Assembly: GCA_964562615.1 (NCBI GenBank)
Contig: CAZLUD010000001.1
Coordinates: 193,072 to 257,071 of the forward strand
Direction of reading: 5' to 3'
DNA: 64,000 bases
Source: an uncultured Candidatus Saccharibacteria bacterium
GTDB lineage: Bacteria; Patescibacteriota; Minisyncoccia; Phycocordibacterales; UBA12088
How positions within the stretch are numbered: position 1 is the first letter of the stretch; every line of letters starts with the position of its first letter. Position numbers and translations under genes: made by a program. The notes beneath the pieces are model-generated. The model was not told the origin of the DNA and ran no database searches. It saw only the letters and a program-made list of their open reading frames with translations. Positions 1 through 64,000 of the stretch are shown piece by piece.

Positions 1-2
1 AC

Positions 3-182
3 ATGGAAGAGTACCTTAGTGCACTCGATGTAAAGTACAGAGAAGTGCTGGTACTATTTTATTTTGAAGAGCAATCATACGAACAAATTGCTGAAATACT
101 ACAAATACCCAAAGCAACCGTAGGCGTACGCTTAAAACGGGCACGAATGGCAATGAAGCAGGTAATCGAAACAACATCATGA
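3..182 (+). CDS. RNA polymerase sigma-70 factor, ECF subfamily, C-terminal region-4 fragment (5' end lies outside the window)
   Basis: Frame 3 reads MEEYLSALDVKYREVLVLFYFEEQSYEQIAEILQIPKATVGVRLKRARMAMKQ and stops at TGA 180-182. This is a typical ECF sigma region-4 HTH, with the stop overlapping the ATG of the next ORF. Confidence 0.6.
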   Translation: MEEYLSALDVKYREVLVLFYFEEQSYEQIAEILQIPKATVGVRLKRARMAMKQVIETTS

Positions 183-928
183 ACAATCTCAAACAAGCAG
201 TAATGGATACCATAAAGACAGGAAATGTCTCTATGCATTCTAAAATGCACTTTATTATTCGTGGCACACTCCTTGTTGCTGGGTTTATTCTATTGTTGGC
301 AGTGTCACTATTTCTGGTGAGCTTTGTGGTGTTTCTCCTACGAACCAACGGCCTACTTGGTATTGCTCATTTCGGGATGGATGGACTTGCGTCTTTATTG
401 TTTAGCCTTCCTTGGCTAATCCTACTTTTGGTTATACTGGTATTTATCACCCTCGAATTGCTTGCGTCACACTTCTCCTTTGTCTATACACGCCCACTCG
501 TATATTCAATTCTTGGAGGCAGTATAGTGATAGTTTGTGGCGGAGTCCTTATTGCACATAGCACCATTCATGAACAAATGTTTCGTCTTAATGAAATTCG
601 TCCTATACCTGGGATAAATTATATCTACAAGCAAGCACTCGTTACTCCAGAAGGAGTACTGATTGGCATTATTTCTAGCTCAAGCGCTTCATTTATAGAT
701 ATTACCGCAAGAAACGGTTCTAGTACGCGCGTCGCCGTCATTGAAAAAACCAGGCGACCTCCTATCCCATTTACCGCAGGAGATTCGGTAGTGGTTATGA
801 CCAAGAAAGAAAACGGCGTTATCACTGCAATAGGTATACGTCCTATTGAAAAGAATCGCGCACTATTACACAAAAAGGATAATAGACCGGAGAAAAAAGA
901 GCTGTGCGAAAGTGAAGGGTGTAGATAA
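179..928 (+). CDS. Putative membrane anti-sigma factor or membrane protein co-transcribed with the ECF sigma
   Basis: The ATGA start overlaps the sigma factor stop. The 249-aa product has several hydrophobic helices. The call rests on the position immediately downstream of the ECF sigma gene. Confidence 0.45.
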   Translation: MNNLKQAVMDTIKTGNVSMHSKMHFIIRGTLLVAGFILLLAVSLFLVSFVVFLLRTNGLLGIAHFGMDGLASLLFSLPWLILLLVILVFITLELLASHFSFVYTRPLVYSILGGSIVIVCGGVLIAHSTIHEQMFRLNEIRPIPGINYIYKQALVTPEGVLIGIISSSSASFIDITARNGSSTRVAVIEKTRRPPIPFTAGDSVVVMTKKENGVITAIGIRPIEKNRALLHKKDNRPEKKELCESEGCR

Positions 929-1054
929 ATGAAATATATCGGCTGTGGTGGTGTACTAATTAGTGTGGGGACGCTCACATGTCACAAGAGAAAGCAGCAG
1001 TATCTTGTAACCATTACTTATTAGTACATACATTATTTCATTTACATCACTCGT

Positions 1055-1648
1055 ATGATTAAAACCTATATAATAGCGGGTATTATTGCGACCAGCATAG
1101 TAGCAGGAACCACTGCATTTGCCGCTGAAGATGCATTACCACTACGCGGCATTGGCCACGGCGATAAAGGAGCAATGGTGGCAGAACTTCTTGGCATTAC
1201 ACAAGAAGAATTTATCTCCAGAGTCAAAAATGGTGAAAAGCCAAAAGACATGCTTGAAGCAGCTGGTATAACCAAAGAAGATATGGAGTCTGCGAGAGCC
1301 ACCCACATGCGTGAGCGACTAGCGAAGGCAGTAGCTGATGGCAAAATAACGCAAGCCCAGGCAGATGAAAAAGTCAAAAAAATGGAATTGCACAACGCAA
1401 AGCATGAAGCAATGCGTGTAGCCATAACCAATAATGATTATGACGCATTCATTACTGCAGTTACTGACACTCCCCTTGCCGACAAGGTAACACGAGAAAA
1501 CTTTGCAAAATTTGTAGAAGCACATCGTCTCCACGAGGCAGGTGATCATGAAGGAGCAAAGGCAATTATGGACGATCTTGGACTCACAGGCCCACACAAA
1601 GGTGGAAAGCATGCAAAAGGCATGGGACATCTCAAACAAAATCAGTAA
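1055..1648 (+). CDS. Secreted hypothetical protein with an N-terminal signal peptide, Lys/Glu-rich
   Basis: N-terminus MIKTYIIAGIIATSIVAGTTAFAAE looks like a signal peptide. A terminator follows. Confidence 0.5.
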   Translation: MIKTYIIAGIIATSIVAGTTAFAAEDALPLRGIGHGDKGAMVAELLGITQEEFISRVKNGEKPKDMLEAAGITKEDMESARATHMRERLAKAVADGKITQAQADEKVKKMELHNAKHEAMRVAITNNDYDAFITAVTDTPLADKVTRENFAKFVEAHRLHEAGDHEGAKAIMDDLGLTGPHKGGKHAKGMGHLKQNQ

Positions 1649-1683
1649 CCCCACACACAACAAGCAAGAATAGCAGGGTTATA

Positions 1684-1713
1684 AAACACCACCCCGTAAG
1701 GAGTGGTGTTTTA
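1684..1713 (+). terminator. Rho-independent terminator hairpin
   Basis: The sequence aaaacaccaccccgtaaggagtggtgtttt has an approximately 10-bp stem and is followed by a T-run. Confidence 0.6.
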
Positions 1714-1782
1714 TTATGCAACCAATACCATATTGTACAAAAAAATTGCCGGACGAATCCGGCATAAGTGGTCAAAAATTTA

Positions 1783-2199
1783 TTATGCTTCTAGAGGAAG
1801 TGATTGTAAGGTTTTTGTTGCATTTATCCATGTATTCACCTCCTCTATATTTGGAGATCTTCTACATACTCTTTTACTTGTGTTGATTTCAACAATTAAC
1901 TGATGCAATACACTTGGCTTTTGCTTACTCAGCAAAGATGCTGAGGTTATATTAGCTATTACCAATAACTCAAGAAACCCCTGACCAACTCCGTAAATAC
2001 TTGATAGCTCGATACGTCCGTCGGCTATCGACAAGTTGTCGAGTGGAATTTGTAGATATTCAGCAAATTTGCTTAAACTTTGAAATCTACTCCTTTTTTC
2101 CAAGTATGCCCCTACAGTACAAATTTTGTTTTTTTTCAGAACACCTCGAACTTCCGGATCGATTCTAACTTTCGAAAGTGGGTTGTAAGCCGTAGCCAT
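1783..2199 (-). CDS. Hypothetical protein with a helix-hairpin-helix-like motif
   Basis: The motif IELSSIYGVGQGFLELLVIANITS resembles an HhH DNA-binding motif. There is no firm family assignment. Confidence 0.4.
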   Translation of the reverse strand: MATAYNPLSKVRIDPEVRGVLKKNKICTVGAYLEKRSRFQSLSKFAEYLQIPLDNLSIADGRIELSSIYGVGQGFLELLVIANITSASLLSKQKPSVLHQLIVEINTSKRVCRRSPNIEEVNTWINATKTLQSLPLEA

Positions 2200-2240
2200 C
2201 TTTGCCTCCTTAGTTACCCAAATGGGTTATACAATAAAAC

Positions 2241-3467
2241 TTGATATATAGCAACACCATCAAAGGGATGTCATATCAAACACGCAAGGCTGTATGTGCA
2301 CCATGCGTAAGTGTACTAAGCACCTTACCGCAATACCGATACAGCACGCATGACAATAAAGTAGTACAACCGTGGATATTCTTTTCTACTATTTGCTATA
2401 CTGCATGTATGCGATTTGGATACATACAACAATTTTTCTTCTTTGGATTACTACTAGTTACCACGGCTACCTTTTTGTGGATGATAGGTGGATTTATTAT
2501 GCCAATCTTTTGGGCAATAGTGCTTGCGATTGTCTTTTATCCCTTTTTTACTAGATGTGCTGACACACTATTTGATAACCGCACCGTTGCCTCACTCATT
2601 ACCATACTCATATTAATTGTTATCGTACTTGTTCCACTTATCAGTATTGCAGGGCTGGTGGTAAAAGAATCAATCACCCTCTATCAAACTATTACTGAAA
2701 ATGGCTCGGCGCAATCACAAACACTCTCATTACTCGGACACCTCGATGATCTCTCATATTATCTTGAGCCATACGGCATCTCGGAGGAGATGGTTAAAGA
2801 AAAGCTTAAATCATACGCCACAGGCATATCATCGTGGCTTACCTCGTCTGCTCTCACGGTGAGCCAAGTTACCTTTTCACTACTTATCAATATTTGTTTG
2901 ATGTTATATATATTGTTCTTTCTCCTTAAAGATGGTGATGCGATACAAAAAAAGCTGCTCCACATTCTCCCGCTTGGTGATAAATACGAAAAACTTCTTT
3001 TTGAACGTTTCAGCGCAACCACTCGTGCGGTAGTCAAAGGCACATTGGTAATTGCGGTTATACAAGGGCTCATAGGAGGTACACTCTTTTACCTTACTGG
3101 TGTTACTGCCCCTGTATTGTGGGGCGTAGTCATGACATTTCTTGCCATCATCCCAGCAGTTGGCCCAGCATTGGTGTGGATACCTGCTGGAGTCATTCTT
3201 ATCCTCTCAGGATTTCTATGGGAGGGCTTTACCATCCTTCTTGTAGGGAGCCTTCTTATTAGCCTTGTTGATAATGTCCTTCGGCCACTCCTTGTAGGAA
3301 GGGACACGCAAATGCCAGATGCTATTGTCTTACTTTCAACGATAGGAGGTCTTGCCTCATTTGGTATATCAGGCTTTGTAGTCGGGCCTATTGTTGCTGC
3401 ATTCTTTATTTCACTATGGTCAATCTTTGAAGAAAAGTACCACGCAGAGCTCTCTCAAAACACCTAA
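2241..3467 (+). CDS. AI-2E family transporter (PerM/UPF0118). The true start is probably internal, e.g. the Met at 2409.
   Basis: The C-terminal half VKGTLVIAVIQGLIGG...AIIPAVGPALVWIPAGVILIL...VDNVLRPLLVG is the typical AI-2E core, with multiple TM helices. Nucleotides 2200-2260 look like promoter sequence, so the 5' end of the ORF is likely not coding. Confidence 0.8.
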   Translation: MIYSNTIKGMSYQTRKAVCAPCVSVLSTLPQYRYSTHDNKVVQPWIFFSTICYTACMRFGYIQQFFFFGLLLVTTATFLWMIGGFIMPIFWAIVLAIVFYPFFTRCADTLFDNRTVASLITILILIVIVLVPLISIAGLVVKESITLYQTITENGSAQSQTLSLLGHLDDLSYYLEPYGISEEMVKEKLKSYATGISSWLTSSALTVSQVTFSLLINICLMLYILFFLLKDGDAIQKKLLHILPLGDKYEKLLFERFSATTRAVVKGTLVIAVIQGLIGGTLFYLTGVTAPVLWGVVMTFLAIIPAVGPALVWIPAGVILILSGFLWEGFTILLVGSLLISLVDNVLRPLLVGRDTQMPDAIVLLSTIGGLASFGISGFVVGPIVAAFFISLWSIFEEKYHAELSQNT

Positions 3468-4091
3468 CTATTTGATTAGTTCAATATATTCTCCAAGTAC
3501 CCATCCTTCTGTCTTTGCATCTACGACGATGAGGTACCAACCGTCTTTTGTATCTTTGTATTCATACTCAGTTCGTGGTGACACACGAGTGACGCGTGTA
3601 CCCGATGGAGATGGTGTTGCTCGAACATTAAGCCACCCTGTCTCGGTCTCACGTATGCGAAGCTTCTTAACCGCCGCTGTAGGAGCAGGCGACGTGCTGG
3701 TTGCTTGCGTACTTGTCGCTACTGAAGGAGGTGGCGTGAGGCTATCATCAAGTGGAGCTTCGTCAATCACTACTTCTGGCTTATTAGTAGTAGAAATGCC
3801 TAGGGTAAGAAAGTGCGGAGCATAAAAAACTATCCCTGCAATAATCCCAATTACTGCACTCACGACTACTATTTGAAATAGTACCCCTAAAAACGAAACG
3901 TCCTTAAAAAACGGTCGATGAGGTCGTGGCGGATACGGCTTATTACTTGCGGTGTAAGCTTCTTCTACCTCATCTTCAAATACGTCTTCTATAATCTCTT
4001 CATGCTCGTGTTCATGTGCATGTGCATTCTCGCTCGATTTTGTCTTACGAGTGATATCTTCTGTATGTGGTTTTTGTCGTTTGCCCTCCAT
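3468..4091 (-). CDS. Membrane-anchored protein with a C-terminal bacterial SH3 (SH3_3) domain and a His/Glu-rich N-terminus
   Basis: The C-terminus GWLNVRATPSPSGTRVTRV...DGWYLIVVDAKTEGWVLGEYIELI matches the SH3b consensus. There is a single TM helix, VLFQIVVVSAVIGIIAGIVFY, and the N-terminus carries HAHEHEHEE. Confidence 0.6.
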   Translation of the reverse strand: MEGKRQKPHTEDITRKTKSSENAHAHEHEHEEIIEDVFEDEVEEAYTASNKPYPPRPHRPFFKDVSFLGVLFQIVVVSAVIGIIAGIVFYAPHFLTLGISTTNKPEVVIDEAPLDDSLTPPPSVATSTQATSTSPAPTAAVKKLRIRETETGWLNVRATPSPSGTRVTRVSPRTEYEYKDTKDGWYLIVVDAKTEGWVLGEYIELIK

Positions 4092-4124
4092 GGTATGTAG
4101 TATAACTCCAGAGTACAGCTTTTA

Positions 4125-6116
4125 CTATGCCTCAAACTTTTGTGGATCACACTCCTTGCACACCCCAAGTGAGGTGAGTTTAGCAAGATAATCAAGGACC
4201 GTAATGACATATTCTGCATGACTCCACACAAGTGGCGCAACAGAAACTTGGCTTCCAGTGTATGGATTAATCTGCTCTGACAAAATACCCGAAGGAGTGG
4301 CATATTTTGTCATCCATTCAAAGACTTTTCTCACTGTATCCAAGGCGGCATCATCTTTCGCAGTTGCAATATCAAATTGCGCAAACCATAGTGAAGTTAT
4401 AAACCAAGCATTTTCAGATGCCTCATCTCCTGATCTAAAGTACTGATCGTGTTCATATCGCTTGATACCTCCAATATGCGTATCTACTTGTAGCTTCTTT
4501 CTTGTTACGGTAAACGCTCGCATGAGTCGCTCGTCAGTAGGAGGAAGTACTCCAAAGCGAAACACGCCGTACGCACTACTTGCATCCATGGTTCTATCTG
4601 CATGAACCACCCCTCCTTCAATCGTTATTGAACGATAGAAAAATCCCTCCCCCGCATCATAGCAATGCTTGATGATGCTGTGCTGTATTTCTTTTGCAAC
4701 ATCACTATACGTTAGTGCTTCGTCATGCTTTCCTAAAAGGGTTGCAAATTTTGATGCAACGGTAAGCGCGCCAAATACCGATGATGCGGTAAAGGTATGT
4801 ACCCCGTATCGCTCTTCCCATATATCGTAACTCGGTAGTGGCATTCCTGTTTTTTCATCACGATACGCGCACAAAAATTGTGCCGTCTTTTTTATGAGTG
4901 TATTGTATACCTCTTCAATAAATTCAAGATCCTTGGATAGCTCGTAGTAGCGCCAGAGCGAATACAGTACAAGCGCGGTCTCATCCTCTTGAATAGGAAG
5001 TGCCCGTTTTCCCTCTTTTACCCATGGATGCCACGAGCTGCCAAGAGAGCCGTCAACACCATACTTATGCATAAAGTAACCACCGTCAGAAACTATCCGG
5101 TTACAAAACTCAAAAAAGCGTTTTGCCGGAGAGTAGGAACCTGATTGATATAGCGCAATCGTAGTAATAGCACCGTCACGTGGCCATGAGTATGCATAAG
5201 AGTCTTTACCTTGATGAAGAATATCAGAGTCCGAAGAAGCAATAACCGCACCGCCCGCGTCAACGTGTGCTCGAATAGTAAACAAAGATCGCTTGAACAA
5301 TGCAATTGCCTTCTCTCCCATACCGTAAAAGGTGTATGGTCTTCGACTAACCCATGCCCGCCAAAAGTCCGTCGTAGTAGTAATCAAATGCTGTGGGCCC
5401 TTTTGAAGCACATACGAATTAAGACTAACCACGTCAGGTATTGATGACCCCGCACACATCCAAAAAAACACCTCTTTTTGCTCACGAGGCAACAACCTAA
5501 GTCCACACCCAATCACCGAATCAGCTGGCCCATGTTCTATTGGGTTCTTAGAAAGTATTCCCTCTTCTGCGTCCCTAAAGGAACCTTCTTTATTCCATAT
5601 ACCCTGTATGCCGGTGGTGTACTCACTAAACTTTTTGCCATCAACCATTGCGTTTACCAAGAACACCCGCTTACCTTTATAATGAATGACTGTGTGCGTA
5701 TCGGGGTCAAAGTATGCCGTGTGTGCTGTTGATGATTCGTATATTTGAAACTCTTGTCCAAAGAAAATTTTTACCACTCGCTCATCATTGCGTTCATTTT
5801 TTATCAAAAACTTTCTCACCAAAATTGCTTTTTCGTTATACACCACATCAGTAATAGTAATAGAGATACCAAGTTCATGATTGTATGCAGTGGTAACACC
5901 AACCTGCGAATCCACCTCAGAGCCAACTTGTATATCCCACGCATTATCAACAAACCAATAAAAGGTTCCATCGACCCACACTCCTACACGATGAATAAGC
6001 CCCCTACCTACGTGGTTTTCTAATCCAACTTGTGGATAATACAAGTCCTTAACCTGCCCGTCGGCATCAAATCCTATGAGCAAATTACCATTTCCGAGGG
6101 TGAGCGATCTAGACAT
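4125..6116 (-). CDS. Glycoside hydrolase family 15-like (glucoamylase/glucodextranase/trehalase-type, COG3387)
   Basis: The 663-aa product has an N-terminal beta-sandwich region followed by an (alpha/alpha)6-type region carrying the YSWPRDGA motif characteristic of GH15. It sits in a locus with GH57 and GT4 genes. Confidence 0.7.
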   Translation of the reverse strand: MSRSLTLGNGNLLIGFDADGQVKDLYYPQVGLENHVGRGLIHRVGVWVDGTFYWFVDNAWDIQVGSEVDSQVGVTTAYNHELGISITITDVVYNEKAILVRKFLIKNERNDERVVKIFFGQEFQIYESSTAHTAYFDPDTHTVIHYKGKRVFLVNAMVDGKKFSEYTTGIQGIWNKEGSFRDAEEGILSKNPIEHGPADSVIGCGLRLLPREQKEVFFWMCAGSSIPDVVSLNSYVLQKGPQHLITTTTDFWRAWVSRRPYTFYGMGEKAIALFKRSLFTIRAHVDAGGAVIASSDSDILHQGKDSYAYSWPRDGAITTIALYQSGSYSPAKRFFEFCNRIVSDGGYFMHKYGVDGSLGSSWHPWVKEGKRALPIQEDETALVLYSLWRYYELSKDLEFIEEVYNTLIKKTAQFLCAYRDEKTGMPLPSYDIWEERYGVHTFTASSVFGALTVASKFATLLGKHDEALTYSDVAKEIQHSIIKHCYDAGEGFFYRSITIEGGVVHADRTMDASSAYGVFRFGVLPPTDERLMRAFTVTRKKLQVDTHIGGIKRYEHDQYFRSGDEASENAWFITSLWFAQFDIATAKDDAALDTVRKVFEWMTKYATPSGILSEQINPYTGSQVSVAPLVWSHAEYVITVLDYLAKLTSLGVCKECDPQKFEA

Positions 6117-6555
6117 TATACGTAGAAAGCGAAGTTCTAACTGCGTCTATGGTCGCCTGCCTTGTTTTTGCACGTTTTATTTTTTTAGCGCAGGCGTCAT
6201 CACATAAGACAATACCAACCCATGGCACAAAGTCATTTCTATCCGCCGTAACATGATAAGAAAATTGTGCATCATCAATTTCTTCAAGAACACGAAGTAG
6301 TTCGAGTAAATTACTTATAACGTGTCCACTGCTAAAATAGAATCGATATTCTCCTTCAGCATGAAGCAAATCTTTCTTTTGAGATGATGTAGATGTGCTG
6401 GATTTTCTGGCGGCTTTTGGAAGTGCTGATCGTGAAGCTCGCTTCTTTACTGCTGGCGTTGCTTCTGTAACTACTTCTTTTTTAGCCATACGCATAGTGC
6501 CATTAACATTATAATTGCCCTGTATTCCTAATATATCTCTAAACGTTTCCCACAT
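6109..6555 (-). CDS. Hypothetical protein inside the glucan locus, Lys/Ser-rich at the N-terminus
   Basis: 148-aa ORF that overlaps the GH15 start by 8 nt. I recognise no domain. It may start at the internal Met (MRMAKKE). Confidence 0.4.
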   Translation of the reverse strand: MWETFRDILGIQGNYNVNGTMRMAKKEVVTEATPAVKKRASRSALPKAARKSSTSTSSQKKDLLHAEGEYRFYFSSGHVISNLLELLRVLEEIDDAQFSYHVTADRNDFVPWVGIVLCDDACAKKIKRAKTRQATIDAVRTSLSTYNV

Positions 6556-6597
6556 AGACTGAATGTATATAGTAAGTATACCACCGCGACTCTATAC

Positions 6598-7806
6598 CTA
6601 TATCTTGTTATGCACAGCTTCTATACGAATAGTAAGATCTTTTATCGCATTCATGTAGGCAATAAAGGCATCGTACGGCGAGTCATACGGTGAGAAGTAC
6701 GCATGCACATCACCATCGTTAGACCACTTGGTGCACATATAGTAAAAGTGATCAGATGTCTGTAGTCTTCGCCATGATGTAATAAGCGCAAGGTCATTGG
6801 TAGCAAGAACTTTCTCTTCAAGAGCGTACACTGATTCAATTGCGCTTCGCTGCATATCATTTGCCACCCACGCGGTAAGGTCTCTATCTGTATCTGCCCA
6901 CGTAAGTATGTTTGGTGCGTCAATTTCTCCCCTATCGTCATAGGTCACAACCGTCTGTGATGGGGTCATAAATGTATTATCTGGATGCGCAAGAATTGCA
7001 GAAGGTAACGCACGAAGAAATTCAAATATACCGGTGTCTTCCCATTGATGTTCTCCGAATGTTTCAAAGTCCATAAAGAGATTCACCGTCTCACCATTTC
7101 CATTTATTGATGAGATCCAATGCGCATAGGTATCAGCAGTAAGTGGCCATGATTCCCAACTCTTTTGTCCAAAACGAAACGCAACATCATCAGACAATTT
7201 ATAATTTTTTAAAAGGAGTTTTATGTTGGTTGCTCCTTTTGGATGGTAGACAAAATTAGGACTTCTGTCACCCAAAATGGTATGCCACCCCTCAGCAAGT
7301 ACCGCGCGATACCCAGCGGCATCTGCCCACTGCCCTACATCGTTATTATAGGAAAGCTCGGTATTTCTAAATACCGTTGGTGTTACTCCAAACAAGTCCT
7401 GAATCTTATGTTTATGAAGCAGGACCTGTCGTTCAAATTCTTTTTTTGAATAAAAAAATGCAAGTGAGTGATAGTACGTCTCACTCAACACTTCAACTCG
7501 CCCAGTTGCTATTACCTGTTTAAATAACGTAAGCGTGTCGCTATCCCATGCAGCAAGTTGCTCCAGTACAATACCCGAAAATGAAAGTGCAAAAGTAAAC
7601 TCAGGGTGTCTTTCTAATAATTCCAACATCACCCGTAGCGTTGGCGCATAGGATTTTAGTGCAACCTTTTTCAGTATCCATTCATTATTTAGATTATGTG
7701 CACCAGTCGCGTTAAAGTATTCAGGATCTTCCCCAATATCGAACACTCTATACCGCTTTACCCGGTAGGGCTGATGAACCTGTAAATACATGCAAATTGA
7801 CGCCAT
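6598..7806 (-). CDS. Glycoside hydrolase family 57 (alpha-amylase / 4-alpha-glucanotransferase / branching-enzyme family)
   Basis: N-terminus MASICMYLQVHQPYR is the GH57 signature. The hits ALSFSGIVLEQL and LSETYYHSLAFF are also present. The ORF extends to 7827, but the motif position suggests a start near 7806. Confidence 0.8.
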   Translation of the reverse strand: MASICMYLQVHQPYRVKRYRVFDIGEDPEYFNATGAHNLNNEWILKKVALKSYAPTLRVMLELLERHPEFTFALSFSGIVLEQLAAWDSDTLTLFKQVIATGRVEVLSETYYHSLAFFYSKKEFERQVLLHKHKIQDLFGVTPTVFRNTELSYNNDVGQWADAAGYRAVLAEGWHTILGDRSPNFVYHPKGATNIKLLLKNYKLSDDVAFRFGQKSWESWPLTADTYAHWISSINGNGETVNLFMDFETFGEHQWEDTGIFEFLRALPSAILAHPDNTFMTPSQTVVTYDDRGEIDAPNILTWADTDRDLTAWVANDMQRSAIESVYALEEKVLATNDLALITSWRRLQTSDHFYYMCTKWSNDGDVHAYFSPYDSPYDAFIAYMNAIKDLTIRIEAVHNKI

Positions 7807-7807
7807 A

Positions 7808-9001
7808 TTACATAGGGCTTCTACCAACCCGCTTATAGATTGCTTTCATTCTGAGAGCAGATTTTTCCCATGTTGCTGCTGATGCTTCCGCCTTTCCGTG
7901 GCGAATCAACTCGTGTGCGAGTGCCGGATATTCAAGAGTACAGAGTATTTTATTCGCAAGCTCTTCAACATCCCAAAAATCAACTTTAAGAGCATGAGTA
8001 AGTATTTCAGCAACGCCAGATTGCTTTGACACAATTACCGGTGTGCCGTGCATAAGCGCCTCAAGTGGCACGATGCCAAATGGTTCTGATACCGAAGGCA
8101 TCACCACCACATCAGCAGTTTTATACATACTATCTCGTTCATCTCCCCATAGAGGGCCGGCAAACAGTACGTTCCCTGAAAGTCCAAGTGATGCAGTCTC
8201 CCGAACAATCTGTCGTTCCATATCCCCCGAACCAGAGATGACAAATAATACGTATGGATTTACCTCAGCCACTCTTTTTGCTGCCTTGATAAAATAGTCT
8301 GGGCCTTTTTGAATAGTAATGCGTCCATGATACAGCACCACGCGGTATCCATGTCCTCTCAATACTGCAAGTGATGCCTGCACGTCTGACGCACTTGCTG
8401 CAGTTCCGTTATACACCACTGATATCTTTGATGCATCAATTGAGAATTTTTCTATAATCATGCGTTTTGTTCGCTCACTTACTGCCACAATATGATCTGC
8501 CGATACAAAGGCGCTATGCTCTATATCATAAATCTCTTTGTCCACATGATTACTTGCTGCCTGATCAAAGGATAGTGCGTGCACATGGAGTATAAGTGGC
8601 TTTTTTGTTCTACGCTTTACCGCCACGCCCGCTAAATAGCTTACCCAGTCATGTGCGTGTATTACATCAAAGTCGGTGTCACATACCTGCTCTTGTATCT
8701 GGTGCGCATACACCTTTGATTCATCTATGAGTTTGTTCCATGAGTGGGTAAGCGGCATATCCCCATCTACGCGTAGTGAGGATACATAGGGGCCATGCCA
8801 CCCGTCTTTCGAGAAAAAGTCAGGGACAGAACAAAATATGACCGGCATAGTTGTATCAACCGGCTGTTGTTTAGGGAGCACAAAAGTAATATCGTATCCA
8901 TCAGCAATAAGCGCATCGGTGAGACCCTTGCACGCAACACCAAGACCGCCCATGGTTTGCGGAGGAAAATCCCAACCAATCATCAAAACCCTTTTACTCA
9001 T
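7808..9001 (-). CDS. GT4/GT5-type glycosyltransferase, glycogen (alpha-glucan) synthase-like
   Basis: Start MSKRVLMIGWDFPPQTMGGLGVA, followed by a C-terminal EX7E-type motif EPFGIVPLEALMHGTPVIVS. The ORF extends to 9058, which falls inside an upstream hairpin. Confidence 0.75.
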   Translation of the reverse strand: MSKRVLMIGWDFPPQTMGGLGVACKGLTDALIADGYDITFVLPKQQPVDTTMPVIFCSVPDFFSKDGWHGPYVSSLRVDGDMPLTHSWNKLIDESKVYAHQIQEQVCDTDFDVIHAHDWVSYLAGVAVKRRTKKPLILHVHALSFDQAASNHVDKEIYDIEHSAFVSADHIVAVSERTKRMIIEKFSIDASKISVVYNGTAASASDVQASLAVLRGHGYRVVLYHGRITIQKGPDYFIKAAKRVAEVNPYVLFVISGSGDMERQIVRETASLGLSGNVLFAGPLWGDERDSMYKTADVVVMPSVSEPFGIVPLEALMHGTPVIVSKQSGVAEILTHALKVDFWDVEELANKILCTLEYPALAHELIRHGKAEASAATWEKSALRMKAIYKRVGRSPM

Positions 9002-9043
9002 GAACGCATGTGCTGTATTACTACATTTATATTGTACCTCAAT

Positions 9044-9073
9044 ACAAAAGGGCGACATAGTCGCCCTTTTGTA
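9044..9073. terminator. Strong 13-bp stem hairpin, probably a bidirectional intrinsic terminator
   Basis: The sequence acaaaagggcgac-atag-gtcgcccttttgt is a perfect inverted repeat with T-rich flanks. Confidence 0.4.
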
Positions 9074-9219
9074 TATCTCACTGTAATAGAACTACTTTTT
9101 ATTCTTTACTGACTTTTTTGGTTTTTTCTTTTCTTTGTTTGATCGTTGTTCTGCCATATATTTTATATCTACTATTCAATAATAAACTCGACCGTCATAT
9201 AGATAGTCTACCACTCATC

Positions 9220-9795
9220 TTACTTCAAAATAAATGCATCTATTGCGTATCCGATGCCGTATGCAATTGCTGCCGCTACTCCACCAACTAAGAGCATCTC
9301 CATACCAGCATACAGCCAGTGCAGTCGTGTAAAGAGTGCCCTACCACTCCCCACCACAAAAAGGGTAATAGCCGTAGCGATAGCAGAAACTTCAAATTGA
9401 TACTCAGGGGCTACACCAAATAAAAATGGTGTAAGTGGGAGTGTTCCTGCGATAACAAATGCAATAAAGGTAGCGGATCCGTCTCCAATAGGAGAGCGCG
9501 CTTGCACATGAGAGTCTGTATCGTGTACCGCTTGTTCAGAGGAGAGCGCTAAGTATCTTGATGATCCCATCGAGAAACCGTCTGCAATGAGATTTGATAC
9601 TCCCAAGATAATTATTACGGTCGCACCTAAATCTGCTCCTGATGCACCCGAGACAACCGCAAACGTGGTAATAATACCGTCGTTAGCGCCATACACAATT
9701 TCACTCAAGTAATACTGAAACTTGCTACGTATTTGTTCAATCATAACTTCACTAGTGTTCCATGAGTCGTCGTGTACCGCAATAGCTATGCACAA
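9220..9795 (-). CDS. VIT1/CCC1-family protein (PF01988-like) membrane protein
   Basis: The motif YGANDGIITTFAVVSGASGA is the family signature. Hydrophobic helices lie in the C-terminal half. Confidence 0.65.
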   Translation of the reverse strand: MCIAIAVHDDSWNTSEVMIEQIRSKFQYYLSEIVYGANDGIITTFAVVSGASGADLGATVIIILGVSNLIADGFSMGSSRYLALSSEQAVHDTDSHVQARSPIGDGSATFIAFVIAGTLPLTPFLFGVAPEYQFEVSAIATAITLFVVGSGRALFTRLHWLYAGMEMLLVGGVAAAIAYGIGYAIDAFILK

Positions 9796-11111
9796 TCGAG
9801 CGGCTTACTTCCTCGCGCAGTTTCCATTGAATGGTCAGGAAAAAAAGCATAAAAGGTACTTCCTTTGTTCTCTTCAGAAATAAACCAGGTCATGCCTCCG
9901 AGCTCATCGAGTATTTTTTTAACGATGTACAACCCAAGCCCAGTACCATCAACATCAAGCGTCCTAATGTTTTGTGCTCTGAACATCTTTTCATAGAGAC
10001 GAGACTTTTCTTGCACCGGCACGCCATACCCAGAATCAGTAACAGAAAGTAGTATGCCATTTGTTTTTATTGCATGGTCACCAACACATACTTCTCCTTC
10101 TTTCTTTTGCTCAAGACGAATCTCGATAACACTTGTGGGGTACGAATACTTAATGGCATTAGAAATAAAATTACTACACACTATCGATAACAAATTTTTG
10201 TCCGCGACTATATCATACTGTAGCTCGTCATCGATATGTGTTGTTACCGTCATACCCTTTTCCATAATAAGCGGCTGCATACTAACCACCACCTCATCCA
10301 CAAGAGCAGCAAGTGATAGTGTTACAGGTTCAATAGCAAAGGTACCAAGCTCAAGACGTGATACGTTTAACAGCGCATTAACAAGTGTCGTCATTTTTTG
10401 CGTGCTGTCATACGCCTCAGAGAGATACTTTTTTTGAGATGCTGAAATCTCTCCCGCATCACCCGCAAGGAGCATTTCAATGTACCAATTTGCAGTAGCG
10501 AGTGGTGTGCGTAATTGATGAGATGCAACAGAGACAAATTCTGTTTTTGCCGTATCTATTTGCTTTTCTTTTGTAATGTCTCTATCGATACCAACAAAAA
10601 ATTCGACATTGCCGTCATCATCATAAATCGGAGAAATGGTGGTGTGCGTTATGTACCGTTCTCCATTTTTTCTTTTGTTTTCGACTTCACCGATAAAACT
10701 ACGCTTTTGTGAAATAAGTCGTTCAAATACTCCTGCATAAAATACATGTGATGCTTCTGTCCCCCATAGCGATGTGTCTCCTGCCCGCCTTGAAAGCACC
10801 TCAACATTTGAAAATCCCGTTATCTCTTCAACCGCTCTATTGGCGTACGTTATCACTCCATGCGCATCAGTGATAATGATGTGGTCAGAGGCACTTTCAA
10901 CAGCGAGCTTAAATTTCTCTAAATCTTTAGCAATCTCAAGAGCCTTTTCCTTCTCAAGCTCCATATCATGGAGCACATTAGTAAGCGCACTGTATGAAGT
11001 AGCCAAATCTCTATGCTGTTTTTCTAGGCTATCGTCAGTGTGCATGTAGTAGAGGGTAATAAGAGCACTGCAACAGTCGGAACGTATTCCGACTGCGTGC
11101 GCTACTCTCAT
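9786..11111 (-). CDS. PAS-domain sensor histidine kinase
   Basis: The H-box HQLRTPLATANWYIEMLL is present, and the HATPase region contains GTGLGLYIVKKILDELGG. A PAS-like region lies upstream. The gene sits directly 5' of the pilin genes. Confidence 0.8.
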   Translation of the reverse strand: MRVAHAVGIRSDCCSALITLYYMHTDDSLEKQHRDLATSYSALTNVLHDMELEKEKALEIAKDLEKFKLAVESASDHIIITDAHGVITYANRAVEEITGFSNVEVLSRRAGDTSLWGTEASHVFYAGVFERLISQKRSFIGEVENKRKNGERYITHTTISPIYDDDGNVEFFVGIDRDITKEKQIDTAKTEFVSVASHQLRTPLATANWYIEMLLAGDAGEISASQKKYLSEAYDSTQKMTTLVNALLNVSRLELGTFAIEPVTLSLAALVDEVVVSMQPLIMEKGMTVTTHIDDELQYDIVADKNLLSIVCSNFISNAIKYSYPTSVIEIRLEQKKEGEVCVGDHAIKTNGILLSVTDSGYGVPVQEKSRLYEKMFRAQNIRTLDVDGTGLGLYIVKKILDELGGMTWFISEENKGSTFYAFFPDHSMETARGSKPLDCA

Positions 11112-11581
11112 TAACGAGTAACCTGTATTGTCTCATCTAGTTCTGCCTTAGGCGCGATTACTCTCACACGGTTACCAGATGTTGTCGCGATAGAATATCC
11201 GGTGCCATTAGTAAGAGTTGCTCCTTGAGGATCAGTAGGTAGTAGCGTGAGGTACGTCTCACCATCGGTGAGGTCACCCAAAAATACTAGCCCTCCTGAC
11301 GAACAAGTAGTAGATGCTACGCCCGATGCGCATATCTCAATTGGTGAACCATTTGAGGTAAACGGCAACTGTCCGTTTTCGTCGATTGCATACTGATACA
11401 CCGCATTGAGAATTGTGTTTACATCAGCCTTTCTCTGCGCGTTGCGAGTTTCCGCAAGTTGCTTAGATGGGTTGATTGCCACAATCACAATTGATGCAAG
11501 TATACCGATTGCTGCCACTACGAGAAGAATTTCAAGTAGGGTGAAGCCTCGATTTGTTATACGAGTATGTGCTGATTGCAT
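11111..11581 (-). CDS. Type IV pilin-like protein with prepilin-type N-terminal cleavage/methylation domain
   Basis: The N-terminal motif is RGFTLLEILLVVAAIGILASIVIVAINP (G-F-T-L-x-E class III signal). The first ~70 aa are nearly identical to the next ORF. Confidence 0.7.
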   Translation of the reverse strand: MQSAHTRITNRGFTLLEILLVVAAIGILASIVIVAINPSKQLAETRNAQRKADVNTILNAVYQYAIDENGQLPFTSNGSPIEICASGVASTTCSSGGLVFLGDLTDGETYLTLLPTDPQGATLTNGTGYSIATTSGNRVRVIAPKAELDETIQVTR

Positions 11582-11613
11582 AGTCCTCTGATGTTATCGG
11601 CTCACAATAAGGT

Positions 11614-12072
11614 CTATCGTCGTGCTTCGATTGTTTGACCTTGCTCTGCCTTTGGCGCATGTACCACCACACGACCACTTGAGGTGGTTGCAATAGAGTA
11701 ACCAGCACCACTAAGCACTACCCCACCTTGTGGATCAACAGGAACTGAAATGAGATATGTCTCTGCATCAGTAAGGGTACTTAGATCAACCAAACCTGAA
11801 CATGAGTTTGCCCCCGTTGCGCACACCTCGGTCAAAGTTCCAGTCGATGTGAAAGGAAGTCTACCCTCATTGTCAATCGCGTATTGGTATACGGCAGACA
11901 AGATGGTGTTAACGTCAGCGCGACGTTGCGCGTTGCGAGTTTCCGCAAGTTGCTTAGATGGATTAATAGCGACAATAACTATCGATGCAAGAATTCCGAT
12001 TGCTGCCACCACGAGAAGAATTTCAAGTAGGGTGAATCCGCGATTCTGCGTGCTTCGTGAAGAATTATTCAT
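11614..12072 (-). CDS. Type IV pilin-like protein, tandem paralog of 11111..11581
   Basis: Same N-terminal motif RGFTLLEILLVVAAIGILASIV. The first ~70 aa are near-identical to its neighbour, and the C-terminus diverges. Confidence 0.7.
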   Translation of the reverse strand: MNNSSRSTQNRGFTLLEILLVVAAIGILASIVIVAINPSKQLAETRNAQRRADVNTILSAVYQYAIDNEGRLPFTSTGTLTEVCATGANSCSGLVDLSTLTDAETYLISVPVDPQGGVVLSGAGYSIATTSSGRVVVHAPKAEQGQTIEARR

Positions 12073-12181
12073 GCTGAATATTTTTCTAATAATTGCTAAT
12101 AACCGGCTTATTATAGCGCCTTGTTGGTATAGACGCTAAAAAAACTGTGGATTACTTTTTATACAACCACGCACACTCTCT

Positions 12182-12553
12182 CTATTCTATGGTTATTGGG
12201 TTTGTTGAAATAAGCTTAATTTGAGCCGTTTTAACTATGTCGGACACGCTACTTGTCGCAAATAAATATGTACTCTCATTAATTGGTTTTACCATCACTA
12301 CACAATTACCGCCGCCAAATGCAAGAGTCTCCTCCCCGGTATAGGTTGCATGTTCTTTAATACGATACAAACCATGTTCAATACATGATTCGATAAGTTG
12401 TACTGCTTGCGCTTCATAATATGTATGCAGGCTCTGCCGTTCAGTATCTATACCTAACAATAGTATCGGGAGAGCAATCGCAACACCAATAGCACCAGCA
12501 ATCATTGTGGCAAACAACGTGATGTATCCTTGTTCATTCGTTCGAGTAGGCAT
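12182..12553 (-). CDS. Small membrane-anchored protein, possible atypical minor pilin or pilus accessory protein
   Basis: N-terminus QGYITLFATMIAGAIGVAIALPILLLG is a hydrophobic helix with no Glu at +5. The size and location inside the pilin cluster suggest a pilus role. Confidence 0.35.
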   Translation of the reverse strand: MPTRTNEQGYITLFATMIAGAIGVAIALPILLLGIDTERQSLHTYYEAQAVQLIESCIEHGLYRIKEHATYTGEETLAFGGGNCVVMVKPINESTYLFATSSVSDIVKTAQIKLISTNPITIE

Positions 12554-12558
12554 AGTAG

Positions 12559-13074
12559 TTATTGGCGTAATGCTGCAGTGCTTTGTAGTGTGTATTCTGT
12601 TTGTGTTGTATTAGCAAACATAGCACCCTTACGAAACGTAGTGGTCACATTCACTAGCCCAAGTGATGATGACGTTGCAGTGAAGAGTGCCGAAAACTCA
12701 CGTACCACGGTCTCAGGAGAAGTAATGCGCTCAGGTGCTAACGCGCTCTCACTTCTCCATATACCTGACGAAACAAATTCGTATTGTACCGTAGTACCAT
12801 CTTTTTGCTCTAGCACTAGCGTGCTACTAGTACTTAATATAGGTGGATCTAGCACTCGCCACGCCTTTTGTATGTCCTGAGTAATGAGTCGTTGTACCCT
12901 ATCCGCATCTTGAAATAGTTGTGACGTTTCTCTGTGTCGTAATTCTGCACGCATCATGCCGTATATATATGAAGATACCGCTCCTAACACCACTGTCATG
13001 ATGGTGAGGTACAGCATTGTTTCTACTAACGTAAATCCGCGTTGTTTATTCATAGGTGATGTGTACTGATTCAA
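12559..13074 (-). CDS. Pseudopilin or minor pilin with prepilin-type N-terminal domain
   Basis: The N-terminal motif is QRGFTLVETMLYLTIMTVVLGAV. Confidence 0.65.
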   Translation of the reverse strand: MNQYTSPMNKQRGFTLVETMLYLTIMTVVLGAVSSYIYGMMRAELRHRETSQLFQDADRVQRLITQDIQKAWRVLDPPILSTSSTLVLEQKDGTTVQYEFVSSGIWRSESALAPERITSPETVVREFSALFTATSSSLGLVNVTTTFRKGAMFANTTQTEYTLQSTAALRQ

Positions 13075-15844
13075 CGATAGGGGTAGATGATGCCGTATCT
13101 GTCATAAGAAGCATCCGATACTGCAACAATGTATTTGGACCAATTGCGCGAAGCGCATTTGGTATGGCGGCAGACCCATCACCCACCGTATACGGACCAT
13201 ACCAAGGACTAAAAAGTTCTGGGCTGTGCGCTGGTGCATACCTCACCATAAGAGACACAGATGTTGAAGCAGTAGACATCTCTTCCCACGCAATACTACG
13301 AATAGAGACTGTTTCTTTATTAGTATGATACCATCGTGAAGTAAACCAACCCTCCTTTGCATATAGTGGCTCCAATTCTTTTGGTGCAAGAATAAGTAAT
13401 TCTGCAGTATTGTTTTCGCAAGCAACAAACACCATTTGGTGGTATGTGGTAACCCCATTGCAATCACCTGCAGTGTTGTATGTTGATGCGATGGTCGGAT
13501 TTGTTGAAGACGCCACCGTAAGAGCAACAAATCCCGCAGCGTTGTTATTAGTAGCTACAAATACCGTAGGAAATAGTACGCTAATTCCTGTCACATCCTC
13601 TCCTATATTATATGTTCCCTTATAGCGTGGTGCCGTTATGGTAGAGATATCTACTATATGCATATCGCCTTCAGATGATGCATGATTAGTGCCAACATAT
13701 GCAGCGGTGTCAGTAACAGCAACTGAAGTAGCAGATAATGTCCCCGGTATATCCACCAATGCGGTTACCGTAGGTACTGCATGATTGGTTGCATCGAGCA
13801 CCGTCAATTCACTTGTATTGTGATCAGTTGCCAAAAAGAGAGTGGTATTTTGCACATCAATACCAAGCACATCCTCATTTACCTCATACCCCCCTATCTG
13901 CGTAAATGTGACAAAAGAAGGATTGGTGGTATTTGGAACAAGAGTATGGAGCTCATAGTTAAGTCCCGAAGAAGTGTTTTGTATTGTACCGACAAATAAT
14001 GTGGTGCCTACCACTCCTATTGCTCGTGCGTCTGAACCTGAATCAAGATTATAGTAACCAACTTTAATTATGTTGGTAGGATCCTTTACATATAAAACCA
14101 TTATCTCTTCTGAGTTATGTGATGTAGCAAGATATGCAAAATCTCCCACCACCACAACATCAAAGACACTTGCAGAAAGATTGAGTCCATCTAAATAAAG
14201 AGGGGTTGTTGGATCACTCACTTCATATACTGCTATATCCATACTTGCACCGGCATCAGTTCTGGTGACATAGGCAAGCGAGTCAACAACCTCAACATGC
14301 ACTGCGTTATCTGCGCTAACAATATCTTCCTTTGCTACTATGACCGGCTCTGCCCAACCACCTCGGCCAGCAGAAACAACACTCAATACTCCCTGCGCGC
14401 CGCCCGTTATCAAAAAACGTCCCGTCTTTATCATGGCATAGGGACTATAGGCATTCTCTACATCGATACTATCGGTACGGTAATCTGCCAAGGATACTAC
14501 CCTCACCTCGGCACCATATGATGATTCTTGCGCAATAAATAATCGCTCGTGCACATCATCATACGATAGTGACGTGATATTGGATGTGCCGTAATCAGTG
14601 TTTAGCAATTCTTCAACGTCGCTTGTTGGAGTGATTGGATGCTCAAATGAAAGCCCTATAACTCTATTAGTATCCATACCGATAAATACTTGATTCGTGT
14701 GTACACTAATCGCTCTTGCGTTTGGATTGTTTGCGTCACTGGGATTATACGTACGTACCACCTCACAGACCAACTCTGGACATTTTTTATAATCAACTAT
14801 CCATAGTTCGCTCTCATTATCTGTCGCAAGGTACGCGTACTCATCGGTAAGGGCTATTGCGCGAACCGCGTCACCAACCTCAACTGTGCCAAGTAATTCA
14901 CCTGTTTCTAAGTATACAAAAAATTCGCTCTCTACTTGTGTGGGCTTTCCTACCGCTACATACCCATCATGTTGGGCAATTGCTAGCGCACCCGCAGAGC
15001 CGGGTACATCAACGGGAGTAGTACTTGCGGTAGCTCGGTCAAACAACAGCATGTCTGCGTTTTGTGTATTAGTAGCGATAAATACGGTACTAGTTGCAAC
15101 AGCAAGCGAGCGAATACTATGTCCAATGTCATACTCGGCTATTGGGGTAAGTATCCCTTCTGATAGTGCCGCAATATCAAGAAGCGCAAGCTCTGGCGAG
15201 GTGACGCTCTCATCTCGTCCCACATAAAGATATGTTGCATCTGCCCCAAGAGCGCGTAATGATGCGCTACCAGGCAAGTCATGAGTATGAAAGGTAAAGC
15301 CCGTTTTCCAATCCCCTTCTTTTTCAAGAGAAATACTACCGTGTGATTCATCTACATATATAGAGTGTCTCTTACCCAAAGAAAACTCAGCGACAGTGGT
15401 ATCAATAAACGCAAGCATCCCGGATTGTACCCAATTGTAAAAGTAGGTAATAAGAGAAATCATTCGGGTGGCATATCCTCTCTCTTGCCAAGATACCGTG
15501 GCAGTAACTTGCTTGGTGTGCTCATCGTGTGATGCTATTTCAAGCGTACGGGTAAGTTGCTCGTGTACATCGGGAGGGCTATGCAATACATAGCCATCCG
15601 CCTCTACGGTTATACCGTAGGTGCCATCGACAAGATGAGAGAAGCCAGCTTCTCGTATATCGCGCGCAACCTCGATTGCCTGCGTGGCGAGCGCGGTTGC
15701 AGAGAGTCTATGCAATGAATCAGATGTGCTTTCTTCAGAGTACAGCAAGACCCCCGCAAAGACCGTGCTATATATAGCAAGAAGTGCCCCACTCAGTAGT
15801 ACCTCAACAATTGAAAATCCTCTTTCAGAATTACTCATACTCAT
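13046..15844 (-). CDS. Giant pseudopilin (932 aa) with a prepilin-type N-terminus fused to an LVIVD-repeat beta-propeller-like domain, a putative pilus-tip adhesin
   Basis: N-terminus ERGFSIVEVLLSGALLAIYSTVFAG. Over nine repeats of the LVIVD type are present, including YLATDNESELWIVDY, FLATDHNTSELTVLDATN, AYVGTNHASSEGDMHIVDIS, VFVATNNNAAGFVALTVAS and VFVACENNTAELLILAP. Confidence 0.7.
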   Translation of the reverse strand: MSMSNSERGFSIVEVLLSGALLAIYSTVFAGVLLYSEESTSDSLHRLSATALATQAIEVARDIREAGFSHLVDGTYGITVEADGYVLHSPPDVHEQLTRTLEIASHDEHTKQVTATVSWQERGYATRMISLITYFYNWVQSGMLAFIDTTVAEFSLGKRHSIYVDESHGSISLEKEGDWKTGFTFHTHDLPGSASLRALGADATYLYVGRDESVTSPELALLDIAALSEGILTPIAEYDIGHSIRSLAVATSTVFIATNTQNADMLLFDRATASTTPVDVPGSAGALAIAQHDGYVAVGKPTQVESEFFVYLETGELLGTVEVGDAVRAIALTDEYAYLATDNESELWIVDYKKCPELVCEVVRTYNPSDANNPNARAISVHTNQVFIGMDTNRVIGLSFEHPITPTSDVEELLNTDYGTSNITSLSYDDVHERLFIAQESSYGAEVRVVSLADYRTDSIDVENAYSPYAMIKTGRFLITGGAQGVLSVVSAGRGGWAEPVIVAKEDIVSADNAVHVEVVDSLAYVTRTDAGASMDIAVYEVSDPTTPLYLDGLNLSASVFDVVVVGDFAYLATSHNSEEIMVLYVKDPTNIIKVGYYNLDSGSDARAIGVVGTTLFVGTIQNTSSGLNYELHTLVPNTTNPSFVTFTQIGGYEVNEDVLGIDVQNTTLFLATDHNTSELTVLDATNHAVPTVTALVDIPGTLSATSVAVTDTAAYVGTNHASSEGDMHIVDISTITAPRYKGTYNIGEDVTGISVLFPTVFVATNNNAAGFVALTVASSTNPTIASTYNTAGDCNGVTTYHQMVFVACENNTAELLILAPKELEPLYAKEGWFTSRWYHTNKETVSIRSIAWEEMSTASTSVSLMVRYAPAHSPELFSPWYGPYTVGDGSAAIPNALRAIGPNTLLQYRMLLMTDTASSTPIVESVHITYE

Positions 15845-16307
15845 TATGTGCCTCAGTCACCCCATAACGATTTATTACAATAGTTCGTGAACCAAGTGAG
15901 GGCGGTACCAAGGTAATGGATGTAGGGGCAAACTCACGCATACGCGCAGACGAAAATTGAACCTCCCGCGCACCAGTGAGTCCGTATCGAGAACTAAATG
16001 AAATAACCTCATCAGCATGAGGGATTCTCTGTGCGTATGACGGCCCCGCATAGAGGGTAGTACTTGTTGCAGCAACATATACCCCCCACTCCCCCTCTCG
16101 TTTGTTTGAATACGCATATGCACTTGCCCGAGAAATCTGCTCGCGTATTGCTCCCTCCGCAACCTTACTATCTACCCGCTCAAGATACGAAAGATAGACT
16201 GGAGCCATGATTGAAATCATAAGCGCAAAAATACTTACTGAAAGCAGTAATTCTAGGACGGTAAATCCTTTTTGTCTTACGGGTGTTTTACCAGTATGCA
16301 TAGCCAA
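15831..16307 (-). CDS. Pseudopilin (GspH/FimT-like) with prepilin-type N-terminus
   Basis: The N-terminal motif is QKGFTVLELLLSVSIFALMISIMAPV. Confidence 0.65.
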   Translation of the reverse strand: MAMHTGKTPVRQKGFTVLELLLSVSIFALMISIMAPVYLSYLERVDSKVAEGAIREQISRASAYAYSNKREGEWGVYVAATSTTLYAGPSYAQRIPHADEVISFSSRYGLTGAREVQFSSARMREFAPTSITLVPPSLGSRTIVINRYGVTEAHNEYE

Positions 16308-16313
16308 ATGTAA

Positions 16314-17660
16314 TTACAGCTCTCCCTCTCCGGTGCTTGATTCACGTATATCACTTCTTTTTATCCATCCTTCAACTCCAGGTTTAACTATCACCCGTAT
16401 CCAGCTAGGAGTTACCTCGACGACATCGTATCCCACACTCATCTGCGCTCGTTGCATCACCTCTGTTTGCTCATCAGCAACTGCATATACCGGCACATCG
16501 TCAAACAATGTGTAGGCGATATCGCCAATAGGATTACCCTCCGTTACTGGTGCATTTGTCTTTGCTCCCATGTTAAGCCCACTCGTAAGATTGTATACCG
16601 GCAATATCACCGCAAACGCCACCGCAACAACTCCCGCCCATATGATAATAAGAAGTACCGGCTCAATGATGACAGAAAGATTTTTTGTCGCGATATCCGT
16701 ACGCTCTTCATACACCCTTCCTATGTGCATAAAGGTATCTGACAAGGTGCCTGAATTTTCTCCTGCGATAATGAGTTGCCCCACACTAGAAGGAATCAAT
16801 CGTTCGTACGAAGGGTACTCATCAAAAGCAAGCCGAAAGGTGTATCCGTTTTCAATTTGTGTTTCAAGATACGAATAAAATTCTTTATATGAAATAAACG
16901 TTGTCGCATCTTTAAGCGCGCGGATTGCTTCAACGAGCGTAAGACCGCTTGCAAGGAGGGTACCCATGATAAATCCGAGCCGTGACACCTCTATTTGTCG
17001 TACTATATTTTTAATGACCGGCAATCGCTGCATTATCATTTGCCCGATAAAACGAGTCTTTGAATACACAAACACAAAAAACATCGTGAGCGCGATAGTG
17101 ACAATAAATAACGGTACTGCGATTGTTCCGTACTTACTCAAAAATGTTCCAAAATCAATAAGTACCCTCGTAAGAAACGGGAGATCAAGTTGTAGTTGTT
17201 CAAACACAGTAGCGAGTCGTGGCAGAATAAGCCACGATATGCCAATGCCAATAACTAGTGTCACCCCAAGCACAAAGACTGGGTACATCATCGCGCTCTT
17301 TAACTTTGATTTAAACATTCTGTTCTTGCTTTGCGTGGTGACGACAAATTTAAGGTTATGACTTAATCGTCCATTCTCTTCACCTATTTTGACTATCGCA
17401 ACGACATACTCAGGAAATAACCCAGTACGAACTAACGCTTTCCAAAACGGAACGCCATTTTCGATATCTTCTCGTAGTCCAACAATAATTCGCTGCATGG
17501 TGCTACTCTTCATTTCTTTTTGCACCGCATCAACAGCTTGAATTACCCCCAACCCTGACGCGGTAAGGACCGAAAGGTTTTCAATAAAATAATCACGCTC
17601 CTCGCGTATACCAAGAGTTTCAAAAGGAAGCCGTTTGTGTGAGTATTCTGTATTATTCAT
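16314..17660 (-). CDS. pilC: Type IV pilus assembly protein PilC (GspF-family platform protein) with a C-terminal SH3-like extension
   Basis: Two T2SS-F repeats and three TM segments are present. An extra ~80 aa at the C-terminus, VYAVADEQTEVMQRAQMSVGYDVVEVTPSWIRVIVKPGVEGWIKRSDI, resembles SH3b. Confidence 0.85.
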   Translation of the reverse strand: MNNTEYSHKRLPFETLGIREERDYFIENLSVLTASGLGVIQAVDAVQKEMKSSTMQRIIVGLREDIENGVPFWKALVRTGLFPEYVVAIVKIGEENGRLSHNLKFVVTTQSKNRMFKSKLKSAMMYPVFVLGVTLVIGIGISWLILPRLATVFEQLQLDLPFLTRVLIDFGTFLSKYGTIAVPLFIVTIALTMFFVFVYSKTRFIGQMIMQRLPVIKNIVRQIEVSRLGFIMGTLLASGLTLVEAIRALKDATTFISYKEFYSYLETQIENGYTFRLAFDEYPSYERLIPSSVGQLIIAGENSGTLSDTFMHIGRVYEERTDIATKNLSVIIEPVLLIIIWAGVVAVAFAVILPVYNLTSGLNMGAKTNAPVTEGNPIGDIAYTLFDDVPVYAVADEQTEVMQRAQMSVGYDVVEVTPSWIRVIVKPGVEGWIKRSDIRESSTGEGEL

Positions 17661-17663
17661 GAA

Positions 17664-19346
17664 TTATTCTGCGCGTGACGGTGGCACTACACGCACAAGC
17701 TCAGCTATGGTGGTTTCTCCATGAAGAACTTTTTCCATGCCATTTTCAAACATGGATTGCGTACCTAAGGTACGTGCAAGTGTCCACACCTCATGCGCAT
17801 TAGGTGATGCGACAATACACTCCTGCATCTCTTTTCCTACAGGGATAAGCTCAAACACTCCCGTTCTTCCTGAGAATCCGCTATGGTTACATGCCTCGCA
17901 TCCTTTACCCTCATACGCAACCAAACTTTTTCCTTGTATCATGTTCGCTGCTTGTGGTGAAAGATTGGACACCTCTTCTTTGCTTATTTCTTTACTATAT
18001 TTACACTGCTCGCATATCCTTCTCACAAGCCGCTGCCCGATAACCAGCTCAAGGGTGGACGAAAGTAGAAATGACTCGATACCCATATCAAGAAGACGAG
18101 GTATTGCGGTAGCGGCATCATTTGCGTGAAAGGTAGAAAATAGCAAGTGCCCAGTAAGTGCGGCGTTAACCGCAATTTCTGCTGTCTCCTTATCACGGAT
18201 CTCGCCCACCAAAATAATATCCGGGTCTTGTCTCACAATCGACCGAAGTCCTTCAGCAAATGAGAGGTTGGTCTGATTATTTACCGACATATGATTAACT
18301 CCCTCTATTTTGTATTCAACCGGATCCTCAATGGTTGCAATGTTTATTTCTGGATTATTTAAAATCTTTATGAGTGAGTACAACGTGGTTGTCTTTCCTG
18401 AACCCGTAGGACCAGTTACCAAAATCATGCCGAATGGCTTTTTTGCGGCAGCAAGAAGAATTGTTTGGTGTGCATCAGATAGCCCAATATCACCAAGAGT
18501 AAAGTTACGAATATATGACGAAAGCACTCTAATTACCACTTTTTCTCCATCGATGAGTGGCAATATTGAGACGCGCAAATCCACCGATATGGTTGGTGTT
18601 CTAAATCGTATAGCTCCATCTTGCGCGGCACGATGTTCATCAGTTCGTAACCGTCCAAGTACTTTTATTCTGTTTAACACCGTCTCATACAAATCTTTAG
18701 GCAACCTTCCCGCTTCCTTTAATATGCCATCAATACGAAAACGAATGATCACCTCACCCTCTCGCGGTTCAAAGTGAATATCCGATGCTCTAAATACGAG
18801 CGCCTCTTCAACTATCTCTTCAATAAGCGTAGGGGCGATGCGTCTGTCTTTGGTTTCTATGATACTTGCAAATCGGGTCGAGAGCGCCTTTCTGTATTCA
18901 ATCAATATTGCGTCTATATCAATAGGAAGCGAAAATGCGAGTACTATTTTTTTCTGGGGAAAAAGCTCCTTTAGTGCACCTAGAAGTCCTCGGGCTTTTG
19001 GACTGTCTGTAGCAACCACATACTCGGTATCTCTTTTTTCAAAGAGTACTACCCTATACTTAACGGCAATCTCTTCTGGAATTTCTACAATCTGATCATG
19101 TGGTGGCTTGTGTGAGTTAAGGTCTGCATACACCACAGAAAAGTGCTCTGAAATCGCTTGACCGAGTAAGTCATTTGTAATGAGGTTCTCCTTATAAAGA
19201 TACTCAAGCGCGTGGGTATCCTCTTTTTCTGCAAAATCAAGTGCTTTCTGCTTATCTTCTAGAGCGATATAGTTTCCAGAAACTAAAATCGAAAGCATTT
19301 TTTCATCAGCAACATGTGTTGCCTTTCCAGACTTTTGTAGTGCCAT
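17664..19346 (-). CDS. pilB: Type IV pilus assembly ATPase PilB (GspE family)
   Basis: An N-terminal T2SSE_N-like domain is followed by the Walker A motif VTGPTGSGKTTTLYS. The C-terminus has the tetracysteine motif CEQC...CEAC. Confidence 0.9.
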   Translation of the reverse strand: MALQKSGKATHVADEKMLSILVSGNYIALEDKQKALDFAEKEDTHALEYLYKENLITNDLLGQAISEHFSVVYADLNSHKPPHDQIVEIPEEIAVKYRVVLFEKRDTEYVVATDSPKARGLLGALKELFPQKKIVLAFSLPIDIDAILIEYRKALSTRFASIIETKDRRIAPTLIEEIVEEALVFRASDIHFEPREGEVIIRFRIDGILKEAGRLPKDLYETVLNRIKVLGRLRTDEHRAAQDGAIRFRTPTISVDLRVSILPLIDGEKVVIRVLSSYIRNFTLGDIGLSDAHQTILLAAAKKPFGMILVTGPTGSGKTTTLYSLIKILNNPEINIATIEDPVEYKIEGVNHMSVNNQTNLSFAEGLRSIVRQDPDIILVGEIRDKETAEIAVNAALTGHLLFSTFHANDAATAIPRLLDMGIESFLLSSTLELVIGQRLVRRICEQCKYSKEISKEEVSNLSPQAANMIQGKSLVAYEGKGCEACNHSGFSGRTGVFELIPVGKEMQECIVASPNAHEVWTLARTLGTQSMFENGMEKVLHGETTIAELVRVVPPSRAE

Positions 19347-19376
19347 ACGGACAAACGGTTAACGTAGCGCCTCTCA

Positions 19377-19793
19377 CTATCGTGTAAGTATTGCTCTCTT
19401 AGTGTGTATTCTGCTAATTTCTGCCTTTTGGTGTGGGATATAGGTTTGTACTAATTCCACAATTTTATGAAGTGGCGTGTTTGATTTAATAAAATAGTCA
19501 CTTGCACCAAGCTCTCGAACTCGTGCGATATCTTCTCGCTGGCTTAAATTGCTACAGACAAGAATACGCACTCCCTTTTTTCCTAACACCTTAAGTACAG
19601 AGAACCCGTCCATGACCGGCATAACCAAATCGAGAATCACCACATCAAATTCGCTTGCTTCAAATGCCTCGATTCCTTGTTTGCCATTATGCGCAACCAC
19701 CACCTCATACCCCTCCCTCGTTAGCTTAAGCTCTAATGCGCGCGCCATAGGGCGCTCGTCATCCACTACCAAAATGCGGTAACTGTAAGCCAT
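19377..19793 (-). CDS. Single-domain response regulator (CheY-like receiver)
   Basis: ILVVDDERPMARALELKL...FDVVILDLVMPVMDGF carries the conserved Asp residues. It lies directly upstream of pilB. Confidence 0.8.
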   Translation of the reverse strand: MAYSYRILVVDDERPMARALELKLTREGYEVVVAHNGKQGIEAFEASEFDVVILDLVMPVMDGFSVLKVLGKKGVRILVCSNLSQREDIARVRELGASDYFIKSNTPLHKIVELVQTYIPHQKAEISRIHTKRAILTR

Positions 19794-19853
19794 AGGGATA
19801 TATATAGTATACCTCTACTATAGGTAGCGTGCTTGCTAATCTGGGGAGAAGTC

Positions 19854-20360
19854 CTACAGCACGCGACTATCGTACGCAAAGTGGAGTAGTGCTTGACGCT
19901 GACGTGGACGACAAGCAAGGTCACCAGCTCTGCAGTGGCGTTGCACTTGTGCTATGTGCCGCCTCATCTGCCTCCATCTGCGTATCTGTCTCGCATCATC
20001 CTCATGTCTTCTTCCCATGTAGTAACGACAGTACCACTCAAACCAACCACGTGGATCATCTGTATGTATCCATCCCTTTGCTCGCCAGTACGAAAGCGGG
20101 GTGCTTGCCTTTATCTTAAAAAAATTGAGTGATGGATCTGGTGCTCCTGACGCAAATTTTGCACGAGCAAACCAATCTTTTGGATATTCTTTAGTTGTAT
20201 CACGCATATACACCCCAGAAAAAACGCCAAGAGAAAGCATCTGCTTCGGTGTAAGCATTGGCGTAAACCCTTCATCAAAATGTTTCCCCATTGGTTCTGT
20301 GAGGTAATACACGTACCCCTTCTGCATCATATTATTGACTACCACTCGTTTCTTTTTCAT
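19854..20360 (-). CDS. Conserved hypothetical protein (motif GWIHTDDPRGWFEWYCRYYMGRR)
   Basis: 168-aa ORF whose central motif I recall as a conserved bacterial family of unknown function. The C-terminal ~40 aa lie in an unusually GC-rich stretch. Confidence 0.45.
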   Translation of the reverse strand: MKKKRVVVNNMMQKGYVYYLTEPMGKHFDEGFTPMLTPKQMLSLGVFSGVYMRDTTKEYPKDWFARAKFASGAPDPSLNFFKIKASTPLSYWRAKGWIHTDDPRGWFEWYCRYYMGRRHEDDARQIRRWRQMRRHIAQVQRHCRAGDLACRPRQRQALLHFAYDSRVL

Positions 20361-20451
20361 AGCTACAATTGTACCCTATTCTCTTACCTCTATGATATAC
20401 TCCTTTTGCCTACCTGGCATTTATTAAGTAGAAATTAGTAACGATATTCAT

Positions 20452-21174
20452 ATGAATAAAGGAATTTTCGTACTCATCGGCGTCGTGCTTCTTGCGGGCG
20501 GATGGTATGTCTTCACGAAAGAAGACCGACAGATGAACAAGGAAGTAGCACCTGAAACTACTCAGGATGAAATGAAAGCCACAAAGAGTGTTCCTGCTTC
20601 AGGAATGTACGAGGCAGTAGTTGCTGATAGTACCGTGATGTGGAGCGGTCAAAAGCCTCTTGTTGCTGGCTACGTGCACAAGGGCACCATTATGCTTTCT
20701 GAAGGCATGATCGAGGTTAAGGATGGAACTGCAGCAGGTTCTTTTACCATCGATATGAACAGCATCAAGGCAACCTCCCTTGGTGGTGGAAAAGAAGGAC
20801 AAGAATCTGGACTTGAAAAGCACCTCAAGTCTAAGGACTTCTTCAATGTTGAGACCTATCCAACTGCTACCATGAAGATTGCTAGCGTGACACCAATCGA
20901 AGGAGTTGCACATCGCTATACAGTAGTCGGCGAACTTACCCTTCTTGGAAAAACTAATGCAGTAACCTTCCCAGCTGATATCTACACCAAAGAGGATGGA
21001 ACGCTTATGGCTAACGCCACGGTAAGCATTGATAGAACTGTATGGGGAATCACCTATGGATCTGGGTCTTTCTTTGACAACCTTGCAAACAATGCAATCG
21101 ACAACAACATCAACCTTGATCTCTCATTGGTTGCAAAAATGAAGACTGCAGAAACCGAAGGATCAGCGATGTAA
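20452..21174 (+). CDS. YceI-like domain protein (periplasmic/secreted, polyisoprenoid-binding family)
   Basis: A signal/TM N-terminus is followed by FTIDMNSIKA...LEKHLKSKDFFNVETYPTATMK, which matches the YceI pattern. Confidence 0.7.
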   Translation: MNKGIFVLIGVVLLAGGWYVFTKEDRQMNKEVAPETTQDEMKATKSVPASGMYEAVVADSTVMWSGQKPLVAGYVHKGTIMLSEGMIEVKDGTAAGSFTIDMNSIKATSLGGGKEGQESGLEKHLKSKDFFNVETYPTATMKIASVTPIEGVAHRYTVVGELTLLGKTNAVTFPADIYTKEDGTLMANATVSIDRTVWGITYGSGSFFDNLANNAIDNNINLDLSLVAKMKTAETEGSAM

Positions 21175-21763
21175 TACCATTGTTGTTACCGGTAAAGAAA
21201 TAATTATCACACCGCTCGTCTTTGACGAGCGGTGTGATTTTTATATCGCAATAAAAATGTGCGGGCGCCATTCGGCGCCCGCAAGGATATGTACGATACA
21301 CAGCATCTTTAAATGCCATATATGTGGATACTTGAAATCTACTGGGCGTAATCGCCCATCCAGAAGGAACAATATCAAATGTAATATCGCCTTCCAGAAC
21401 CTCATCTGTTGCTAGTATTTTCCAGGTAAATGTGTGCAAAACACACTCTGCAGTTAATGGACTAGCTACCATCAAACTAGAAAATGCTTCAGTGTGTAGC
21501 ACACTCCCATCCGGCGCACCCTGTACCTCAATAAGCAAGACAAGATGCGCGTTTCCGTTGAACCTTGTGCAAGTAGAAATAGCAACGATGTTCTTTGTTG
21601 CTGTCTCCAATTGTTCAACTGGGCATTCTGATCTCCTGAGTTTGTTTGTGATCACTTCTTCTTTATTGAGAAGTGATATGCCAAAGAAAGGTGGTGCGAA
21701 AATTGCCACAAGAACAAGGACGAGAAGGATAAGTGGAATCCTCTTCAAGTGAGTCGTGGTCAT
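21110..21763 (-). CDS. Hypothetical membrane-anchored protein (217 aa) with a doubtful 3' end
   Basis: N-terminal TM helix LILLVLVLVAIFAPPFFGISLL. The last ~60 codons overlap the yceI 3' end and run through two terminator-like hairpins. A frameshift or an earlier true stop is possible. Confidence 0.4.
   Translation of the reverse strand: MTTTHLKRIPLILLVLVLVAIFAPPFFGISLLNKEEVITNKLRRSECPVEQLETATKNIVAISTCTRFNGNAHLVLLIEVQGAPDGSVLHTEAFSSLMVASPLTAECVLHTFTWKILATDEVLEGDITFDIVPSGWAITPSRFQVSTYMAFKDAVYRTYPCGRRMAPAHFYCDIKITPLVKDERCDNYFFTGNNNGITSLILRFLQSSFLQPMRDQG
21206..21243 (+). terminator. Rho-independent terminator after the yceI-like gene
   Basis: The sequence atcacaccgctcgtc-tttg-acgagcggtgtgat is a 14-bp stem followed by ttttat. 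Confidence 0.6.
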
Positions 21764-21907
21764 TGGTAACCCCTTTCATGGGTTTGCTTCAAAAAGCATA
21801 CCTGAGTCGTAAAACTTTGCACGTGTTTTTTTCACTATCCAAAAAAACATTATTGCAAGCCCTACTTTACGGGTGTATCATGCGAGCATTGTTTATAACA
21901 TACTAGT

Positions 21908-23644
21908 ATGTCACTCTCATCAAATACCAGTGGGGTAGTACTTCGAGTAAGAGAAAACTGGCGCTCAGCGCTTACTGTGGCGCTTATTTCACTCCCACTA
22001 TCCATCGCGCTTGCTATCGCATCAGGCGCAGGCCCAATTCCTGGCATTATTACGGGCGTATGGGCTACAGTTATTGCAGCATTATTTGGATCAAGTAACT
22101 ACAATGTAGTCGGTGTCGCAGGCGCACTCACCACCATACTCTTTGGCGCTGCGCTTTTTGCTGGTCCTTTAATACTTCCCTTCCTCGCAATAGCATCTGG
22201 TATATGTATCTTGCTTATGTATCTCTTCAAACTAGACAGATACATTCGCTACATCCCTAACGCAGTAGTGTATGGATTCGCATCTGGTGTAGCTATTCTT
22301 ATCGCTGCCAATCAACTGTACGACGCATTTGGTCTTTCACTCATTAAACGCCATGGTCACCTTATCCCAGACCTTATACAGTTTGTTGAAATGAAAAGCC
22401 AAATCAGTCTCACGAGTGGAGCACTCTTTGGCGTATTTCTTATTATTCTTCTTGCCTGGAAAAAGTGGATACGATTCCTTCCTGGAGTAATTCCTGTCGC
22501 AGCAGCAGGTTCACTCATTGGCTATCTTTCAGAGACAGGAAGATTCTTTGGATATTCATATATCACTCTCGAGGATAAGTTTGGCGATCTCTCTATCACT
22601 CTTATCCAAATACCACTTCTTAGTGATATTACGTCATTTATTAAGGATAGCGGTAATCTTATCTGGTTTTTTCAAACGGCATTTATTATTGCCGTTATAT
22701 CAGTACTCGAGACACTTATCACCGCGCGTATTGGTGACAAAATAACCAAAACAGAGCACAGCCCAAGAAAAGAGCTTAGAGGACTTGGCCTTGCCAACAT
22801 TGCAAGCGGCATCATGGGAGGACTCCCTGCAACGGGCGTATTTATTCGTACCGGCTTAAATATAAAAAGTGGTGCAACCCACAAAACATCACAAGGATTA
22901 GCTGCAATATTCACCGCACTCCTCAGTATTATTGCATGGCCATATCTCCAGTATCTTCCCTTGCCGGTTGTTGCTGCAATTCTAAGCATGACCGCTATTG
23001 GACTCATTGAAGTAGAGCATTTTGTACGATTCTGGAAATACGAAAAAGCGAGCCTCCTTGTTGGTATGGTGGTAGCGGCAACAACCGTGTTAGATGACGC
23101 AGGTGTTGGAGTACTCTTTGGTACCATTCTTGCGCTGCTTATCCTTATCGATCAACTCACTCGTGGACGACACGAAGTACAATTTAATGTAAACAAACAA
23201 AGAATTAAGCTCTCTGGTAAGGGTATGCTTGCTATACCAGAGGGCGTAGCACCAGACGTGGTGGTATACAGCATTGGCGGATTTGTTAGTTATGCTGATG
23301 CAGTGTATCACCGTGACAATATTCGTGTCCTCGCAAATACACCTTCAATTGAAACCATTGTTATCCGCATGCGAAACCTCCATTACGCAGACCTCGATGG
23401 CATCGACACACTCGCTGAAGGCATAGAGGACGCAGAAAGAATGAAGAAAAAAATTCTTATCTCATCAGCGAGTGACTACATAGCTACCCTTGCTACTCGG
23501 GATAGTATTTTTGCTCACCTCAAGAATGACGGTAAATTTTTTACCTCTACCGAAAGCGCGCTTCGTACGCTTGGTTTTGATGACGAGCACCTCAAGCGAG
23601 ATGCGCCACTCTATGTGAGCACCAGAGAAACTCAGACAATCTAG
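21908..23644 (+). CDS. SulP-family inorganic anion (sulfate) permease with a C-terminal STAS domain
   Basis: N-terminal signature LSLPLSIALAIASGAGPIPGIITGVWATVIAALFGSS, with a STAS-like C-terminus. Confidence 0.85.
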   Translation: MSLSSNTSGVVLRVRENWRSALTVALISLPLSIALAIASGAGPIPGIITGVWATVIAALFGSSNYNVVGVAGALTTILFGAALFAGPLILPFLAIASGICILLMYLFKLDRYIRYIPNAVVYGFASGVAILIAANQLYDAFGLSLIKRHGHLIPDLIQFVEMKSQISLTSGALFGVFLIILLAWKKWIRFLPGVIPVAAAGSLIGYLSETGRFFGYSYITLEDKFGDLSITLIQIPLLSDITSFIKDSGNLIWFFQTAFIIAVISVLETLITARIGDKITKTEHSPRKELRGLGLANIASGIMGGLPATGVFIRTGLNIKSGATHKTSQGLAAIFTALLSIIAWPYLQYLPLPVVAAILSMTAIGLIEVEHFVRFWKYEKASLLVGMVVAATTVLDDAGVGVLFGTILALLILIDQLTRGRHEVQFNVNKQRIKLSGKGMLAIPEGVAPDVVVYSIGGFVSYADAVYHRDNIRVLANTPSIETIVIRMRNLHYADLDGIDTLAEGIEDAERMKKKILISSASDYIATLATRDSIFAHLKNDGKFFTSTESALRTLGFDDEHLKRDAPLYVSTRETQTI

Positions 23645-23675
23645 CAAGTAACTGCCCACAACGCTCATCAGTACA

Positions 23676-23984
23676 TTATTTTTTCTCCCATCTGTCTTTG
23701 TCTCTTGTCTTTATCTTGTTCATTGTTGCGTCAAATCCACGCTGCATATCAAGATTAAGCGCGTTAGCAATACAAGCAAGAGTAAAAAGCACATCACCAA
23801 GCTCTTCTTCTACATCTCTACTATCCTCGGTTTCCTTCTTTTTCTTTAACCCATACCGATGTGATATTTCTCGAGAAAGCTCCCCCACTTCTTCCGTAAG
23901 TCTTGCAATTTGTTCAAATGGTGGAAAATATCCTAATTTATGAAGCGTAATCCACTCATGTACTTCTTGTTGGGTTTCTTTCAT
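23676..23984 (-). CDS. MazG-like nucleotide pyrophosphohydrolase domain protein
   Basis: The EEVGELSRE...EELGDVLFTL motif pair is typical of the MazG fold. Confidence 0.7.
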   Translation of the reverse strand: MKETQQEVHEWITLHKLGYFPPFEQIARLTEEVGELSREISHRYGLKKKKETEDSRDVEEELGDVLFTLACIANALNLDMQRGFDATMNKIKTRDKDRWEKK

Positions 23985-24324
23985 AGTCTTGTACTACAGT
24001 AAGTAATATGGATAGTGTATCACCATCTCCAATAATTTCCTTTCTCCTAATTTCAGCCTTTAATGGTAGTAAATAGACTCCTGATTTTGTATCAGGAAAT
24101 ATTGAGGTGTCCCACTCAGTTGCCCCTATACGCACAGTTACTCGTAGCGATCCCCATCCCCCAGCTATCGCTTTGTGCGTATTTTTTAGTGTAGTAGATA
24201 GCGCAATAGGAAGTGGCGCAAAATACCACGCACCTTTTTGTGCTTTTGTGTGTGCATTACCACCATAGACCATCACTGTGGTAGTAAATCTATGTGCTTT
24301 TTTTGACGTACGACTCTCTGCCAT
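23956..24324 (-). CDS. DUF1905-like small protein
   Basis: The pattern GGWGSLRVTVRIGATEWDTSIFPDTKSGVYLLPLK fits the DUF1905 beta-barrel pattern. Confidence 0.5.
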   Translation of the reverse strand: MAESRTSKKAHRFTTTVMVYGGNAHTKAQKGAWYFAPLPIALSTTLKNTHKAIAGGWGSLRVTVRIGATEWDTSIFPDTKSGVYLLPLKAEIRRKEIIGDGDTLSILLTVVQDYERNPTRST

Positions 24325-24343
24325 ACAGTGTATGAGTATAGAA

Positions 24344-25714
24344 TTACACCACCTGTGCCTGAGATTCTTTCTTCAAGACAGAGCGCATATACAGATAGGT
24401 AGCGATTGCGCCTGACCATACAATAAAGAACACCGACCACCACAATGCCTTGATACTACCCGGAAACAGTGTAGTCACAAAGAAAAATACTGGCAGTGGT
24501 ATAACCACCTGTCTAAGTATACCAATGATAAGGGGGAAGAAGGCATGTTTAAGACCTCGCAGTGAAGATTCTGAAACAAAGATAATCCCGTATGCCCATG
24601 AAATAAGCGCTGCGATAGATAAGTACCCTACGCCATAGGCAATGATATTCTCGTCAGTGGTAAAGAGACTAACCAATTGCCTCCCCAAGAAGTATATACA
24701 CAGCGACACCACCAGACTCATTATAAGTGAATACTTAATAGCAACTGCTACCACCTCTTTTACCCTATCAAACCTTTTTGCTCCATTGTTATGTCCAATA
24801 AGGGTAAGTACCGCGATAGTAAGACCGATGCCAGGTATTAAGAATATCTGCTCTATTCTGATACTAGTACCGTATCCCGCAACTGCATCAGGCCCAAACA
24901 GTGCGACAAAATACGTAATGACAAACGATCCTAGTGCGATAGTCATCATAGACAAACTTGCCGGAAATCCTTGCGAAAAGATTTTCATATACGGCTCTCT
25001 TTCAGGAAGAAAATGCTTCTGTATGTGGTGTGCAGTCATGATACCGGTGCGATACACCTTATACGCAAGGTATACAAACCCAACAAACGTAGAGAGGACC
25101 GTTGCAAGCGAGATGCCAAGTATACCAAGCGCAGGAAATCCAACATAACCAAACGCAAGCACCGGATCAGCAACAAGATTGATAAAGAATCCGGCAATAA
25201 GGACGTTGCGATATGATTTTGTATCACCCACTGAGTTGAGTATCGCGTTGAATACAAAACTCATGCTAAAAAATATCGAGCCAAGGAATAGTGGTTGCAT
25301 ATAAAGGAGTGCCTGTGTGAGCACCTCCCCTTTTGCGCTAAGCATGCTAAATAGGTACGGAGCAGAAAAGTAACCAATACACGTAAGCACAATAGAAATA
25401 AAGAATCCGAACGAAATCGCCTGCACTGCGTAGCGTTTTGCTTCATCTGTATTTCCCGCTCCAATAAAATTGGATAACAGTGAGGTAGTACCCGTACCCA
25501 CACCTGAACCAAATGCAATGATCAGAAAGAATATAGGAAAGGTAAGCGAGAGTCCGGCAAGTGCCTCTGGCGAAACCTTACCTGCAACAAACGTATCCAC
25601 AATGTTGTACATTGTGTTGAAAAAGAATCCAACCGCAGACGGAATACCAAGCGCGAGTATAAGCTTAGGGATAGGATCCTTAAGCAAGTGCTCTGAAGAA
25701 ACAGAAAGTGACAT
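24344..25714 (-). CDS. MATE-family efflux transporter
   Basis: N-terminus LALGIPSAVGFFFNTMYNIVDTFVAGKVSPEALAGLSLTFPI, with 12 predicted TM helices. Confidence 0.85.
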   Translation of the reverse strand: MSLSVSSEHLLKDPIPKLILALGIPSAVGFFFNTMYNIVDTFVAGKVSPEALAGLSLTFPIFFLIIAFGSGVGTGTTSLLSNFIGAGNTDEAKRYAVQAISFGFFISIVLTCIGYFSAPYLFSMLSAKGEVLTQALLYMQPLFLGSIFFSMSFVFNAILNSVGDTKSYRNVLIAGFFINLVADPVLAFGYVGFPALGILGISLATVLSTFVGFVYLAYKVYRTGIMTAHHIQKHFLPEREPYMKIFSQGFPASLSMMTIALGSFVITYFVALFGPDAVAGYGTSIRIEQIFLIPGIGLTIAVLTLIGHNNGAKRFDRVKEVVAVAIKYSLIMSLVVSLCIYFLGRQLVSLFTTDENIIAYGVGYLSIAALISWAYGIIFVSESSLRGLKHAFFPLIIGILRQVVIPLPVFFFVTTLFPGSIKALWWSVFFIVWSGAIATYLYMRSVLKKESQAQVV

Positions 25715-25720
25715 ACCGTA

Positions 25721-26980
25721 CTACGCAAGCACCAAAACTGCCACTTTCTTCCCTCGACGAAGGAGTGTAATACCATTTACCATATCATCACTTTGTAGCA
25801 CCTCATCAACAGCAGTCACCTCCCTACCATTTACCGATACTGCCTTTTGCAACAATAATCGTCTTGCTTCACCTTTTGATTCAGACAGTGCGCTCATGAC
25901 AAGCACGTCAACAATAGCAATACCTTTTGCTACATCCTTTTTTTGAACTACAAATGATGGCGCTTCTTTGACAAGAAGTGCCTTATCTTTTGCAGAAATA
26001 TTTGCAAGTGATTCACCATGATAGAGGATAGCCATTACACGCTCGACACTCTCTACCGCCTCTTTACCGTGAATAAATGCCGTTACTTCACTTGCGAGTG
26101 TGCGCTGCCCTAGTCTTTTGTGTGGTGCATCAGTATGCGTTGCTACTACACGTTCAATTTTTTTGAGTGGGAGAAACGTAAATATCTTTAAATATTCTTC
26201 AAGGTTTTCATCAGCAACATTGAACCAAAATTGATAGAACGCAAACGGCGAGGTCTTGGTTGCATCAAGCCATACAGCATTACCTTCTGACTTTCCAAAT
26301 TTTTTACCAGTACTTTTATCTACAATAATAGGAGTGGTGAGCGCGTAGACAGTCTTCGAAAGACGCTTTCGTACCAAATCAACCCCCGAGAGAATGTTTG
26401 TCCACTGATCTGCCCCACCAATCTGTAAGTCAACATTATGGGTATCTGCTAATACCTCATAGTCATACGCCTGTAATAGCGAGTAAGAAAATTCTGTGTA
26501 AGAGATACTGTCTTGCTCATCGTCTAAGCGCCGTTTAATAAGGTCGCGCTTAATAAGCTGGTTCACGGTAAAGTGCTTGCCGATATCACGCAAAAAATCT
26601 ATAGCACGCAGTTTTGTAAGCCACGTTGCATTGTTTATCATGACAAAAGACTTTTCACCAAATAGCCTAGAGAGCTGTTTTGTGAGTCCTTTTACATTTT
26701 TATTTACCTCTTGCGTGGTGATGAGTGGTCGCTCGCCAGTTGCTCGTGGGTCACCAATAAGACCAGTACCGCCCCCCACAATAAAGTAAGGCTTGTGTCC
26801 AGCCTGTGCTAAGTGGTGCATAAGGAGTATAGGCACCAAGTGCCCCACATGGAGAGAATCTGCTGTAGGATCCATTCCTAAATATACATTTCTCTTTTTA
26901 GATAACACCTCTGTAAGAGTGCCGCCGCCAACACCATCTATTAGTCCTCGAGTTGTTAGTTCATCTGTAAGTGAAGCCAT
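25721..26980 (-). CDS. tyrS: Tyrosyl-tRNA synthetase
   Basis: HIGH motif (ADSLHVGHLVP), KMSKS-like motif KFGKSEGNAVWLD, and a C-terminal S4 domain. Confidence 0.9.
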   Translation of the reverse strand: MASLTDELTTRGLIDGVGGGTLTEVLSKKRNVYLGMDPTADSLHVGHLVPILLMHHLAQAGHKPYFIVGGGTGLIGDPRATGERPLITTQEVNKNVKGLTKQLSRLFGEKSFVMINNATWLTKLRAIDFLRDIGKHFTVNQLIKRDLIKRRLDDEQDSISYTEFSYSLLQAYDYEVLADTHNVDLQIGGADQWTNILSGVDLVRKRLSKTVYALTTPIIVDKSTGKKFGKSEGNAVWLDATKTSPFAFYQFWFNVADENLEEYLKIFTFLPLKKIERVVATHTDAPHKRLGQRTLASEVTAFIHGKEAVESVERVMAILYHGESLANISAKDKALLVKEAPSFVVQKKDVAKGIAIVDVLVMSALSESKGEARRLLLQKAVSVNGREVTAVDEVLQSDDMVNGITLLRRGKKVAVLVLA

Positions 26981-27055
26981 AGTAGTGGTAAAAGTAACCT
27001 AGTACCGGTTAATAGTACCAGAAAAGTATTGTTATCAAAGCGGATGATTATCTAG

Positions 27056-27967
27056 CTAACGAAAGATAACCGTACCACCATCATCTTTCAATGTGAGGAT
27101 TAACTCACCTCTAGAGGTAAATACAAAGCCCTCAGTGTTTGAAAGAAAATCAGAAAATACTCTTTCCTGTGAACCTTCACAATACATAAGTGTCGACATC
27201 ATCTTATCAAAAGACAGACTGGTCTTTCCGGCAACATACTCTCCACCTATTCCATTACAATCAGTCGACGCAGAAAAAGTACCGTCATTATTAAATGAAA
27301 GCGTAAACGCATCAGACTTTTGTGGCATTACATCACCTTGTGGGGTGGTCGCTTTTATCCATTTCCATGTATTCATACCAAGAGTCATTTTTGATGGGTC
27401 TGCTTCACCTTCAAAATTTTGTGCAACTTCTCCAAAGGTAAGTGTAGTCGGATCAAGCATAAGCCACATACTCTTTCCAATAGATGGTTGGGTACTAAAG
27501 TCTTCGCCTACCGCTCTCTCTGCGTAATTAACCACAATAACGTTTCCATCCCCCATCGAGGTGCTTTGTGGAGCTATTCTGTCACCGATAAACACTCCTT
27601 TTGATCCAACGTAGCCACTTTCTTTATTAAGAGCTGCGACAAGATAATAAAACACTCCACTACCTCCAGTTTCTTGAGAAAGCAAAAACGCAGTGTCGAG
27701 ACGACCATCACCATCAAGGTCATGACTTACTTCGTTACCAAAGTATCGAGTTACTACTTTTGACGCACTTCCGGGTACCACTTCTTGCTCTGCAACACCG
27801 TTATTCAATATCACCCGCTTACCATCAATCACATACGTGGCATCCTTTGGTGACATAATAGGTGCCTCAACTATACCTACCACATCGCCATTTTGTTGTG
27901 ATGAATAAAAAAACCATACCGTACTCAAAATAACTGCTCCAAGAAATAGTGCTGAGAATGTTTTCAT
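27056..27967 (-). CDS. Secreted protein with a C-terminal META (HslJ-like, DUF306) domain
   Basis: Signal peptide present. The C-terminus FTLSFNNDGTFSASTDCNGIGGEYV...MMSTLMYCEGSQERVFSDFL fits the META pattern. Confidence 0.55.
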   Translation of the reverse strand: MKTFSALFLGAVILSTVWFFYSSQQNGDVVGIVEAPIMSPKDATYVIDGKRVILNNGVAEQEVVPGSASKVVTRYFGNEVSHDLDGDGRLDTAFLLSQETGGSGVFYYLVAALNKESGYVGSKGVFIGDRIAPQSTSMGDGNVIVVNYAERAVGEDFSTQPSIGKSMWLMLDPTTLTFGEVAQNFEGEADPSKMTLGMNTWKWIKATTPQGDVMPQKSDAFTLSFNNDGTFSASTDCNGIGGEYVAGKTSLSFDKMMSTLMYCEGSQERVFSDFLSNTEGFVFTSRGELILTLKDDGGTVIFR

Positions 27968-27994
27968 ATATATAGTATAGCAAAAAAATGATTA

Positions 27995-28711
27995 TTAGTT
28001 TTGTGATTCTATTGTAGCTTGTAACACACTGAACCATTCCTTATACCCAAGGGCTGAGGGATGCAGTCCATCTGGTGCAAAGTAATGATCTGGATCGAGA
28101 ACAAACACATCTTTTTGAGGTACCGTATACAGATTTACGTATACACCACCTGCTTTTGCTATCGCTCCTTCAACCTTTTTGTGATATTCGAGCGTTCGTG
28201 CGTGATAGAGAGGGCGCACAAACCATGGAAAAAGTATACTTGCACCTATATCACCTGCGGTAAGTACGTAGACATCTTTTGATTGATCTTTTAGTACGCG
28301 TACTGTAGTAGCTATTCTTTCTATCGCCTCATCTATAGCAACAAACCGAATAATGTCATTGGCGCCAATCTGAATGAGTACCACATCATACTGTGTACGC
28401 ATTGCCATAGCGCGCTGCCTTGCTAAATCACTGGTGAGCGCTCCAGATACTGCATAGTTTTCAACATGGGTGGCACCAAGATATTCTGCAAGATACCCTG
28501 GTACTGACTCTCCTCTAGTACTCCCTACCCCTACTGCTGTACTGTCTCCTAGCACAAGAATACTCACCCCCGTGTCAGTGTCGGCATGTTTTTCAAATCG
28601 AGTCGCCGTCTCACTTAACCCCTTTGCAATATGTATCTTGTAGGCAAATCGACACCCCTCATACAAGAGGTACAGACCAACCACCACCAGCACATACAGT
28701 AGAATTTTCAT
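27995..28711 (-). CDS. SGNH/GDSL-family hydrolase
   Basis: Contains the GDS block VLGDSTAVGVG, followed by QIGANDII and DGLHPSALGY (DxxH). Confidence 0.7.
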   Translation of the reverse strand: MKILLYVLVVVGLYLLYEGCRFAYKIHIAKGLSETATRFEKHADTDTGVSILVLGDSTAVGVGSTRGESVPGYLAEYLGATHVENYAVSGALTSDLARQRAMAMRTQYDVVLIQIGANDIIRFVAIDEAIERIATTVRVLKDQSKDVYVLTAGDIGASILFPWFVRPLYHARTLEYHKKVEGAIAKAGGVYVNLYTVPQKDVFVLDPDHYFAPDGLHPSALGYKEWFSVLQATIESQN

Positions 28712-29001
28712 TTTTGAATAGGAGTATTTTTTATAAGCAACAATTTTTCTGGTTTTGATAACCTCTTTATATACGCCTCTCGCTTTGATGCGACTGATCT
28801 ATTTTCACATGCTTCAGCATATACAAGCCGTACTACTCCTTTTGCTCTCGTGTACCTCCCCCCTACACCATCTTTATGTTCTTGAAGGCGACGAGCAGTA
28901 TCGGTGGTAATTCCTGTATACAAAGACCCATCCTTACACAAAAGGATATACGCATAAAACATACTCATACGATAAGTATACCCTGTATTATTCCTCTTCA
29001 C
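28708..29001 (-). CDS. GIY-YIG domain protein (UPF0213/YhbQ-like)
   Basis: FYAYILLCKDGSLYTGITTDTARRLQEHK is a GIY-YIG motif. Confidence 0.7.
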   Translation of the reverse strand: MKRNNTGYTYRMSMFYAYILLCKDGSLYTGITTDTARRLQEHKDGVGGRYTRAKGVVRLVYAEACENRSVASKREAYIKRLSKPEKLLLIKNTPIQK

Positions 29002-32000
29002 CGCCTACTGATTCTGTGGGTGTTTCTTCAAGTACCACCACTACTCTTGTACTTGTTGCGGTGTTTCCACTTGGATCACTAGCTACATATAGTATAGAGT
29101 GCGATCCAGCTACTGATGTATCAATAGCAACCGAGGATACTTCGCTGTTGTTGTAGTAGGTGCGGAGTATTGCGACGCCACTATCGTCTATCGCTACAGC
29201 GCCAAGGTCATTGTATGCTTCGCCAACAAAGAGTTCGGCAGGGTTGTTTCCAAAGACAGTAAGCTCTGGTGGGGTGGTGTCAGTATTGGTGGTGTCTTCA
29301 TCTACCGTCGTGTCATCTGTATTCCCTTTTGCAACCTCTGCTTCAAGCAATTTGATACGCGCTTCAAGTGCTTCTATTTTATTATCTTGTACACTAAAGC
29401 GACTCATAACTGTTGTATACAACTCTTGTATAGCCTTTACTACCACCGCACCAAGCTGGTCATACTTGACTGTTAGTGGTTCTCCTTCGGTATCTAGTAC
29501 GATAAGACGAGGATCAATGAGTTCAACTTCTTCAGCAATAAATCCAAGCTGTGCGCCTGGCACACCGATTGATTCATTATAAAGATAAGACACAGGGCGA
29601 AGCGCAAGAACAGTATCAAGGCTGGTAGCGAGTGTTTCTATATCATGCTTAAAGCGATTTGAAGAAACAGTACATGCTGCCCCGACGTTATAAAGTACTT
29701 CATTGCTAGCCGAGAGACACAATGCCCCGGCACCTGTAGAAAGACTTTTTAACGATACCGTACCCTCAACAGAAAGTTTTCGCCATGGAGTGGTGGTGCC
29801 GATGCCGACGTTGCCGGTATTTGTGATCCGCACTCGCTCTGAACCACTCGTGTACAAATTCAGGCCATAATACCCAGAAAGGTGCAGTCCTGGGTTGCCA
29901 AAGTCCCCATTTGCGATGGTCATCCCGTATGCGGCAAGGGTTGAGCCATTCGCACTAAACGTTTGAGAATTGGGAAGATAGCCGATCATGCTGCCATTTG
30001 CAACCGTAAGACCAATATTTCCAGTTACTTCCAACTTGCTCCCTGGATTTGTCGTTCCAATGCCGACGTTGCCCGCATTTATGTACGACGCTGTTCCTCC
30101 GTTCGTACTGAAAAGGATGTCCACGTTTCCTGACGTGTCGCGCATCCGATACCGGCTGTCCCCGCCGCCATCGAACCCGAAATCGTACTTCAGCGTCCCG
30201 CCGCTGTTGTTGATGTACACGGCGTCCGTCCCGCTTGGCGTGATCTCGAGACGAGCACCTGGATTGCTGTCGCCGATGCCGACGTTGCCGTTGAATATTC
30301 CAGTCCCCGCAGTTGTTGTCGCATATCCTGAATCATCAGCAAGTCTGAAATCTATTCCTGCTCCGTTACGCTTGATTGCAGGAAACGCAGATGTCGTTCC
30401 ACCAAACTGGAGTCTACCAAAGTCAGTATTGGCATTGTTAAATAATGTCATTATTCCATCGGTAGCAGTGAAAACAATCTTCGTCCCTGTGGAGCTAGAC
30501 CTAAGTCCCTGCCCGGTAATCACATTAATTCCTGTGGGTTGGAAAGAAATACCATTTGTGCCTTGGACTGAAACCAGAATGACTCCGCTACTGCTATTAC
30601 TCCAAGAAAAACCAGTACTAGGTTGACCTGAAAAAGCCATCGATGGAGATGCGGTTGAACCATTCCCCACATAGAGAGTCGTGGAAGATGCAATACCCTG
30701 CACATCCAGTTTCGACTGGGGATTCGTCGTCCCTATGCCGACGTTGCCGTTGTCATTAACTACAAACCTTGTGACATTAGAGGAGTCTGAAATTGCGAGG
30801 GCTTTCCCTGTGCCAGTTCCTGTACCCTTCACAGAAAGTTTTGCCCATGGTGTCGTCGTCCCAATACCCACAGATCCAGAGTTTGTGATGTGCAAACGTG
30901 TTTGTTCAACACCGCTTGTAAGCGTCTTTAGTGATACAGTACCAAGATTATTACGTCCTGATACAAGACTCAAATCATATCCTACATAGCCATACTGAAT
31001 ATACGCAGGTGCATATCCTGCGCTTCCATGATTATCAAGTATTAATTTAGCTGGGGTTGAGCTAGTACGTTCAATAACAATATCGCCATCTCTAATAGCA
31101 AGCTTTGCATACGGTGAGGTAGTGCCAATACCGACATTCCCATTATCATTGATCACAAACCTTGTGACATTTGACGAGTCAGAAACTGCAAACGCTTTTC
31201 CGGTACCAGTACCACTCCCCTTTATTGAAAGCTTTGCCCATGGGGAGGTAGTGCCGATGCCAATGGAGCCAGTGCCAGTAATACGCATACGCTCAATACC
31301 GGTACCAGTGCCGCCTGTACCAAAAATGATAGGCGCAACCGCCTGTGTAACTATTGCAAGTCCCCCAGTATCTCCCGAGCCAGTTTGCAAGGTACCTGAA
31401 AGAGGAATGTCGAGAAGATTCGTATTTCCCGTTGTTGAGTTGTTATGACTAAGAGCAAAAAATTGAGTAGACGAATTTTCTCCCACCGCTACCAGACGAG
31501 AAAATCCGGAGGAGAGAGTCGATTCGGAACGGATAACAGAATTTGCTGTACTGGAGAAGGTGTGGAGGAGAGTACTTGGACTACTCGTCCCCACCCCCAC
31601 ATTCCCCGTCGCCCTATACACATTGCCTCCAGAAAGCGTCCAGTTCCCCACCGTGGCACCAGCAACAAGCGCACCATTCCAGTAGAGGGAGGAGGCATTG
31701 TTGTATAGGCGGTTGGTGGTAGCAAGAGGAGTGGATGAGGCAAGGAAGAGTGAACCAGTCACTGAGGCATCTCCAGAAACTGAGAGCGTGGTGAAGGGAG
31801 AGGTGGTTCCTAGTCCTAGTCTGTTGTTCGTCTCATCAAAGAAGAAACTCGCATTGTCTTGTGATACCTGTCCTAGGGAGTTAGCAAAGAGGACAGAGCC
31901 GGAGGTAAAGCCAGAGAGCGTGGTGGTACCCACTATAGTGAGGTTCGTGATGGTAGGAGAAGAGAGAGACACAGAAGCAAGAGAGCCACCGGTCACGGTG

Positions 32001-32560
32001 GGGTTTGAGATGGTTGGTGATGGGATAGTGACTCCAGTCGGAAGATTGTCTATCTTCTGGGTGAGTCCCCAGACGGGAGTCGAGGGTGGCTGGTATGAGG
32101 AGTAGGTGCCATAGCCGGTGAAGGTAGTGGCGGTTTGTGTGGGGAGAGTGTTTAGTTTTGTGGTGAGGAGAGCAAGAGATGATTCGAGAAAGGAGATGCG
32201 ATTCAAGAGGTCGGTGTTGTTTGCTTCTATGGTGATGTACTTAGTCACCGGGTCAGTGACACGCTCTATGACTCTCTCCGTGATGATGGTAGAGGTGGCG
32301 GTATCAGTCTCCTCTTGTGGAGGGGTGGTGGGTGTTTCTTCTTGTGTGGGAGGTTGGTATACAACAGCAGTGTGTTGCCCTTCTTTGAGTGATGAGAGGG
32401 TGGTAGATAGGTTGTCGGGAGATGACGATATAAAGGCAAACACGCCGAGTGCCACAGATGCAATTGCCACGAGTAGTGGTGCCATAGATACCTTGAAGTA
32501 TACCGCTTTTTTGGGTGTTTTTGGTGTGGGGTGTGGGGTGTGGGGGTGAAAAATAAGCAA
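28988..32560 (-). CDS. Giant cell-surface protein (1190 aa) with Thr-rich linker, tail-fibre-like internal repeats, a peptidase-S74-type intramolecular chaperone domain, and a DUF5011/Ig-like C-terminus
   Basis: N-terminal signal anchor present. Repeated GNVGIGTTSPWAKLSIKGSGTGTGKAFAVSDSSNVTRFVINDNGNVGIGTT units occur. The C-terminal SSNRFKHDIETL...RPVSYLYNESIGVPGAQLGFIAEEVE...KIEALEARIKLLE resembles the tail-fibre/endosialidase chaperone domain. The end PPELTVFGNNPAELFVGEAYNDLGAVAID...YVASDPSGNTATSTRVVVV fits DUF5011. Confidence 0.75.
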   Translation of the reverse strand: MLIFHPHTPHPTPKTPKKAVYFKVSMAPLLVAIASVALGVFAFISSSPDNLSTTLSSLKEGQHTAVVYQPPTQEETPTTPPQEETDTATSTIITERVIERVTDPVTKYITIEANNTDLLNRISFLESSLALLTTKLNTLPTQTATTFTGYGTYSSYQPPSTPVWGLTQKIDNLPTGVTIPSPTISNPTVTGGSLASVSLSSPTITNLTIVGTTTLSGFTSGSVLFANSLGQVSQDNASFFFDETNNRLGLGTTSPFTTLSVSGDASVTGSLFLASSTPLATTNRLYNNASSLYWNGALVAGATVGNWTLSGGNVYRATGNVGVGTSSPSTLLHTFSSTANSVIRSESTLSSGFSRLVAVGENSSTQFFALSHNNSTTGNTNLLDIPLSGTLQTGSGDTGGLAIVTQAVAPIIFGTGGTGTGIERMRITGTGSIGIGTTSPWAKLSIKGSGTGTGKAFAVSDSSNVTRFVINDNGNVGIGTTSPYAKLAIRDGDIVIERTSSTPAKLILDNHGSAGYAPAYIQYGYVGYDLSLVSGRNNLGTVSLKTLTSGVEQTRLHITNSGSVGIGTTTPWAKLSVKGTGTGTGKALAISDSSNVTRFVVNDNGNVGIGTTNPQSKLDVQGIASSTTLYVGNGSTASPSMAFSGQPSTGFSWSNSSSGVILVSVQGTNGISFQPTGINVITGQGLRSSSTGTKIVFTATDGIMTLFNNANTDFGRLQFGGTTSAFPAIKRNGAGIDFRLADDSGYATTTAGTGIFNGNVGIGDSNPGARLEITPSGTDAVYINNSGGTLKYDFGFDGGGDSRYRMRDTSGNVDILFSTNGGTASYINAGNVGIGTTNPGSKLEVTGNIGLTVANGSMIGYLPNSQTFSANGSTLAAYGMTIANGDFGNPGLHLSGYYGLNLYTSGSERVRITNTGNVGIGTTTPWRKLSVEGTVSLKSLSTGAGALCLSASNEVLYNVGAACTVSSNRFKHDIETLATSLDTVLALRPVSYLYNESIGVPGAQLGFIAEEVELIDPRLIVLDTEGEPLTVKYDQLGAVVVKAIQELYTTVMSRFSVQDNKIEALEARIKLLEAEVAKGNTDDTTVDEDTTNTDTTPPELTVFGNNPAELFVGEAYNDLGAVAIDDSGVAILRTYYNNSEVSSVAIDTSVAGSHSILYVASDPSGNTATSTRVVVVLEETPTESVGGEEE

Positions 32561-32579
32561 AATTTATCCTCCAATTTCC

Positions 32580-33314
32580 TTACCGTCTGTTGTAGGTGCT
32601 TACCTCTTTTGTGGACTCATTGATGAGCTTAAGTACCTCGGGGGTAATTCTTTTTACGACAAAATACTCAGTGTTTGATTCATTATTTTTGCTCATGGTT
32701 ATAGCAAGGTGCACTAATTGCTCTTCACCAAGCGCTACTGGTGCCTCTTCACTATCTTGCGTATAGACACGCCAGGTACCATGTTGAATCTCGCTACCCT
32801 CTCTATAATCGACAAATGTGCTCTGCATAAACTCTCGAACGAGCGTTGGCTCGTCAGCGGATTGCCATCGGTCAACCAGACTCTCTGCTGCAATCTTTAC
32901 AATATCAACAGCATCACCTCCCCCTTCTGCCGCATCACCAAAATTAAATGGTGCCAAATTAGGATCAAATGGTTGTGCGCACAACGTAACGGTGTTTGTA
33001 GATTTGTTGGTAACGGTTACCCCCTCACCTGCAAATACATACGCATACTCAGCATCTTCAAATCTGTATCCATACCCCTCTACTTGTGGGAGTGTTCGTG
33101 TCAAAACACCATCGACAATAACTTCTAGCGATGTGCTTGAGGGAAACTCTGCAATAAAGTAACTGGTATCGTTACATATCATTGATATAGAAATGCGTTG
33201 TGTTTGTGAATCCTCAATCACATTCTCTTGCTCTATGCGGGTGCTATGGATATACGCAACATACCCAACTCCCACCATTACTACTACCAAAAGAGTAAAA
33301 ATTGCCTTATTCAT
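32580..33314 (-). CDS. Secreted/membrane-anchored hypothetical protein
   Basis: N-terminal TM/signal helix. Acidic 244-aa product with no recognisable domain. Confidence 0.45.
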   Translation of the reverse strand: MNKAIFTLLVVVMVGVGYVAYIHSTRIEQENVIEDSQTQRISISMICNDTSYFIAEFPSSTSLEVIVDGVLTRTLPQVEGYGYRFEDAEYAYVFAGEGVTVTNKSTNTVTLCAQPFDPNLAPFNFGDAAEGGGDAVDIVKIAAESLVDRWQSADEPTLVREFMQSTFVDYREGSEIQHGTWRVYTQDSEEAPVALGEEQLVHLAITMSKNNESNTEYFVVKRITPEVLKLINESTKEVSTYNRR

Positions 33315-33389
33315 CTAAGTCAAAATACGTATTACTAATAGTAGCTTTATACAATCATGCCATACGTGCGTGTCAAACAAACCTACGCA

Positions 33390-33974
33390 TTAGAGAAAGC
33401 GAATTGATTCTATAAGAGGAGAAAAATCACGGCGAATATCAGTCTGCTCATCAATAAATTGACCAGTTATAACGTATATCATGCCATTATGCGCAATCAC
33501 TACATTTTCTGATACATACAGACCATCTGCCATATACCGTATCGCACTAGCACCAGCTACCGTGATATCACCACGCTCTCCCTGCAACTGATTGATAGTA
33601 CTGTACTGGGGATTTTTTTCTGCCCATGCAAGAGGCGAAAGATTTTCGCTATTAGTGTAGAGTGCAACAGATATGACTGGCGAGGCTTCTCCTCCTAGTG
33701 GCGGAGCCTCGGTAGCATCCTCTGATGGGATAAGTACAATAGTTTTTATTGGCTCTTCATCTGTAGCAACTGGTACCCTCTCTTCTGTTACATACCCCTC
33801 AATGCCTGTTTTATAGTCAAAGACTATTCCTCCACGAGAGTCCTGATACGTTGCAATCATCGCCTCATTGAGACTTGCAGCATCTTTTTTGTCTTCACTT
33901 TTATCAGCAAAAATTACGTAGTACCCAAGCAGTACCACGATACTACTAGTCACAATTGCAAATAATACTTTCAT
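33390..33974 (-). CDS. Secreted hypothetical protein
   Basis: N-terminal signal/TM helix. No recognisable domain. Confidence 0.45.
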   Translation of the reverse strand: MKVLFAIVTSSIVVLLGYYVIFADKSEDKKDAASLNEAMIATYQDSRGGIVFDYKTGIEGYVTEERVPVATDEEPIKTIVLIPSEDATEAPPLGGEASPVISVALYTNSENLSPLAWAEKNPQYSTINQLQGERGDITVAGASAIRYMADGLYVSENVVIAHNGMIYVITGQFIDEQTDIRRDFSPLIESIRFL

Positions 33975-33988
33975 ATACGTAGTATATC

Positions 33989-34381
33989 TTATTTGTGTGT
34001 GCCACCACTTGCGAGCGTGGCGATAACTTTTTTTATTTGATCACTATATGCCGCTTTGGCTTTTGTTGATGTGAGTGACCCTACCACATCTCTTCGAGCG
34101 TCTGGTGATAAGTTTTTCCACGCTGTCTTTGCTTTTTGATTTTTGTTTAACGCGGTATACAAATCGATAGGCACCACCGCATAGCAACATGGTCGGCGTT
34201 TTCCTGAAAGAAGCTTGTCGCCCATTTGTTCTATCCGGCGGTTACGAGTCTCTTGTTGCTTTGCTGACTCTATCCACTGTATAAAGTCATACTGCGCTAT
34301 TGGTGTTAATGTCTTCCATATCTGAGACACCGCCTTATTGCTATCCAATGATCGCTGTATATCTATAGCTATCTTTTTCAT
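33989..34381 (-). CDS. YdeI/OmdA-like (DUF1801-related) small protein
   Basis: YDFIQWIESAKQQETRNRRIEQMGDKLLSGKRRP fits the OmdA C-terminal motif. Confidence 0.5.
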   Translation of the reverse strand: MKKIAIDIQRSLDSNKAVSQIWKTLTPIAQYDFIQWIESAKQQETRNRRIEQMGDKLLSGKRRPCCYAVVPIDLYTALNKNQKAKTAWKNLSPDARRDVVGSLTSTKAKAAYSDQIKKVIATLASGGTHK

Positions 34382-34391
34382 ATTGTTGATA

Positions 34392-34850
34392 TCACTTTTT
34401 GCCTCCTAATCGTTGTATGTAGGTAAAGTGTTTTTTTGTAACGGGCATTACAGAGAGTCGAAGGCCGGGTTCACGTAGTTGTATCCCCTCAAGAGCTGGG
34501 TCAGATTTTATTATGGCAAGAGACACTGGCTTGTTGCAGTGCTCTACATAGGCAATGTCAGGACAATACCATAGTGGTTTTTCTTTTGTTGCCTTTGGGT
34601 CAAAGTAGTGATTGTTGTTATCAAACTGTGACGGATCAGGATATGCTGCTTTTTGTACTTGTCCTATTCCATACACTCCTTTATGCGCGGTACTTGAATG
34701 GTAGATAAGCACACCATCCCCCACCTCCATCGCGCGCAAAAAATTGCGCGCTTGGTAGTTACGCACCCCTTCCCATGGAGTCTTTTTATCGCGCGCAAGA
34801 TCATCTATCGAATATGCTTCCGGCTCTGTTTTTACAATCCAGTAGTTCAT
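34392..34850 (-). CDS. EVE (PUA-like) domain protein
   Basis: N-terminus NYWIVKTEPEAYSIDDL...WEGVRNYQARNFLRAMEVGDGVLIYHS is the EVE signature. Confidence 0.75.
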   Translation of the reverse strand: MNYWIVKTEPEAYSIDDLARDKKTPWEGVRNYQARNFLRAMEVGDGVLIYHSSTAHKGVYGIGQVQKAAYPDPSQFDNNNHYFDPKATKEKPLWYCPDIAYVEHCNKPVSLAIIKSDPALEGIQLREPGLRLSVMPVTKKHFTYIQRLGGKK

Positions 34851-34890
34851 GAGGTTGTTCCTAAATGTATGGATACTTGTACAAGGCTAC

Positions 34891-35373
34891 TTATGCAGTA
34901 CCTTTTCGTGCCGCCTCAATGGTGGCGATATCAATTTTTTTCATTGTCATCATTGCATCAAAGACTCGTTTTGTTTCATCCCCACCAGCGGATAGCCCCG
35001 AGAGTAGCGCGCGCGGCGCTATCTGCCACGATACTCCCCACGCATCTTTGCACCATCCACACTCACTCTCTTTTCCTCCATTACCTACTATCGCATTCCA
35101 ATATCTATCAGTTTCTTCTTGATCATCGGTAGCAATTTGAAAAGAGAATGCTTCGCTTTGTGGAAACATAGGACCACCATTAAGCCCCATGCATGGGATA
35201 CCGAGTACAGAAAACTCAACCGTGAGTGCTTCACCTTTTACTCCACCCGGAAAATCTGAAGGTGCATAAAACACCTCGCCCACCGCACTATCAGGAAATG
35301 TTGCTGCATAAAATGTTGCCGCCTCAAGCGCCCCCTTCTCAAACCATAGGCACACGGTATTTTTTGATTGCAT
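34891..35373 (-). CDS. VOC-superfamily PhnB-like / 3-demethylubiquinone-9 3-methyltransferase-domain protein
   Basis: Contains CLWFEKGALEAATFY...CGWCKDAWGVSWQI. Confidence 0.65.
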   Translation of the reverse strand: MQSKNTVCLWFEKGALEAATFYAATFPDSAVGEVFYAPSDFPGGVKGEALTVEFSVLGIPCMGLNGGPMFPQSEAFSFQIATDDQEETDRYWNAIVGNGGKESECGWCKDAWGVSWQIAPRALLSGLSAGGDETKRVFDAMMTMKKIDIATIEAARKGTA

Positions 35374-35503
35374 ATGTTGTTGTAATTTTTAATACGATAT
35401 ATCCCAATCTCTGTATGTATAAACTACTCACTCACGAGTGTACCATGTACACAGAGCCCCGACACGTACGTGTCGGGGCTCTTCTCTTCACTTGCGCGTC
35501 ATC

Positions 35504-36384
35504 TTAGCATAACAACGCTCTCTTGCTTTTCATACTTTCTACAATGTGGGTAGGCGCCCATGGTCTGCGCAACTGCAGTGCACCAAAGCTCACTGCATGA
35601 GCTCCCATCTTAAAAAGCGTACCAACATCTGCCTCACTCATAGCACTTGGTGCTATGACCGGAAGGGATCCTTGCGCTACAAGCTCCCCCACTGCCATCC
35701 AATTTCTATGCTGTGCTGGTGCACCCGATACTCCACCACCCCCACCACCAACACGCATCTCTAGTGCAGCAAGCGGTGTACGACTATGTGGAAATACCAT
35801 ATTCCACGGTACGCTGTTAAGTGATATCGCCCCAACAACACCACGCAACGCTGCAGCAATACTTATACACCCCTGGTCAACTGAAACTTTAATGATAATT
35901 GGGTGTTGTGATGCCACCTTCACCGCTCTCACCGAAGAAAGAATGTTTTGTATAGATTCTCTCGCCTCCCCACATTTGGACAAGAAAGATTGACCTCAAT
36001 GCCAACAAGAGGAATCCTGTTCAGCATTCTAGCCATCTCAACCAATTCCTCTTCTTTTCCATGTATTGAGACAACGATATTGTTGTCTCTGAAATTGATT
36101 GTTGGTGCAATCTTATTTAGCCAATAGATAATACCGGGATTGGTTAGCCCAATCTTATTCACCATACCGCCATCAATAAAGCGGACACTCCCTAAAGGAT
36201 TCCACCAGGTAAAGTTTCCTTTCAAGGGTTTAAGTGTCAACGTCTTTGTGACAATGGTGAATAGGTTTGGCTTTATGGCCCCACACCAAACAAGCGGCCG
36301 CTGGAAAAACCATCCATCTCCATACCCAAACGAGCTACTAGAAAGGACATGCTCAAAAGAGTGCCCGTTTGAAAGTGTAATCAT
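35504..36384 (-). pseudogene. pyrD: Dihydroorotate dehydrogenase-like gene split across two overlapping frames (35929..36384 and 35504..35983), frameshifted
   Basis: The upstream ORF has GLTNPGIIYWLN...VNLSCPNVG (DHODH/DPD family). The downstream ORF continues with KVSVDQ...GAISLNSV...GAHAVSFGALQL. The two overlap by 55 nt in different frames. This is either a genuine disabling mutation or an assembly error. Confidence 0.5.
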
Positions 36385-36467
36385 GACACACTCCTCTTCT
36401 GGGTTACCACATCTGCATCCGAAACAAGCCTACCTGCGCCACGCCATTCGTCAATATCTATTTATGT

Positions 36468-36719
36468 TTACTTCTTTTTCCACCGTGGGGCGAAGCCAGC
36501 TATAAACGCAAAAAAGTGCGCTTTGATTCTGCTTTCTCCCCTCGCAACAATAGCCTTAACCATTTCCTTTTTAAACTCATTTAGATCAGTCCCTTCGTAG
36601 CAGAGCTTTCCATTGTTAAAACAATAACTACAATACTGCACTGACTCGCGCTTGTCACCGAGTGGATCTTTGTTAAACGGCATCAAACAACTTTCACACA
36701 TTGCATTATCTGTTTTCAT
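36468..36719 (-). CDS. Small zinc-ribbon domain protein
   Basis: Two cysteine pairs CESC and CSYC are spaced ~20 aa apart. Confidence 0.5.
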   Translation of the reverse strand: MKTDNAMCESCLMPFNKDPLGDKRESVQYCSYCFNNGKLCYEGTDLNEFKKEMVKAIVARGESRIKAHFFAFIAGFAPRWKKK

Positions 36720-36795
36720 GTTTTTATATCCTCATTATACACAAAACTCGTAGCGGGTAGATGATGCCCTTTTCAACTAACACACTTAAGCAAGA

Positions 36796-37188
36796 TTATT
36801 TTTTATCCTTCATAATAGCAACGCTCTTCTTAACCAATTTTTTTATTAGACCTAATGGAAGCTTGTCTTTTTCAGAAAAACTGATGATTGATTTTGTTGT
36901 TTTGTACTTTGATACTTCTTTCGCATAATCTTCTAATGCCGGTGGTCTCACATGCAATCTTACGAATGGCTTTTTATAGCTAAACCAGGCAAACATGCCA
37001 TCATAATCGTATCCACCATTGTATGAGTATCCGGGCATATCAAAATAATCTGTCCTTTCTTGTGCGGATGGTGCAGCTTTTTTAATTTCAGTCCGTATGG
37101 CATTCAGATGTAATTGCGCTTCTTTTGGGCACAATGCAATATACTCCTCAACTGTTTTTTCCTTTTTGTTTGGTTTAATACGTAACAT
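36796..37188 (-). CDS. DUF1801 (YdhG-like) domain protein
   Basis: Size and the pattern APSAQERTDYFDMPGYSYNG...FAWFSYKKPFVRLHV are typical of DUF1801. Confidence 0.55.
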   Translation of the reverse strand: MLRIKPNKKEKTVEEYIALCPKEAQLHLNAIRTEIKKAAPSAQERTDYFDMPGYSYNGGYDYDGMFAWFSYKKPFVRLHVRPPALEDYAKEVSKYKTTKSIISFSEKDKLPLGLIKKLVKKSVAIMKDKK

Positions 37189-37227
37189 ATCTTTATGTTA
37201 CTAGGAGCCGAGCATACATCAAACTGG

Positions 37228-37250
37228 CTGCCAGACTTGGATTCTAACTA
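37228..37250. repeat. Degenerate direct repeat of the tRNA-Gln 3' end (putative distal att-like boundary of an AT-rich island)
   Basis: gctgccagacttggattctaacta matches gctgccggacttggactcgaacca (41617..41640) at 20 of 24 positions. This is my own manual alignment. Confidence 0.35.
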
Positions 37251-39035
37251 TCTCGGTCTAGAACCAGAATATGCCTTAAAATATAGGTTCGCGTCTAGAG
37301 AAGTCCATATCTCTTCTGGTTTTTCCTCATCAATAAAAATTCTCATCCACAACTCTAGACTCAAAAGAATCCATATAATTTCTGAATTATCCTTTTCTTG
37401 TCTTAGATGCTCACATATACACTCACGTATATTGGAATAATTTAAGTAATCTCTTTCTATTCTTGGATGCATGAAAAACTGAAGATACCTCCCTAGTCCC
37501 TGATCGTCCCTTAACCATTCAGAAATGGGTAAACCAAACCCGCATTTTTTACGAAAAACAACATTGGCTGGTAAATATTTACTTGCGAGATTTTTTAAAA
37601 TAATCTTACTTTCTATATCGCTGACCTTTTGTGAATCTAACAATCTAAGAGCAAAATTGAGCAAACGAGGATCTAAAAATGGAAAACGATTTTCGACCGT
37701 AGACGCCATACCCATCTTGTCTTGTCTTAAGAGTAGAGAAGGGAGGAATGTCTGTAGATCATAATTCCCTAATTTCTGCATACTACTTTTTCCTTTCACA
37801 CCATCAACGATTAATTCTCTATGCTCAATTTTGGTCTTATCTATCTTAAAGAATCGTTGCACATCTACTTCAGTAGAAAAACTATTAGAATAAAATATTG
37901 ATTTTCTGTCATTTTTTGGCAAAATCTTTCTATATCTATTGTAACCTCCAAATAACTCATCCGCTCCCTCACCACTCAACAAGACTTTCACGTAACCTGA
38001 AGCAGTGTTACTTAACAGCATTAACGGCACTGTGTTAGGGTATGCAATTGGTTCATCCAGATGATAGGTGGCAATAGGGTAATTTTTACAAAAATAATTT
38101 TGATCAAAGACAATCTCGTGGTGTGTAGTGCCTAACAATTTTGAAACTTCTCTTGAGTATTCAAACTCATTCCATTTTGAATCATTGAGTCCAATGGAAA
38201 AAGAATGAATATCTTTTTGATTTAAAACTTTTTTTGCCAGTGAACTGATTAGACTTGAATCTACTCCACCACTAAGCTGAAATCCAACTGGAACATCTGA
38301 TAAAACATGCTCTGAAACACTCTTTGTTAACAATTCTTCAATGTCGGACTCAGCAACATCGACATACTCAGAGTACCTACTCTGAACCAGAGAATCGCTC
38401 TCAAGGTCATATTCAACTATTGCCGATGGCGCTAATTTATATACACTTTTTATCATAGTTTCTGAGCCTGAGATGACTCTAAATACACAGTACTCAAATA
38501 GATGTTCTTCATTTAACAAAAAATCGAATCCTGGTAAATGTCTGAAGGTTTTTAACTCTGATGACCAGGCGAACCAGTCTTCAGTATTTAAATAATAGAG
38601 TGGCTTAATACCAAACCTGTCAACGGAAAGAGTTACCTTATTAAATGTCGGTTCATAGAAACTAACTGCAAACATTCCTCTAATTAATTCAAAAACTTTT
38701 TTATCATGCTTTTTATAGGCCAATAGCAGAGTTTCTGTATCGGAATCAGTCTTATACATAAGTGGATTCTCCCTCATCTCAAGATGATTATATACTTCTC
38801 CATTATAAGAAATTACCAAGTTACCATCTTCGGTCGCCAGTGGCTGATTGGCTTTTTCTGACAAATCAAGTATTGCCAATCGATTGTGCCCAATAACAAC
38901 TCCATTGTTTTCATATATTCCAGATGCATCTCGTCCTCTATATTTTATTTCGTCCAACATCCTATTTGCGAGAGTTTTTCTCTCATCCACCGATAATTGC
39001 TTTTTCTTATCGACTAATCCTATTATTCCGCACAT
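37248..39035 (-). CDS. Asparagine synthase (glutamine-hydrolysing) family protein
   Basis: N-terminus MCGIIGL is the class-II amidotransferase Cys2. The PP-loop SGGVDSS lies in the synthetase domain. Codon usage is AT-rich. Confidence 0.85.
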   Translation of the reverse strand: MCGIIGLVDKKKQLSVDERKTLANRMLDEIKYRGRDASGIYENNGVVIGHNRLAILDLSEKANQPLATEDGNLVISYNGEVYNHLEMRENPLMYKTDSDTETLLLAYKKHDKKVFELIRGMFAVSFYEPTFNKVTLSVDRFGIKPLYYLNTEDWFAWSSELKTFRHLPGFDFLLNEEHLFEYCVFRVISGSETMIKSVYKLAPSAIVEYDLESDSLVQSRYSEYVDVAESDIEELLTKSVSEHVLSDVPVGFQLSGGVDSSLISSLAKKVLNQKDIHSFSIGLNDSKWNEFEYSREVSKLLGTTHHEIVFDQNYFCKNYPIATYHLDEPIAYPNTVPLMLLSNTASGYVKVLLSGEGADELFGGYNRYRKILPKNDRKSIFYSNSFSTEVDVQRFFKIDKTKIEHRELIVDGVKGKSSMQKLGNYDLQTFLPSLLLRQDKMGMASTVENRFPFLDPRLLNFALRLLDSQKVSDIESKIILKNLASKYLPANVVFRKKCGFGLPISEWLRDDQGLGRYLQFFMHPRIERDYLNYSNIRECICEHLRQEKDNSEIIWILLSLELWMRIFIDEEKPEEIWTSLDANLYFKAYSGSRPR

Positions 39036-40056
39036 ATTTTTTGTTGATATAATTAGAAACCGTTACAGCAATTTCCCTTTCCAGATCCGGTGATTCTTGA
39101 ACTTTTTCCCATTCGCCGTTTAAAGATTGCTTATAGTAAAATTTTGATTTTTCAATCGTGTATTGCCCCAAACAAAGGCATTGAAACTCAAACAAGAAGA
39201 ACTCGCCATCCTTATGTCCGATATCAAGAGACACAAATGGAGTATTAAGTTTCTTGTAAACAACCTCTGCATAATCAAGAAGCCCAATCGGAAGCTCTGC
39301 GTTAAAGTCTAAATTACCACTACCACTTGCGGTAAAGTTATTCTTTCTATTCTTACGAAATACTACATAGTACTTTTCTCCGTAAGCCAGTATTCTAAAG
39401 TCACCATCCAAGGCGCTGATAAAGTTCTGGACAATAAACTTCTTTCTATTATTAGACATTGGAGTAAATGGTTTCCCTGTCTTTATTTTTGAGAGAAACA
39501 GCTTTAAATTATCGAAGGTAAATGATCTTGATATCTTGTACGGCACAATCTTTTTATCCTGGTATATCTTAAGAAGACCGACATCTCGGCTTCTAGTGCC
39601 CGAACCAGGCTTTATAACAAAAATATCATTATCATTTGAATAACCAGACTGCACATATTCCTCATATGTACCAAATGATTTTGAATGAATGTTCTGTATC
39701 TCTCGTATTCCTAATACATCTCTCAACATCTCCATAAAAACCTTGTTGTGGTGAGCTCTAAAATATTCAAAATCTGGAATCAAGCGTGCTCCTTGTGTTT
39801 TCAATCCAAGTAAAATGTCTTCAATATAATCTTTGTAGGAAAGTCCCGGATCTTCTGACGATTGGTAGAGAACCCATTTGTTCTTGTAATCCTCTGCCCT
39901 CAAATCTATTTCGTAAAAGTGTTTTACAATCAGATTAAAACCATGGTCACAGAAATAATTTTTTAATTTATCGACATCAACAGAAGCACCTCTATATCTG
40001 GTAGAGAAGTAGAACTGATTTCTATAATCCAGAAGAATTATGATGTCACTATTCAT
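39007..40056 (-). CDS. ATP-grasp domain protein (RimK/TupA-like)
   Basis: Contains VIKPGSGTRSRDVGLL and FIVQNFISALDGDFRILAYGEKYYVVFRKNR, followed by FVSLDIGHKDGEFFLFEFQ. The start overlaps the asnB-like stop. Confidence 0.55.
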   Translation of the reverse strand: MNSDIIILLDYRNQFYFSTRYRGASVDVDKLKNYFCDHGFNLIVKHFYEIDLRAEDYKNKWVLYQSSEDPGLSYKDYIEDILLGLKTQGARLIPDFEYFRAHHNKVFMEMLRDVLGIREIQNIHSKSFGTYEEYVQSGYSNDNDIFVIKPGSGTRSRDVGLLKIYQDKKIVPYKISRSFTFDNLKLFLSKIKTGKPFTPMSNNRKKFIVQNFISALDGDFRILAYGEKYYVVFRKNRKNNFTASGSGNLDFNAELPIGLLDYAEVVYKKLNTPFVSLDIGHKDGEFFLFEFQCLCLGQYTIEKSKFYYKQSLNGEWEKVQESPDLEREIAVTVSNYINKKYVRNNRISR

Positions 40057-40651
40057 GTATTAGACCGCTCGTAATGGCGTTTTCAAGAAATTTCAAATCC
40101 CTTAGGATATTGAATCCCGTGTTATAAAAAGTGACTTTCCCATCCTTCAAATCTACCTCCTGCTTTCTGAAAATATCCAAGGCGGTTTTTACATCTACCC
40201 ATTTCGTATACATACCGATATTAGACTCATCATCAGTATATGACACCACCCCCTTCTCTCCTACAACAGCTGCAACATAACAAAAGTTGATGCAGTGTTT
40301 TTTATCTCTTGGCCTATAGTCATCAACAATCCCAACCTCGGACTTCAGCTCAACATTGCACCCCGTTTCCTCAAGACACTCTCTAATTACCCCTTGACCA
40401 ATATCTTCGCCATCATCTATACCTCCGCCAGGCAACTGGAGAAAATCATTTTGTTTATTACCAACTAATCCAATTTTCCTCTCACTGTCTACAATGATTG
40501 CTTTTCCAGTATTTCGATCTTCATACTCGATACTTGTATCTTCTGCCATCTCTGGAAAAACATCTTTTTGATATATGGTTGTAATTTTATTCATAAGTTT
40601 ATAAATTCTGTTGAATTTCAACATAATAGCGTATATATTTACAAAAATCAA
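40049..40651 (-). CDS. NUDIX hydrolase
   Basis: GGGIDDGEDIGQGVIRECLEETGCNV is a Nudix box (GX5EX7REUXEEXGU). Confidence 0.75.
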   Translation of the reverse strand: MIFVNIYAIMLKFNRIYKLMNKITTIYQKDVFPEMAEDTSIEYEDRNTGKAIIVDSERKIGLVGNKQNDFLQLPGGGIDDGEDIGQGVIRECLEETGCNVELKSEVGIVDDYRPRDKKHCINFCYVAAVVGEKGVVSYTDDESNIGMYTKWVDVKTALDIFRKQEVDLKDGKVTFYNTGFNILRDLKFLENAITSGLIHE

Positions 40652-40696
40652 AAAGTGATGTATTCTCTTTTCTGACCAAAAACGAAGGAAGCTCTA

Positions 40697-41365
40697 ATGA
40701 ATCCGCAAAAGATCATTGTAATGCGGCACGCAGAGTCACAGGAGGACGTCGACAAGACAGTATATGCCCACACAGCAGACTTGGACGTCGCCCTGAGTCA
40801 GAGAGGAGAAAAACAATCCATCGACGTTAGCCACACACTATCCAATATTCTTGGAAAAGGGAGTGTCCATTTCTACATATCTCCGGGACTGAGATTGCGT
40901 CAGACCTATAATCTGATGACGTCTCGCTTTCCTGAATACTTGCACCACAGCTTTTCTGTGGAGACACTTATCCTCAAACAATACTGGGGTGATGTGACTG
41001 TCGAGAATCGCCGCGAAATTGAAATCGCCCGATACAAGGAAGGTGTCCTGGTCTACCGTTTTCCAAACGGTGAAAGCGGTCCACAGCTCGTGGAACGTTT
41101 CAGACTCTTTGCAAGCAACCTTCGTGGTGAATTTGCAAAGAAGGACTTTCCGGAAAATATCGTGGTCCTCACACACGGGTTTGAAATGAGAGTCTTTCTC
41201 ATGGTTTGGTTTGGCTGGAGTGTAGAATACTTCGAAAGTTTGGCCAACCCGAGAAACTGTGAGATGATCACGCTTCATCTCAAACCTGATGGATCCTACT
41301 CAACGGATCGAGAAATGAGGATTTACGATCCATCGGGCAATCCAGCTCACGTGGCCAGAAAATAA
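40697..41365 (+). CDS. Histidine phosphatase superfamily (phosphoglycerate-mutase-like) protein
   Basis: The RHG motif sits in IIVMRHAESQED. This is the only plus-strand gene in the region. Confidence 0.7.
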   Translation: MNPQKIIVMRHAESQEDVDKTVYAHTADLDVALSQRGEKQSIDVSHTLSNILGKGSVHFYISPGLRLRQTYNLMTSRFPEYLHHSFSVETLILKQYWGDVTVENRREIEIARYKEGVLVYRFPNGESGPQLVERFRLFASNLRGEFAKKDFPENIVVLTHGFEMRVFLMVWFGWSVEYFESLANPRNCEMITLHLKPDGSYSTDREMRIYDPSGNPAHVARK

Positions 41366-41368
41366 GAT

Positions 41369-41412
41369 CAACCGGATGGGAGGTAGTTTGCCTCCCATCC
41401 GGTTAATTTTTA
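41369..41412 (+). terminator. Rho-independent terminator
   Basis: The sequence aaccggatgggagg-tagtttg-cctcccatccggtt is a 14-bp stem followed by aatttttat. Confidence 0.65.
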
Positions 41413-41617
41413 TAATAACAAAATGAATAACATGAAAAATACAAAACATTTTATTTTAATATTTTTCCTTTACTCGACCCAACCTGGATCTCGAACTAAA
41501 GCCGTGGCTTAAAATATAGAAACTAAATTTAACCAGTCAAGGATGCTTTTTCGAATTTTCCAAATGATACTTATTCTTCCTCACGTGTCGCGATCGCTAG
41601 GTACTAAAAACTAAGCT

Positions 41618-41688
41618 GCTGCCGGACTTGGACTCGAACCAAGATACACGCCTCCAGAGGGCGTAGTCCTACCATTAGACGATCCGGC
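41618..41688 (-). tRNA. tRNA-Gln (anticodon CUG)
   Basis: Reverse complement UGCCGGA...CUCUGGA...CUUGGUUCGAGUCCAAG UCCGGCA G. U1:A72 with G73 is typical of bacterial tRNA-Gln. The anticodon loop is cuCUGga. CCA is not encoded. Confidence 0.8.
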
Positions 41689-41795
41689 AAGGATACAATG
41701 CAAGCAGTTTTAGCTAGCACTATGCGCTATTTGCGCACATGGACTATAGCATATTGCTCATGTGGTCGCATCCCTTATTAAGGGGCGTGCACGCC

Positions 41796-42323
41796 CTAAA
41801 AAAGGAAGTGGTATACAAATGACACAATGGCGTCTGCCTCGGGTCCACGAGTTATTGCAGCGCCGAGCGCGCCAGTTATCACAAGGGATATAAGCCCAAT
41901 AGCAGCTACCACAGGAGCAAACCACCCATCCGTCATGTGGAGCGCGAGGGCATACTTGATATCGTATATCTTTTTGAACAATAGCCACTTGCTTATCACA
42001 AACAACTTGAATGCCGTACCATGCGAAAGTCGTAGCGCGTAGGCAGTAGCAAGGAGTGCAAATATAAGAAAGGTAATGATAGCAAACGCCTCATGTGTTT
42101 CTGTTACCTCGTGGATGATTTCTTCGCCCCCAAGCATTGACTCGGCATACATACCAAAGAGAATAGTGGGAAGTGCAGTGATTGCACCAAGAATGACCAG
42201 TACCCCTTTTATGAGGACAAGCTTTTCGTTTCTTCTAAAAAAGATATAGCTAGCGCACTCTATGAGTGCATACAGCGAGAGAAGTGCTATAGGAAAGTGA
42301 ACAAACAGTGGGTGCAAATTCAT
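41796..42323 (-). CDS. DUF2231-like integral membrane protein
   Basis: N-terminus MNLHPLFVHFPIALLSL is the family signature. Four TM helices. Confidence 0.55.
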   Translation of the reverse strand: MNLHPLFVHFPIALLSLYALIECASYIFFRRNEKLVLIKGVLVILGAITALPTILFGMYAESMLGGEEIIHEVTETHEAFAIITFLIFALLATAYALRLSHGTAFKLFVISKWLLFKKIYDIKYALALHMTDGWFAPVVAAIGLISLVITGALGAAITRGPEADAIVSFVYHFLF

Positions 42324-42330
42324 ACAAATA

Positions 42331-44013
42331 TTATATATCCTTTCTTGCTTTTGCTGCTTTGATAAAGGCAGTAAAGAGGGGGTGCGGAGAAAGGGGGCGA
42401 GCTAAAAATTCGGGATGAAATTGTGTGCCAAGCATGAAGGGGTGCTCGTCTTTTGATAGCTCGGTTATTTCCATAAGGCGATTGTCGGGTGAGGTGCCTG
42501 AGAAAATAAGTCCTGCTTGTTCTAGTCGTTCTATATATTCTGGGTTTACCTCGTACCTATGGCGATGTCGCTCTATCACAACATCCGCTCCGTAGGCAGC
42601 GCGAGCAATGGTGCCCTTCTTCAATACCGCCTTATACTCACCAAGACGCATTGAGCCACCGTACTGCTTGTTTTCAATTTTCTCTTTTTGGTCTGGCATG
42701 ACATCAATTACCAAATCTCCTGCATTTGGTTTTATCTCTTTTGTGTGTGCGCCGGGGATACCCGCCATGTGTCGTGCGTACTCGATAACCATAAGCTGCA
42801 TGCCGTAGCAAAGCCCGAAGTATGGGATTTTGTTTTTTCGCACATACTCGATAACGTTAATTTTTCCTTCTATACCAGTTTCGCCAAACCCCCCTGGGAC
42901 GAGTACCCCATCATAATTATCAAGGACAAACAATCCTTTGCCATCTTCAAAGTCTTGTGCAGAGATGTAGTCAATTTTTGGATAGACTCCTTGGTAGTAT
43001 GAGGAGTACTTAATTGCCTCAAGTACAGATATATACACATCAGAAAGTATAAAATCACCAGAACCAAAGTACTTCCCTACAACCGCTATCTTTATCTCTC
43101 GAGTTGCGTTTTTCTTTTTGGTGGCAAATGATCGCCACTTGGTAAGGTCTGCCTTATGTGAGCAATCAAGCGAGAGTAATTCGCAAAGATGATGGGTAAG
43201 CTGATCCTTTTCAAAGTTGAGTGGTACATCATATACACTTGCTACATCTGGCGCTGAAATAACATGCTCTTCGCGCACATTGCAAAAGGTGGCAATTTTT
43301 TCCTTTCTTTTTTTGTCGATGGCTACAGGCGCGCGAGCGATAATGATATCCGCAAACACCCCAGCGCTATTGAGCTCGCGCGCGGCGTGTTGGGTTGGCT
43401 TTGTCTTCATCTCACCTATTGAGCCTGGTACCGGTAGGTACGATACAAGCACCGTGCCAACGTTACGCGGTTCACGAATTTTTAACAGACGTATTGCTTC
43501 CAAAAAAAGAATATTTTCGTACTCACCTACGGTGCCGCCAATCTCTATAATCACCACATCAGCATGAGCTGCTTCCCCTGCCTTTTTTATTCGTGCGATT
43601 ACCTCGTTGGGTATATCTGGTACCACCTGCACGTTTTTTCCTTTGTATTCAAGATTTCGCTCCTTTTCAATTACGGCTTGATACACACTGCCAGTAGTCA
43701 TGTAGTTAAGACTAGGGATTGAGGTGTTGAGAAAACGCTCATAGTTGCCCATGTCTTGATCGGTTTCAAGTCCGTCATTGAGTACAAACACTTCACCATG
43801 CTCGGTTGGGTTCATGGTACCTGCGTCTACATTGATGTACGGGTCTATCTTCATCGCGGTCACTCGTAGTCCACGTGACTGCAATAGCATCGCAATAGAT
43901 GAGGAGGTGATACCTTTACCCACCCCACTCATTACCCCACCGACTACAAAGAGGTACTTTGTGGGAGTTTTTTTAGAGGACGATCGTGAAGTTCGGGCAG
44001 ACGGCGCTTTCAT
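42331..44013 (-). CDS. pyrG: CTP synthase
   Basis: N-terminal synthetase domain VGGVMSGVGKGITSSSIAMLL. The C-terminal glutamine amidotransferase has GLCYGMQ (catalytic Cys). Confidence 0.9.
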   Translation of the reverse strand: MKAPSARTSRSSSKKTPTKYLFVVGGVMSGVGKGITSSSIAMLLQSRGLRVTAMKIDPYINVDAGTMNPTEHGEVFVLNDGLETDQDMGNYERFLNTSIPSLNYMTTGSVYQAVIEKERNLEYKGKNVQVVPDIPNEVIARIKKAGEAAHADVVIIEIGGTVGEYENILFLEAIRLLKIREPRNVGTVLVSYLPVPGSIGEMKTKPTQHAARELNSAGVFADIIIARAPVAIDKKRKEKIATFCNVREEHVISAPDVASVYDVPLNFEKDQLTHHLCELLSLDCSHKADLTKWRSFATKKKNATREIKIAVVGKYFGSGDFILSDVYISVLEAIKYSSYYQGVYPKIDYISAQDFEDGKGLFVLDNYDGVLVPGGFGETGIEGKINVIEYVRKNKIPYFGLCYGMQLMVIEYARHMAGIPGAHTKEIKPNAGDLVIDVMPDQKEKIENKQYGGSMRLGEYKAVLKKGTIARAAYGADVVIERHRHRYEVNPEYIERLEQAGLIFSGTSPDNRLMEITELSKDEHPFMLGTQFHPEFLARPLSPHPLFTAFIKAAKARKDI

Positions 44014-44018
44014 AACGA

Positions 44019-44951
44019 TCAGACATTGAGGTAACGCTTCACTGCCAAGTAGCTAGAGACGGCACCAAGCATAATGCCTGCACCCACTAGGATGAGGAAC
44101 AAGACACCAAAATTGTGCGTGTAGTACTGGAAGAGGTCGATGCTCGAGTCAAAATATTCGCGAGTCTTTGGACCAAGCGCGAGCGCGATTGGATAAAAGA
44201 GAATGAGGGTAAGGAGTCCGGCAAAACCGCCATACATAATACCCTGAAAGACAAACGGCCCACGGATATATTGATTGGATGCACCTACAAGGCGCATCAC
44301 GGTAATTTCATCTCGTGCGGTGTATATCGCCAAGCGAATGGTGGTAAAGGTAATAAGGATAGAAGCAATAACCAACACCACCGTTACGGCAAGTCCTAGT
44401 GCCTCAGCGCTCTTGATGATGTCAGAGAGACGATCAATAGCGACTTTGTTTTTGAAATAATTTACTTCATCAATAATCGGCGTACCATCTTTTGATAGCG
44501 CGTTAGTATCATCAGAAAGAAATTCGGCAATACCCTCATATTGAGATGGTTCTTTTGCCTTTATAGAAAGAGCAGCCCCAAGTGGGTTGTCACCAAGCTC
44601 TTCAAGGGCTTGGAGCATGAGTTGATCGTTTGCGTGACGCTCCTTAAAGCGCGCGAGCGCATCCTCGCTTGAGATGTACTCTACCCGTTCTACTTGTGGC
44701 AAGCCCTCTATCTGGCGCTGAATGGTTTGTATTTCTTCTGTTGATGCGTTAACCGTAAAGTATACGTTTATATCTACCTTATCTCTGAATATCTGGAGCG
44801 CCGTGCTGAGCATGGCGTTAACAAAAATAAGTGAGCCAATCACAAACAACGTAACGGTCATCACCAAAATTGCTGCAAGAGACACAAAGCTGTTACGCCA
44901 AAAGCCCACAAAGCCTGCCTGTATTATTCTTTTAGTGTTTATCCAAAGCAT
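44019..44951 (-). CDS. ftsX: Cell-division ABC transporter permease FtsX
   Basis: FtsX topology (TM1, a large extracytoplasmic domain, three C-terminal TM helices). Immediately downstream of ftsE. Confidence 0.8.
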   Translation of the reverse strand: MLWINTKRIIQAGFVGFWRNSFVSLAAILVMTVTLFVIGSLIFVNAMLSTALQIFRDKVDINVYFTVNASTEEIQTIQRQIEGLPQVERVEYISSEDALARFKERHANDQLMLQALEELGDNPLGAALSIKAKEPSQYEGIAEFLSDDTNALSKDGTPIIDEVNYFKNKVAIDRLSDIIKSAEALGLAVTVVLVIASILITFTTIRLAIYTARDEITVMRLVGASNQYIRGPFVFQGIMYGGFAGLLTLILFYPIALALGPKTREYFDSSIDLFQYYTHNFGVLFLILVGAGIMLGAVSSYLAVKRYLNV

Positions 44952-44956
44952 GTTTG

Positions 44957-45685
44957 TTATAGAGAATACTTTCCTTCTTTATCATCACGTACCACTCTAC
45001 CATTATCCATAGTGATGACTCTGCGACGTATCGAGTCTACCACGCCTTTGTTGTGGGTGGTAAGAAACACGGTGGTGCCAAGGTCATTTATCTTTTTGAG
45101 AATCTGCACTACTTCGTAGGTATTGATGGGGTCAAGGTTACCGGTTGGTTCATCGGCAATAATCATCTCTGGTTGGTTTACTATCGCACGAGCAATGGCA
45201 ACCCGCTGCTTCTCTCCCCCTGAAAGCTCGTGAGGAAAATTCCACATCTTGTCACCAAGATCAACAAGATCAAGCACGTGTGGCACATCCGCGGCAATCT
45301 CTTCGTCTTCTCTCCCTGCTGCCTCCATCGCAAATGCGATATTTTCAAACGCGGTCTTATTAGGAAGCAATCTAAAATCTTGAAATACAGTTCCTACCTT
45401 TCTGCGATATTCGTTAAGAGATTTTCGTGGAATCTGATGAATATCAACTGAATGAAAAAACACCCTTCCGTCCGTTGGTGCGTCTTCTGCCAACAACATC
45501 TTAAGTAGTGTGGTTTTGCCCGCACCAGAGTGACCGACTACTGATACAAATTCGCCCGGCTCAATGGAGAGTGAGACGTTATCAAGTGCCACAGAATTAT
45601 CATTGTATATTTTTGAAACTCGGTCGAAATATATCATGGGTAAATTGGCAATTGGTGTACATCCCCTTAGTAGAGTATGCAACAA
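44957..45685 (-). CDS. ftsE: Cell-division ABC transporter ATP-binding protein FtsE
   Basis: Walker [18 protein letters not shown] signature [14 protein letters not shown], Walker [12 protein letters not shown]. Confidence 0.85.
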
Positions 45686-45687
45686 TT

Positions 45688-46578
45688 TTACCCCACATGT
45701 GACATGCCGTCTATAAACAACTGTATATCACCTTCTTCAAGGACACTGTCAACATTGCCGGTTTCTATAGAAGTACGATGATCTTTTACCAATTGATATG
45801 GATGCAGTACGTAGGATCGTATCTGACTACCCCACTCTATCTTGCCCACGTCTGTAGAAAGCTCGGCAATAGTCTCTTTTCTTTCTCGCTCCATAAGCGT
45901 AAATAGTTTTGCCGCAATCATGGCGAGCGCCTTTTCTTTATTGGCATTTTGATATCGCTCACCGTCCACATGAGCAGATACGCCGGTTGGAATATGCACT
46001 ACTCTTACTGCAGTCTCGCGCTTGTTTACATTTTGCCCTCCGGGGCCAGAAGATTTGGTATAAGAAATATCTAAATCAGACTCTGGTATATCCATCGCGC
46101 CGGTTTTTTCTATTACCGGCAATACCTCTACCAGCACAAAAGATGTTTGACGCTTTCCGCCGGCATTAAACGGCGATATGCGCACAAGGCGGTGTACACC
46201 GTATTCATGCTTAAGCTCTCCATAGGCACCCTTTCCAGATACCTCAATAGAAAGATTTCGATACCCGCCATGATCATTTTCATGCAGATGAAGCACGTGC
46301 ACATTCCAGTTTTTCTTCATGCAAAATTTTTGATACATGCGAAGCAGCATGCCAGCAAAATCCTCTGCATCATCTCCTCCCGCACCAGCATACAAAGAAA
46401 GTATCGCTCCGCCTTTATCATATTTACCCACTCCCTCGCGCGCATCTTTAAGCTCTTCGTATTCTTTCATGAGTGCCTGCGCGCGCTTTGGATCATTCCA
46501 AAAATCACTCGCATACATTGCGGACTCGATTTCTTTAATACGAATCTCTATCGCTTCTTTATTCATGAGTATATACAC
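45688..46578 (-). CDS. prfB: Peptide chain release factor 2 (short N-terminus, no programmed frameshift evident)
   Basis: SPF tripeptide RISPFNAGG and GGQ motif SGPGGQNVNK. The ORF starts 28 nt from the tRNA-Thr 3' end, so no upstream frameshift segment is possible. Confidence 0.85.
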   Translation of the reverse strand: MYILMNKEAIEIRIKEIESAMYASDFWNDPKRAQALMKEYEELKDAREGVGKYDKGGAILSLYAGAGGDDAEDFAGMLLRMYQKFCMKKNWNVHVLHLHENDHGGYRNLSIEVSGKGAYGELKHEYGVHRLVRISPFNAGGKRQTSFVLVEVLPVIEKTGAMDIPESDLDISYTKSSGPGGQNVNKRETAVRVVHIPTGVSAHVDGERYQNANKEKALAMIAAKLFTLMERERKETIAELSTDVGKIEWGSQIRSYVLHPYQLVKDHRTSIETGNVDSVLEEGDIQLFIDGMSHVG

Positions 46579-46605
46579 AGTACCACATCAGCATAGTGGC
46601 AAATG

Positions 46606-46678
46606 AGCCACCTCCCAGAATCGAACTGGGGACCTACGCGTTACGAATGCGTTGCTCTACCGACTGAGCTAAGGTGGC
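46606..46678 (-). tRNA. tRNA-Thr (anticodon CGU)
   Basis: Reverse complement GCCACCU UA GCUCAGUCGGUAGAGC A ACGCA uuCGUaa CGCGU AGGUC CCCAG UUCGAUU CUGGG AGGUGGC U. The cloverleaf is complete. Confidence 0.8.
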
Positions 46679-46689
46679 GCCCTGCAATG

Positions 46690-47289
46690 CTACGCCATAT
46701 CACGTAATTTTTCAATTTCACCAAGTAAGTGGTTCCTCAATCTTGAGTTGAGAAAATATACAGTAAGAACGCCATTCTGTGATTTATTTCTATACGTTCC
46801 CTTTTTATTTGATTTAGAAACTATTGTCTTATAAAACTGAGTCTTGGAAACATTAAGTTTATTTCTCCAAAATGCTTCTACTTGTGAGACTACCACATCA
46901 TTATGAACTTGAAGTGAAAATCGTAAGTCCCTTCGATTAATTACATATCTTTTTTCCAGAAAGTGGATGAAGCAATTTAAAAGATCTGGGTCACTATTAC
47001 CAAGCCTAATTTCACTTTTGTTCTTTTTATTTCCTTCCCCCCAGTACAAGCCTAACCCCAACCCAAGTAATAATATTTCTTTTTTATTTAATGGTGTAGT
47101 AACTGAAAATGGATTACCGTTAGGATTTTTCTTGGAATAAACTGCTTCTGAAATACTCCTTTTTGTTATTCCGTTCTTTTTCAACCAATAATTTACCTTA
47201 GATATTGAACAGCCAAGTATTGTAGCAATCTCTGAGGCTGATTTCTTTTCAAAAGAATATTGTTTGATCAACACAAATTTTGCGATCAT
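46690..47289 (-). CDS. LAGLIDADG-like homing-endonuclease-like protein with N-terminal HTH
   Basis: HTH-like SASEIATILGCSISKVNYWLKKNGI. LAGLIDADG-like block LLLGLGLGLYWGEGNKKN, followed by LLNCFIHFLEKRYVI. AT-rich. Lies between two tRNA-Thr genes, 58 nt downstream of the intron-containing one. The assignment is from motif reading only. Confidence 0.4.
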   Translation of the reverse strand: MIAKFVLIKQYSFEKKSASEIATILGCSISKVNYWLKKNGITKRSISEAVYSKKNPNGNPFSVTTPLNKKEILLLGLGLGLYWGEGNKKNKSEIRLGNSDPDLLNCFIHFLEKRYVINRRDLRFSLQVHNDVVVSQVEAFWRNKLNVSKTQFYKTIVSKSNKKGTYRNKSQNGVLTVYFLNSRLRNHLLGEIEKLRDMA

Positions 47290-47347
47290 ACACTAAGTAT
47301 AAATCGCCGTTGTTATTTGTTTAATGGCAAATGTCACCACTACATTG

Positions 47348-47624
47348 AGCCGATGTCCGGGATTGAACCGGAGACCTCCCCCTTCGTGTACACCTCATTT
47401 TCTTCCCTTTGCTTTATATGAGGACTAGACTGTATCTTTCGCATATTTTACTACATGAGCAAAACGTAGCGACCCTTGTCAGTCGTTCGGGCCTTTAAAA
47501 ATAGGCCACGGTCTGGACCAGTGCTGGCCTTTAACCGTAATTCAGGTTCAACTAGTAGTTTCCTACGTAGCGGGCAATCACACGGATTACCATGGGGGTG
47601 CTCTACCAACTGAGCTACATCGGC
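47348..47624 (-). tRNA. tRNA-Thr (anticodon GGU by my reading) interrupted by a 204-nt group I intron in the anticodon loop
   Basis: Exon 1 (47589..47624) reads GCCGAUG UA GCUC AGUUGGUA GAGC A CCCCC AUGGU. Exon 2 (47348..47384) reads AA GGGGG AGGUC UCCGG UUCAAUC CCGGA CAUCGGC U. Joined exons give a perfect 73-nt cloverleaf with a 7-bp acceptor, D, anticodon and T arms. Confidence 0.6.
47385..47588 (-). ncRNA. Group I (self-splicing-type) intron inserted after anticodon nt 36 of tRNA-Thr(GGU)
   Basis: Exon nt -1 is U and the intron's last nt is G. IGS GAUUGCC (intron nt 10-16) pairs with exon GGU plus intron AAUC to form P1 with U•G at the splice site. P2 is GUAG-GAAA-CUAC. P7 is GACUG/CAGUC within an S-like element AAGAUACAGUCUAGUCC. 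P8 is CUAC...GUAG. P9 is CCUCAU/AUGAGG just before the 3' G. Structure was assigned manually. Confidence 0.55.
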
Positions 47625-47716
47625 ACGTACCGTATATTTAGTACGGCCTAGAGCGCATGGTATCTAAAAAAAGAGAAGAATGCAAAGTCTAATACTCTAT
47701 AGTAGAGTAACCAGAT

Positions 47717-48523
47717 ATGGAACCATTAGCATATGCCATTATTGGCGCAGCAGTTGTAGTGGCGGTTTCTGGGGTTGGTATTTTAGTAGCATTATCACTC
47801 AACCACTCACTCCTCCACCGGGCACTGCACTATCTCCCCAGCTTTGCCGCCGGTGTGTTTGTCGTTATTATTTTGGGACTAGCTGAGGAAGCTCAGCACT
47901 CCCTCACCTTTATACAAGCCTCACTCCTTGGTCTCGGTGGCTTTTTACTCCTTGCAGGGGTGTCGTTTTTTATCCCCGACGCAGCACAAGGACACAGTGA
48001 GGAGTGTGAACATACTCACGGTAACGGGCGTGCCAAAGCAAGACGGTTATTTATCGCAGACGGTATTCACAACATGGGTGACGGTATCATTTTGGTGCCT
48101 GCCTTTGCAGCAAGCACCGAGCTTGGTCTTGCGGTATTATTTGGCATTATTGTGCATGAAGCAGTCCAAGAGCTGTCAGAGTTTTTTGTGTACAAAGAAG
48201 CTGGTATCCCTACCAAGGAAGCACTTTTCAAAAATGCGATAAGTGCATCAAGTATTTTTGTTGGCGTGGGCATTGGCGCGCTTATACCTAACCACGAGAC
48301 AATAGAAGCATCCATTATTGCAATCGCTGCAGGATCATTTCTTTTTGTGGTGATCCGCGACCTTCTTCCCCACTCTATCGCAAGAGGTAGAAAGGACTTT
48401 TTTATTCATATAGCAGTAGGAGCGCTAGGCGTGTTGCTTATGCTGCTAGTATCACACCTTGCACCACACATCCACGAAGAAGAGGACGATCATGACACCG
48501 AGCTACACAAGGTGATGGCTTAG
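47717..48523 (+). CDS. ZIP-family metal (zinc) transporter
   Basis: IHNMGDGIILV (HNxxDG) and IVHEAVQELSEF (HExxQE) motifs. TM-rich, with His-rich loops. Confidence 0.8.
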   Translation: MEPLAYAIIGAAVVVAVSGVGILVALSLNHSLLHRALHYLPSFAAGVFVVIILGLAEEAQHSLTFIQASLLGLGGFLLLAGVSFFIPDAAQGHSEECEHTHGNGRAKARRLFIADGIHNMGDGIILVPAFAASTELGLAVLFGIIVHEAVQELSEFFVYKEAGIPTKEALFKNAISASSIFVGVGIGALIPNHETIEASIIAIAAGSFLFVVIRDLLPHSIARGRKDFFIHIAVGALGVLLMLLVSHLAPHIHEEEDDHDTELHKVMA

Positions 48524-49068
48524 GCTCTTTTGAGAGAAAGGTACGAGAGTGCAAGAAGTGCAGAAAACGTAGTGACCGCCACCATAGGAAAGGTGAGGTA
48601 TCCAAACACCACCCAAGAAACCTCTGCGCATGAGGCTTCCAAAATTGTAGCCCCACAGGGTATTGATGCTTCGGTACCAGTAATAAGGGTGTAGTACTGA
48701 AGAATTGAGTGATATATAGCAATCACCATTCCTATCACTCCTAACACTATCGCGTATGGAGCAATGAGTGTCTCTTGCCGCTTCCATAAGGACACACCAA
48801 ATAGTACCGCTAGTGGGTACATAAAAATGCGCTGATACCAACACAGTGGACACACCGTGAGTAAATATGCGTATTGAAATACCAAGCTAGCAACAATAGC
48901 AACCACCGTGAGCATAAATGCCATCCACACATACTCGCGTGTGGTATAGGATGCGATAAATGCACGTACGGTGGGTATAAAAAACCACCCAATAACACCA
49001 AGCACAATTGCTACTTGCATCACAAACATTCCTATCCCTACAAATACTGAAAAATTCTCAAGTGTCAT
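48520..49068 (-). CDS. Disulfide bond formation protein (DsbB/BdbC family)
   Basis: Four TM helices. CPLCWYQR is the BdbC/DsbB CxxC motif. A second Cys pair lies in the periplasmic loop. Confidence 0.7.
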   Translation of the reverse strand: MTLENFSVFVGIGMFVMQVAIVLGVIGWFFIPTVRAFIASYTTREYVWMAFMLTVVAIVASLVFQYAYLLTVCPLCWYQRIFMYPLAVLFGVSLWKRQETLIAPYAIVLGVIGMVIAIYHSILQYYTLITGTEASIPCGATILEASCAEVSWVVFGYLTFPMVAVTTFSALLALSYLSLKRA

Positions 49069-49128
49069 ATGGGGTAATTATATACTATGTAGTAGCTGCA
49101 GCCATGCAATAAGTATATACGAAATACG

Positions 49129-49484
49129 TTGCGCGAGTGATGGGACTGACCCGCTTTTTCTAAGCCCTATGGGGCTAAGAACGCTGGTCGCGCCTCGCCG
49201 ACAAGCACTCGCCTTGCTCGTCTTGTATACCGGCTCCGGCGTTCAAGTCCCATCTCATTCGTCGCAAATGCAACAACAGCAAAGCATTCGCTTTGCTGTT
49301 GGCATATTGCGCGAGTGATGGGACTGACCCGCTTTTTCTAAGCCCTATGGGGCTAAGAACGCTGGTCGCGCCTCGCCGACAAGCACTCGCCTTGCTCGTC
49401 TTGTATACCGGCTCCGGCGTTCAAGTCCCATCTCATTCGTCGCAAATGCAACAACAGCAAAGCATTCGCTTTGCTGTTGGCATA
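49129..49484. repeat. Two tandem 178-bp direct repeats immediately downstream of tRNA-Asp, each beginning with a copy of the tRNA 3'-terminal ~19 nt
   Basis: Units 49129..49306 and 49307..49484 are essentially identical. Each starts ttgcgcgagtgatgggact, which equals the tRNA-Asp 3' end at 49485..49503. Each unit contains 8-bp and 12-bp perfect hairpins (ctaagccc/gggcttag and caacagcaaagc/gctttgctgttg). ORFs 48971..49318 and 49293..49496 are translations of this repeat. Confidence 0.85.
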
Positions 49485-49487
49485 TTG

Positions 49488-49561
49488 CGCGAGTGATGGG
49501 ACTTGAACCCACGACCTCTCCCGTGACAGGGGAGCGCTCTAACCAGCTGAGCTACACCCGC
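49488..49561 (-). tRNA. tRNA-Asp (anticodon GUC)
   Basis: Reverse complement GCGGGUG UA GCUC AGCUGGUUA GAGC G CUCCC cuGUCac GGGAG AGGUC GUGGG UUCAAGU CCCAU CACUCGC G. G73 discriminator. Confidence 0.85.
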
Positions 49562-49609
49562 AACTACCGCATACGTAATGCGTGTAGCGAGAGTATATAT
49601 ATATTTTGG

Positions 49610-49813
49610 CTATTTCGCAAACGTCAAAATGAGTCTATGGATAAGAATAGAAATCCATGAAATCCCAAAAACAAGCCCAATGATAAGACAAGTTGGAATA
49701 AATTCGACAGGAAAGAGCATGTTGTCCCCTGTCCAAATTGTCACAATCCCTAGCGTTGCGGTAATAATAGTAAAACTCAGAAACCCATTACGTAAATATA
49801 GTACTGTATTCAT
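49610..49813 (-). CDS. Possible small two-TM membrane protein (67 aa)
   Basis: Two hydrophobic helices. It lies between tRNA scars. Weak call. Confidence 0.25.
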   Translation of the reverse strand: MNTVLYLRNGFLSFTIITATLGIVTIWTGDNMLFPVEFIPTCLIIGLVFGISWISILIHRLILTFAK

Positions 49814-49920
49814 GCAGTATATAACTGTGGGTAATAGTTTGGGTTACAAAAATGCTCTATTCCCCCACAAACAGTGCGAAAGCACTGTTCTCCACCAACA
49901 CGGCGTTCACTTTGTTCACT

Positions 49921-49943
49921 TGTGTCGGCGGGAGGGATCGAAT
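49921..49943. repeat. Partial duplicate (22/23 nt) of the tRNA-Met 3' end (T-loop to acceptor), 134 bp downstream of the tRNA
   Basis: tgtgtcggcgggagggatcgaa is identical to 50075..50096. The T-stem partner is missing, so this is not a functional tRNA. A 9-bp inverted repeat ggatcgaa/ttcgatcc lies nearby. Confidence 0.6.
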
Positions 49944-50076
49944 CTTACAGATTCAGTACACCTTTTGGATATTTTTTTCGCAAGCTCAAAAATACCTCAA
50001 AAGGTCTTCGATCCCGCGTTACGCTCTTTCTTTGAAAGAGCTACGCCCCGCCTCCTTCAACTCACTCTGTTCGTTG

Positions 50077-50150
50077 TGTCGGCGGGAGGGATCGAACCTC
50101 CGACCTCAGCTTTATGAGTGCTGTGCTCTAACCATCTGAGCTACGCCGAC
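50077..50150 (-). tRNA. tRNA-Met/Ile2 family (anticodon CAU). Elongator Met versus lysidine-Ile cannot be decided from sequence.
   Basis: Reverse complement GUCGGCG UA GCUC AGAUGGUUA GAGC A CAGCA cuCAUaa AGCUG AGGUC GGAGG UUCGAUC CCUCC CGCCGAC A. The anticodon stem lacks the three-GC signature of initiators. Confidence 0.8.
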
Positions 50151-50239
50151 ATGTCATATGACCATACCAAAATTCTGGATTTTTTCAATTGCCTGAGTAA
50201 GTTTAGACCTCCCACGCTGCTGCGTGGGAGGTCTCATAC

Positions 50240-50665
50240 TTAATGCTGCCTCCTTTCATAAAGCGGAGTCCAGTACACTCCTTCCTCTGTGAGTGATCTT
50301 TCATTCATCCACTTAATCATTTCAAGAATACTTGGTGCTGCGTCATTATTTACCGCTTCCGTATGCATTGAAATTTCTTTCATTTGTCTAATCAGATCTA
50401 TAATCTTTTCTTTGATATCAACAACATTTTCAAGGTTAAATAACTCCCCAAAAATAGGTGCCCATCTTGGAGTACCAACGTCACCGAGGTGTAAACCACT
50501 TTCAAATTTATGAACAAATTCTCTAAAGATTCTTAATTCTTTTGTTGTTCTAAATTTTTTACCTTCAATTGCATGGTACAGCTGCATACTTGCACGTAGC
50601 CTCAAGGCAGGAAACGGAACAACAAATTCACCGAGGTTGTTCGTAGACATAAAGAAACCCTCCAC
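50240..50665 (-). CDS. Hypothetical protein (141 aa)
   Basis: Clean ORF followed by a hairpin at 50203..50232 (gacctcccacgc-tgc-tgcgtgggaggtc). No recognisable domain. Confidence 0.45.
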   Translation of the reverse strand: MEGFFMSTNNLGEFVVPFPALRLRASMQLYHAIEGKKFRTTKELRIFREFVHKFESGLHLGDVGTPRWAPIFGELFNLENVVDIKEKIIDLIRQMKEISMHTEAVNNDAAPSILEMIKWMNERSLTEEGVYWTPLYERRQH

Positions 50666-50758
50666 TGCTCATTTGTGATTAAATGAGCTACTAGACAGGA
50701 GCCTACTATAAAAATGTATAAAGTAAAAGCGTCCATATTTGGACGCTTTTACACCGTG

Positions 50759-50829
50759 TTGCGGGGACCGGATTTGCACCGATGGCTCGAGGTTATGAGC
50801 CTCGCGAGATACTTCTTCTCCACCCCGCA
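50759..50829 (-). tRNA. Atypical tRNA-like gene with CAU anticodon (U1:A72, degenerate D- and T-loops), possible pseudo- or specialised tRNA
   Basis: Reverse complement UGCGGGG UG GAGA AGAAGUA UCUC G CGAGG cuCAUaa CCUCG AGCC AUCGG UGCAAAU CCGGU CCCCGCA A. All four stems pair. The D-loop lacks GG and the T-loop lacks the TΨC consensus. A hairpin terminator follows at 50728..50752. Confidence 0.4.
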
Positions 50830-50915
50830 ATTGCGCCTTATTCAACACACCCTACAAAAGGCTTGTGAAGCGAACTATACACTTTTTTATAGCAAAAGGC
50901 AACGTGATATTTTTG

Positions 50916-51542
50916 CTACTCTACAAAATAAAACTCTGAGAATACCTGCTCATACAGGTTCATTGCGCGTAGCGCCTCACGGCGAGTGAGAATAAAGTCA
51001 CTTCCTCGGTGAGCAATTTCGTTCCTTACCTTGTGCGCATCCCATGCTTCTTGTATTTTTGGAAAATCACCACGCTCAACGTTTTTAAGTTTTTCACCCA
51101 GTGAGTTGCCCTGATACCCCGCGCTCGTAATTAGTTGGTCAAGCATGATATCTGCTTCAATAATGGCTTGCCGCCAATCGCTTGGATTGTGTGAATCAAT
51201 CATGAGGCGTATTCTCTGCCATTTATCAGTAGCAAGCATCTGTGGCTCACGCTTTTTAATAGAAGAAAAGAGTACCGCTTCTTCATACTCTTCTAAATCC
51301 TTGATGCGGTAGTAGTAATATATAATTCCAAAAAGGAGTAGCAGTGAAATAAATCCAGAAATAAGACTGAAAATAAACCACGCCTCAGCAAATATCGAGC
51401 TACCTCCACCATCTATACCACCGCTTCCAGAACCACCTCCACCATCCCCACCAGAAAAAGCAAAGAAAATTTGCCCCGTGATAACGAGATACAAAAGACG
51501 GAACAAATACTCGATATTGAGAAAATTGATACCGTAGTCCAT
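50916..51542 (-). CDS. Membrane-anchored protein with a C-terminal HEPN-like (DUF4145-like) domain
   Basis: Gly-rich region GGDGGGGSGSGGIDGGGSS, then a TM helix with a YYYY motif. The C-terminal AWDAHKVRNEIAHRGS contains an Rx4H HEPN-type motif. Confidence 0.4.
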   Translation of the reverse strand: MDYGINFLNIEYLFRLLYLVITGQIFFAFSGGDGGGGSGSGGIDGGGSSIFAEAWFIFSLISGFISLLLLFGIIYYYYRIKDLEEYEEAVLFSSIKKREPQMLATDKWQRIRLMIDSHNPSDWRQAIIEADIMLDQLITSAGYQGNSLGEKLKNVERGDFPKIQEAWDAHKVRNEIAHRGSDFILTRREALRAMNLYEQVFSEFYFVE

Positions 51543-51574
51543 TGTGTCTATTCTACTACAAAGTAGGTAGTACC

Positions 51575-52996
51575 CTAAGCGCCAATATCTTTTGCAACAG
51601 CGAAGAGGTGTGATTCGTTAGTATGTGCAGCTAAAAATTGAATCCCGAGAGGAAGTGCTACTCCCTCTACCATGACTTCACCAGAAGGGACAGAAATACC
51701 CGGGATACCTGCAATATTTGCTGGTACGGTAAATATATCTTCAAGATACATCGAGAGAGGATCATTCGTTTTTTCTCCAAAGACAAACGCAGGTCCAGGA
51801 GTGGTTGGCGTTGCAATAACATCTACCTTCGCAAATGCATCAGCAAATTCCTTTTTTATTTGATTCCTTACCGCAACCGCCTTTGCGTAGTACGCATCAT
51901 AATATCCTGAAGAAAGCACATAGGCGCCAAGTAAAATACGCCTACGAACCTCGTTACCAAATCCTTTTGTGCGAGTTTGTATAAAGTCATCAATACCGTC
52001 CTTTCCTTCAATATGAAGACCGTACCGTATACCATCAAATCGTGACAAATTAGTAGATACCTCAGCAGGCATAATGATGTAGTACACTGCAAGGCTTTTT
52101 GGTACAGCGGGGAGCTCAATATCAACAATAGTATGTCCCTTGGCTTTAAGCGCATTGAGTGCGTCTTCAAATACTTTTGACGCGTCGTGCGATAAACCCT
52201 TTTCTACAAACGCTCTTGGTACCCCGATAGTAAGTGGTCTATTCTCAGTTGCTACCGCTGGCGATACATAATCAGGTATGCTCGTGTGATCCATCGCATC
52301 CCTCCCCCGTACCGCATCAAAAAGAATTTTTGTATCCTCAACGCTCTTGCCAAATGGTCCAATAACATCAAGCGATGACCCCATCGCAATAAGCCCATAG
52401 CGAGAAACAGATCCATACGTAGGTTTGAGTCCCACCACTCCACAAAAACTTGCCGGTTGTCTAATAGACCCTCCAGTATCAGAACCATATGATCCAAGTA
52501 CCATACCCGCAGCAACCGCAGCAGCACTGCCGCCTGATGATCCACCTGGTACTCGTTTGCTATCGCGCGGATTAGTTGTCTTTTTGTATGCAGAATTCTC
52601 TGTAGAAGAACCCATGGCAAATTCATCACAGTTAGTGCGGCCCACAAGCACTGCCCCTTGCTTGGTAAGCGTATCTACTACTGTCGCGCTATAACTTGCG
52701 ACATATCCCTCTAGGATTTTTGAACTTGCGGTTGCGCGTGATCCTTTTCTGAGAATATTGTCTTTGAGTGCAATCGGAATACCCGTAAGCGGATGAATGT
52801 CCCCCGCTGCAATCATTGCGTCGGCGTGTGCCGCTTGTTCGAGGACATCACTATACACCTCAAGAAACGCGCCAACGATTGCATCACGCTCGGCTATTAC
52901 CGCTAAAGCTGCCTCAGCCAGTGCCACAGCTGAATACTTCTTCTCATCAAGGTCCTTTCTTGCTTGTGTTATTGAAAGAGTGCGAAGGTCTATCAT
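51575..52996 (-). CDS. gatA: Asp-tRNA(Asn)/Glu-tRNA(Gln) amidotransferase subunit A
   Basis: Amidase signature GGSSGGSAAAVAAG. 473 aa. Adjacent to gatC. Confidence 0.9.
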   Translation of the reverse strand: MIDLRTLSITQARKDLDEKKYSAVALAEAALAVIAERDAIVGAFLEVYSDVLEQAAHADAMIAAGDIHPLTGIPIALKDNILRKGSRATASSKILEGYVASYSATVVDTLTKQGAVLVGRTNCDEFAMGSSTENSAYKKTTNPRDSKRVPGGSSGGSAAAVAAGMVLGSYGSDTGGSIRQPASFCGVVGLKPTYGSVSRYGLIAMGSSLDVIGPFGKSVEDTKILFDAVRGRDAMDHTSIPDYVSPAVATENRPLTIGVPRAFVEKGLSHDASKVFEDALNALKAKGHTIVDIELPAVPKSLAVYYIIMPAEVSTNLSRFDGIRYGLHIEGKDGIDDFIQTRTKGFGNEVRRRILLGAYVLSSGYYDAYYAKAVAVRNQIKKEFADAFAKVDVIATPTTPGPAFVFGEKTNDPLSMYLEDIFTVPANIAGIPGISVPSGEVMVEGVALPLGIQFLAAHTNESHLFAVAKDIGA

Positions 52997-53000
52997 GGAA

Positions 53001-53276
53001 TTACATTATCTTTTTTACCACCACATGATCACCCTCGCGACCATGCGCAAGTGATAGCAATGTTTCAGTATGCTCGCCTGGGGCGTGAGGCTCGTTATCC
53101 TCTCTAAACACATTATGTACTCCAGTCACCTCATTGGTAGTTGGTTCCGCTTCTCCTAATTCACTTACATAATTTAGAATCGAAGAAAACTCCCCAATGA
53201 GGCGCTCTTTTTCTTCTTCTGAAAGCTCAATTCGAGAAAGTGCTGCCAGCATTTCTACGTCTTTCTTCGGTATCAT
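53001..53276 (-). CDS. gatC: Asp-tRNA(Asn)/Glu-tRNA(Gln) amidotransferase subunit C
   Basis: MIPKKDVEMLAALSRIELSEEEKERLIGEFSSILNYVSELGE is the GatC pattern. The ORF extends upstream to 53369, but the Met at 53276 fits the family length. Confidence 0.7.
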   Translation of the reverse strand: MIPKKDVEMLAALSRIELSEEEKERLIGEFSSILNYVSELGEAEPTTNEVTGVHNVFREDNEPHAPGEHTETLLSLAHGREGDHVVVKKIM

Positions 53277-53301
53277 ATGGCGTATCCTAGCATGAAGCGC
53301 T

Positions 53302-55365
<2,064 letters not shown>

Positions 55366-55374
55366 TCAAATGGG

Positions 55375-55800
55375 CTATTTGTAGCGCTCCACGATGCCTC
55401 GTTCTACTCTAAATCCAGTAGTAACCGAGCAGGTGGTGTTGTAGCCACGAGAGCGTATTTCACCAGTGGTGCTATTAACCGATACTACCGCGCAACCTCT
55501 TCCTGGTATATCAAGGGTGAAATTACCGTTACTAGGCCCGACGGTAAATGACTGGCTAAGACACGTGATGGTCTTTCCTTCATCAAAGGCTCCTTGTATC
55601 GCCCAATAAAGTGCGCAGTCAGAACCCGATTTTGCTGCATAAAGTGCTATTTGTGATACTTCACCAAAATTAGCAAGGCGAAGTTCTTTGGTCATTATTT
55701 GCATAACTGATGCACTCACCGAAAGCACAAGCGTAATGATAAGCATCGCATACAGAAGCGTAAAACCTTTATTCATAGTGTTGGGGTGCTTGGTATGCAT
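55375..55800 (-). CDS. Minor pilin-like protein (prepilin-type N-terminus without Glu5)
   Basis: N-terminus NKGFTLLYAMLIITLVLSVSASV. First gene of pilus locus B. Confidence 0.5.
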   Translation of the reverse strand: MHTKHPNTMNKGFTLLYAMLIITLVLSVSASVMQIMTKELRLANFGEVSQIALYAAKSGSDCALYWAIQGAFDEGKTITCLSQSFTVGPSNGNFTLDIPGRGCAVVSVNSTTGEIRSRGYNTTCSVTTGFRVERGIVERYK

Positions 55801-55802
55801 GC

Positions 55803-56414
55803 TTATGATTCTAGTTCTGCTTCACGTTTTGCTTTTGCTGCATTAAAGTCATACATAATTCTTGAAACGGTCATTGTCTTAGCACCAGAAGGTACATCCC
55901 ACGTCAAAATAACCTCAATAAGATTTTCATCCAAGTTACCATTTGGTTGCGTGACGCGAATTGTTCGCGTGTATTCAGATACCCCCCAACTACTGTTATA
56001 TCCATAAAACGATCCGGTAGAATCCTTTCTCATTGGCGGGCATGCCGAGGTGCATCTTGATATTGCATTAGCAGGCGTTGCCGCAGGTGCGACGGTGGTG
56101 TCCATGATACATCCATAGGTGCCTCCGCAGTTGGTACGGGCGTACGCAAAGCCGGCTGTTCCGTTTTTGGTGTCGTTGTCTCGTATATTAGTGAGGAGCT
56201 CCATGGCATCCTGCCCTAAAAAGAATGCAGTGATTTGCTCACGCGTATACGCAGCAGAATTAAGTGATCGTTGTACGAGCGCCATCGGACCAACCAAAGA
56301 AACAATAAGTACCGCAACCGCCACCAATGTTTCAATAAGGGTGAACCCAGCTTGCGTATCACCGTTTACACGATTATGTGGGTGTTGCTTCATCATGCTA
56401 GAACTCGGTCTCAT
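55803..56414 (-). CDS. Pseudopilin with prepilin-type N-terminus
   Basis: The N-terminal motif is QAGFTLIETLVAVAVLIVSLVGPMAL. Confidence 0.65.
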   Translation of the reverse strand: MRPSSSMMKQHPHNRVNGDTQAGFTLIETLVAVAVLIVSLVGPMALVQRSLNSAAYTREQITAFFLGQDAMELLTNIRDNDTKNGTAGFAYARTNCGGTYGCIMDTTVAPAATPANAISRCTSACPPMRKDSTGSFYGYNSSWGVSEYTRTIRVTQPNGNLDENLIEVILTWDVPSGAKTMTVSRIMYDFNAAKAKREAELES

Positions 56415-57999
56415 TAGTGACAGAACCAGATGTATTTCTCACTTCAGTAGTAGGAGCTAAACAACTATTTGAACAAGCGCCGCCAGTTGAGCATAGCCTG
56501 CAATCAAGTCCTGTAGTGCTCATGCCTGGGTCAACACATCCAGTAACTGCGCATGGCTGACCAGGTATACATATCGCACAGTTGATAACCGTTGTAGTGG
56601 TACCGCCACCGTTATTTACGACATCAAGGCATAGTGGAGAACACGTACCACCAGTAGTACAAGGTCTACAGTCTAGGTTATAGACAATATATGTATCCCT
56701 TTTATACACACTTACGCGCTTTATACTTCCACTGTTTGGTGTACCAAATCCTCCAACCCAATATGAATTGTTACCATAATTCATGGTAGTAGAGACAGTT
56801 GGCTCTGCCTGACTAGCATTGGTGAGATTGCTTGGAAGTGGATGAAATGCCTTTAGCTGGCACGTGATACCGTTTTGTGTCGTCGCTGGAAGAGATCCAT
56901 TAGTATAAGGGGCATTTCCTGCGTATGCGCGTATCGACATTAAATCTTCACACTTATTGCCCGAGTAATCTTCAGCAACAACCTTCAAATCGTATGAGAA
57001 AGTCAAATTGGTGTTTCTGAAATCAAGCAATACATAACGGCCACTTGTTTTACAATACCCTTTTCCGCTCACGCTTCCACTAAAGTCACAGTCCCACAAC
57101 GGACTAGCGCTCCATGCACCAACGACTTGAGTTGAGAATGTAGCACACGCAGGGTCATATGTACTTGGACTGTTTGCGTCAGGACCTTCGCCCTTTTCGC
57201 ATCTACCATTAGTAGTGGTAACTGAGGGAGTTGTAGTGGTGGTGGTGCAATCTGGTGAATTGCTGTTTTCATTGTAAAAACATCTACCATCCCCCGGTGT
57301 TGGATTGTTGGGTACGGTGGTAGAAGGACAATCAAGTGGATGTGTTTGGTATGACTCACCATAGTTACATTGCCCGTTGCCAGCTAATTCACCAGGATTG
57401 TAGGTATAGGTATACGCAACTGTGGTATCAACAGGTAGCGCCTCAGAAACCGTTGTTTGGATATTAAATGCAGTCTTTGTGCCATTACGCTCGCCTGCCT
57501 CACCCCGCACTACAATAAAGGCACGCCGCTGATTATCCCCTAATCCAGTCACAAAGAATCTACCGTACGAAAGATTTACATTAGGCGCGGTCATTGCTAC
57601 ATACGGTCCCGATGCGCCATTTTTAGACAAGAGCAATTGTCCTGATGAAGAAAAAGCATATACCCATTGATCAGCAGTAGTGCTTGTGTTTCCACCACGA
57701 GGCTCAAATGCGATGTACGTACCGCCTCCCTGACAATCCTGCTCGGTTGCAATAGAAGAATTATTTACGCTATTTGCACAGTGATACGTGCTACCGTCTC
57801 GAATGGTTCGAGACATAGAATCAAGTGCTGCGTTAAGATTATTAAATACCAACTTTTGTGATCGGGCTTTTTCATTACCGGTCATAAGCGATACAAACGA
57901 ACCAACCGTAACAAGTGCAACCACACTAAATAGTGCAAGTGCAACCAGCGTCTCCACTAATGTGTACCCTCGTATGTATCTTGTAGATGTAGTATTCAT
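56398..57999 (-). CDS. Large pseudopilin (533 aa) with a Cys-rich repetitive C-terminal region
   Basis: N-terminus RGYTLVETLVALALFSVVALV. The C-terminus has repeated CxxC-type blocks (CRPCTTGGTCSPLC...CAICIPGQPCAVTGC...CRLCSTGGACSNSC). Confidence 0.65.
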   Translation of the reverse strand: MNTTSTRYIRGYTLVETLVALALFSVVALVTVGSFVSLMTGNEKARSQKLVFNNLNAALDSMSRTIRDGSTYHCANSVNNSSIATEQDCQGGGTYIAFEPRGGNTSTTADQWVYAFSSSGQLLLSKNGASGPYVAMTAPNVNLSYGRFFVTGLGDNQRRAFIVVRGEAGERNGTKTAFNIQTTVSEALPVDTTVAYTYTYNPGELAGNGQCNYGESYQTHPLDCPSTTVPNNPTPGDGRCFYNENSNSPDCTTTTTTPSVTTTNGRCEKGEGPDANSPSTYDPACATFSTQVVGAWSASPLWDCDFSGSVSGKGYCKTSGRYVLLDFRNTNLTFSYDLKVVAEDYSGNKCEDLMSIRAYAGNAPYTNGSLPATTQNGITCQLKAFHPLPSNLTNASQAEPTVSTTMNYGNNSYWVGGFGTPNSGSIKRVSVYKRDTYIVYNLDCRPCTTGGTCSPLCLDVVNNGGGTTTTVINCAICIPGQPCAVTGCVDPGMSTTGLDCRLCSTGGACSNSCLAPTTEVRNTSGSVTNETEF

Positions 58000-58019
58000 G
58001 TTGACTATAGTGTAACAGA

Positions 58020-58604
58020 TTATCGTGGTACTGAAATCTGTCCTGTTGTGTATATTTCAACTAACTGCTCATACCCTTGTGAGCTCTTAAGATAAAACTG
58101 CCCGCGAGGGTATTCAGCAGTAGTTCCCGCTACTCGTATAACCGCCTCTGGATTGGGTCGTTGAAAGGTTACAACAAGCGCCGAGGAGGTACTGCAACTT
58201 GCTGAACCGGCATTATTAAGTACGCATACCCTATCAAGCCCAATGCCCGGTGGAAAGGCAAGTGTCTCAATGACCGTGTCTACTCCACTTGAATACTGCT
58301 TGTCTTGGTCGATGTCACTAAAAAATGTGATTGTGCCACCATTAAGGCCCGTTGCATGGACTCCGTATCCAACATCAAAATCGCTTCCCTCGCCTCTTAC
58401 CGCAACTCCATATGATTGTGCTTGTCGTAGCATTACCGCAAGCTCGTATCCAACGTTAGTAAGCTGTAAGTTACCCCTTCCTGAGGCGCCACCGGCAAGT
58501 ACCATTATTGAGACCATGATAAAAATAGATGTAACTACCAATACCTCAACAAGGGTAAATGCCTTGGTGTTAGTAGAAGAGACTTGTTGGGAGAGTGAAT
58601 GCAT
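58020..58604 (-). CDS. Pseudopilin (GspH/FimT-like). The likely start is the Met preceding KAFTLVEVL.
   Basis: Contains TKAFTLVEVLVVTSIFIMVSIMVLAG. The longer ORF to 58733 overlaps pilD, so an internal start is more plausible. Confidence 0.6.
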   Translation of the reverse strand: MHSLSQQVSSTNTKAFTLVEVLVVTSIFIMVSIMVLAGGASGRGNLQLTNVGYELAVMLRQAQSYGVAVRGEGSDFDVGYGVHATGLNGGTITFFSDIDQDKQYSSGVDTVIETLAFPPGIGLDRVCVLNNAGSASCSTSSALVVTFQRPNPEAVIRVAGTTAEYPRGQFYLKSSQGYEQLVEIYTTGQISVPR

Positions 58605-59385
58605 TGATAGAAAAAAATAACACGAGTAGAAATCCAATCGCAAGAAATGGAGCGAACGGTACTTCACTATGTATTGTAAGTGAGTTCTGCATAAACGGAA
58701 AGCCGTAGCGCTTGATAAGTAATAGTACAACACTAACCACTGCCCCTATCCAAAACGCAAGCATAAATGACGAGAGGGCTCCGACTATACCAAGAAACCA
58801 CCCAATACCAAGCGCAAGCTTTGCATCCGCAAAACCTATCCACGCTCCTTTTGATATAACCCATAACGCTGCAAATGGAAATGCAGCGAGTGCGCCACTA
58901 AGGAGTAGTAGTGGGTCAGGATGCATCACCAGACTTCCCTCATCTATGTATACAGAAAGTAGTGCAAGGACATTAAAGCTATACACAAACACATCTGGAA
59001 TAATTTTGTGTCGTAGGTCATACACCACAATAGCAACAAGGGTTGCTATTGCCGCGAGTAAGATACCCGCATCAATAACATTAGTTGTTATAAACGGAAC
59101 AGATGCAAATAGCACTCCCGTTGCTATCTCTACCAATAAATACTGTAGCGAGAGGGGCTTTTTGCATGTGCGGCATCTTCCTCGTAAAAAGATATATGAA
59201 AATAGCGGCACTAATTCATACGCACGGAGGGTACGCATGCAGTGTGGACAGTGTGACCTGCCGGTTATTGTTTCTCCCTTTTCAATACGTAGCACCACAA
59301 CATTAACAAAACTGCCAATACTCACGCCGAGGAGAAATAAAAATCCAATGATTATTTCTAGTTCCATGTATAGCAATAATAACAC
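58570..59385 (-). CDS. pilD: Prepilin peptidase (A24 family, PilD)
   Basis: N-terminal zinc-binding CPHC...CRTC, the catalytic-Asp region VYDLRHKIIPD, and multiple TM helices. Confidence 0.85.
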   Translation of the reverse strand: MLLLLYMELEIIIGFLFLLGVSIGSFVNVVVLRIEKGETITGRSHCPHCMRTLRAYELVPLFSYIFLRGRCRTCKKPLSLQYLLVEIATGVLFASVPFITTNVIDAGILLAAIATLVAIVVYDLRHKIIPDVFVYSFNVLALLSVYIDEGSLVMHPDPLLLLSGALAAFPFAALWVISKGAWIGFADAKLALGIGWFLGIVGALSSFMLAFWIGAVVSVVLLLIKRYGFPFMQNSLTIHSEVPFAPFLAIGFLLVLFFSINAFTLPTSLFY

Positions 59386-59387
59386 AA

Positions 59388-59414
59388 ACGCCCCTTGTGG
59401 GGCGTTTGTTTACC
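59388..59414 (-). terminator. Hairpin terminator downstream of the major pilin gene
   Basis: aaacgcccc-ttgt-ggggcgttt, with T-rich sequence after it on the minus strand. Confidence 0.55.
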
Positions 59415-59430
59415 ATGCTTTTTTGTTACA

Positions 59431-59883
59431 CTACGGTTTTACACAAAAAACGGCATCGGTTGGACCAGCCACTCCACAATTGATAGTTCCTAGTTGTGTA
59501 CCATCAAGATCGTTTGCAAGCGCTGGGCTACCGGTGTTTTCAAGAGTCGCACCAATTACGTAAGTAGTATTACCTGTCCCAGTTGTATATGCATATGCAG
59601 CTCTTGTGCTTGGATCAGTAGGAATGGTGCTTATGAAAGTACCGAGAGTGACACCTGAGCAACCATTTGCAACATTAGGCGTTAAAGGACCTGCTGGATA
59701 CTGTCCACAAGAGTCGAAGTATAGCTCAAACGCAAGCTGAAGTTGCTTAATATCAGTTACGCGAGTTGCATCTCGTCCCTTTGATCTTGCGCTGTTAAGA
59801 GACGCAAGCACGACGCTAGAGAGAATACCGATAATTGCGATAACCACCAAGAGCTCGATGAGGGTAAAACCTTTTTGCTTCAT
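59431..59883 (-). CDS. Type IV pilin (PilA-like, candidate major pilin)
   Basis: The N-terminal motif is KGFTLIELLVVIAIIGILSSVVLASLNSAR, a canonical type IVa N-terminus. A C-terminal Cys pair is present. Followed by a strong terminator. Confidence 0.75.
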   Translation of the reverse strand: MKQKGFTLIELLVVIAIIGILSSVVLASLNSARSKGRDATRVTDIKQLQLAFELYFDSCGQYPAGPLTPNVANGCSGVTLGTFISTIPTDPSTRAAYAYTTGTGNTTYVIGATLENTGSPALANDLDGTQLGTINCGVAGPTDAVFCVKP

Positions 59884-59913
59884 AAAATAATTACTAAATT
59901 AATACTAATAATA

Positions 59914-60426
59914 CTAATCGCAGTCGGTCGAGATACTGCCAGAAGGACCTTCTAGGCTATGCATACCGGAGGAAAGTCCACCGGATCCGACTTCGAGATA
60001 GAAACACACCTGATAGTCTTCTGAGGTTGCCCCCGCGTCACCATCTGTCGTACTGATAGAATACTGACACTGCGCTGTACCTCCGCTTTCACAAGCGGTG
60101 GTACCAACAGGATCAGTATATCGTGCAAGTTCGACAAAATTACCAGGGCCAGTACATGCAGTAAGCATATCATCCGCATCAGTACATCCCTCAATTTCAA
60201 CCGCGGCATCATCTGAGGTTATAGACATGACCTTAGCGATTTCGCGCATATCTGCCATACGAGTGGCATCACGTGCCTTTGCTCTTGCGCTGTTAAGAGA
60301 CGCAAGAACAACGCTAGAGAGAATACCGATAATTGCTATTACTACCAAAAGCTCAATAAGGGTGAAGCCTTTGTTGGCTTTCTTAGAAAATTCCACTGAA
60401 GCGCTTCGCCCTGTGGTTGTATTCAT
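59914..60426 (-). CDS. Type IV pilin paralog (PilA-like) with identical N-terminal 30 aa and divergent C-terminus
   Basis: The N-terminal motif is KGFTLIELLVVIAIIGILSSVVLASLNSARAKARDATR. The first ~100 nt are near-identical to the neighbouring pilin. The C-terminus is Cys-containing and acidic. Confidence 0.7.
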   Translation of the reverse strand: MNTTTGRSASVEFSKKANKGFTLIELLVVIAIIGILSSVVLASLNSARAKARDATRMADMREIAKVMSITSDDAAVEIEGCTDADDMLTACTGPGNFVELARYTDPVGTTACESGGTAQCQYSISTTDGDAGATSEDYQVCFYLEVGSGGLSSGMHSLEGPSGSISTDCD

Positions 60427-60530
60427 AATGTATAATACTCTACAAATTTATACTCTATTAGTAAAAACTCTTTACTTCATTAGTATACTAGGAATATTTT
60501 TTTTACTTAGCGTACTATGTGGATAACTTT

Positions 60531-61736
60531 CTATACACCAGTAGATACGTTGTAAATAGGTATAAGTACTGACGCAAGAAGTACACCCACTCCAAGTCCC
60601 AAAAGTACGATCATGGCAGGTTCAATAAGGTCAACCAGCGCATCGACGGCGTTTTTTACCTCTCGCTGATAGAAACTCGCGAGTGTCTTAAGAATTTTTC
60701 CAAGCTCTCCTGATTCTTCACCTACGCGCACCATACCCACCACAATACTAGGTATTTCATCATACTGCCCTATCGCCTTTGATAGTGCGTTACCATTTTT
60801 GACCATAGTCATTGATTCTTTGAGAATGTGTTCGTAGATGACATTATCTATAGTCTCTGCGGTAATTTCTATCGCACGAACCATAGGAATACCGCTTGAG
60901 AGCATGGTAGAGAGGTTGTCTGAAAAGCGCGCAAGGTAGAGCTTTCTGTACAAACTACCAAAGTACGGTGTACCAAGCTTTATTGAATCAACTGCATGTC
61001 GCCCTGAGTCTGTTTTTGCATAGCGCCAGAAGAAGAATCCACCCACCGCAAGCGCGATAAAAATAAACACTCCGTAACTAACAAAGAATCCTGATAGTGC
61101 AAGTACTACTTTGGTATACAGAGGTATTTCTTGTCCTGAATCAACCAAAATCTGACCAATACGTGGAATAACATACGTAAGCATCAGCACCATCACCGCA
61201 ATAAAGGTAGCGATAACGAATGCTGGGTATATAAGGGCGCTTTTCGCCTTTGAGGTAAGCTCGTAGGTTCTATCAAGATAATCCGCAAGATACATAAAGG
61301 TCTCGTCGAGTTTTCCCGTCTCCTCTCCTGCCTTTACCATGTTTACATAAAAAAGACTGAATGCATTTGGATGCTTTGAAAGCGCCTTTGATATTGATGA
61401 TCCAGACTGAAGATCATCGGCAACTTCCATGAGTACTTTTTGTAGAGATTCGTTTGTGCTTTCGATAGCAAGGAGCCTAAATACGCGAAGCGCTGAAACC
61501 TGCGCCTCAAAGAGGGTTGCAATCTGCCTTGAAATGATAACGATATCTTTATTGGATACCCCACTGAAAAAATCAACTTTAAACTCAAATACGCTTTTTG
61601 CTTCTGCAGACTCTATGGATGAGATGACAAGATCACGTCGCTGTAGCGACGCAATAGCCACATCCTCATTGATGGCATCAATGGTTCCTTCTCGCTCCTT
61701 CCCCTCTTTGTCTACTGCTTGATATGAAAATAACAT
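60531..61736 (-). CDS. pilC: Type IV pilus platform protein PilC (GspF family), second copy
   Basis: Two T2SS-F domains and three TM helices. 401 aa, with no SH3 tail. Confidence 0.85.
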   Translation of the reverse strand: MLFSYQAVDKEGKEREGTIDAINEDVAIASLQRRDLVISSIESAEAKSVFEFKVDFFSGVSNKDIVIISRQIATLFEAQVSALRVFRLLAIESTNESLQKVLMEVADDLQSGSSISKALSKHPNAFSLFYVNMVKAGEETGKLDETFMYLADYLDRTYELTSKAKSALIYPAFVIATFIAVMVLMLTYVIPRIGQILVDSGQEIPLYTKVVLALSGFFVSYGVFIFIALAVGGFFFWRYAKTDSGRHAVDSIKLGTPYFGSLYRKLYLARFSDNLSTMLSSGIPMVRAIEITAETIDNVIYEHILKESMTMVKNGNALSKAIGQYDEIPSIVVGMVRVGEESGELGKILKTLASFYQREVKNAVDALVDLIEPAMIVLLGLGVGVLLASVLIPIYNVSTGV

Positions 61737-61743
61737 ACGGTGG

Positions 61744-62847
61744 TTATAACATTCCTTCTAGGAGCTTTGGATTAATAGAGTGTCGATACGCATTCTCTAC
61801 CGTTATCTCGCCCTTTCGTACCAAATCCGCAAGTGACCTATTCATGGTAATCATGCCTTGATCTGACGACGTTTCTATCACGGTATTAAGCTCGTGGGTT
61901 CTTCTTTCTCTGATAAGATTCGCAATGGCGCTATTATTGATAAGTAGTTCACACGCAGGAATAAGCCCGCCCGCGATGCGTGGGACAAGACGTTGCGAGA
62001 AGATGCCAAGCAAGCTTGCCGCAAGCTGTGTCCTGATTTGGTCTTGCTGCCCACCTGGGAACGAGTCGATGATACGGTCTATGGTTTGTGCGGCGTTATT
62101 GGTGTGCAAGGTTGAAAGCACAAGGTGTCCGGTTTCTGCAGCAGTAACGGCGGTAGCTATAGTCTCTGCGTCGCGCATCTCACCTACCAAAATAACATTC
62201 ACGTCCTGTCTAAAACTTGATACGAGCGCTGTTTTAAAGTCGCGAGTATCAATACCAACTTCTCGTTGATCAATAATAGATTGCTTTTGTTGATAGACGT
62301 ACTCGATGGGGTCTTCAATGGTGACAATGTGCTCAGAGCGCGTTGCATTGATAAGATCAACCATTGCCGCAAGAGTAGTGGATTTACCTTGTCCAACTGG
62401 TCCTACCACCAAAAAGAATCCCTGTTCTTTATTTGCAAATGTCTCAAGTATTGGGGGTAGCCCTAATTCACTTATGGACTTTATTTCAGACGGGATAAGT
62501 CGCAGCGCAATAGAGACTGCCCCCTGCTGCACAGACGCATTACCTCTAAACCGCGTGGCAGTTTTATAGGTGTACGAAAAATCAATTTCTTGATCTGAAA
62601 CAAATGTTTCGAATTGTTTCGGTAATACCAGCTCTTTAAGAAATCCGAGTGTATCCTCTGGAGTAAGCACATCCATCTTTACAAGTGGGATAAGTGATCC
62701 AGAAACACGTATTGATGGTTGATACCCTACTGAAAGGTGTAGGTCAGAAGCACCTTCAACCATAGTGGTTTCAATAAGAGATACCAGCGTACGCTTGTAG
62801 TCTTTTTTCTTCAAACCAACTAATTCGAGTGCTCCTTTAGGTTCCAT
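61744..62847 (-). CDS. pilT: Type IV pilus retraction ATPase PilT
   Basis: Walker A VVGPVGQGKSTTLAAM with PilT-length N-terminus. There is no tetracysteine C-terminal domain. Confidence 0.85.
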   Translation of the reverse strand: MEPKGALELVGLKKKDYKRTLVSLIETTMVEGASDLHLSVGYQPSIRVSGSLIPLVKMDVLTPEDTLGFLKELVLPKQFETFVSDQEIDFSYTYKTATRFRGNASVQQGAVSIALRLIPSEIKSISELGLPPILETFANKEQGFFLVVGPVGQGKSTTLAAMVDLINATRSEHIVTIEDPIEYVYQQKQSIIDQREVGIDTRDFKTALVSSFRQDVNVILVGEMRDAETIATAVTAAETGHLVLSTLHTNNAAQTIDRIIDSFPGGQQDQIRTQLAASLLGIFSQRLVPRIAGGLIPACELLINNSAIANLIRERRTHELNTVIETSSDQGMITMNRSLADLVRKGEITVENAYRHSINPKLLEGML

Positions 62848-62862
62848 ATGATAACTATACCA

Positions 62863-63264
62863 TTAGCTATGCTTTTTCTTATACACTTCAAGCACCTTTG
62901 CAAGCACTTCTGATGGTACTGAGTTTGCTTTTATGATGTAGCCATCTGCGCCAAGTTTTTGCGCCTTCTCAATATCAGACTCTTGTCCTTGATTGGACAA
63001 CATGATAACCACGGGATTACCACCTAGCTTTTCAGCTTTGACGGTCTCAAGAATTTTTAATCCATCAACCTCGGGCATCACCACATCAAGAATAAGCGCA
63101 TCGGCGACAAATCCATCTCGAAGTTTTTCGAGTGCCTGAATACTATCAAGAAACCCTTCAACCTCTATCCCTGCCTCCTTAAATTTGATGCTATACATCT
63201 CTAGCAAAAATTGATCATCATCAACCACAAGAATCTTTTTTGGCTTTTTTTCAGTGTCGGTCAT
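62863..63264 (-). CDS. Single-domain response regulator (CheY-like receiver)
   Basis: KILVVDDDQFLLEMY...ALILDVVMPEVDGLKIL. It is positioned between the second pilB and pilT. Confidence 0.8.
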   Translation of the reverse strand: MTDTEKKPKKILVVDDDQFLLEMYSIKFKEAGIEVEGFLDSIQALEKLRDGFVADALILDVVMPEVDGLKILETVKAEKLGGNPVVIMLSNQGQESDIEKAQKLGADGYIIKANSVPSEVLAKVLEVYKKKHS

Positions 63265-63269
63265 AGGTA

Positions 63270-64000
63270 TTATTGTGTTTCTACTACGTCTGGTAGTGCG
63301 GGCGCCTCTACGGGTAACGCTTCAACCTCTGGGGTGTCATCTGACAATACTCCGCCAAGGGTGTTAATTTCTTCAAATGGAATAATTTTTTCGAATGCTT
63401 TTAATATAGCATCCTCTTTCATGGTGAGCATGCCAGAACCTCGAGCAATTTTCCAAATCTCTTGTTCATTAGCACTTGCTAGTATTGCCTGCTCAATATC
63501 ATGACTCATAGGCAATAATTCATACACACCAACACGTCCTCTTGTACCACTAGGACAATCGCCCGATGGGTCTATTCCCCACATGGATTTTCCTACCGGA
63601 ATACTTGAACGGTACTTTTCAGGTAAATCTTCAAATTGCTTATCAATCATCATCTTGATACTTCCTTCAACTGGCATCTCTTTACCGCTACCAGGGCAGA
63701 GCCTGCGTACCAATCGCTGACCGATTACCAACTGAAGCGTTGGCGCAATGAGGTACGGATCAACCCCCATATCAATAAGACGTGGGATTACACCAATCGC
63801 ACTGTTGGTGTGAATAGTAGAAAATACAAGGTGACCGGTAAGTGACGCTTGTACGGCAAGTTGTGCAGTTTCTTTATCGCGGATTTCTCCCACCATGATA
63901 ATGTCTGGGTCCTGACGAAGAATAGAACGAAGACCAGAAGCAAAAGTATAGCCAATTTCTGGACGTACTTGTGACTGGCTCACCCCTTCAATGTTGTACT
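63270..64000 (-). CDS. pilB: Type IV pilus assembly ATPase PilB/GspE, second copy (5' end lies beyond the window)
   Basis: C-terminal region with an Asp box, His box and tetracysteine motif (LCPGSG...GDCPSG). The ORF is open to the window edge. Confidence 0.8.

Follow-up and report, generated by a model that had tools for sequence, protein, structure and literature searches.

The means by which uncultivated CPR bacteria find and attach to their hosts remain a central open question, for which type IV pili (T4P) are the leading candidates; T4P genes are characteristic of CPR genomes (PMC6744442). The closest described system is that of the Saccharibacteria Nanosynbacter lyticus TM7x, in which two T4P were demonstrated experimentally (Grossman et al., PMC11623550 / ISME J 2025). 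According to that report, a thick and essential pilus, T4P-1, is responsible for twitching, and a thin pilus devoid of PilT, T4P-2, mediates host binding and includes the propeller minor pilin PilX2 (PMC11623550). The analysis of a 64,000-nucleotide stretch of CPR DNA, hereafter the window, revealed a comparable arrangement: an ultrasmall genome with two T4P machineries, PilT in just one of them and a propeller pilin in the set without PilT. These two type IV pilus gene sets are old, intact and very different from each other.

All genes of both loci lie on the minus strand, to which every coordinate below refers. Locus A runs from position 19793 to 9786, from response regulator to histidine kinase; locus B runs from 64000 to 55375 and continues past the window edge. 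Open reading frames and catalytic motifs are intact in each. The preliminary description had proposed two separate same-strand sets, each with PilB, PilC, a single-domain receiver and pilins, and had assigned PilD and PilT to locus B only; Pfam and NCBIfam searches agreed with it on all these points, and the coordinates it gave for locus A (9786..19793) coincide exactly with the kinase-to-regulator extent. The PAS histidine kinase and the propeller pilin, listed there as extras of locus A, were recovered by Pfam, AF2 and Foldseek. Other statements had to be corrected. The ‘five or six pseudopilins’ of locus A are four minor pilins and two major-type paralogs. The word ‘complete’ overstates locus B within the window, where PilB-B is truncated by the edge and pilM/N/O lie beyond it, and it does not apply to locus A, where PilD, PilT and PilMNO are missing from the Pfam/NCBIfam scan. 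The remark that such a duplication is notable for a small genome loses force as well, given how typical T4P are of CPR, the published dual T4P and the presence of the A cassette in many CPR lineages.

On its gene content, locus B is a canonical CPR T4aP-like operon, in the order pilM-pilN-pilO-x-pilB-REC-pilT-pilC-two pilins-pilD-four minor pilins. It comprises the PilB and PilT ATPases, PilC, PilD and PilM/N/O, together with pilins whose signal peptides are of class III (G-1, F+1, E+5) and a group of four minor pilins, in which the last one has no Glu5. The portion upstream of the window edge (pilM-pilN-pilO-x-pilB) was read from the near-identical contigs L005 and L087, which are the sole source for PilM (PilM_2, E = 9.5e-34) and PilO (E = 2.6e-10); the 241-aa protein in the PilN position gave no Pfam match, and a 120-aa protein is also encoded upstream of pilB on these contigs. 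The window itself holds the C-terminal ~242 aa of PilB-B (63270..64000; Pfam T2SSE, profile positions 182-369). The full protein of 607 aa, obtained from L005, L087 and L088, matches T2SSE and MshEN, has no CxxC pairs and finds its nearest relatives (61-66% identity) among proteins named Parcubacteria, Paceibacteria, Kaiserbacteria and Wolfebacteria. A single-domain response regulator of 133 aa (62863..63264; Pfam Response_reg, E = 2.5e-19) separates it from the retraction ATPase PilT (367 aa; 61744..62847), which carries the AIANLIRE motif and the Walker boxes and scored 431 bits against TIGR01420 pilT_fam (cutoff 319), making it the only protein of either locus to pass an NCBIfam equivalog cutoff. 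The platform PilC-B (401 aa; 60531..61736) is full-length, with two Pfam T2SSF domains, and T2SSF_N is recorded on a protein identical to it. After a gap of 104 nt come two pilins with the motif KGFTLIE and a Pfam N_methyl match, one of 170 aa (59914..60426; E = 7.5e-10; GAST 42.9%; 6 Cys) and one of 150 aa (59431..59883; GAST 40%). They are followed by the sole copy in the window of the prepilin peptidase/N-methyltransferase PilD (265 aa, a gene call also found in L004; 58570..59367/59385; A24_N_bact, E = 9.5e-30; Peptidase_A24, E = 2.8e-9). Three of the four minor pilins match Pfam N_methyl: one of 194 aa with KAFTLVE (58020..58604; the same length in L004), one of 533 aa with RGYTLVE (56398..57999) and one of 197-203 aa with AGFTLIE (55803..56396/56414; gene call in L004). 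In the second of these, a large linker is rich in Thr and the C-terminal region in Cys (24 Cys), and the N-terminal NCBIfam matches to ComGE and GspJ stay under cutoff. The fourth (141 aa; 55375..55800), the final gene before ligA, gave no Pfam match and was recognised by its motif, KGFTLLY.

Locus A can be described as a minimal cassette, REC-pilB-short pilC-four minor pilins-two major pilins-PAS kinase. Its first gene encodes a CheY-like single-domain response regulator (138 aa; 19377..19793; Pfam Response_reg, E = 4e-22), which lies 30 nt upstream of PilB-A and whose ortholog adjoins the A-type PilB in most related loci. The extension ATPase PilB-A (560 aa; 17664..19346; Pfam T2SSE, E = 3e-124; MshEN, E = 1e-7) has an N-terminal MshEN-like domain, two CxxC pairs and all of the Walker A, Asp, Walker B and His boxes; among PDB entries it is best matched by Thermus PilF and Geobacter PilB. 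Equipped with a PilB/GspE-clade ATPase with intact boxes and tetracysteine, a T2SSF platform and class III pilins, locus A has T4aP-type parts, which nevertheless miss the T4aP equivalog cutoffs (PilB-A 480.6 bits against 675.65, PilC-A 143.5 against 700). An assignment to the type IVb/Tad class was rejected, BfpD giving 132 bits against ~340 for PilB and PilF and the TadA-family model 47.7 bits.

The platform PilC-A (448 aa; 16314..17660; two Pfam T2SSF domains) lacks the N-terminal ~45-60 aa domain of PilC-B, as seen by alignment with PilC-B and orthologs. It contains three hydrophobic segments and, after the third TM helix, a predicted SH3b-like domain (aa ~380-442). In the AF2 model (pLDDT 86.9) this C-terminal domain is all-beta, and its Foldseek matches are bacterial SH3b domains (TMt 0.62-0.73). 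The Pfam SH3 match of PilC-A itself (SH3_4) is weak and below threshold (E = 0.0024); PF08239 SH3_3 is present in 44 of its best 120 homologs. Downstream lie six pilin-like reading frames, five of which carry the class III signal motif G↓F(T/S)xxE. Minor pilin 1 (156-158 aa; KGFTVLE; 15831..16301/16307; Pfam N_methyl) has orthologs at the equivalent position in related loci, as minor pilin 3 (164-171 aa; RGFTLVE; 12559..13053/13074; Pfam N_methyl, E = 3e-8) has orthologs in them. Minor pilin 4 (123 aa; QGYITLF; 12182..12553), the one frame without Glu5, gave no Pfam match; it shows a hydrophobic N-terminal helix and occupies a GspK/PilX-like position, like its orthologs in 17 related loci. A gap of 109 nt precedes the two major-type paralogs, both with Pfam N_methyl matches and 68% identical to each other. 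Paralog 1 (152 aa; 11614..12072; GAST 38.8%) is 96% identical to the sister MAG's counterpart, and its identity to those of other CPR loci is 47-60%; paralog 2 (156 aa; 11111..11581; GAST 37.8%) has N-terminal NCBIfam matches to GspG and PilA, both under cutoff. The stop codon of paralog 2 is overlapped by 1 nt by the gene of a soluble PAS-HisKA-HATPase histidine kinase (441 aa in the longest reading frame; 9786..11111; Pfam PAS_9, HisKA, HATPase_c), which has no TM segment.

The most unusual product of the cassette is minor pilin 2 (930-932 aa; RGFSIVE; 13046..15838/15844), which is predicted to carry two tandem LVIVD-type β-propellers. A pilin module (aa ~1-170) is followed by the propellers (~184-450 and ~483-810) and by a C-terminal domain of ~120 aa with no assigned fold. 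AF2 yielded confident all-beta regions, but the mean pLDDT was 62, the pilin module and the C-terminal 120 aa being poorly predicted. The best Foldseek matches were tandem-propeller proteins such as Utp21 and DDB1 (E ~1e-16). The Pfam LVIVD match of the protein itself is weak; LVIVD is recorded on the homologs P0003-P0006 and passes the threshold in 5 of 10 orthologs. The orthologs range from 145 to 1409 aa, are conserved only over the N-terminal ~130-150 aa and bear LVIVD, fn3, SpaA-like or DUF4082 modules according to Pfam. Minor pilin 2 thus consists of a pilin module joined to an independent, exchangeable module, which is what defines a modular type IV pilin. In the literature searched, LVIVD was not found mentioned together with pilin or pilus.

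The preliminary description had named two findings that would count against it, recent segmental duplication and disabling mutations. The former was checked and rejected: between loci A and B, identity is 42-46% for PilB, 25% for PilC and 33% for the receiver, and the pilins share the N-terminal helix alone. Of the latter none was found. Compared with the sister MAG, dN/dS lies between 0.02 and 0.15 for every locus A gene, a rough estimate since dS is saturated (>1), and dN of the minor pilins is 6-10 times that of PilB. In a PilT-rooted neighbour-joining tree of PilB (536 columns, built on sequences other than the characterised Com, MSH and T4b references), the A-type proteins from 19 CPR loci formed one clade (94/100 bootstraps) and the B-type proteins a separate one (100/100), and the two clades were sisters in just 12 of 100 replicates. 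Because they so rarely group together, their split is older than the sampled CPR lineages; on this tree, loci A and B are ancient paralogs.

About 20 loci, spread over many Patescibacteria lineages, contain an A-type cassette; the labels they bear are Uhr-, Doudna-, Falkow-, Davies-, Adler-, Pacei- and Peri-bacteria. The kinase/receiver pair is usual in the cassette, with orthologs of the kinase flanking the cassette in ten loci (L007, L008, L012, L013, L015, L017, L019, L020, L021 and L024). None of the 21 orthologous loci contains PilM, PilN, PilO, PilD or PilT within ±10 kb, so that, like locus A, they do not provide the peptidase, PilT and PilMNO of a self-sufficient T4aP.

The most economical reading of these sequences is two distinct filaments, because the sets are divergent and intact, their pilin repertoires are unrelated and PilT belongs to one only; TM7x provides an experimental precedent (PMC11623550). 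A division of roles, adhesion or competence versus twitching, may go with it. We consider it rather probable that the two anciently diverged sets correspond to a retractile filament, B, and a regulated adhesive filament, A, that relies on PilD. Locus B would provide pilus extension, and retraction via PilT, and likely makes the motility or force-generating filament; locus A most likely makes a second, chemically different and probably non-retractile one. The PilD of locus B would be needed to cut the locus A prepilins, because these carry the G↓F..E site and no peptidase of their own is encoded beside them. The four minor pilins would prime assembly and finish at the filament tip, where the tandem propellers of the 932-aa pilin could act as an adhesin that recognises a ligand on a host or surface. 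The platform PilC-A, which has lost its N-terminal cytoplasmic domain, carries a predicted extracytoplasmic SH3b domain that probably anchors the machine to the peptidoglycan of the cell itself, substituting for PilMNO. The activity of PilB-A is probably controlled by the soluble PAS kinase together with the output-less CheY-like receiver, through protein–protein contact rather than transcription.

Since it has no prepilin peptidase, locus A is not self-sufficient, and because PilT and PilMNO are missing too, it may not function as an independent machine. It could instead be an alternative motor/platform/pilin module mounted on the basal body of locus B (PilMNO, PilD, PilT); the PAS kinase would then govern how the cell switches or mixes the filament of a single envelope complex. 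The absence of these parts from locus A and its 21 relatives fits this explanation, as does the fact that locus B and its upstream extension are the only suppliers of them, and in TM7x a pilB2 mutant reportedly retained competitive fitness (PMC11623550). Against it stand the strong purifying selection on the cassette's own PilB and PilC and the architecture of PilC-A, which, without the N-terminal domain and with an SH3b tail, argues that the platform is a separate one and no mere replacement piece. Monoderms, moreover, assemble their Com pili without PilMNO. We regard a shared basal body as unlikely.

A second alternative is that locus A makes a short competence filament for DNA uptake in a nucleotide-scavenging, naturally competent CPR cell. 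Its content is comG-like (an ATPase, a ComGB-length platform, four minor pilins beside a single major type), PilMNO and PilT are absent and the peptidase is encoded elsewhere, as for comG operons, the alignment of PilC-A covers positions 3-330 of the 332 of the ComGB model, and competence and pilus genes are enriched in CPR genomes (PMC6744442). The ComG models, however, all scored below cutoff (ComGA 249, cutoff 300; ComGB 134, cutoff 240; ComGC 23.5, cutoff 75) and well under PilB, GspE, HofC and GspF (249 against 480 bits for PilB, and 134 against 180 bits). PilB-A has a long N-terminal MshEN-like region that is absent from ComGA, the mature major pilins have ~141-145 aa instead of ~90, Com pili do not feature a double-propeller tip pilin of 932 aa, and comEA, comEC and dprA were not found among the window ORFs scanned. 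Nor did TM7x T4P-2 mutants reportedly show a competence defect (PMC11623550). A Com-like pilus seems quite improbable. Still less credible is a T2SS-like pseudopilus that drives proteins through the wall or S-layer and forms no external pilus. PilB-A does score nearly equally on GspE and PilB (459.6 against 480.6 bits), the best NCBIfam matches of PilC-A are HofC and GspF, the pilins match GspG and GspH N-termini and there are four minor pseudopilins including a Glu5-less member; yet all Gsp models are far under cutoff (GspE 630; GspF 175 bits, cutoff 424), the best solved-structure matches are the T4aP proteins PilF and PilB, searches in and around the A-type loci found no GspC, GspD, GspL or GspM, CPR bacteria have neither outer membrane nor secretin (PMC6744442), and a huge propeller pilin suits display better than a piston.

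Beyond the preferred reading of a PilD-dependent adhesive filament, the A-type cassette might represent a distinct, vertically inherited, CPR-wide type IV filament family apart from the canonical CPR T4aP, a proposal that we hold possible but on balance doubtful. Its traits would be PAS kinase/receiver gating of PilB, an N-truncated PilC with an SH3b wall anchor in about one third of cases and an exchangeable tip-pilin module. The gating would be post-translational, with a dedicated soluble PAS kinase and a CheY-like receiver acting on PilB; the wall anchor would be an extracytoplasmic SH3b domain that replaces PilMNO; and the tip module (LVIVD propeller, fn3, SpaA-like or none) would set host or substrate specificity, akin to phage receptor-binding proteins. 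If such a family exists, CPR host range would become predictable from sequence, through the module that the tip pilin carries.

Related ultrasmall bacteria are already known to have dual pili, and the present case is a well-documented example with a few new details rather than a surprise. It overturns nothing known and mainly extends what is established for the tiny genomes of Saccharibacteria to another CPR lineage. What it adds is that the PilT-less cassette is ancient and widespread over CPR classes, that it is accompanied by a sensor kinase and a receiver of its own, and that the second of its minor pilins, a putative adhesin, evolves fast and swaps modules. For host-specificity studies, concrete and testable handles are available in the propeller domain, SH3b tail and kinase. 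Set beside the published description of TM7x (PMC11623550), T4P-1 and locus B are alike in PilMNO, PilB, PilT, PilC, PilD and pilins, and T4P-2 and locus A in having a β-propeller minor pilin and no retraction ATPase; the major pilins are likewise GAST-rich (38-43% here, against 26% for PilB). In contrast, T4P-2 as described has its own PilM2/N2/O2 and is split over loci, beside recA/recX, so the analogy may be functional only. Locus A is one contiguous cassette without PilMNO, with a PAS kinase and a receiver at its ends and an N-truncated, SH3b-tailed PilC, and its pilin has a double LVIVD-type propeller instead of the single 7-bladed RCC1-type propeller reported for PilX2.

Every inner-membrane and cytoplasmic part of the canonical T4aP of Pseudomonas, Myxococcus and Thermus was found in locus B, and both loci resemble these systems in having four minor pilins, of which one is devoid of Glu5. 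A β-propeller adhesin at the presumed tip also recalls the C-terminal propeller of PilY1, although PilY1 is a separate protein docked on the minor pilins and the propeller of locus A is fused into the pilin. No PilQ secretin or PilP is present here, as expected for CPR envelopes, and locus A is without the PilMNO, PilT and PilD of canonical T4aP. With ComG systems, locus A has in common the minimal parts, the lack of an alignment complex and of a retraction ATPase, a peptidase encoded elsewhere and the ComGB-length platform; it differs in its PilB-like ATPase with an N-terminal domain, in its larger pilins, in the placing of minor before major pilins and in the giant putative adhesin pilin and the two-component pair. 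The closest parallel to that pilin is found in Streptococcus sanguinis, where PilB (vWA module) and PilC (lectin module) are likewise pilins grafted to an adhesion module (PMC8179133, PMC9934059). Both designs would display a binding domain on the pilus tip or shaft, and in both the module varies among relatives and the pilin part is kept. Unlike the S. sanguinis pilins, minor pilin 2 appears to carry a tandem LVIVD β-propeller of ~630 aa, and its family swaps propeller, fn3, SpaA-like, DUF4082 or no module at all across the CPR.

Two pilus systems are encoded in the window, and their preliminary description as separate, same-strand gene sets was correct in substance, with exact coordinates for locus A. 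All genes of locus A (19793 to 9786) and locus B (64000 to 55375) lie on the minus strand, with the short gaps and overlaps typical of operons. Locus A opens with a single-domain response regulator (138 aa), followed by a PilB-type ATPase (PilB-A, 560 aa, 17664-19346), a PilC-type platform protein (PilC-A, 448 aa, 16314-17660), four minor pilins (158, 932, 171 and 123 aa) and two major-type pilins (152 and 156 aa, sharing 68% identity), and it ends with a soluble PAS-HisKA-HATPase kinase of 441 aa. The count of 'five or six pseudopilins' has therefore to be replaced by four minor and two major-type pilins. A (K/R)G|F(T/S)xxE prepilin site is found in five of these six pilin-like proteins; the 123-aa protein retains the hydrophobic helix and lacks Glu5. 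Nor is locus A a full set, as PilD, PilT and PilMNO are absent from it and it has no peptidase, retraction ATPase or alignment proteins of its own. A promoter and terminator scan of locus A returned nothing usable (17 promoter-like sites observed, 26 expected); by eye, a TATAAT is seen inside the 109-nt gap ahead of the first major pilin gene. At the other end of the locus, the kinase gene shares its last 10 nt with a gene of the VIT1 family (iron/manganese transporters; 9220-9795, minus strand), which may belong to the same transcript as the pilus genes; the sister MAG L007 has kept this arrangement. Locus A is followed closely downstream by a minus-strand cluster for alpha-glucan metabolism (4125-9058), which encodes a GH15 glucoamylase-like protein (663 aa), a GH57 protein (409 aa) and a GT4/GT5 glycosyltransferase of 416 aa that resembles starch synthases.

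Locus B enters the window with the C-terminal 242 aa of PilB, from position 64000, and continues with a receiver (133 aa), PilT, a full-length PilC, two pilins, PilD and four minor pilins (194, 533, 197-203 and 141 aa), the last of which lacks Glu5 and ends at 55375. It had been called complete; its PilB is cut by the window edge and the operon continues upstream. Three near-identical contigs (L005, L087 and L088) extend it with PilM, a protein of 241 aa at the place of PilN, PilO, a protein of 120 aa and PilB, which in full length measures 607 aa (7755-9578 of L005). The 533-aa minor pilin (56398-57999, minus strand) carries a poly-Thr linker, and its C-terminal part contains 24 cysteines and repeated motifs of the LDCRxCxTGGxCSxxCL type. 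Pfam recognises N_methyl alone in this protein, and its C-terminal region is probably a disulfide-rich tip module.

The possibilities that the two sets arose by a recent segmental duplication, or that one of them is a decaying copy, were both weighed and ruled out, the first in agreement with the preliminary description. PilB-A and PilB-B share 42-46% identity (42% in the ATPase core), the two PilC proteins 25% and the two receivers 33%, and the likeness between the pilins of the two loci is confined to the N-terminal helix. This divergence leaves no room for near-identical recent duplicates, and no one-to-one orthology was detectable by BLAST between the minor pilins of A and B. Regarding decay, PilB-A, PilB-B and PilT each retain their Walker A and B motifs and their Asp and His boxes, the AIANLIRE signature is present in PilT, and the open reading frames and motifs are preserved. 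Compared with L007, every locus A gene shows a dN/dS of 0.02-0.15, ratios that are only rough because dS is saturated. PilB-A is 97% identical to its L007 counterpart; the four minor pilins are 65-77% identical and show 6-10 times the non-synonymous divergence of PilB. The zinc-binding tetracysteine motif is typical of PilB and GspE; PilB-A has kept its two CxxC pairs, and PilB-B has two isolated cysteines and no CxxC. In the MshEN-like N-terminus of PilB-A, the conserved Arg of the first c-di-GMP motif is missing, as judged by eye only.

The position of the ATPases was analysed with a neighbour-joining tree of 62 PilB/GspE-type proteins rooted on the PilT of the window. Relatives of PilB-A in other CPR (Patescibacteria) genomes (A-type) grouped in 94 of 100 bootstraps and relatives of PilB-B (B-type) in all 100, and the two clades were sisters in just 12 of 100 replicates. 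The separation of the two clades therefore implies that the duplication or acquisition is older than the split of the sampled CPR lineages. With NCBIfam models, PilB-A scored 480.6 bits for PilB, 459.6 for GspE, 249 for ComGA and 48 for the TadA family, and the equivalog cutoff was passed by PilT only. Among solved structures, PilB-A is closest to Thermus PilF and Geobacter PilB, and BfpD is a much more distant match. Together, these scores and matches place both systems in the T4aP/T2SS branch and not with T4b or Tad pili. Membership in the T4b/Tad group was tested and rejected, as was T2SS membership of locus A. ComG operons have a part list resembling that of locus A, but every ComG model scored below its cutoff on this locus.

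A scan with PilB-A, limited to one genome per species, retrieved a single close relative, the 97% identical protein of L007, labelled 'uncultured Candidatus Saccharibacteria'. Next came proteins with 50-56% identity from MAGs that carry the labels Uhrbacteria, Doudnabacteria, Falkowbacteria, Daviesbacteria, Paceibacteria, Adlerbacteria and Peribacteria. Many proteins match PilB-B along its full length with 61-66% identity, and those with a name are assigned to Parcubacteria, Paceibacterota, Kaiserbacteria and Wolfebacteria. Public labels are inconsistent among L007 and the related loci L009 and L025: the submitter behind the Saccharibacteria label has also put 'uncultured Gammaproteobacteria' on clearly CPR-like loci that carry the gene cassette of locus A, and some of these labels are plainly unreliable, whereas the named relatives of PilB-B point to Parcubacteria/Paceibacteria. 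The source organism is a member of the Patescibacteria/CPR. When open reading frames were called in the 21 best A-type loci and matched to the window proteins, a recurrent cassette emerged: a receiver adjoining PilB, a short PilC, a minor pilin of ~150 aa, a second one of variable size, two further small minor pilins, and one or two major pilins 47-60% identical to those of the window. A large PAS kinase is usual, often with a second receiver alongside. PilM, PilN, PilO, PilD and PilT were found within 10 kb of none of these 21 loci. Locus A is thus one instance of a conserved CPR cassette.

The variable position of this cassette is occupied in the window by the 932-aa pilin, which has only three full-length homologs among 5.8 billion proteins (100%, 67% and 25% identity); partial, weaker matches bear LVIVD repeats. 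Its positional orthologs range from 145 to 1409 aa and share the first ~130-150 residues (31-38% identity). In five of ten of them Pfam detects LVIVD repeats over threshold, and the rest have fn3, a SpaA-like prealbumin fold, DUF4082 or no module. A sequence search of the PDB with the 932-aa pilin gave no significant match. Its AlphaFold2 model is only partly confident (mean pLDDT 62) because the alignment is shallow, with just those three full-length relatives. Two all-beta regions, at ~184-450 and ~483-810, are confident (70-90), and the pilin module and last 120 residues are poorly modelled. The strands can be counted as roughly 6-7 plus 7 four-stranded blades, and Foldseek matched the model to tandem-propeller proteins of the PDB (Utp21, DDB1, EML-like; E~1e-16). 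The 932-aa protein is a modular type IV pilin. No mention of LVIVD together with pilin or pilus was found in the literature searched.

PilC-A is also unusual. Together with its orthologs, it begins ~45-60 residues later than PilC-B, thereby losing the T2SSF_N region, and it has an 86-residue tail beyond the third hydrophobic segment. The accepted topology of GspF and PilC is N-in with three transmembrane segments, which puts this tail outside the cytoplasm. Its assignment as an SH3b domain rests on four observations: a weak Pfam match to SH3_4, the presence of SH3_3 (PF08239) at the extracytoplasmic C-terminus of 44 of the 120 best PilC-A homologs (P0128-P0241), an AlphaFold2 model (pLDDT 86.9) with a confident small beta-barrel at 380-442 after a disordered linker, and Foldseek matches of that barrel to SH3b domains of Clostridium and Bacillus proteins, a phage endolysin and NlpC/P60 enzymes (TMt 0.62-0.73). 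The tail alone gave no significant match in a PDB sequence search. The PilC-SH3b fusion is recurrent among PilC-A homologs, and no description of it was found in the papers searched. SH3b domains commonly bind peptidoglycan, and it is reasonable to propose that a wall anchor on the PilC-A platform stands in for the alignment complex that locus A lacks. The window encodes another envelope protein with an SH3b domain (207 aa, 3468-4091, minus strand), whose N-terminus is rich in His and Glu and which ends in an SH3_3 domain (E=7e-10).

Two further regions of the window stand out by composition. The part with the highest GC (49% versus ~43%) holds a 1190-aa open reading frame (28988-32560, minus strand) with an N-terminal hydrophobic segment, Peptidase_S74 at aa 965-1017 and, at its C-terminus, a bacterial surface Ig-like domain. 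Endosialidase and tail-spike proteins have Peptidase_S74 as their intramolecular chaperone, and the product here may be a large fibre or adhesin of the cell surface, or of phage origin. The stretch 36000-40000 is low in GC (35-38% against a window mean of ~43%), encodes an asparagine synthase (37248-39035), a 349-aa protein without Pfam match and a NUDIX protein, and may have been horizontally acquired.

In the proposed mechanism, locus B encodes the canonical retractile CPR pilus, and PilB-A and PilC-A most likely build a second filament from the locus A major pilins. The locus A filament would be primed and capped by the four minor pilins, with the double propeller acting as an adhesin at the tip, and its prepilins would rely on the single PilD in locus B. 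Because there is no dedicated PilT, this filament may be non-retractile, retract slowly by itself or borrow PilT. As the kinase is devoid of membrane segments and the receiver of an output domain, control is probably exerted through receiver-PilB contact, a mode known from CheY-like regulators of T4P motors in other phyla.

T4P genes are widely taken as characteristic of CPR genomes: PilB, PilT, PilC, PilMNO and PilD are present and PilQ is absent (PMC6744442). Grossman et al. showed that the Saccharibacteria TM7x makes two T4P: a thick, essential pilus linked to twitching (T4P-1), and a thin, PilT-less one (T4P-2) that promotes host binding and competition and whose minor pilin PilX2 bears a propeller (PMC11623550). 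The earlier reading of two filaments is reasonable; the point that it called notable, two systems in a tiny genome, was already published for a related group. What the present analysis adds is that the PilT-less cassette is ancient and CPR-wide, and that it has a two-component pair of its own, a tip pilin whose modules are exchanged and a PilC-SH3b fusion that recurs. The content of the first TM7x locus is the same as that of locus B. T4P-2, compared by its published description, follows the same logic as locus A in another layout: locus A lacks PilMNO, is contiguous and bracketed by the kinase and the receiver, and has a truncated, SH3b-tailed PilC. The 932-aa pilin would be functionally comparable to the PilY1 propeller and to PilX2, with the difference that its propeller is fused directly to the pilin, is duplicated and is of the LVIVD type, whereas that of TM7x is of the RCC1 type.

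Follow-up and report, generated by a model that had tools for sequence, protein, structure and literature searches.

A modular minor pilin with two predicted LVIVD-type beta-propellers in a pilus operon of an uncultured Candidatus Saccharibacteria bacterium

The window analysed here, a 64,000-nt stretch of contig CAZLUD010000001.1 from an uncultured Candidatus Saccharibacteria bacterium, carries on its minus strand a tight operon in the order response regulator, PilB, PilC, minor pilin, a 932-aa modular minor pilin (hereafter BIG), two minor pilins and two major pilins, in which neighbouring genes, as far as the fourth minor pilin, are separated by −29 to +30 nt. A single-domain response regulator (19377..19793; Response_reg, 78.9 bits) heads the operon, as it likewise precedes PilB in the related loci L001/L004 and L005, and is followed by a PilB-type assembly ATPase of 560 aa (17664..19346; T2SSE, 415 bits, plus an MshEN domain) and a PilC-type platform protein of 448 aa (16314..17660; T2SSF, 147 bits). 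The first of four minor-pilin genes encodes 158 aa (15831..16307; QKG|FTVLE; N_methyl, 24.4 bits), occupies the same position in six loci, shows weak GspG/ComGD/GspH-type matches and overlaps by 14 nt the second, BIG (13046..15844, stop codon included). BIG overlaps in turn, by up to 29 nt, the gene for the third, a protein of 171 aa assigned by its N_methyl match (33.4 bits) and synteny (12559..13074; QRG|FTLVE), with weak PpdC/PpdB/GspH-type matches. The fourth, recognized by its N-terminus (EQG|YITLF, lacking Glu5), is a pilin-like protein of 123 aa in a GspK/PilX-like position (12182..12553), which has no Pfam or NCBIfam match and whose homologs in L004, L008 and L013 hold the corresponding position. 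After a gap of 109 nt come a candidate major pilin of 152 aa (11614..12072; NRG|FTLLE), with N_methyl, TIGR02532 (28.8 bits) and GspG/PilA-type matches and 96% identity in an ortholog locus, and its 156-aa paralog, a second candidate major pilin (11111..11581), whose gene overlaps by 1 nt that for a PAS histidine kinase (9786..11111; HATPase_c, HisKA, PAS) at the operon end. Typing of the minor pilins as GspH/I/J/K or PilV/W/X was rejected, the NCBIfam matches being far below cut-offs and conflicting, and slots were therefore assigned by gene order and the presence or absence of Glu5. BIG is thus the second of four minor-pilin genes, lying after pilB/pilC and before the two major-pilin genes, and the neighbouring genes bear out its placement among minor pilins near PilC/PilB in the earlier note, which had been made from the sequence alone.

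The same note had mentioned two pilus loci, and a second is indeed present at 55375-63983. It encodes, also on the minus strand, a PilD-type prepilin peptidase (58570..59385; A24_N_bact, 103 bits; Peptidase_A24, 37.8 bits), which is expected to be the enzyme that processes BIG, so that a cognate peptidase and, with PilB/PilC directly upstream of BIG, the assembly machinery are both at hand. Neither PilT nor PilM/N/O was found within the window for the locus containing BIG (locus A).

BIG is a single ORF with an ATG start that spans exactly 13046..15844 on the minus strand, as judged from the ORF list, its translation and its end-to-end relatives. Its database copy (P0001) starts two codons further in and has 930 aa, as does the 77% identical ortholog in locus L003, with its start two codons later. 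The N-terminus, MSMSNSERG|FSIVEVLLSGALLAIYSTVFAGVLLY, opens with a short charged leader whose last residue is Gly (residues 1-9, 15818..15844), and prepilin-peptidase cleavage is predicted after Gly9. Cut at this site (ERG|FSIVE), the mature protein would have Phe as its first and Glu as its fifth residue, and it has a hydrophobic stretch of ~25 residues whose mean Kyte-Doolittle hydropathy reaches 2.08. Gly at −1 is shared by 207 of 224 motif-positive relatives, and Glu14 (Glu5 of the mature protein) is nearly invariant in an alignment of 55 sequences and invariant in one of 27. Moreover, the N-terminal profile of the family matches, in register, the type IV pilins Geopilin, PilA, MshA and TcpA in the PDB, the family leader Gly aligning with the cleavage-site Gly of these solved structures. 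In the Pfam/NCBIfam scan neither N_methyl (PF07963) nor TIGR02532 matched BIG itself at E ≤ 1, and only a weak PpdB-type match was obtained (E 0.003), but N_methyl matched 23 of the 27 N-terminal modules of BIG relatives at E ≤ 0.1. The 932-aa ORF with class III signal and hydrophobic helix (residues 12-66 in the structural model below) described earlier was thereby confirmed, and the N-terminus is not a Sec signal, which that description would not have survived. Judged by its sequence, BIG is a type IV minor pilin of Saccharibacteria (TM7) with a class III signal and Glu5.

An AlphaFold2 model of BIG based on an alignment of 55 family members (pLDDT 90.1, superseding a run on three sequences with pLDDT 60) predicts a pilin stalk and head followed by two propellers, in agreement with the proposed fusion of a pilin N-terminus to a propeller; block pLDDT is 83-94 from residue 41 onward. 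The pilin module (residues 10-138, 15431..15817), delimited from the model, the alignment, N_methyl in relatives and the PDB pilin matches, comprises the alpha1 helix with Glu5 (12-66 in the model) and a small antiparallel beta-sheet head with strands at 74-81, 84-88, 97-107, 110-121 and 125-136, so that BIG is predicted to have the 'lollipop' pilin fold, an alpha1 helix of ~50 residues on an antiparallel beta-sheet. There follow a short segment, S1 (residues 141-192, 15269..15424; strands 144-189 in the model), propeller 1 (residues 193-508, 14321..15268), propeller 2 (residues 509-826, 13367..14320) and a C-terminal beta-sandwich domain (residues 827-932, 13049..13366; strands 848-931). In the model, 56 strands form 14 four-stranded blades of 39-53 aa, and these form two seven-bladed propellers, whose blades span residues 196-506 and 514-~830. 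The LVIVD-like repeats noted before are therefore real, but their count, given as nine or more, is revised to 14.

Self-BLAST detected no internal repeats in BIG because the blades are too divergent, and the repeats were therefore established from the model and from hhalign, in which the two propeller halves proved homologous to each other (probability 100%, E 3e-65). The Pfam search suggested in the earlier note succeeded for the relatives and not for BIG itself: LVIVD (PF08309/IPR013211, a repeat of ~42 aa with a gathering cut-off of 20.2 bits) was found in BIG in one stretch only, at residues 705-746 in propeller 2, with a subthreshold 19.3 bits, but of the 10 full-length relatives tested 8 scored above the threshold, with 28-102 bits in up to four stretches, which fall in the propeller 2 half. 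Since these end-to-end relatives pass the cut-off, BIG is, by homology to them and not by its own score, a divergent LVIVD member. A PDB sequence match of BIG to a haloalkylphosphorus hydrolase (E 0.05) was judged not significant, and the repeats were not assigned to an enzymatic family without a propeller, the outcome that the earlier note had named as one that would refute it.

S1 would provide the N-terminal strands, and the C-terminal domain (the ~105 last residues) the remainder, of one split beta-sandwich, or 'clasp', around both propellers. We infer this pairing since the two segments co-occur: among 247 proteins, both are present in 119, neither in 110 and one alone in 18. The profile of the C-terminal domain gave no Pfam or PDB sequence match, and this domain is the least conserved part of BIG relative to the L003 ortholog (63% identity).

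A word-index search returned six matches and hinted at a rare protein, an impression overturned by an exhaustive HMMER search, which recovered hundreds of BIG relatives with one to about six propellers. The class III motif was present in 117 of the best 155 representatives of these relatives, and in 107 of the 117 proteins related to a Saccharibacteria form with a single propeller. Related loci, searched for with a three-sequence alignment as query, revealed the cassette PilB-PilC-pilin-BIG-pilin-pilin(no Glu5)-major pilin at six distant Patescibacteria loci (L004-L008, L013) and also at L001; the slot held by BIG is fixed in Saccharibacteria, Komeilibacteria, Uhrbacteria and other Patescibacteria. 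With more than 50 cluster representatives matching BIG over its full length and the arrangement of the genes conserved, its pilin-propeller architecture is far beyond chance. The earlier view of that architecture as unusual is thus not upheld, given the hundreds of relatives, about 30 proteins already catalogued (PMC8179133) and the propeller-bearing minor pilin PilX2 (PMC12206443).

The catalogued proteins are those with IPR012902-IPR013211 architecture in Dataset S1 of Raynaud et al. 2021, where IPR013211 is LVIVD, and include an 860-aa Candidatus Falkowbacteria protein described with 12 LVIVD copies (PMC8179133). Like BIG, they are Patescibacteria proteins in which a class III/N_methyl motif precedes tandem LVIVD repeats, and BIG belongs with them as a divergent member; it also falls under the definition of a modular pilin given there, an N-terminal pilin module followed by at least one module not specific to pilus biology. 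That catalogue lists domain strings only, with the repeat as a 'motif of unknown function' and without fold, gene context or function. To it we add the two seven-bladed propellers, the split clasp, the series of sizes and the conserved position in the cassette.

The closest functional parallel is PilX2 of Nanosynbacter lyticus TM7x, like BIG a propeller-bearing minor pilin of Saccharibacteria, whose gene belongs to a group of four minor-pilin genes and one major-pilin gene. It has a seven-bladed beta-propeller and was proposed as the adhesin of a host-binding pilus; its deletion halved host binding and led to a loss of competitive fitness (Grossman et al. 2025, ISME J; PMC12206443). We recovered pilX2 as L057:2936-4666 from matches to three of the four primers published for the gene. 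PilX2 carries a single RCC1-type propeller, in which the motif CWGxNxxGQLG occurs six times, lacks Glu5 (DG|YSLVL) and occupies the fourth minor-pilin slot, beside PilA2, whereas BIG has Glu5, the second slot, and two LVIVD propellers with a clasp domain. The two proteins gave no BLASTP alignment at E ≤ 10, HMMs of the BIG-family propeller, S1 and C-terminal domain did not match PilX2, the HMM of the BIG pilin module scored 4.1 bits with PilX2 and 21.1 bits with PilV2, and BIG showed no Pfam match to RCC1. Orthology of BIG and PilX2 was consequently rejected by direct comparison, both the carrier pilin and the propeller type being different.

Outside Patescibacteria, PilB (with a vWA module) and PilC (lectin) of Streptococcus sanguinis, a monoderm without secretin, likewise join a small pilin module to a bulky binding module, but with one extra module rather than three, with other effector folds and with no sequence relationship to BIG. 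GspK lacks Glu5. BIG retains it, and was therefore not classed as GspK/PilX-type, the neighbouring 123-aa ORF (G|YITLF) being the one without Glu5. Large minor pilins with extra domains, namely GspK/PilX-type proteins, CofB and ComZ, are found at filament tips (PMC8179133); in GspK, however, the pilin head is interrupted by the extra domain, and the additional modules of CofB and ComZ are of beta-repeat or beta-solenoid type, whereas in BIG the modules are appended after an intact small head. In PilY1/PilC of Pseudomonas, Neisseria and Myxococcus, a beta-propeller at the pilus tip also acts with minor pilins in adhesion, but PilY1 is a non-pilin carried on the minor-pilin complex via its IPR008707 propeller (PMC8179133). 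With its pilin N-terminus and no PilY1/PilC-family Pfam match at E ≤ 1, BIG is not PilY1-like, as the earlier note had held. PilY1 carries a signal of the Sec type and lacks an alpha1 helix.

From these comparisons we infer cleavage of BIG, its incorporation into the filament, its location at the tip and its ligand as follows. PilD from the other pilus locus would cut after Gly9 and methylate Phe1, and the hydrophobic helix would retain the protein in the membrane, where BIG and the three small minor pilins could form a priming complex on PilC. PilB would then insert major pilins beneath this complex, which would therefore end up at the distal tip, and it is at the tip only that the ~90-kDa extension of BIG, with two discs of ~5 nm, would find room. 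There the propellers would serve as ligand-binding (adhesin) module, the ligand most likely being some component on the cell surface of the bacterium that hosts the episymbiont. That BIG is a modular minor pilin that primes assembly with the small pilins and acts as tip adhesin via its propellers is the reading we favour, and on balance we hold it to be probable. Its design would be that of the S. sanguinis modular pilins and of TM7x PilX2, on another carrier pilin and with another propeller family. Modular pilins have been predicted to act as adhesins at the pilus tip, and S. sanguinis PilB is an experimentally demonstrated adhesin modelled at that position (PMC8179133). Between the window and the L003 locus, the minor pilins are 63-77% identical and the machinery 92-97%, and this faster divergence agrees with exposed, ligand-facing proteins, although weaker constraint could be the cause instead. 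Because BIG is not homologous to PilX2, a tip-adhesin role would extend to it by analogy only; on the same footing, a part in episymbiosis, with two loci doing two jobs, is plausible.

In other type IV systems it is such sets of minor pilins that prime assembly. The main role of BIG as a minor pilin could be in structure or priming, its propellers forming a bulky cap, a spacer or a cell wall-spanning element and not a specific adhesin, which would agree with its constant position among the four genes of the conserved minor-pilin set, with the known minor-pilin tip complex (PMC8179133) and with the even conservation over all domains of the BIG family, in which no hypervariable face was detected at the sequence level. 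We nevertheless find this unlikely: propeller number varies from one to about six while the pilin module stays constant, which better suits a modular effector, and the small single-propeller forms show that priming does not require the added mass.

A membrane-anchored surface protein that uses its class III signal for export and anchoring only and is never polymerised, as for archaeal class III sugar-binding proteins, seems to us distinctly improbable. Its bulky cargo could hinder incorporation of BIG into a filament, for which there is no proof in the sequence, but Glu5 is kept almost invariantly in the family, the model includes a full pilin head domain, and at every locus examined BIG is translationally coupled to minor pilins between pilC and the major-pilin genes. 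Very improbable, in our view, is a pilus-displayed enzyme with catalytic LVIVD propellers (hydrolase, lactonase or lyase-like) acting on the host envelope or a substrate. We give least credence to a reading of BIG as DNA receptor on a pilus of the competence type, comparable to ComZ of Thermus, since the ComGD/ComGE/ComGF-type matches of neighbouring pilins that might favour it are weak and far below curated cut-offs, the operon contains no DNA-uptake genes and its major pilins come after the minor pilins, comGC being first in Com operons. Patescibacteria are naturally transformable, and large minor pilins such as ComZ can bind DNA (PMC8179133), but the non-essential pilus of TM7x is reported to be dispensable for competence (PMC12206443).

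The tip-adhesin reading bears on how ultrasmall episymbionts find and hold their hosts, for which PilX2 of TM7x is so far the one adhesin candidate with genetic support. If they are tip adhesins, members of the BIG family would be candidate host-range determinants across the radiation, and two unrelated propellers, LVIVD and RCC1, would have been put to the same use on separate minor pilins. More speculatively, and in our estimate rather unlikely, the PilB-PilC-pilin-[LVIVD-propeller pilin]-pilin-pilin-major pilin cassette might be an old host-recognition device common to Patescibacteria, with the propeller pilin as tip adhesin. Its propeller faces would set host range, and reach or avidity would be adjusted through how many propellers, 1 to ~6, are threaded through the clasp domain; PilX2 of the oral TM7x, with its RCC1 propeller, would have arisen independently by convergence on another minor pilin. 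For annotation, word-index searches and Pfam models under-detect this family: BIG falls below the N_methyl and LVIVD cut-offs, yet is a clear member by profile and fold.

The modular minor pilin under study, BIG, is encoded by a single minus-strand ORF (13046–15844; 932 aa, ATG start), whose coordinates were correct in an earlier note that omitted the strand. Because its database copy (P0001; 100% identical) and its closest ortholog (77%; locus L003) each start two codons downstream (930 aa), the leader is taken to be 7–9 residues long. The N-terminus, MSMSNSERG/FSIVEVLLSGALLAIYSTVFAGVLLY (slashes mark cleavage positions), opens with a short polar leader whose last two residues are Arg-Gly; Phe at +1 and Glu at +5 follow, inside a hydrophobic stretch. 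BIG is barely visible to Pfam models: scanned alone, it yielded one LVIVD stretch (residues 705–746) at 19.3 bits, under the cut-off of 20.2, and no other Pfam match, and NCBIfam gave only a weak PpdB-type prepilin match.

A word-index search with BIG returned six matches only, a misleading gauge of family size. Exhaustive profile searching with three full-length sequences against 1.84 billion cluster representatives recovered more than 50 representatives of 900–1000 aa that align end to end with BIG, together with shorter and longer forms. The 55-sequence alignment has the N-terminal consensus G-x-S-L-x-E-V, with Glu5 nearly invariant; a class III motif was found within the first 70 residues in 117 of the best 155 representatives, and in 107 of the 117 listed relatives of the 502-aa Saccharibacteria form (locus L008). 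Moreover, N_methyl was detected in 23 of 27 N-terminal modules (E ≤ 0.1), and the N-terminal profile matches solved type IV pilins (Geopilin, PilA, MshA, TcpA and CFA/III) in register at the cleavage site. The LVIVD assignment fell short for BIG itself, but eight of ten full-length relatives passed the cut-off (28–102 bits). Some entries are named 'prepilin-type N-terminal cleavage/methylation domain-containing protein', 'pseudopilin PulG' or 'beta-propeller domain-containing protein'.

AlphaFold2 modelled BIG with a pLDDT of 60 from three sequences and of 90.1 (pTM 0.76) from 55. The 55-sequence model comprises a helix (residues 12–66), a beta-sheet (74–136), strands at 144–189 (within segment S1, residues 141–192), two sets of 28 strands each (196–506 and 514–835) and a C-terminal beta domain (848–931). 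The two sets therefore correspond to two seven-bladed propellers, predicted on a pilin stalk where the earlier note had anticipated one propeller; the LVIVD-type repeats that it put at '9 or more' are indeed propeller repeats, but the model has 14 blades. Profile searches found no sequence relative of the C-terminal domain in Pfam or PDB. When an HMM for each part of BIG was run on 272 collected proteins, S1 and the C-terminal domain were present together in 119, both absent in 110 and one alone present in 18 of the 247 with a pilin module. We infer that the two form one putative split beta-sandwich, or clasp, with the propellers inserted as a loop. Family forms comprise pilin plus one propeller (~470 aa) and pilin plus S1, propellers and C-terminal domain, with one propeller (~610 aa), two as in BIG (~930 aa), about three (1266 aa) or about five or six (1650–1998 aa). 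The giant members P0008 (1998 aa), P0010 (1650 aa) and P0009 (1266 aa) have roughly three to six LVIVD propellers threaded between S1 and the C-terminal domain, on a ~140-residue pilin module like that of BIG.

Locus A, the pilus operon holding BIG, is transcribed from the minus strand in the order single-domain (CheY-like) response regulator (19377–19793), PilB-type ATPase (17664–19346), PilC-type platform (16314–17660), 158-aa pilin (QKG/FTVLE; 15831–16307), BIG, 171-aa pilin (QRG/FTLVE; 12559–13074), 123-aa pilin-like protein without Glu5 (EQG/YITLF; 12182–12553), near-identical major-pilin candidates (NRG/FTLLE; 11614–12072 and 11111–11581) and PAS histidine kinase (9786–11111), confirming the location of BIG among minor pilins, between the pilins and PilC/PilB. 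Genes between the regulator and the fourth minor pilin are spaced at −29 to +30 nt, 109 nt lie ahead of the major-pilin genes, and the kinase gene begins within the last pilin gene, with which it shares 1 nt. Directly downstream of the operon is a glycogen/alpha-glucan cluster (4125–9058, minus strand; GH15 glucoamylase-like, GH57 and GT4/GT5 starch-synthase-like glycosyltransferase genes), which is collinear in L003.

The second type IV pilus locus, locus B (55375–63983, minus strand), contains a partial PilB-type ATPase (63270–63983), a response regulator (62863–63264), a PilT-type ATPase (61744–62847), PilC, a PilD-type prepilin peptidase (58570–59385; A24_N_bact, 103 bits), two major-pilin candidates and four minor pilins ordered in the same fashion as in locus A, the second being a 533-aa modular pilin (IRG/YTLVE; 56398–57999) and the last lacking Glu5 (KG/FTLLY; 55375–55800). 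It resembles 'locus one' of the Saccharibacteria strain TM7x. No PilT occurs among the locus A genes within the window, and retraction of that pilus, if any, would rely on the locus B PilT. Because each locus opens with a response-regulator gene immediately followed by one for an ATPase, and the kinase ends locus A, two-component control of pilus activity or expression is suggested.

The order (regulator)–PilB–PilC–small pilin–propeller pilin–pilin–pilin without Glu5–major pilin(s) recurs in six further loci: one from a second Saccharibacteria MAG, one each from Komeilibacteria and Uhrbacteria, two from unclassified MAGs and one from a contig binned as 'Nanoarchaeia'. Three of the six end at a contig edge soon past the propeller-pilin gene. 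The propeller pilin thus belongs to the standard set of parts of a pilus system in Patescibacteria. The contig binned under 'Candidatus Nanoarchaeia archaeon' (L006, DASVHF010000049.1; 5.9 kb) carries a bacterial PilB–PilC–pilin–propeller pilin cassette, with a PilB 40% identical to that of the window; it probably stems from Patescibacteria and was mis-binned with a DPANN archaeal MAG. In L001, a MAG locus with the 25% homolog P0003, chemotaxis genes (CheB, CheA, CheC/X and CheD; 831–3659) lie upstream of the pilus operon, and the minor pilins are followed by a PilM-like protein of 525 aa that contains SH3 domains (13788–15365); locus A in the window has neither as a neighbour.

A genome scan found the full-length BIG ortholog in L003, whose MAG bears the title 'uncultured Candidatus Saccharibacteria bacterium'. 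Fifteen genes around it share their order with the window, which is accordingly assigned to a Saccharibacteria (TM7) genome. Between the two loci, identity reaches 92–97% for the machinery and major pilins (PilB, 97%), whereas the four minor pilins are just 63–77% identical and so diverge faster. Within BIG, the C-terminal domain is least conserved (63%) and propeller 2 is the most conserved globular domain (82%), the N-terminal helix alone being higher (85%).

With the strand, the 14 blades and the additional clasp domain as corrections, the observation in the earlier note is confirmed, and its interpretation is supported in part. The fusion of pilin and propeller within a minor-pilin cluster is real, but the architecture, which the note called unusual, is common and was already catalogued. 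The term 'modular pilins' was defined by Raynaud et al. (2021; PMC8179133), who showed S. sanguinis PilB to be an adhesin, modelled at the tip, and whose InterPro survey counted 1,219 modular pilins in 264 architectures. Its Dataset S1 includes IPR012902–IPR013211 xN strings, about 30 proteins in total, and the text highlights a Falkowbacteria protein of 860 aa in which a 'motif of unknown function' (IPR013211) occurs 12 times. This motif is the LVIVD repeat (PMC10210494), first described from archaeal and bacterial surface proteins (PMC2447325). The functional idea of a propeller-pilin adhesin is also already published for the same phylum: TM7x makes two pili, and its minor pilin PilX2, with a seven-bladed RCC1-type propeller, was proposed to serve as adhesin on the thin pilus that binds the host, its deletion halving host binding and abolishing competitive fitness (Grossman et al., 2025; PMC12206443).

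To compare PilX2 with BIG, we recovered the pilX2 locus (PilZ2–PilV2–PilW2–PilX2–PilA2) from oral metagenome contigs, using a published pilX2 primer as DNA pattern. Contig L057 matches three of the four published primers exactly, framing a 576-aa ORF (2936–4666); for the remaining one, the downstream forward primer, the gene-specific portion has no match there but is matched in the parallel contigs L058 and L062. PilX2 lacks Glu5 (DG/YSLVL) and has six CWGxNxxGQLG motifs. PilX2 was not aligned with BIG by BLASTP, nor matched by the family's HMMs for propeller, S1 and C-terminal domain, and the BIG pilin-module HMM scored highest with PilV2 (21.1 bits) and lowest with PilX2 (4.1 bits). By these comparisons, the two Saccharibacteria propeller pilins are analogous, not homologous. 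In TM7x the RCC1 propeller is on the fourth, Glu5-less pilin, whereas the LVIVD propellers of BIG are borne by a pilin that has Glu5 and takes the second slot; the window's fourth-slot pilin is small (123 aa). The predicted BIG fold, the clasp domain with variable propeller number, the conserved cassette position of the propeller pilin and its lack of homology to PilX2 are new.

The pilin signal and fold, two propellers, operon, PilD, conserved cassette and faster minor-pilin divergence were established computationally, and BIG is best read as a candidate pilus-tip adhesin. PilD would cut it after Gly9, the four minor pilins would assemble as a priming complex on PilC, and PilB-driven addition of major pilins would carry this complex to the tip. 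The propellers, being wider than the thin TM7x filaments (1.8–3.2 nm; PMC12206443), could be accommodated only there, where they would bind a ligand, probably on a host bacterium. Less probable readings would make BIG a cap with a structural role, a surface protein anchored in the membrane, an enzyme or a DNA receptor.

Elsewhere in the window, a 1190-aa protein (28988–32560, minus strand) starts with a membrane anchor that is distinct from a pilin signal. Its residues 966–1018 match the Peptidase_S74 intramolecular-chaperone domain, known from endosialidases and the tail spikes of phages, and its C-terminus is an Ig-like surface domain; it may form trimeric fibres on the cell surface. Dihydroorotate dehydrogenase (35504–36384, minus strand) is split into two overlapping ORFs (35929–36384 and 35504–35983), each matching a different part of the DHO_dh model, which looks like a frameshift, pseudogene or sequencing error.

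What the first reader, a model, noticed from the sequence alone, without database searches (positions are those of the whole stretch)
28988..32560. 1190-aa surface protein built from tail-fibre-like repeats, an S74-type intramolecular chaperone and a DUF5011-like C-terminus, with ~400-nt internal DNA repeats
The architecture mirrors phage tail-fibre/tailspike proteins that trimerise using a C-terminal auto-cleaving chaperone (motif SSNRFKHDIETL…). Here it is fused to a signal anchor and an Ig-like domain, consistent with a host- or prey-contact fibre on the cell surface. The internal near-identical DNA repeats (about 30700-31300) could mediate length variation.
Basis: partly seen in the sequence, partly recalled or inferred. 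Interest (0 to 1): 0.6.

Follow-up and report, generated by a model that had tools for sequence, protein, structure and literature searches.

The report
Membrane-anchored tail-fibre-like adhesin of a CPR bacterium
A tiny, probably host-dependent bacterium carries in its own chromosome a 1190-residue surface fibre built like a phage tail fibre, closest to the prey-grabbing fibres of Bdellovibrio, and close relatives carry a completely different fibre at the same spot, which makes it a candidate host-recognition molecule.

Summary
The ORF (28988-32560, minus strand, 1190 aa) is real. Its S74 chaperone-protease domain (966-1018) and C-terminal Ig-like domain (PF16403, the family the databases label DUF5011; 1101-1176) both score above Pfam's cut-offs. 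The Ser966/Lys971 pair is present and S-x4-K is kept in all 77 homologues examined.

The "near-identical ~400-nt DNA repeats" are not confirmed. Two modules lie 393 nt apart, but they are 66-72% identical in DNA, with random third codon positions, and the longest exact repeat in the gene is 19 nt.

The gene sits in a cellular chromosome of a Parcubacteria/Kaiserbacteria-like CPR bacterium, not in a prophage. The closest characterised relatives are the Bdellovibrio MAT (mosaic adhesive trimer) fibres, by both sequence and fold.

Three things differ from those and from phage fibres:
- It has an N-terminal membrane anchor.
- A coiled coil plus an Ig domain lies downstream of the predicted self-cleavage site. 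This order holds in 29/29 homologues with both domains and in 0/80 viral loci.
- A close relative with the same gene order has an unrelated fibre (about 27% identical, at least 1483 aa, no Ig) at this position.

Best reading: a trimeric, self-processing adhesin used for contact with a host or a surface. The function is inferred, not shown.

The parts
28988..32560 (-). Whole fibre gene, 1190 codons plus stop, TTG start
   Evidence: ORF list. GGAGG lies 7 nt upstream of the TTG. The Lys-rich segment before the hydrophobic helix exists only with the TTG start.
32523..32545 (-). 7-nt tandem repeat (CCACACC on the gene strand, 3.3 copies) in codons 5-12, upstream of the alternative ATG (Met26)
   Evidence: Tandem Repeats Finder, 100% matches. 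Its function was not tested.
32429..32485 (-). Residues 26-44: the single hydrophobic helix, read as a signal anchor (N-terminus in, fibre out)
   Evidence: Highest 19-residue Kyte-Doolittle window in the protein, mean 2.46. K14, K17, K18 and K23 precede it. No cleavage-site predictor was available.
32261..32383 (-). Residues 60-100: Pro/Thr/Glu-rich linker
   Evidence: Read directly from the sequence.
32141..32248 (-). Residues about 105-140: neck with a 3-4 hydrophobic spacing (LLNRISFLESSLALLTTKLNTL), read as a coiled coil. Residues 121-160 are 100% identical to homologue P0001.
   Evidence: Sequence; sliding identity to P0001. The coiled coil is an inference.
29726..32053 (-). Residues about 170-945: shaft of beta-helix modules, each ending in a G-N-V-G-I-G-T-T-x-P-x-x-K-L loop motif (nine copies)
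   Evidence: PHROGs tail-fibre hits. phmmer hits to Bdellovibrio fibre crystal structures: 8OND E=1.9e-11, plus 8OL4, 8OML, 8OJN. An AF2 model of residues 405-640 (pLDDT 73.5) has its 13 best PDB matches all among Bdellovibrio MAT fibres. Motif count.
31082..31291 (-). Module copy A (residues 424-493)
   Evidence: Paired with copy B: 71% amino-acid identity, 66% nucleotide identity, 33% third-position identity.
30689..30898 (-). Module copy B (residues 555-624)
   Evidence: Same comparison as copy A.
29666..29725 (-). Residues 946-965: hairpin holding the only two cysteines of the protein (C948, C963). It would be the distal end of the fibre after cleavage.
   Evidence: Cys positions. A Cys pair within 35 residues upstream of the site occurs in 53 of 77 homologues. 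The disulfide is inferred.
29648..29665 (-). Codons for S966-S-N-R-F-K971: the predicted autocleavage site and Ser/Lys dyad
   Evidence: The Pfam match starts at 966 = model position 1. The profile alignment puts 'SSerfK' on 'SDERLK' of 8JOV and on the MYRF and 6F45 sites. S and K are invariant in alignment A2. S-x4-K is present in all 77 homologues (eight by eye).
29327..29665 (-). Residues 966-1078: S74 intramolecular chaperone/protease domain with its long C-terminal helix (1033-1078)
   Evidence: Pfam. Profile hits to 8JOV 2e-13, 6F45 3e-12, MYRF 7DC3 8e-9. AF2 pLDDT is 81-95 in the core. Foldseek hit to the MYRF ICA domain at E=1.8e-4, target-normalised TM-score 0.54.
29033..29260 (-). 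Residues 1101-1176: Ig-like domain (PF16403), downstream of the cleavage site
   Evidence: Pfam. AF2 pLDDT about 95. Foldseek hits to 2KPN Big_3, SraP, BT2262 and PKD domains. Profile hits to 7JS4 and 2KPN.
28991..29032 (-). Residues 1177-1190: acidic tail with no sorting signal and no second hydrophobic segment
   Evidence: Sequence; hydropathy scan.

Best explanation
This is a chromosomal gene of a Parcubacteria/Kaiserbacteria-like CPR bacterium. It encodes a cell-surface fibre of the same kind as the Bdellovibrio MAT fibres and phage tail fibres.

Proposed mechanism, with shown and inferred steps marked:
1. The protein is exported with its N-terminal helix (residues 26-44) left in the membrane as an anchor. 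The anchor is shown as a sequence feature; the topology is inferred.
2. Three chains assemble from the C-terminus. The S74 domain (966-1078) acts as an intramolecular chaperone and nucleates an intertwined beta-helix shaft (about 170-945) and a coiled-coil neck (about 105-140). This is inferred from homology to solved trimers.
3. Ser966, activated by Lys971, cuts the chain before Ser966. This is inferred from the conserved dyad; in the homologous Bdellovibrio fibre Bd3182, S782A abolishes cleavage (PMC10769870).
4. Cleavage leaves an anchored fibre of roughly 900 extracellular residues. Scaling from the Bd3182 model suggests a length of tens of nanometres (rough extrapolation). Its tip would be a Cys948-Cys963 hairpin. 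Cleavage also frees, or leaves as a removable cap, a 225-residue fragment of chaperone, coiled coil and Ig-like domain.
5. The fibre binds a surface structure of another cell, most plausibly the host of this presumably episymbiotic bacterium. This is inferred from the relatives' function, from cassette-like replacement of the fibre between close relatives, and from carbohydrate-active domains fused into homologues.
For: Domains and dyad:
- S74 and Ig domains are above Pfam cut-offs.
- The dyad and the GFIAEEV motif are conserved, and S and K are invariant.
- The S74 region resembles the MYRF ICA domain in fold, and the Ig fold is modelled at pLDDT about 95.

Shaft:
- It is homologous to Bdellovibrio MAT crystal structures by sequence (8OND E=1.9e-11).
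- It also matches them by fold: the top 13 PDB matches are all MAT fibres.
- S74 self-cleavage and a role in prey handling are shown experimentally for MAT fibres (PMC10769870).

Cellular, not phage:
- Neighbours are TyrRS, MatE, GDSL hydrolase, META, CTP synthase, LigA, GatA, type IV pilus genes and tRNAs.
- Homologues lie next to housekeeping genes, and one sits inside the ribosomal protein operon.
- The organism is placed by CTP synthase, 70-73% identical to Kaiserbacteria and Parcubacteria sequences.

Family:
- At least 1231 homologues were found. Most of those that carry a name are from Patescibacteria.

Diversification:
- Against P0001, residues 121-160 and 281-320 are 100% identical, while residues 321-920 are 10-40% identical.
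- In the syntenic locus L089 the flanking proteins are 74-92% identical, but the fibre is about 27% identical, at least 1483 aa, and has no Ig domain.
- Homologues carry inserted GDSL esterase, polysaccharide deacetylase, pectate-lyase-type beta-helix, Kelch and LVIVD domains.
Against: - No experiment or expression data exist for this protein or for any CPR member. Trimerisation could not be modelled because only monomer predictions were available, and the shaft model has low TM-scores (0.15-0.36) to the solved trimers.
- The site reads S-S-x-x-x-K, not the canonical S-D-x-x-x-K. The effect of the D-to-S change is unknown, although it is the majority form in this subfamily.
- A conserved Ig domain placed after the cleavage site is odd if that fragment is merely discarded.
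- The host, the ligand and even the episymbiotic lifestyle of this organism are assumed from what is known of CPR bacteria in general.
- The neighbouring GDSL hydrolase is not specifically related to the GDSL domains fused into homologues. That functional link is therefore weak.
Confidence: 0.6

Rival explanations
1. The fibre is anchored and trimeric as above, but the C-terminal fragment is the working end. Either cleavage does not happen, or the cut fragment stays bound, so the Ig-like domain forms the distal adhesive tip.
For: The Ig domain follows S74 in 29 of 29 homologues that have both, sometimes in two copies, so it is under selection. Similar Ig-like domains occur in adhesins and glycan-binding proteins such as SraP, BT2262 and ZmpB-type proteins. 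The second residue of the site is S, not D. Phage work suggests chaperones can persist as transient caps (PMC10579305).
Against: The Ser/Lys dyad is kept in all 77 homologues, which argues for active cleavage. In every characterised S74 protein cited in PMC10769870 the domain is released. The syntenic relative and many CPR homologues lack the Ig domain altogether, so it is dispensable for a working fibre.
Confidence: 0.2
2. It is a general envelope or surface-coat fibre used for spacing, attachment to particles or biofilm, or shielding against phages. It has no specific role in recognising a host cell.
For: The Ig domain also resembles domains of S-layer proteins (SbsB, SlpX, Deinococcus HPI). 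The family is very large, and fibre genes can occur in tandem (a fibre-like fragment lies upstream in L087). There is no direct evidence of a host.
Against: Wholesale replacement of the shaft or fibre between close relatives while flanking genes stay 74-92% identical is the pattern of receptor-binding proteins under diversifying pressure. The nearest characterised homologues act in cell-to-cell recognition.
Confidence: 0.15
3. It is a phage tail-fibre gene: part of a prophage or a remnant of one, not used by the cell.
For: PHROGs tail-fibre hits. In viral contigs, 233 candidate stretches encode relatives of the beta-helix plus S74 part.
Against: There are no phage genes anywhere nearby. An N-terminal membrane anchor is useless on a virion. 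The same gene order occurs in a related genome. A homologue sits inside the ribosomal protein operon. None of 80 viral loci has the Ig extension, and viral genes end a median of 98 residues after the Ser, against 225 here.
Confidence: 0.04

Closest known systems
Bdellovibrio bacteriovorus MAT (mosaic adhesive trimer) fibres, S74 subgroup, e.g. Bd3182 (Caulton et al. 2024, PMC10769870; PDB 8OJN, 8ONB, 8ONC, 8OND, 8OML, 8OL4)
   Same: - Chromosomally encoded, about 1000 residues, exported.
- The shaft is made of the same beta-helix modules with the same G-N-V-G-I-G-T-x-x-P-x-x-K-L loop.
- It has a C-terminal S74 domain with a Ser/Lys site.
- It is mosaic, with conserved base regions and swapped distal parts.
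   Different: [quoted passage not shown] Here there is a membrane anchor, a PT-rich linker and a coiled-coil neck in a CPR bacterium.
- The paper describes the 13 S74-type MAT fibres as terminating in the S74 domain. Here S74 is followed by a coiled coil and an Ig-like domain.
- The site is SSxxxK, not SDxxxK.
- The host organism and any biological role are untested.
Phage tail fibres and tailspikes with a C-terminal intramolecular chaperone (K1F endosialidase 3GW6, T5 pb1 4UW8, S16 gp37 6F45, 8JOV)
   Same: S74 domain with a Ser/Lys dyad and the GxIAxEV motif, preceded by a trimeric beta-helical fibre. PHROGs tail-fibre families match.
   Different: Phage proteins attach to a virion through their N-terminus, whereas this one has a membrane anchor. 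Viral relatives stop about 98 residues after the Ser and none of 80 has the Ig domain. The genomic context is cellular.
MYRF (myelin regulatory factor) ICA domain, PDB 7DC3
   Same: Homologous self-cleaving trimerisation domain (profile E=7.8e-9; Foldseek E=1.8e-4). As in MYRF, the domain is internal and further domains follow it, so cleavage yields two functional-looking halves.
   Different: The topology is mirrored. In MYRF the C-terminal half stays in the membrane and the N-terminal trimer is released. Here the N-terminal half is anchored and the C-terminal half would be released. The query has no DNA-binding domain.
'Tail fiber domain-containing protein' and 'DUF5011 domain-containing protein' entries of Patescibacteria in public databases
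   Same: Same family and same architecture; at least 1231 relatives, many with PF13884 plus PF16403.
   Different: These are automatic annotations. No paper in the searchable library describes them in CPR bacteria. The nearest sequence is only 39% identical over 66% of the query.

Membership tests
Peptidase_S74 / intramolecular chaperone auto-processing domain | Profile match above the curated threshold | tested here: met
   PF13884 at 36.3 bits against a cut-off of 22, residues 966-1018. Family profile hits to 8JOV 2e-13, 6F45 3e-12 and MYRF 8e-9.
Peptidase_S74 / intramolecular chaperone auto-processing domain | Catalytic Ser and Lys five residues apart at the start of the domain (SDxxxK) | tested here: met
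   S966 and K971 align to the S and K of solved relatives. Both are invariant in alignment A2, and S-x4-K occurs in 77 of 77 homologues. Position 2 is S instead of D.
Peptidase_S74 / intramolecular chaperone auto-processing domain | Fold of the chaperone domain | tested here: met
   AF2 core pLDDT 81-95. Foldseek hit to the MYRF ICA domain 7DC3 at E=1.8e-4, target-normalised TM-score 0.54. This is a monomer model only.
Peptidase_S74 / intramolecular chaperone auto-processing domain | Actual self-cleavage and chaperone-dependent trimerisation | not testable with these tools
   Needs protein expression with an S966A control.
Bdellovibrio-type MAT fibres | Beta-helix shaft modules with the capping-loop motif | tested here: met
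   phmmer hit to 8OND at 1.9e-11, with alignments through ...ERMRIxxxGNVGIGTxxPxxKL.... Nine motif copies. The 13 best fold matches are all MAT structures.
Bdellovibrio-type MAT fibres | [quoted passage not shown] | not tested
The query instead shows a long hydrophobic anchor, a PT-rich linker and a heptad-like neck, so this feature may not be met.
Bdellovibrio-type MAT fibres | S74-type members terminate in the S74 domain | tested here: not met
   About 110 further residues, including an Ig-like domain, follow the S74 helix.
Bdellovibrio-type MAT fibres | Trimeric surface fibre acting in recognition of another cell | not testable with these tools
   Inferred only.
Bact_surface_Ig-like (PF16403, labelled DUF5011 in source annotations) | Profile match above threshold and an Ig-like beta-sandwich fold | tested here: met
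   35.3 bits against a cut-off of 27. pLDDT about 95. Matches to 2KPN, SraP and BT2262.
Phage-encoded tail fibre (prophage gene) | Located among phage structural genes | tested here: not met
   Neighbours are housekeeping and envelope genes. The gene order is shared with a related genome.

The most novel reading that the evidence does not exclude
This locus is the host-range determinant of an episymbiotic Parcubacterium. It would be a membrane-tethered receptor-binding fibre that close relatives exchange as a cassette at a fixed chromosomal site to switch hosts. S74 self-cleavage would 'arm' it by shedding an Ig-tipped trimeric cap, so one precursor would give two extracellular products.
Probability: 0.25. 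Interest if true: 0.75.

Novelty: new variant of a known kind. Interest (0 to 1): 0.5.

Why it matters
How CPR/Patescibacteria find and hold on to their hosts is largely unknown outside a few cultured Saccharibacteria, where type IV pili and unnamed surface adhesins are implicated (PMC11665869). This protein belongs to a very large, unstudied CPR family that is homologous to the only bacterial fibres of this kind with solved structures and a shown role in cell-to-cell recognition.

If these fibres are receptor-binding proteins, their variable shafts and tips could be used to predict or test host pairings of uncultured CPR bacteria. The tips could be expressed as probes. The post-chaperone Ig module would be a new twist on S74 biology.

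The self-cleavage part is cheap to test in E. coli.

Tried and rejected
- Near-identical DNA repeats and repeat-mediated length variation: rejected.
- Prophage origin: rejected on context.
- Finding the window's own fibre or more strain variants:
  - The exact protein is not on record with either start codon.
  - P0001's contig is not retrievable.
  - The genome-contig scan gave only distant loci.
  - A metagenome DNA pattern for the 5' end gave nothing.
  - A metagenome search with the conserved stalk gave only distant hits.
- Copy-number variation of the 7-nt repeat could therefore not be checked.
- Logan contigs with the identical 3' end stop exactly at the last GNVGIG-coding motif. This is an assembly break at a repeat and says nothing about heterogeneity.
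- A conserved partner gene upstream: none found.
- A functional link to the neighbouring GDSL hydrolase through homologues with fused GDSL domains: there is no specific similarity, so the link is weak.
- An N-terminal DNA-binding domain in homologues: only one weak HTH_17 hit below threshold. My guess that P0001 starts with a LexA-like domain got no Pfam support.
- NCBIfam has no model for the fibre or its neighbours.
- No convincing promoter or terminator flanks the gene.
- No paralogue exists in the window.
- Literature: no paper in the library links S74 or tail-fibre-like proteins to CPR bacteria.


Full report

The six-frame ORF list gives one ORF at 28988..32560 on the minus strand. It is 1190 aa with a TTG start. 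A GGAGG lies 7 nt upstream of that TTG.

With this start, a Lys-rich stretch (K14, K17, K18, K23) precedes the only strongly hydrophobic segment of the protein, residues 26-44, which has a mean Kyte-Doolittle hydropathy of 2.46. The alternative ATG (Met26) would leave the helix without a charged N-region, so I keep the TTG start.

Domain and motif results:
- Pfam Peptidase_S74 matches 966-1018 at 36.3 bits (cut-off 22).
- Pfam Bact_surface_Ig-like (PF16403), the family whose members the databases label "DUF5011 domain-containing", matches 1101-1176 at 35.3 bits (cut-off 27).
- PHROGs gives tail-fibre families, best E=1.6e-26.

All protein-level parts of the observation are therefore confirmed.

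The DNA-repeat part is not confirmed:
- The only long internal pair is 30726-30898 versus 31119-31291. The copies are 393 nt apart and 72% identical over 173 nt.
- Over the full 70-codon modules (residues 424-493 versus 555-624), amino-acid identity is 71%, nucleotide identity is 66%, and third-position identity is 33%. Only 17 of the 50 conserved residues use the same codon.
- The longest exact direct repeat anywhere in the gene is 19 nt. It is the stretch that encodes G-N-V-G-I-G.
- Tandem Repeats Finder sees no array in the shaft.

These are old duplications maintained by selection on the protein. They are not near-identical DNA that would readily recombine.

**2. What organism and what context?**

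The window is a piece of a cellular chromosome:
- It holds five tRNA genes.
- It encodes TyrRS, a MatE transporter, CTP synthase, NAD-dependent DNA ligase, GatA-type amidase, sulfate permease and PilB/PilC-type pilus genes.
- The fibre gene is flanked downstream by a small GIY-YIG gene, a membrane-anchored GDSL/SGNH hydrolase, a META-domain protein and TyrRS. Upstream lie two small membrane proteins without family matches, then OmdA and EVE domain proteins.
- No phage gene is present.

The window's CTP synthase is 70-73% identical to sequences labelled Candidatus Kaiserbacteria and Parcubacteria. The housekeeping proteins of the window are on record on a 418,823-bp NCBI contig.

The organism is therefore a Parcubacteria-type member of the CPR/Patescibacteria. 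That group is generally thought to live attached to other cells; this is background knowledge (e.g. PMC11665869) and is not shown for this organism.

**3. Anatomy of the protein**

From N to C:
- 1-25: short Lys-rich cytoplasmic stub.
- 26-44: membrane helix.
- 60-100: Pro/Thr/Glu-rich linker.
- About 105-140: a neck with 3-4 hydrophobic spacing (LLNRISFLESSLALLTTKLNTL), which I read as a coiled coil.
- About 170-945: shaft.
- 946-965: short hairpin with the only two cysteines of the protein, C948 and C963.
- 966-1078: the S74 domain, including a long helix at 1033-1078.
- 1079-1100: acidic linker.
- 1101-1176: the Ig-like domain.
- 1177-1190: acidic tail without any sorting signal.

The shaft contains nine copies of the loop motif [VIL]G[VIL]G[TD]xxP, usually as G-N-V-G-I-G-T-T-x-P-x-x-K-L.

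**4. Closest solved relatives of the shaft**

A plain sequence search of the PDB with the whole protein does not return phage proteins first. It returns the Bdellovibrio bacteriovorus fibre structures: 8OND (Bd2133) at E=1.9e-11, then 8OL4/8ONF, 8OML and 8OJN. The alignments run through the same ...ERMRI..GNVGIGT..P..KL.V modules.

An AlphaFold2 monomer model of residues 405-640, built on 24 homologous segments, reached a mean pLDDT of 73.5. Its 13 best PDB matches were all Bdellovibrio fibre chains (Bd1334, Bd3182, Bd2133, Bd2439), with E-values down to 2.4e-6. TM-scores are low (0.15-0.36), as expected when a single chain of an intertwined trimer is modelled alone. The fold evidence therefore supports the sequence homology but does not stand alone.

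These proteins are the MAT ("mosaic adhesive trimer") family of Caulton et al. 2024 (PMC10769870):
- There are 21 paralogues in strain HD100.
- Thirteen end in an S74 domain with an SDxxxK site.
- Bd3182 cleaves itself at S782, and S782A blocks the cleavage.
- The fibres are on the predator surface and take part in prey handling.

**5. The S74 domain and its catalytic pair**

A profile of the C-terminal 291 residues plus 21 homologous fragments (alignment A2) hits three relevant solved proteins:
- the phage fibre 8JOV, E=2.1e-13;
- phage S16 gp37, 6F45, E=3e-12;
- the MYRF ICA domain, 7DC3, E=7.8e-9.

In those alignments the query's S966-S-N-R-F-K971 lies on the S-D-x-x-x-K of the solved proteins, and the GFIAEEV motif lies on GFIAQQ / GLIAQEV / GVIAQEV. 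S966 and K971 are two of only six invariant columns in A2.

Among the 120 best homologues, 77 have a detectable S74 domain. A strict pattern found the site in 69 of them. The other eight, read by eye, also have S-x4-K.

The AF2 model of residues 900-1190 has pLDDT 81-95 in the S74 core and matches the MYRF ICA domain (Foldseek E=1.8e-4, target-normalised TM-score 0.54).

One deviation remains. The second residue is Ser rather than the canonical Asp. This SS-x-RFK form goes together with the upstream Cys pair in 53 of 77 homologues, so it defines a subfamily rather than a decayed site.

**6. The Ig-like domain sits on the "wrong" side of the cut**

In every one of the 29 homologues where my search found both domains, the Ig-like domain (one or two copies) lies C-terminal to S74.

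A scan of viral contigs found 233 candidate stretches that encode relatives of the beta-helix plus S74 region. In the 80 loci kept:
- none has the Ig domain;
- in the 63 with a detectable S74 match, the gene ends a median of 98 residues after the catalytic Ser (range 70-156), against 225 residues here.

The paper likewise describes the Bdellovibrio S74-type fibres as terminating in the S74 domain.

If S74 works here as in all characterised cases, the Ig domain is not part of the mature anchored fibre. It leaves with the chaperone as a 225-residue fragment, presumably trimeric.

I considered three readings, none of them tested:
- The fragment is simply shed.
- The fragment stays on the tip as a removable cap. 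This idea has been raised for phage fibre chaperones (PMC10579305).
- Cleavage is incomplete and the Ig domain acts as the tip.

The only other well-known S74 protein with domains after the cleavage module is eukaryotic MYRF. There the topology is the mirror image: the C-terminal half stays in the membrane and the N-terminal half is released.

**7. A large cellular family, diversifying like receptor-binding proteins**

The homology search returned at least 1231 proteins at E<=1e-5 among the 8000 candidates scored. Those with names are mostly Parcubacteria, Nomurabacteria, Kaiserbacteria, Paceibacterota, Campbellbacteria, Niyogibacteria and "Patescibacteria group". A few are from Omnitrophota, Elusimicrobiota and Margulisiibacteriota.

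Genomic contexts of three homologues are cellular:
- P0010 lies inside the ribosomal protein operon, between L5 and S8.
- P0008 lies next to a GIY-YIG gene and GAPDH.
- P0013 lies between GMP synthase and a Laminin_G_3 protein.

Homologues carry extra domains inserted in the shaft: GDSL esterase, polysaccharide deacetylase, pectate-lyase-type beta-helix, Kelch, LVIVD, and in one case an intein. Several of these are carbohydrate-active, as in phage tailspikes.

Two comparisons show how the gene evolves:
- **P0001, the best hit.** Identity to the query is 100% in residues 121-160 and 281-320. It falls to 10-40% across residues 321-920 and rises again to about 50-60% around S74 and the Ig domain.
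- **L089, the same chromosomal locus in a related genome** (GCA_964409035.1). The gene order is the same (fibre, GIY-YIG, GDSL, META, TyrRS, MatE and onward). The flanking proteins are 74-92% identical to those of the window. The fibre there is at least 1483 aa, only about 27% identical, has an S74 site (PSLRETK) and has no Ig domain. That contig ends inside the gene.

It arises by replacement of modules or of the whole gene at a fixed site, not by recombination between the internal repeats.

**8. Most likely mechanism**

*Shown by sequence, profile or fold:* an anchor-like helix; a MAT/tail-fibre-type shaft; an intact S74 domain with its Ser/Lys pair; an Ig-like domain after it; a cellular context; cassette-like diversity between relatives.

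*Inferred:*
- N-in/C-out topology.
- Trimer formation nucleated by S74 from the C-terminal end.
- Cleavage before Ser966.
- A C948-C963 disulfide at the new tip.
- A fibre length of some tens of nanometres. This is scaled from the roughly 550 Å model of the 922-residue Bd3182 in PMC10769870 and is a rough extrapolation.
- Binding to a surface structure of another cell, most plausibly the host.

I put about 0.85 on the structural and processing part. I put about 0.55-0.6 on the host-contact function.

**9. Rivals**

- The Ig domain is the working tip (cleavage absent, or the fragment is retained): 0.2.
- A general coat or attachment fibre without host specificity: 0.15.
- A prophage or phage remnant: 0.04.

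Evidence for and against each is in the rival section.

**10. Novelty and verdict**

The protein is a member of a known kind: S74-processed trimeric fibres. Among cellular examples, the Bdellovibrio MAT fibres are the closest.

It fails one MAT feature that I could test, since it does not terminate in S74. It probably differs in the N-terminal region as well. I could not test the conserved ~130-aa N-terminal domain because no full-length MAT sequence was available. I therefore file it as a new variant and not as a plain member.

Databases already label such CPR proteins "tail fiber domain-containing" or "DUF5011 domain-containing". I found no paper in the searchable library that analyses them in CPR bacteria. 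That library is incomplete, so this is absence of evidence only.

Interest is moderate, 0.5. The architecture is not shocking to a specialist. It does give a concrete and cheaply testable candidate for host recognition in a group where this is an open question.

Noticed in passing
window 32523-32545: A perfect 7-nt tandem repeat (GGTGTGG on the + strand, 3.3 copies) lies in codons 5-12 of the fibre ORF, between the TTG start and the alternative ATG (Met26). Gaining or losing a unit would shift the frame, so it could act as a slipped-strand on/off switch.
   Followed up: partly
window 28708-28968; L089 4473-4733; L087 5258-5530: A small GIY-YIG gene (86-90 aa) lies directly downstream of the fibre gene here, in the syntenic relative, and in an unrelated fibre locus (43% identical to the window's copy). 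It might be involved in exchange of the fibre cassette, or it might be coincidence.
   Followed up: partly
L089 2-4453 (GCA_964409035.1 contig CAYPBQ010000001.1): At the same locus in a related genome there is a different fibre: at least 1483 aa, about 27% identical, with S74 but without the Ig domain. The flanking proteins are 74-92% identical to the window's. The contig ends inside the gene.
   Followed up: yes
L004 1-823 and L005 (Logan contigs): One short-read assembly contig (L004) that is identical to the window ends exactly at the last GNVGIG-coding motif of the fibre gene. Another (L005) breaks in the GDSL gene. The fibre gene is an assembly breakpoint.
   Followed up: yes
L086 7001-11326 (Parcubacteria GCA_026004575.1): An S74+Ig fibre gene (P0010, 1441 aa), together with a 302-aa unknown gene, is inserted in the ribosomal protein operon between the L5 and S8 genes.
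   Followed up: no
homologue P0046: This fibre homologue is interrupted by an intein that carries a NYN domain (precomputed Pfam PF14890 and PF01936).
   Followed up: no
homologues P0022, P0037, P0077, P0096, P0061: A conserved cytoplasmic segment of about 60 aa (kkFIStKqAaklsGYtsDYvgQLcRgGKI) precedes the membrane helix. It looks like an HTH_17 DNA-binding domain only weakly (E=7e-4, below cut-off, in P0022; a precomputed hit exists for P0061). The query lacks it. A DNA-binding domain tethered to a surface fibre would be worth a separate look.
   Followed up: partly
many homologues, between the S74 helix and the Ig domain: A conserved C-x3-C module (e.g. ELCIGNTCINENQLIALL) is present in most S74+Ig homologues. 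It is absent from the query, P0004 and P0038.
   Followed up: no
window 36001-40000: GC content drops to 0.35-0.38, against about 0.43-0.45 elsewhere. The region holds an asparagine-synthase-type gene and a 349-aa ORF with no Pfam match. It may be an acquired island.
   Followed up: no
window 13046-19346 and 56398-57999: PilB and PilC type IV pilus genes lie next to a 932-aa ORF with weak LVIVD repeats. A 533-aa protein with an N-terminal methylation (pilin-type) motif lies elsewhere. These are other likely surface and attachment components of the same organism.
   Followed up: no
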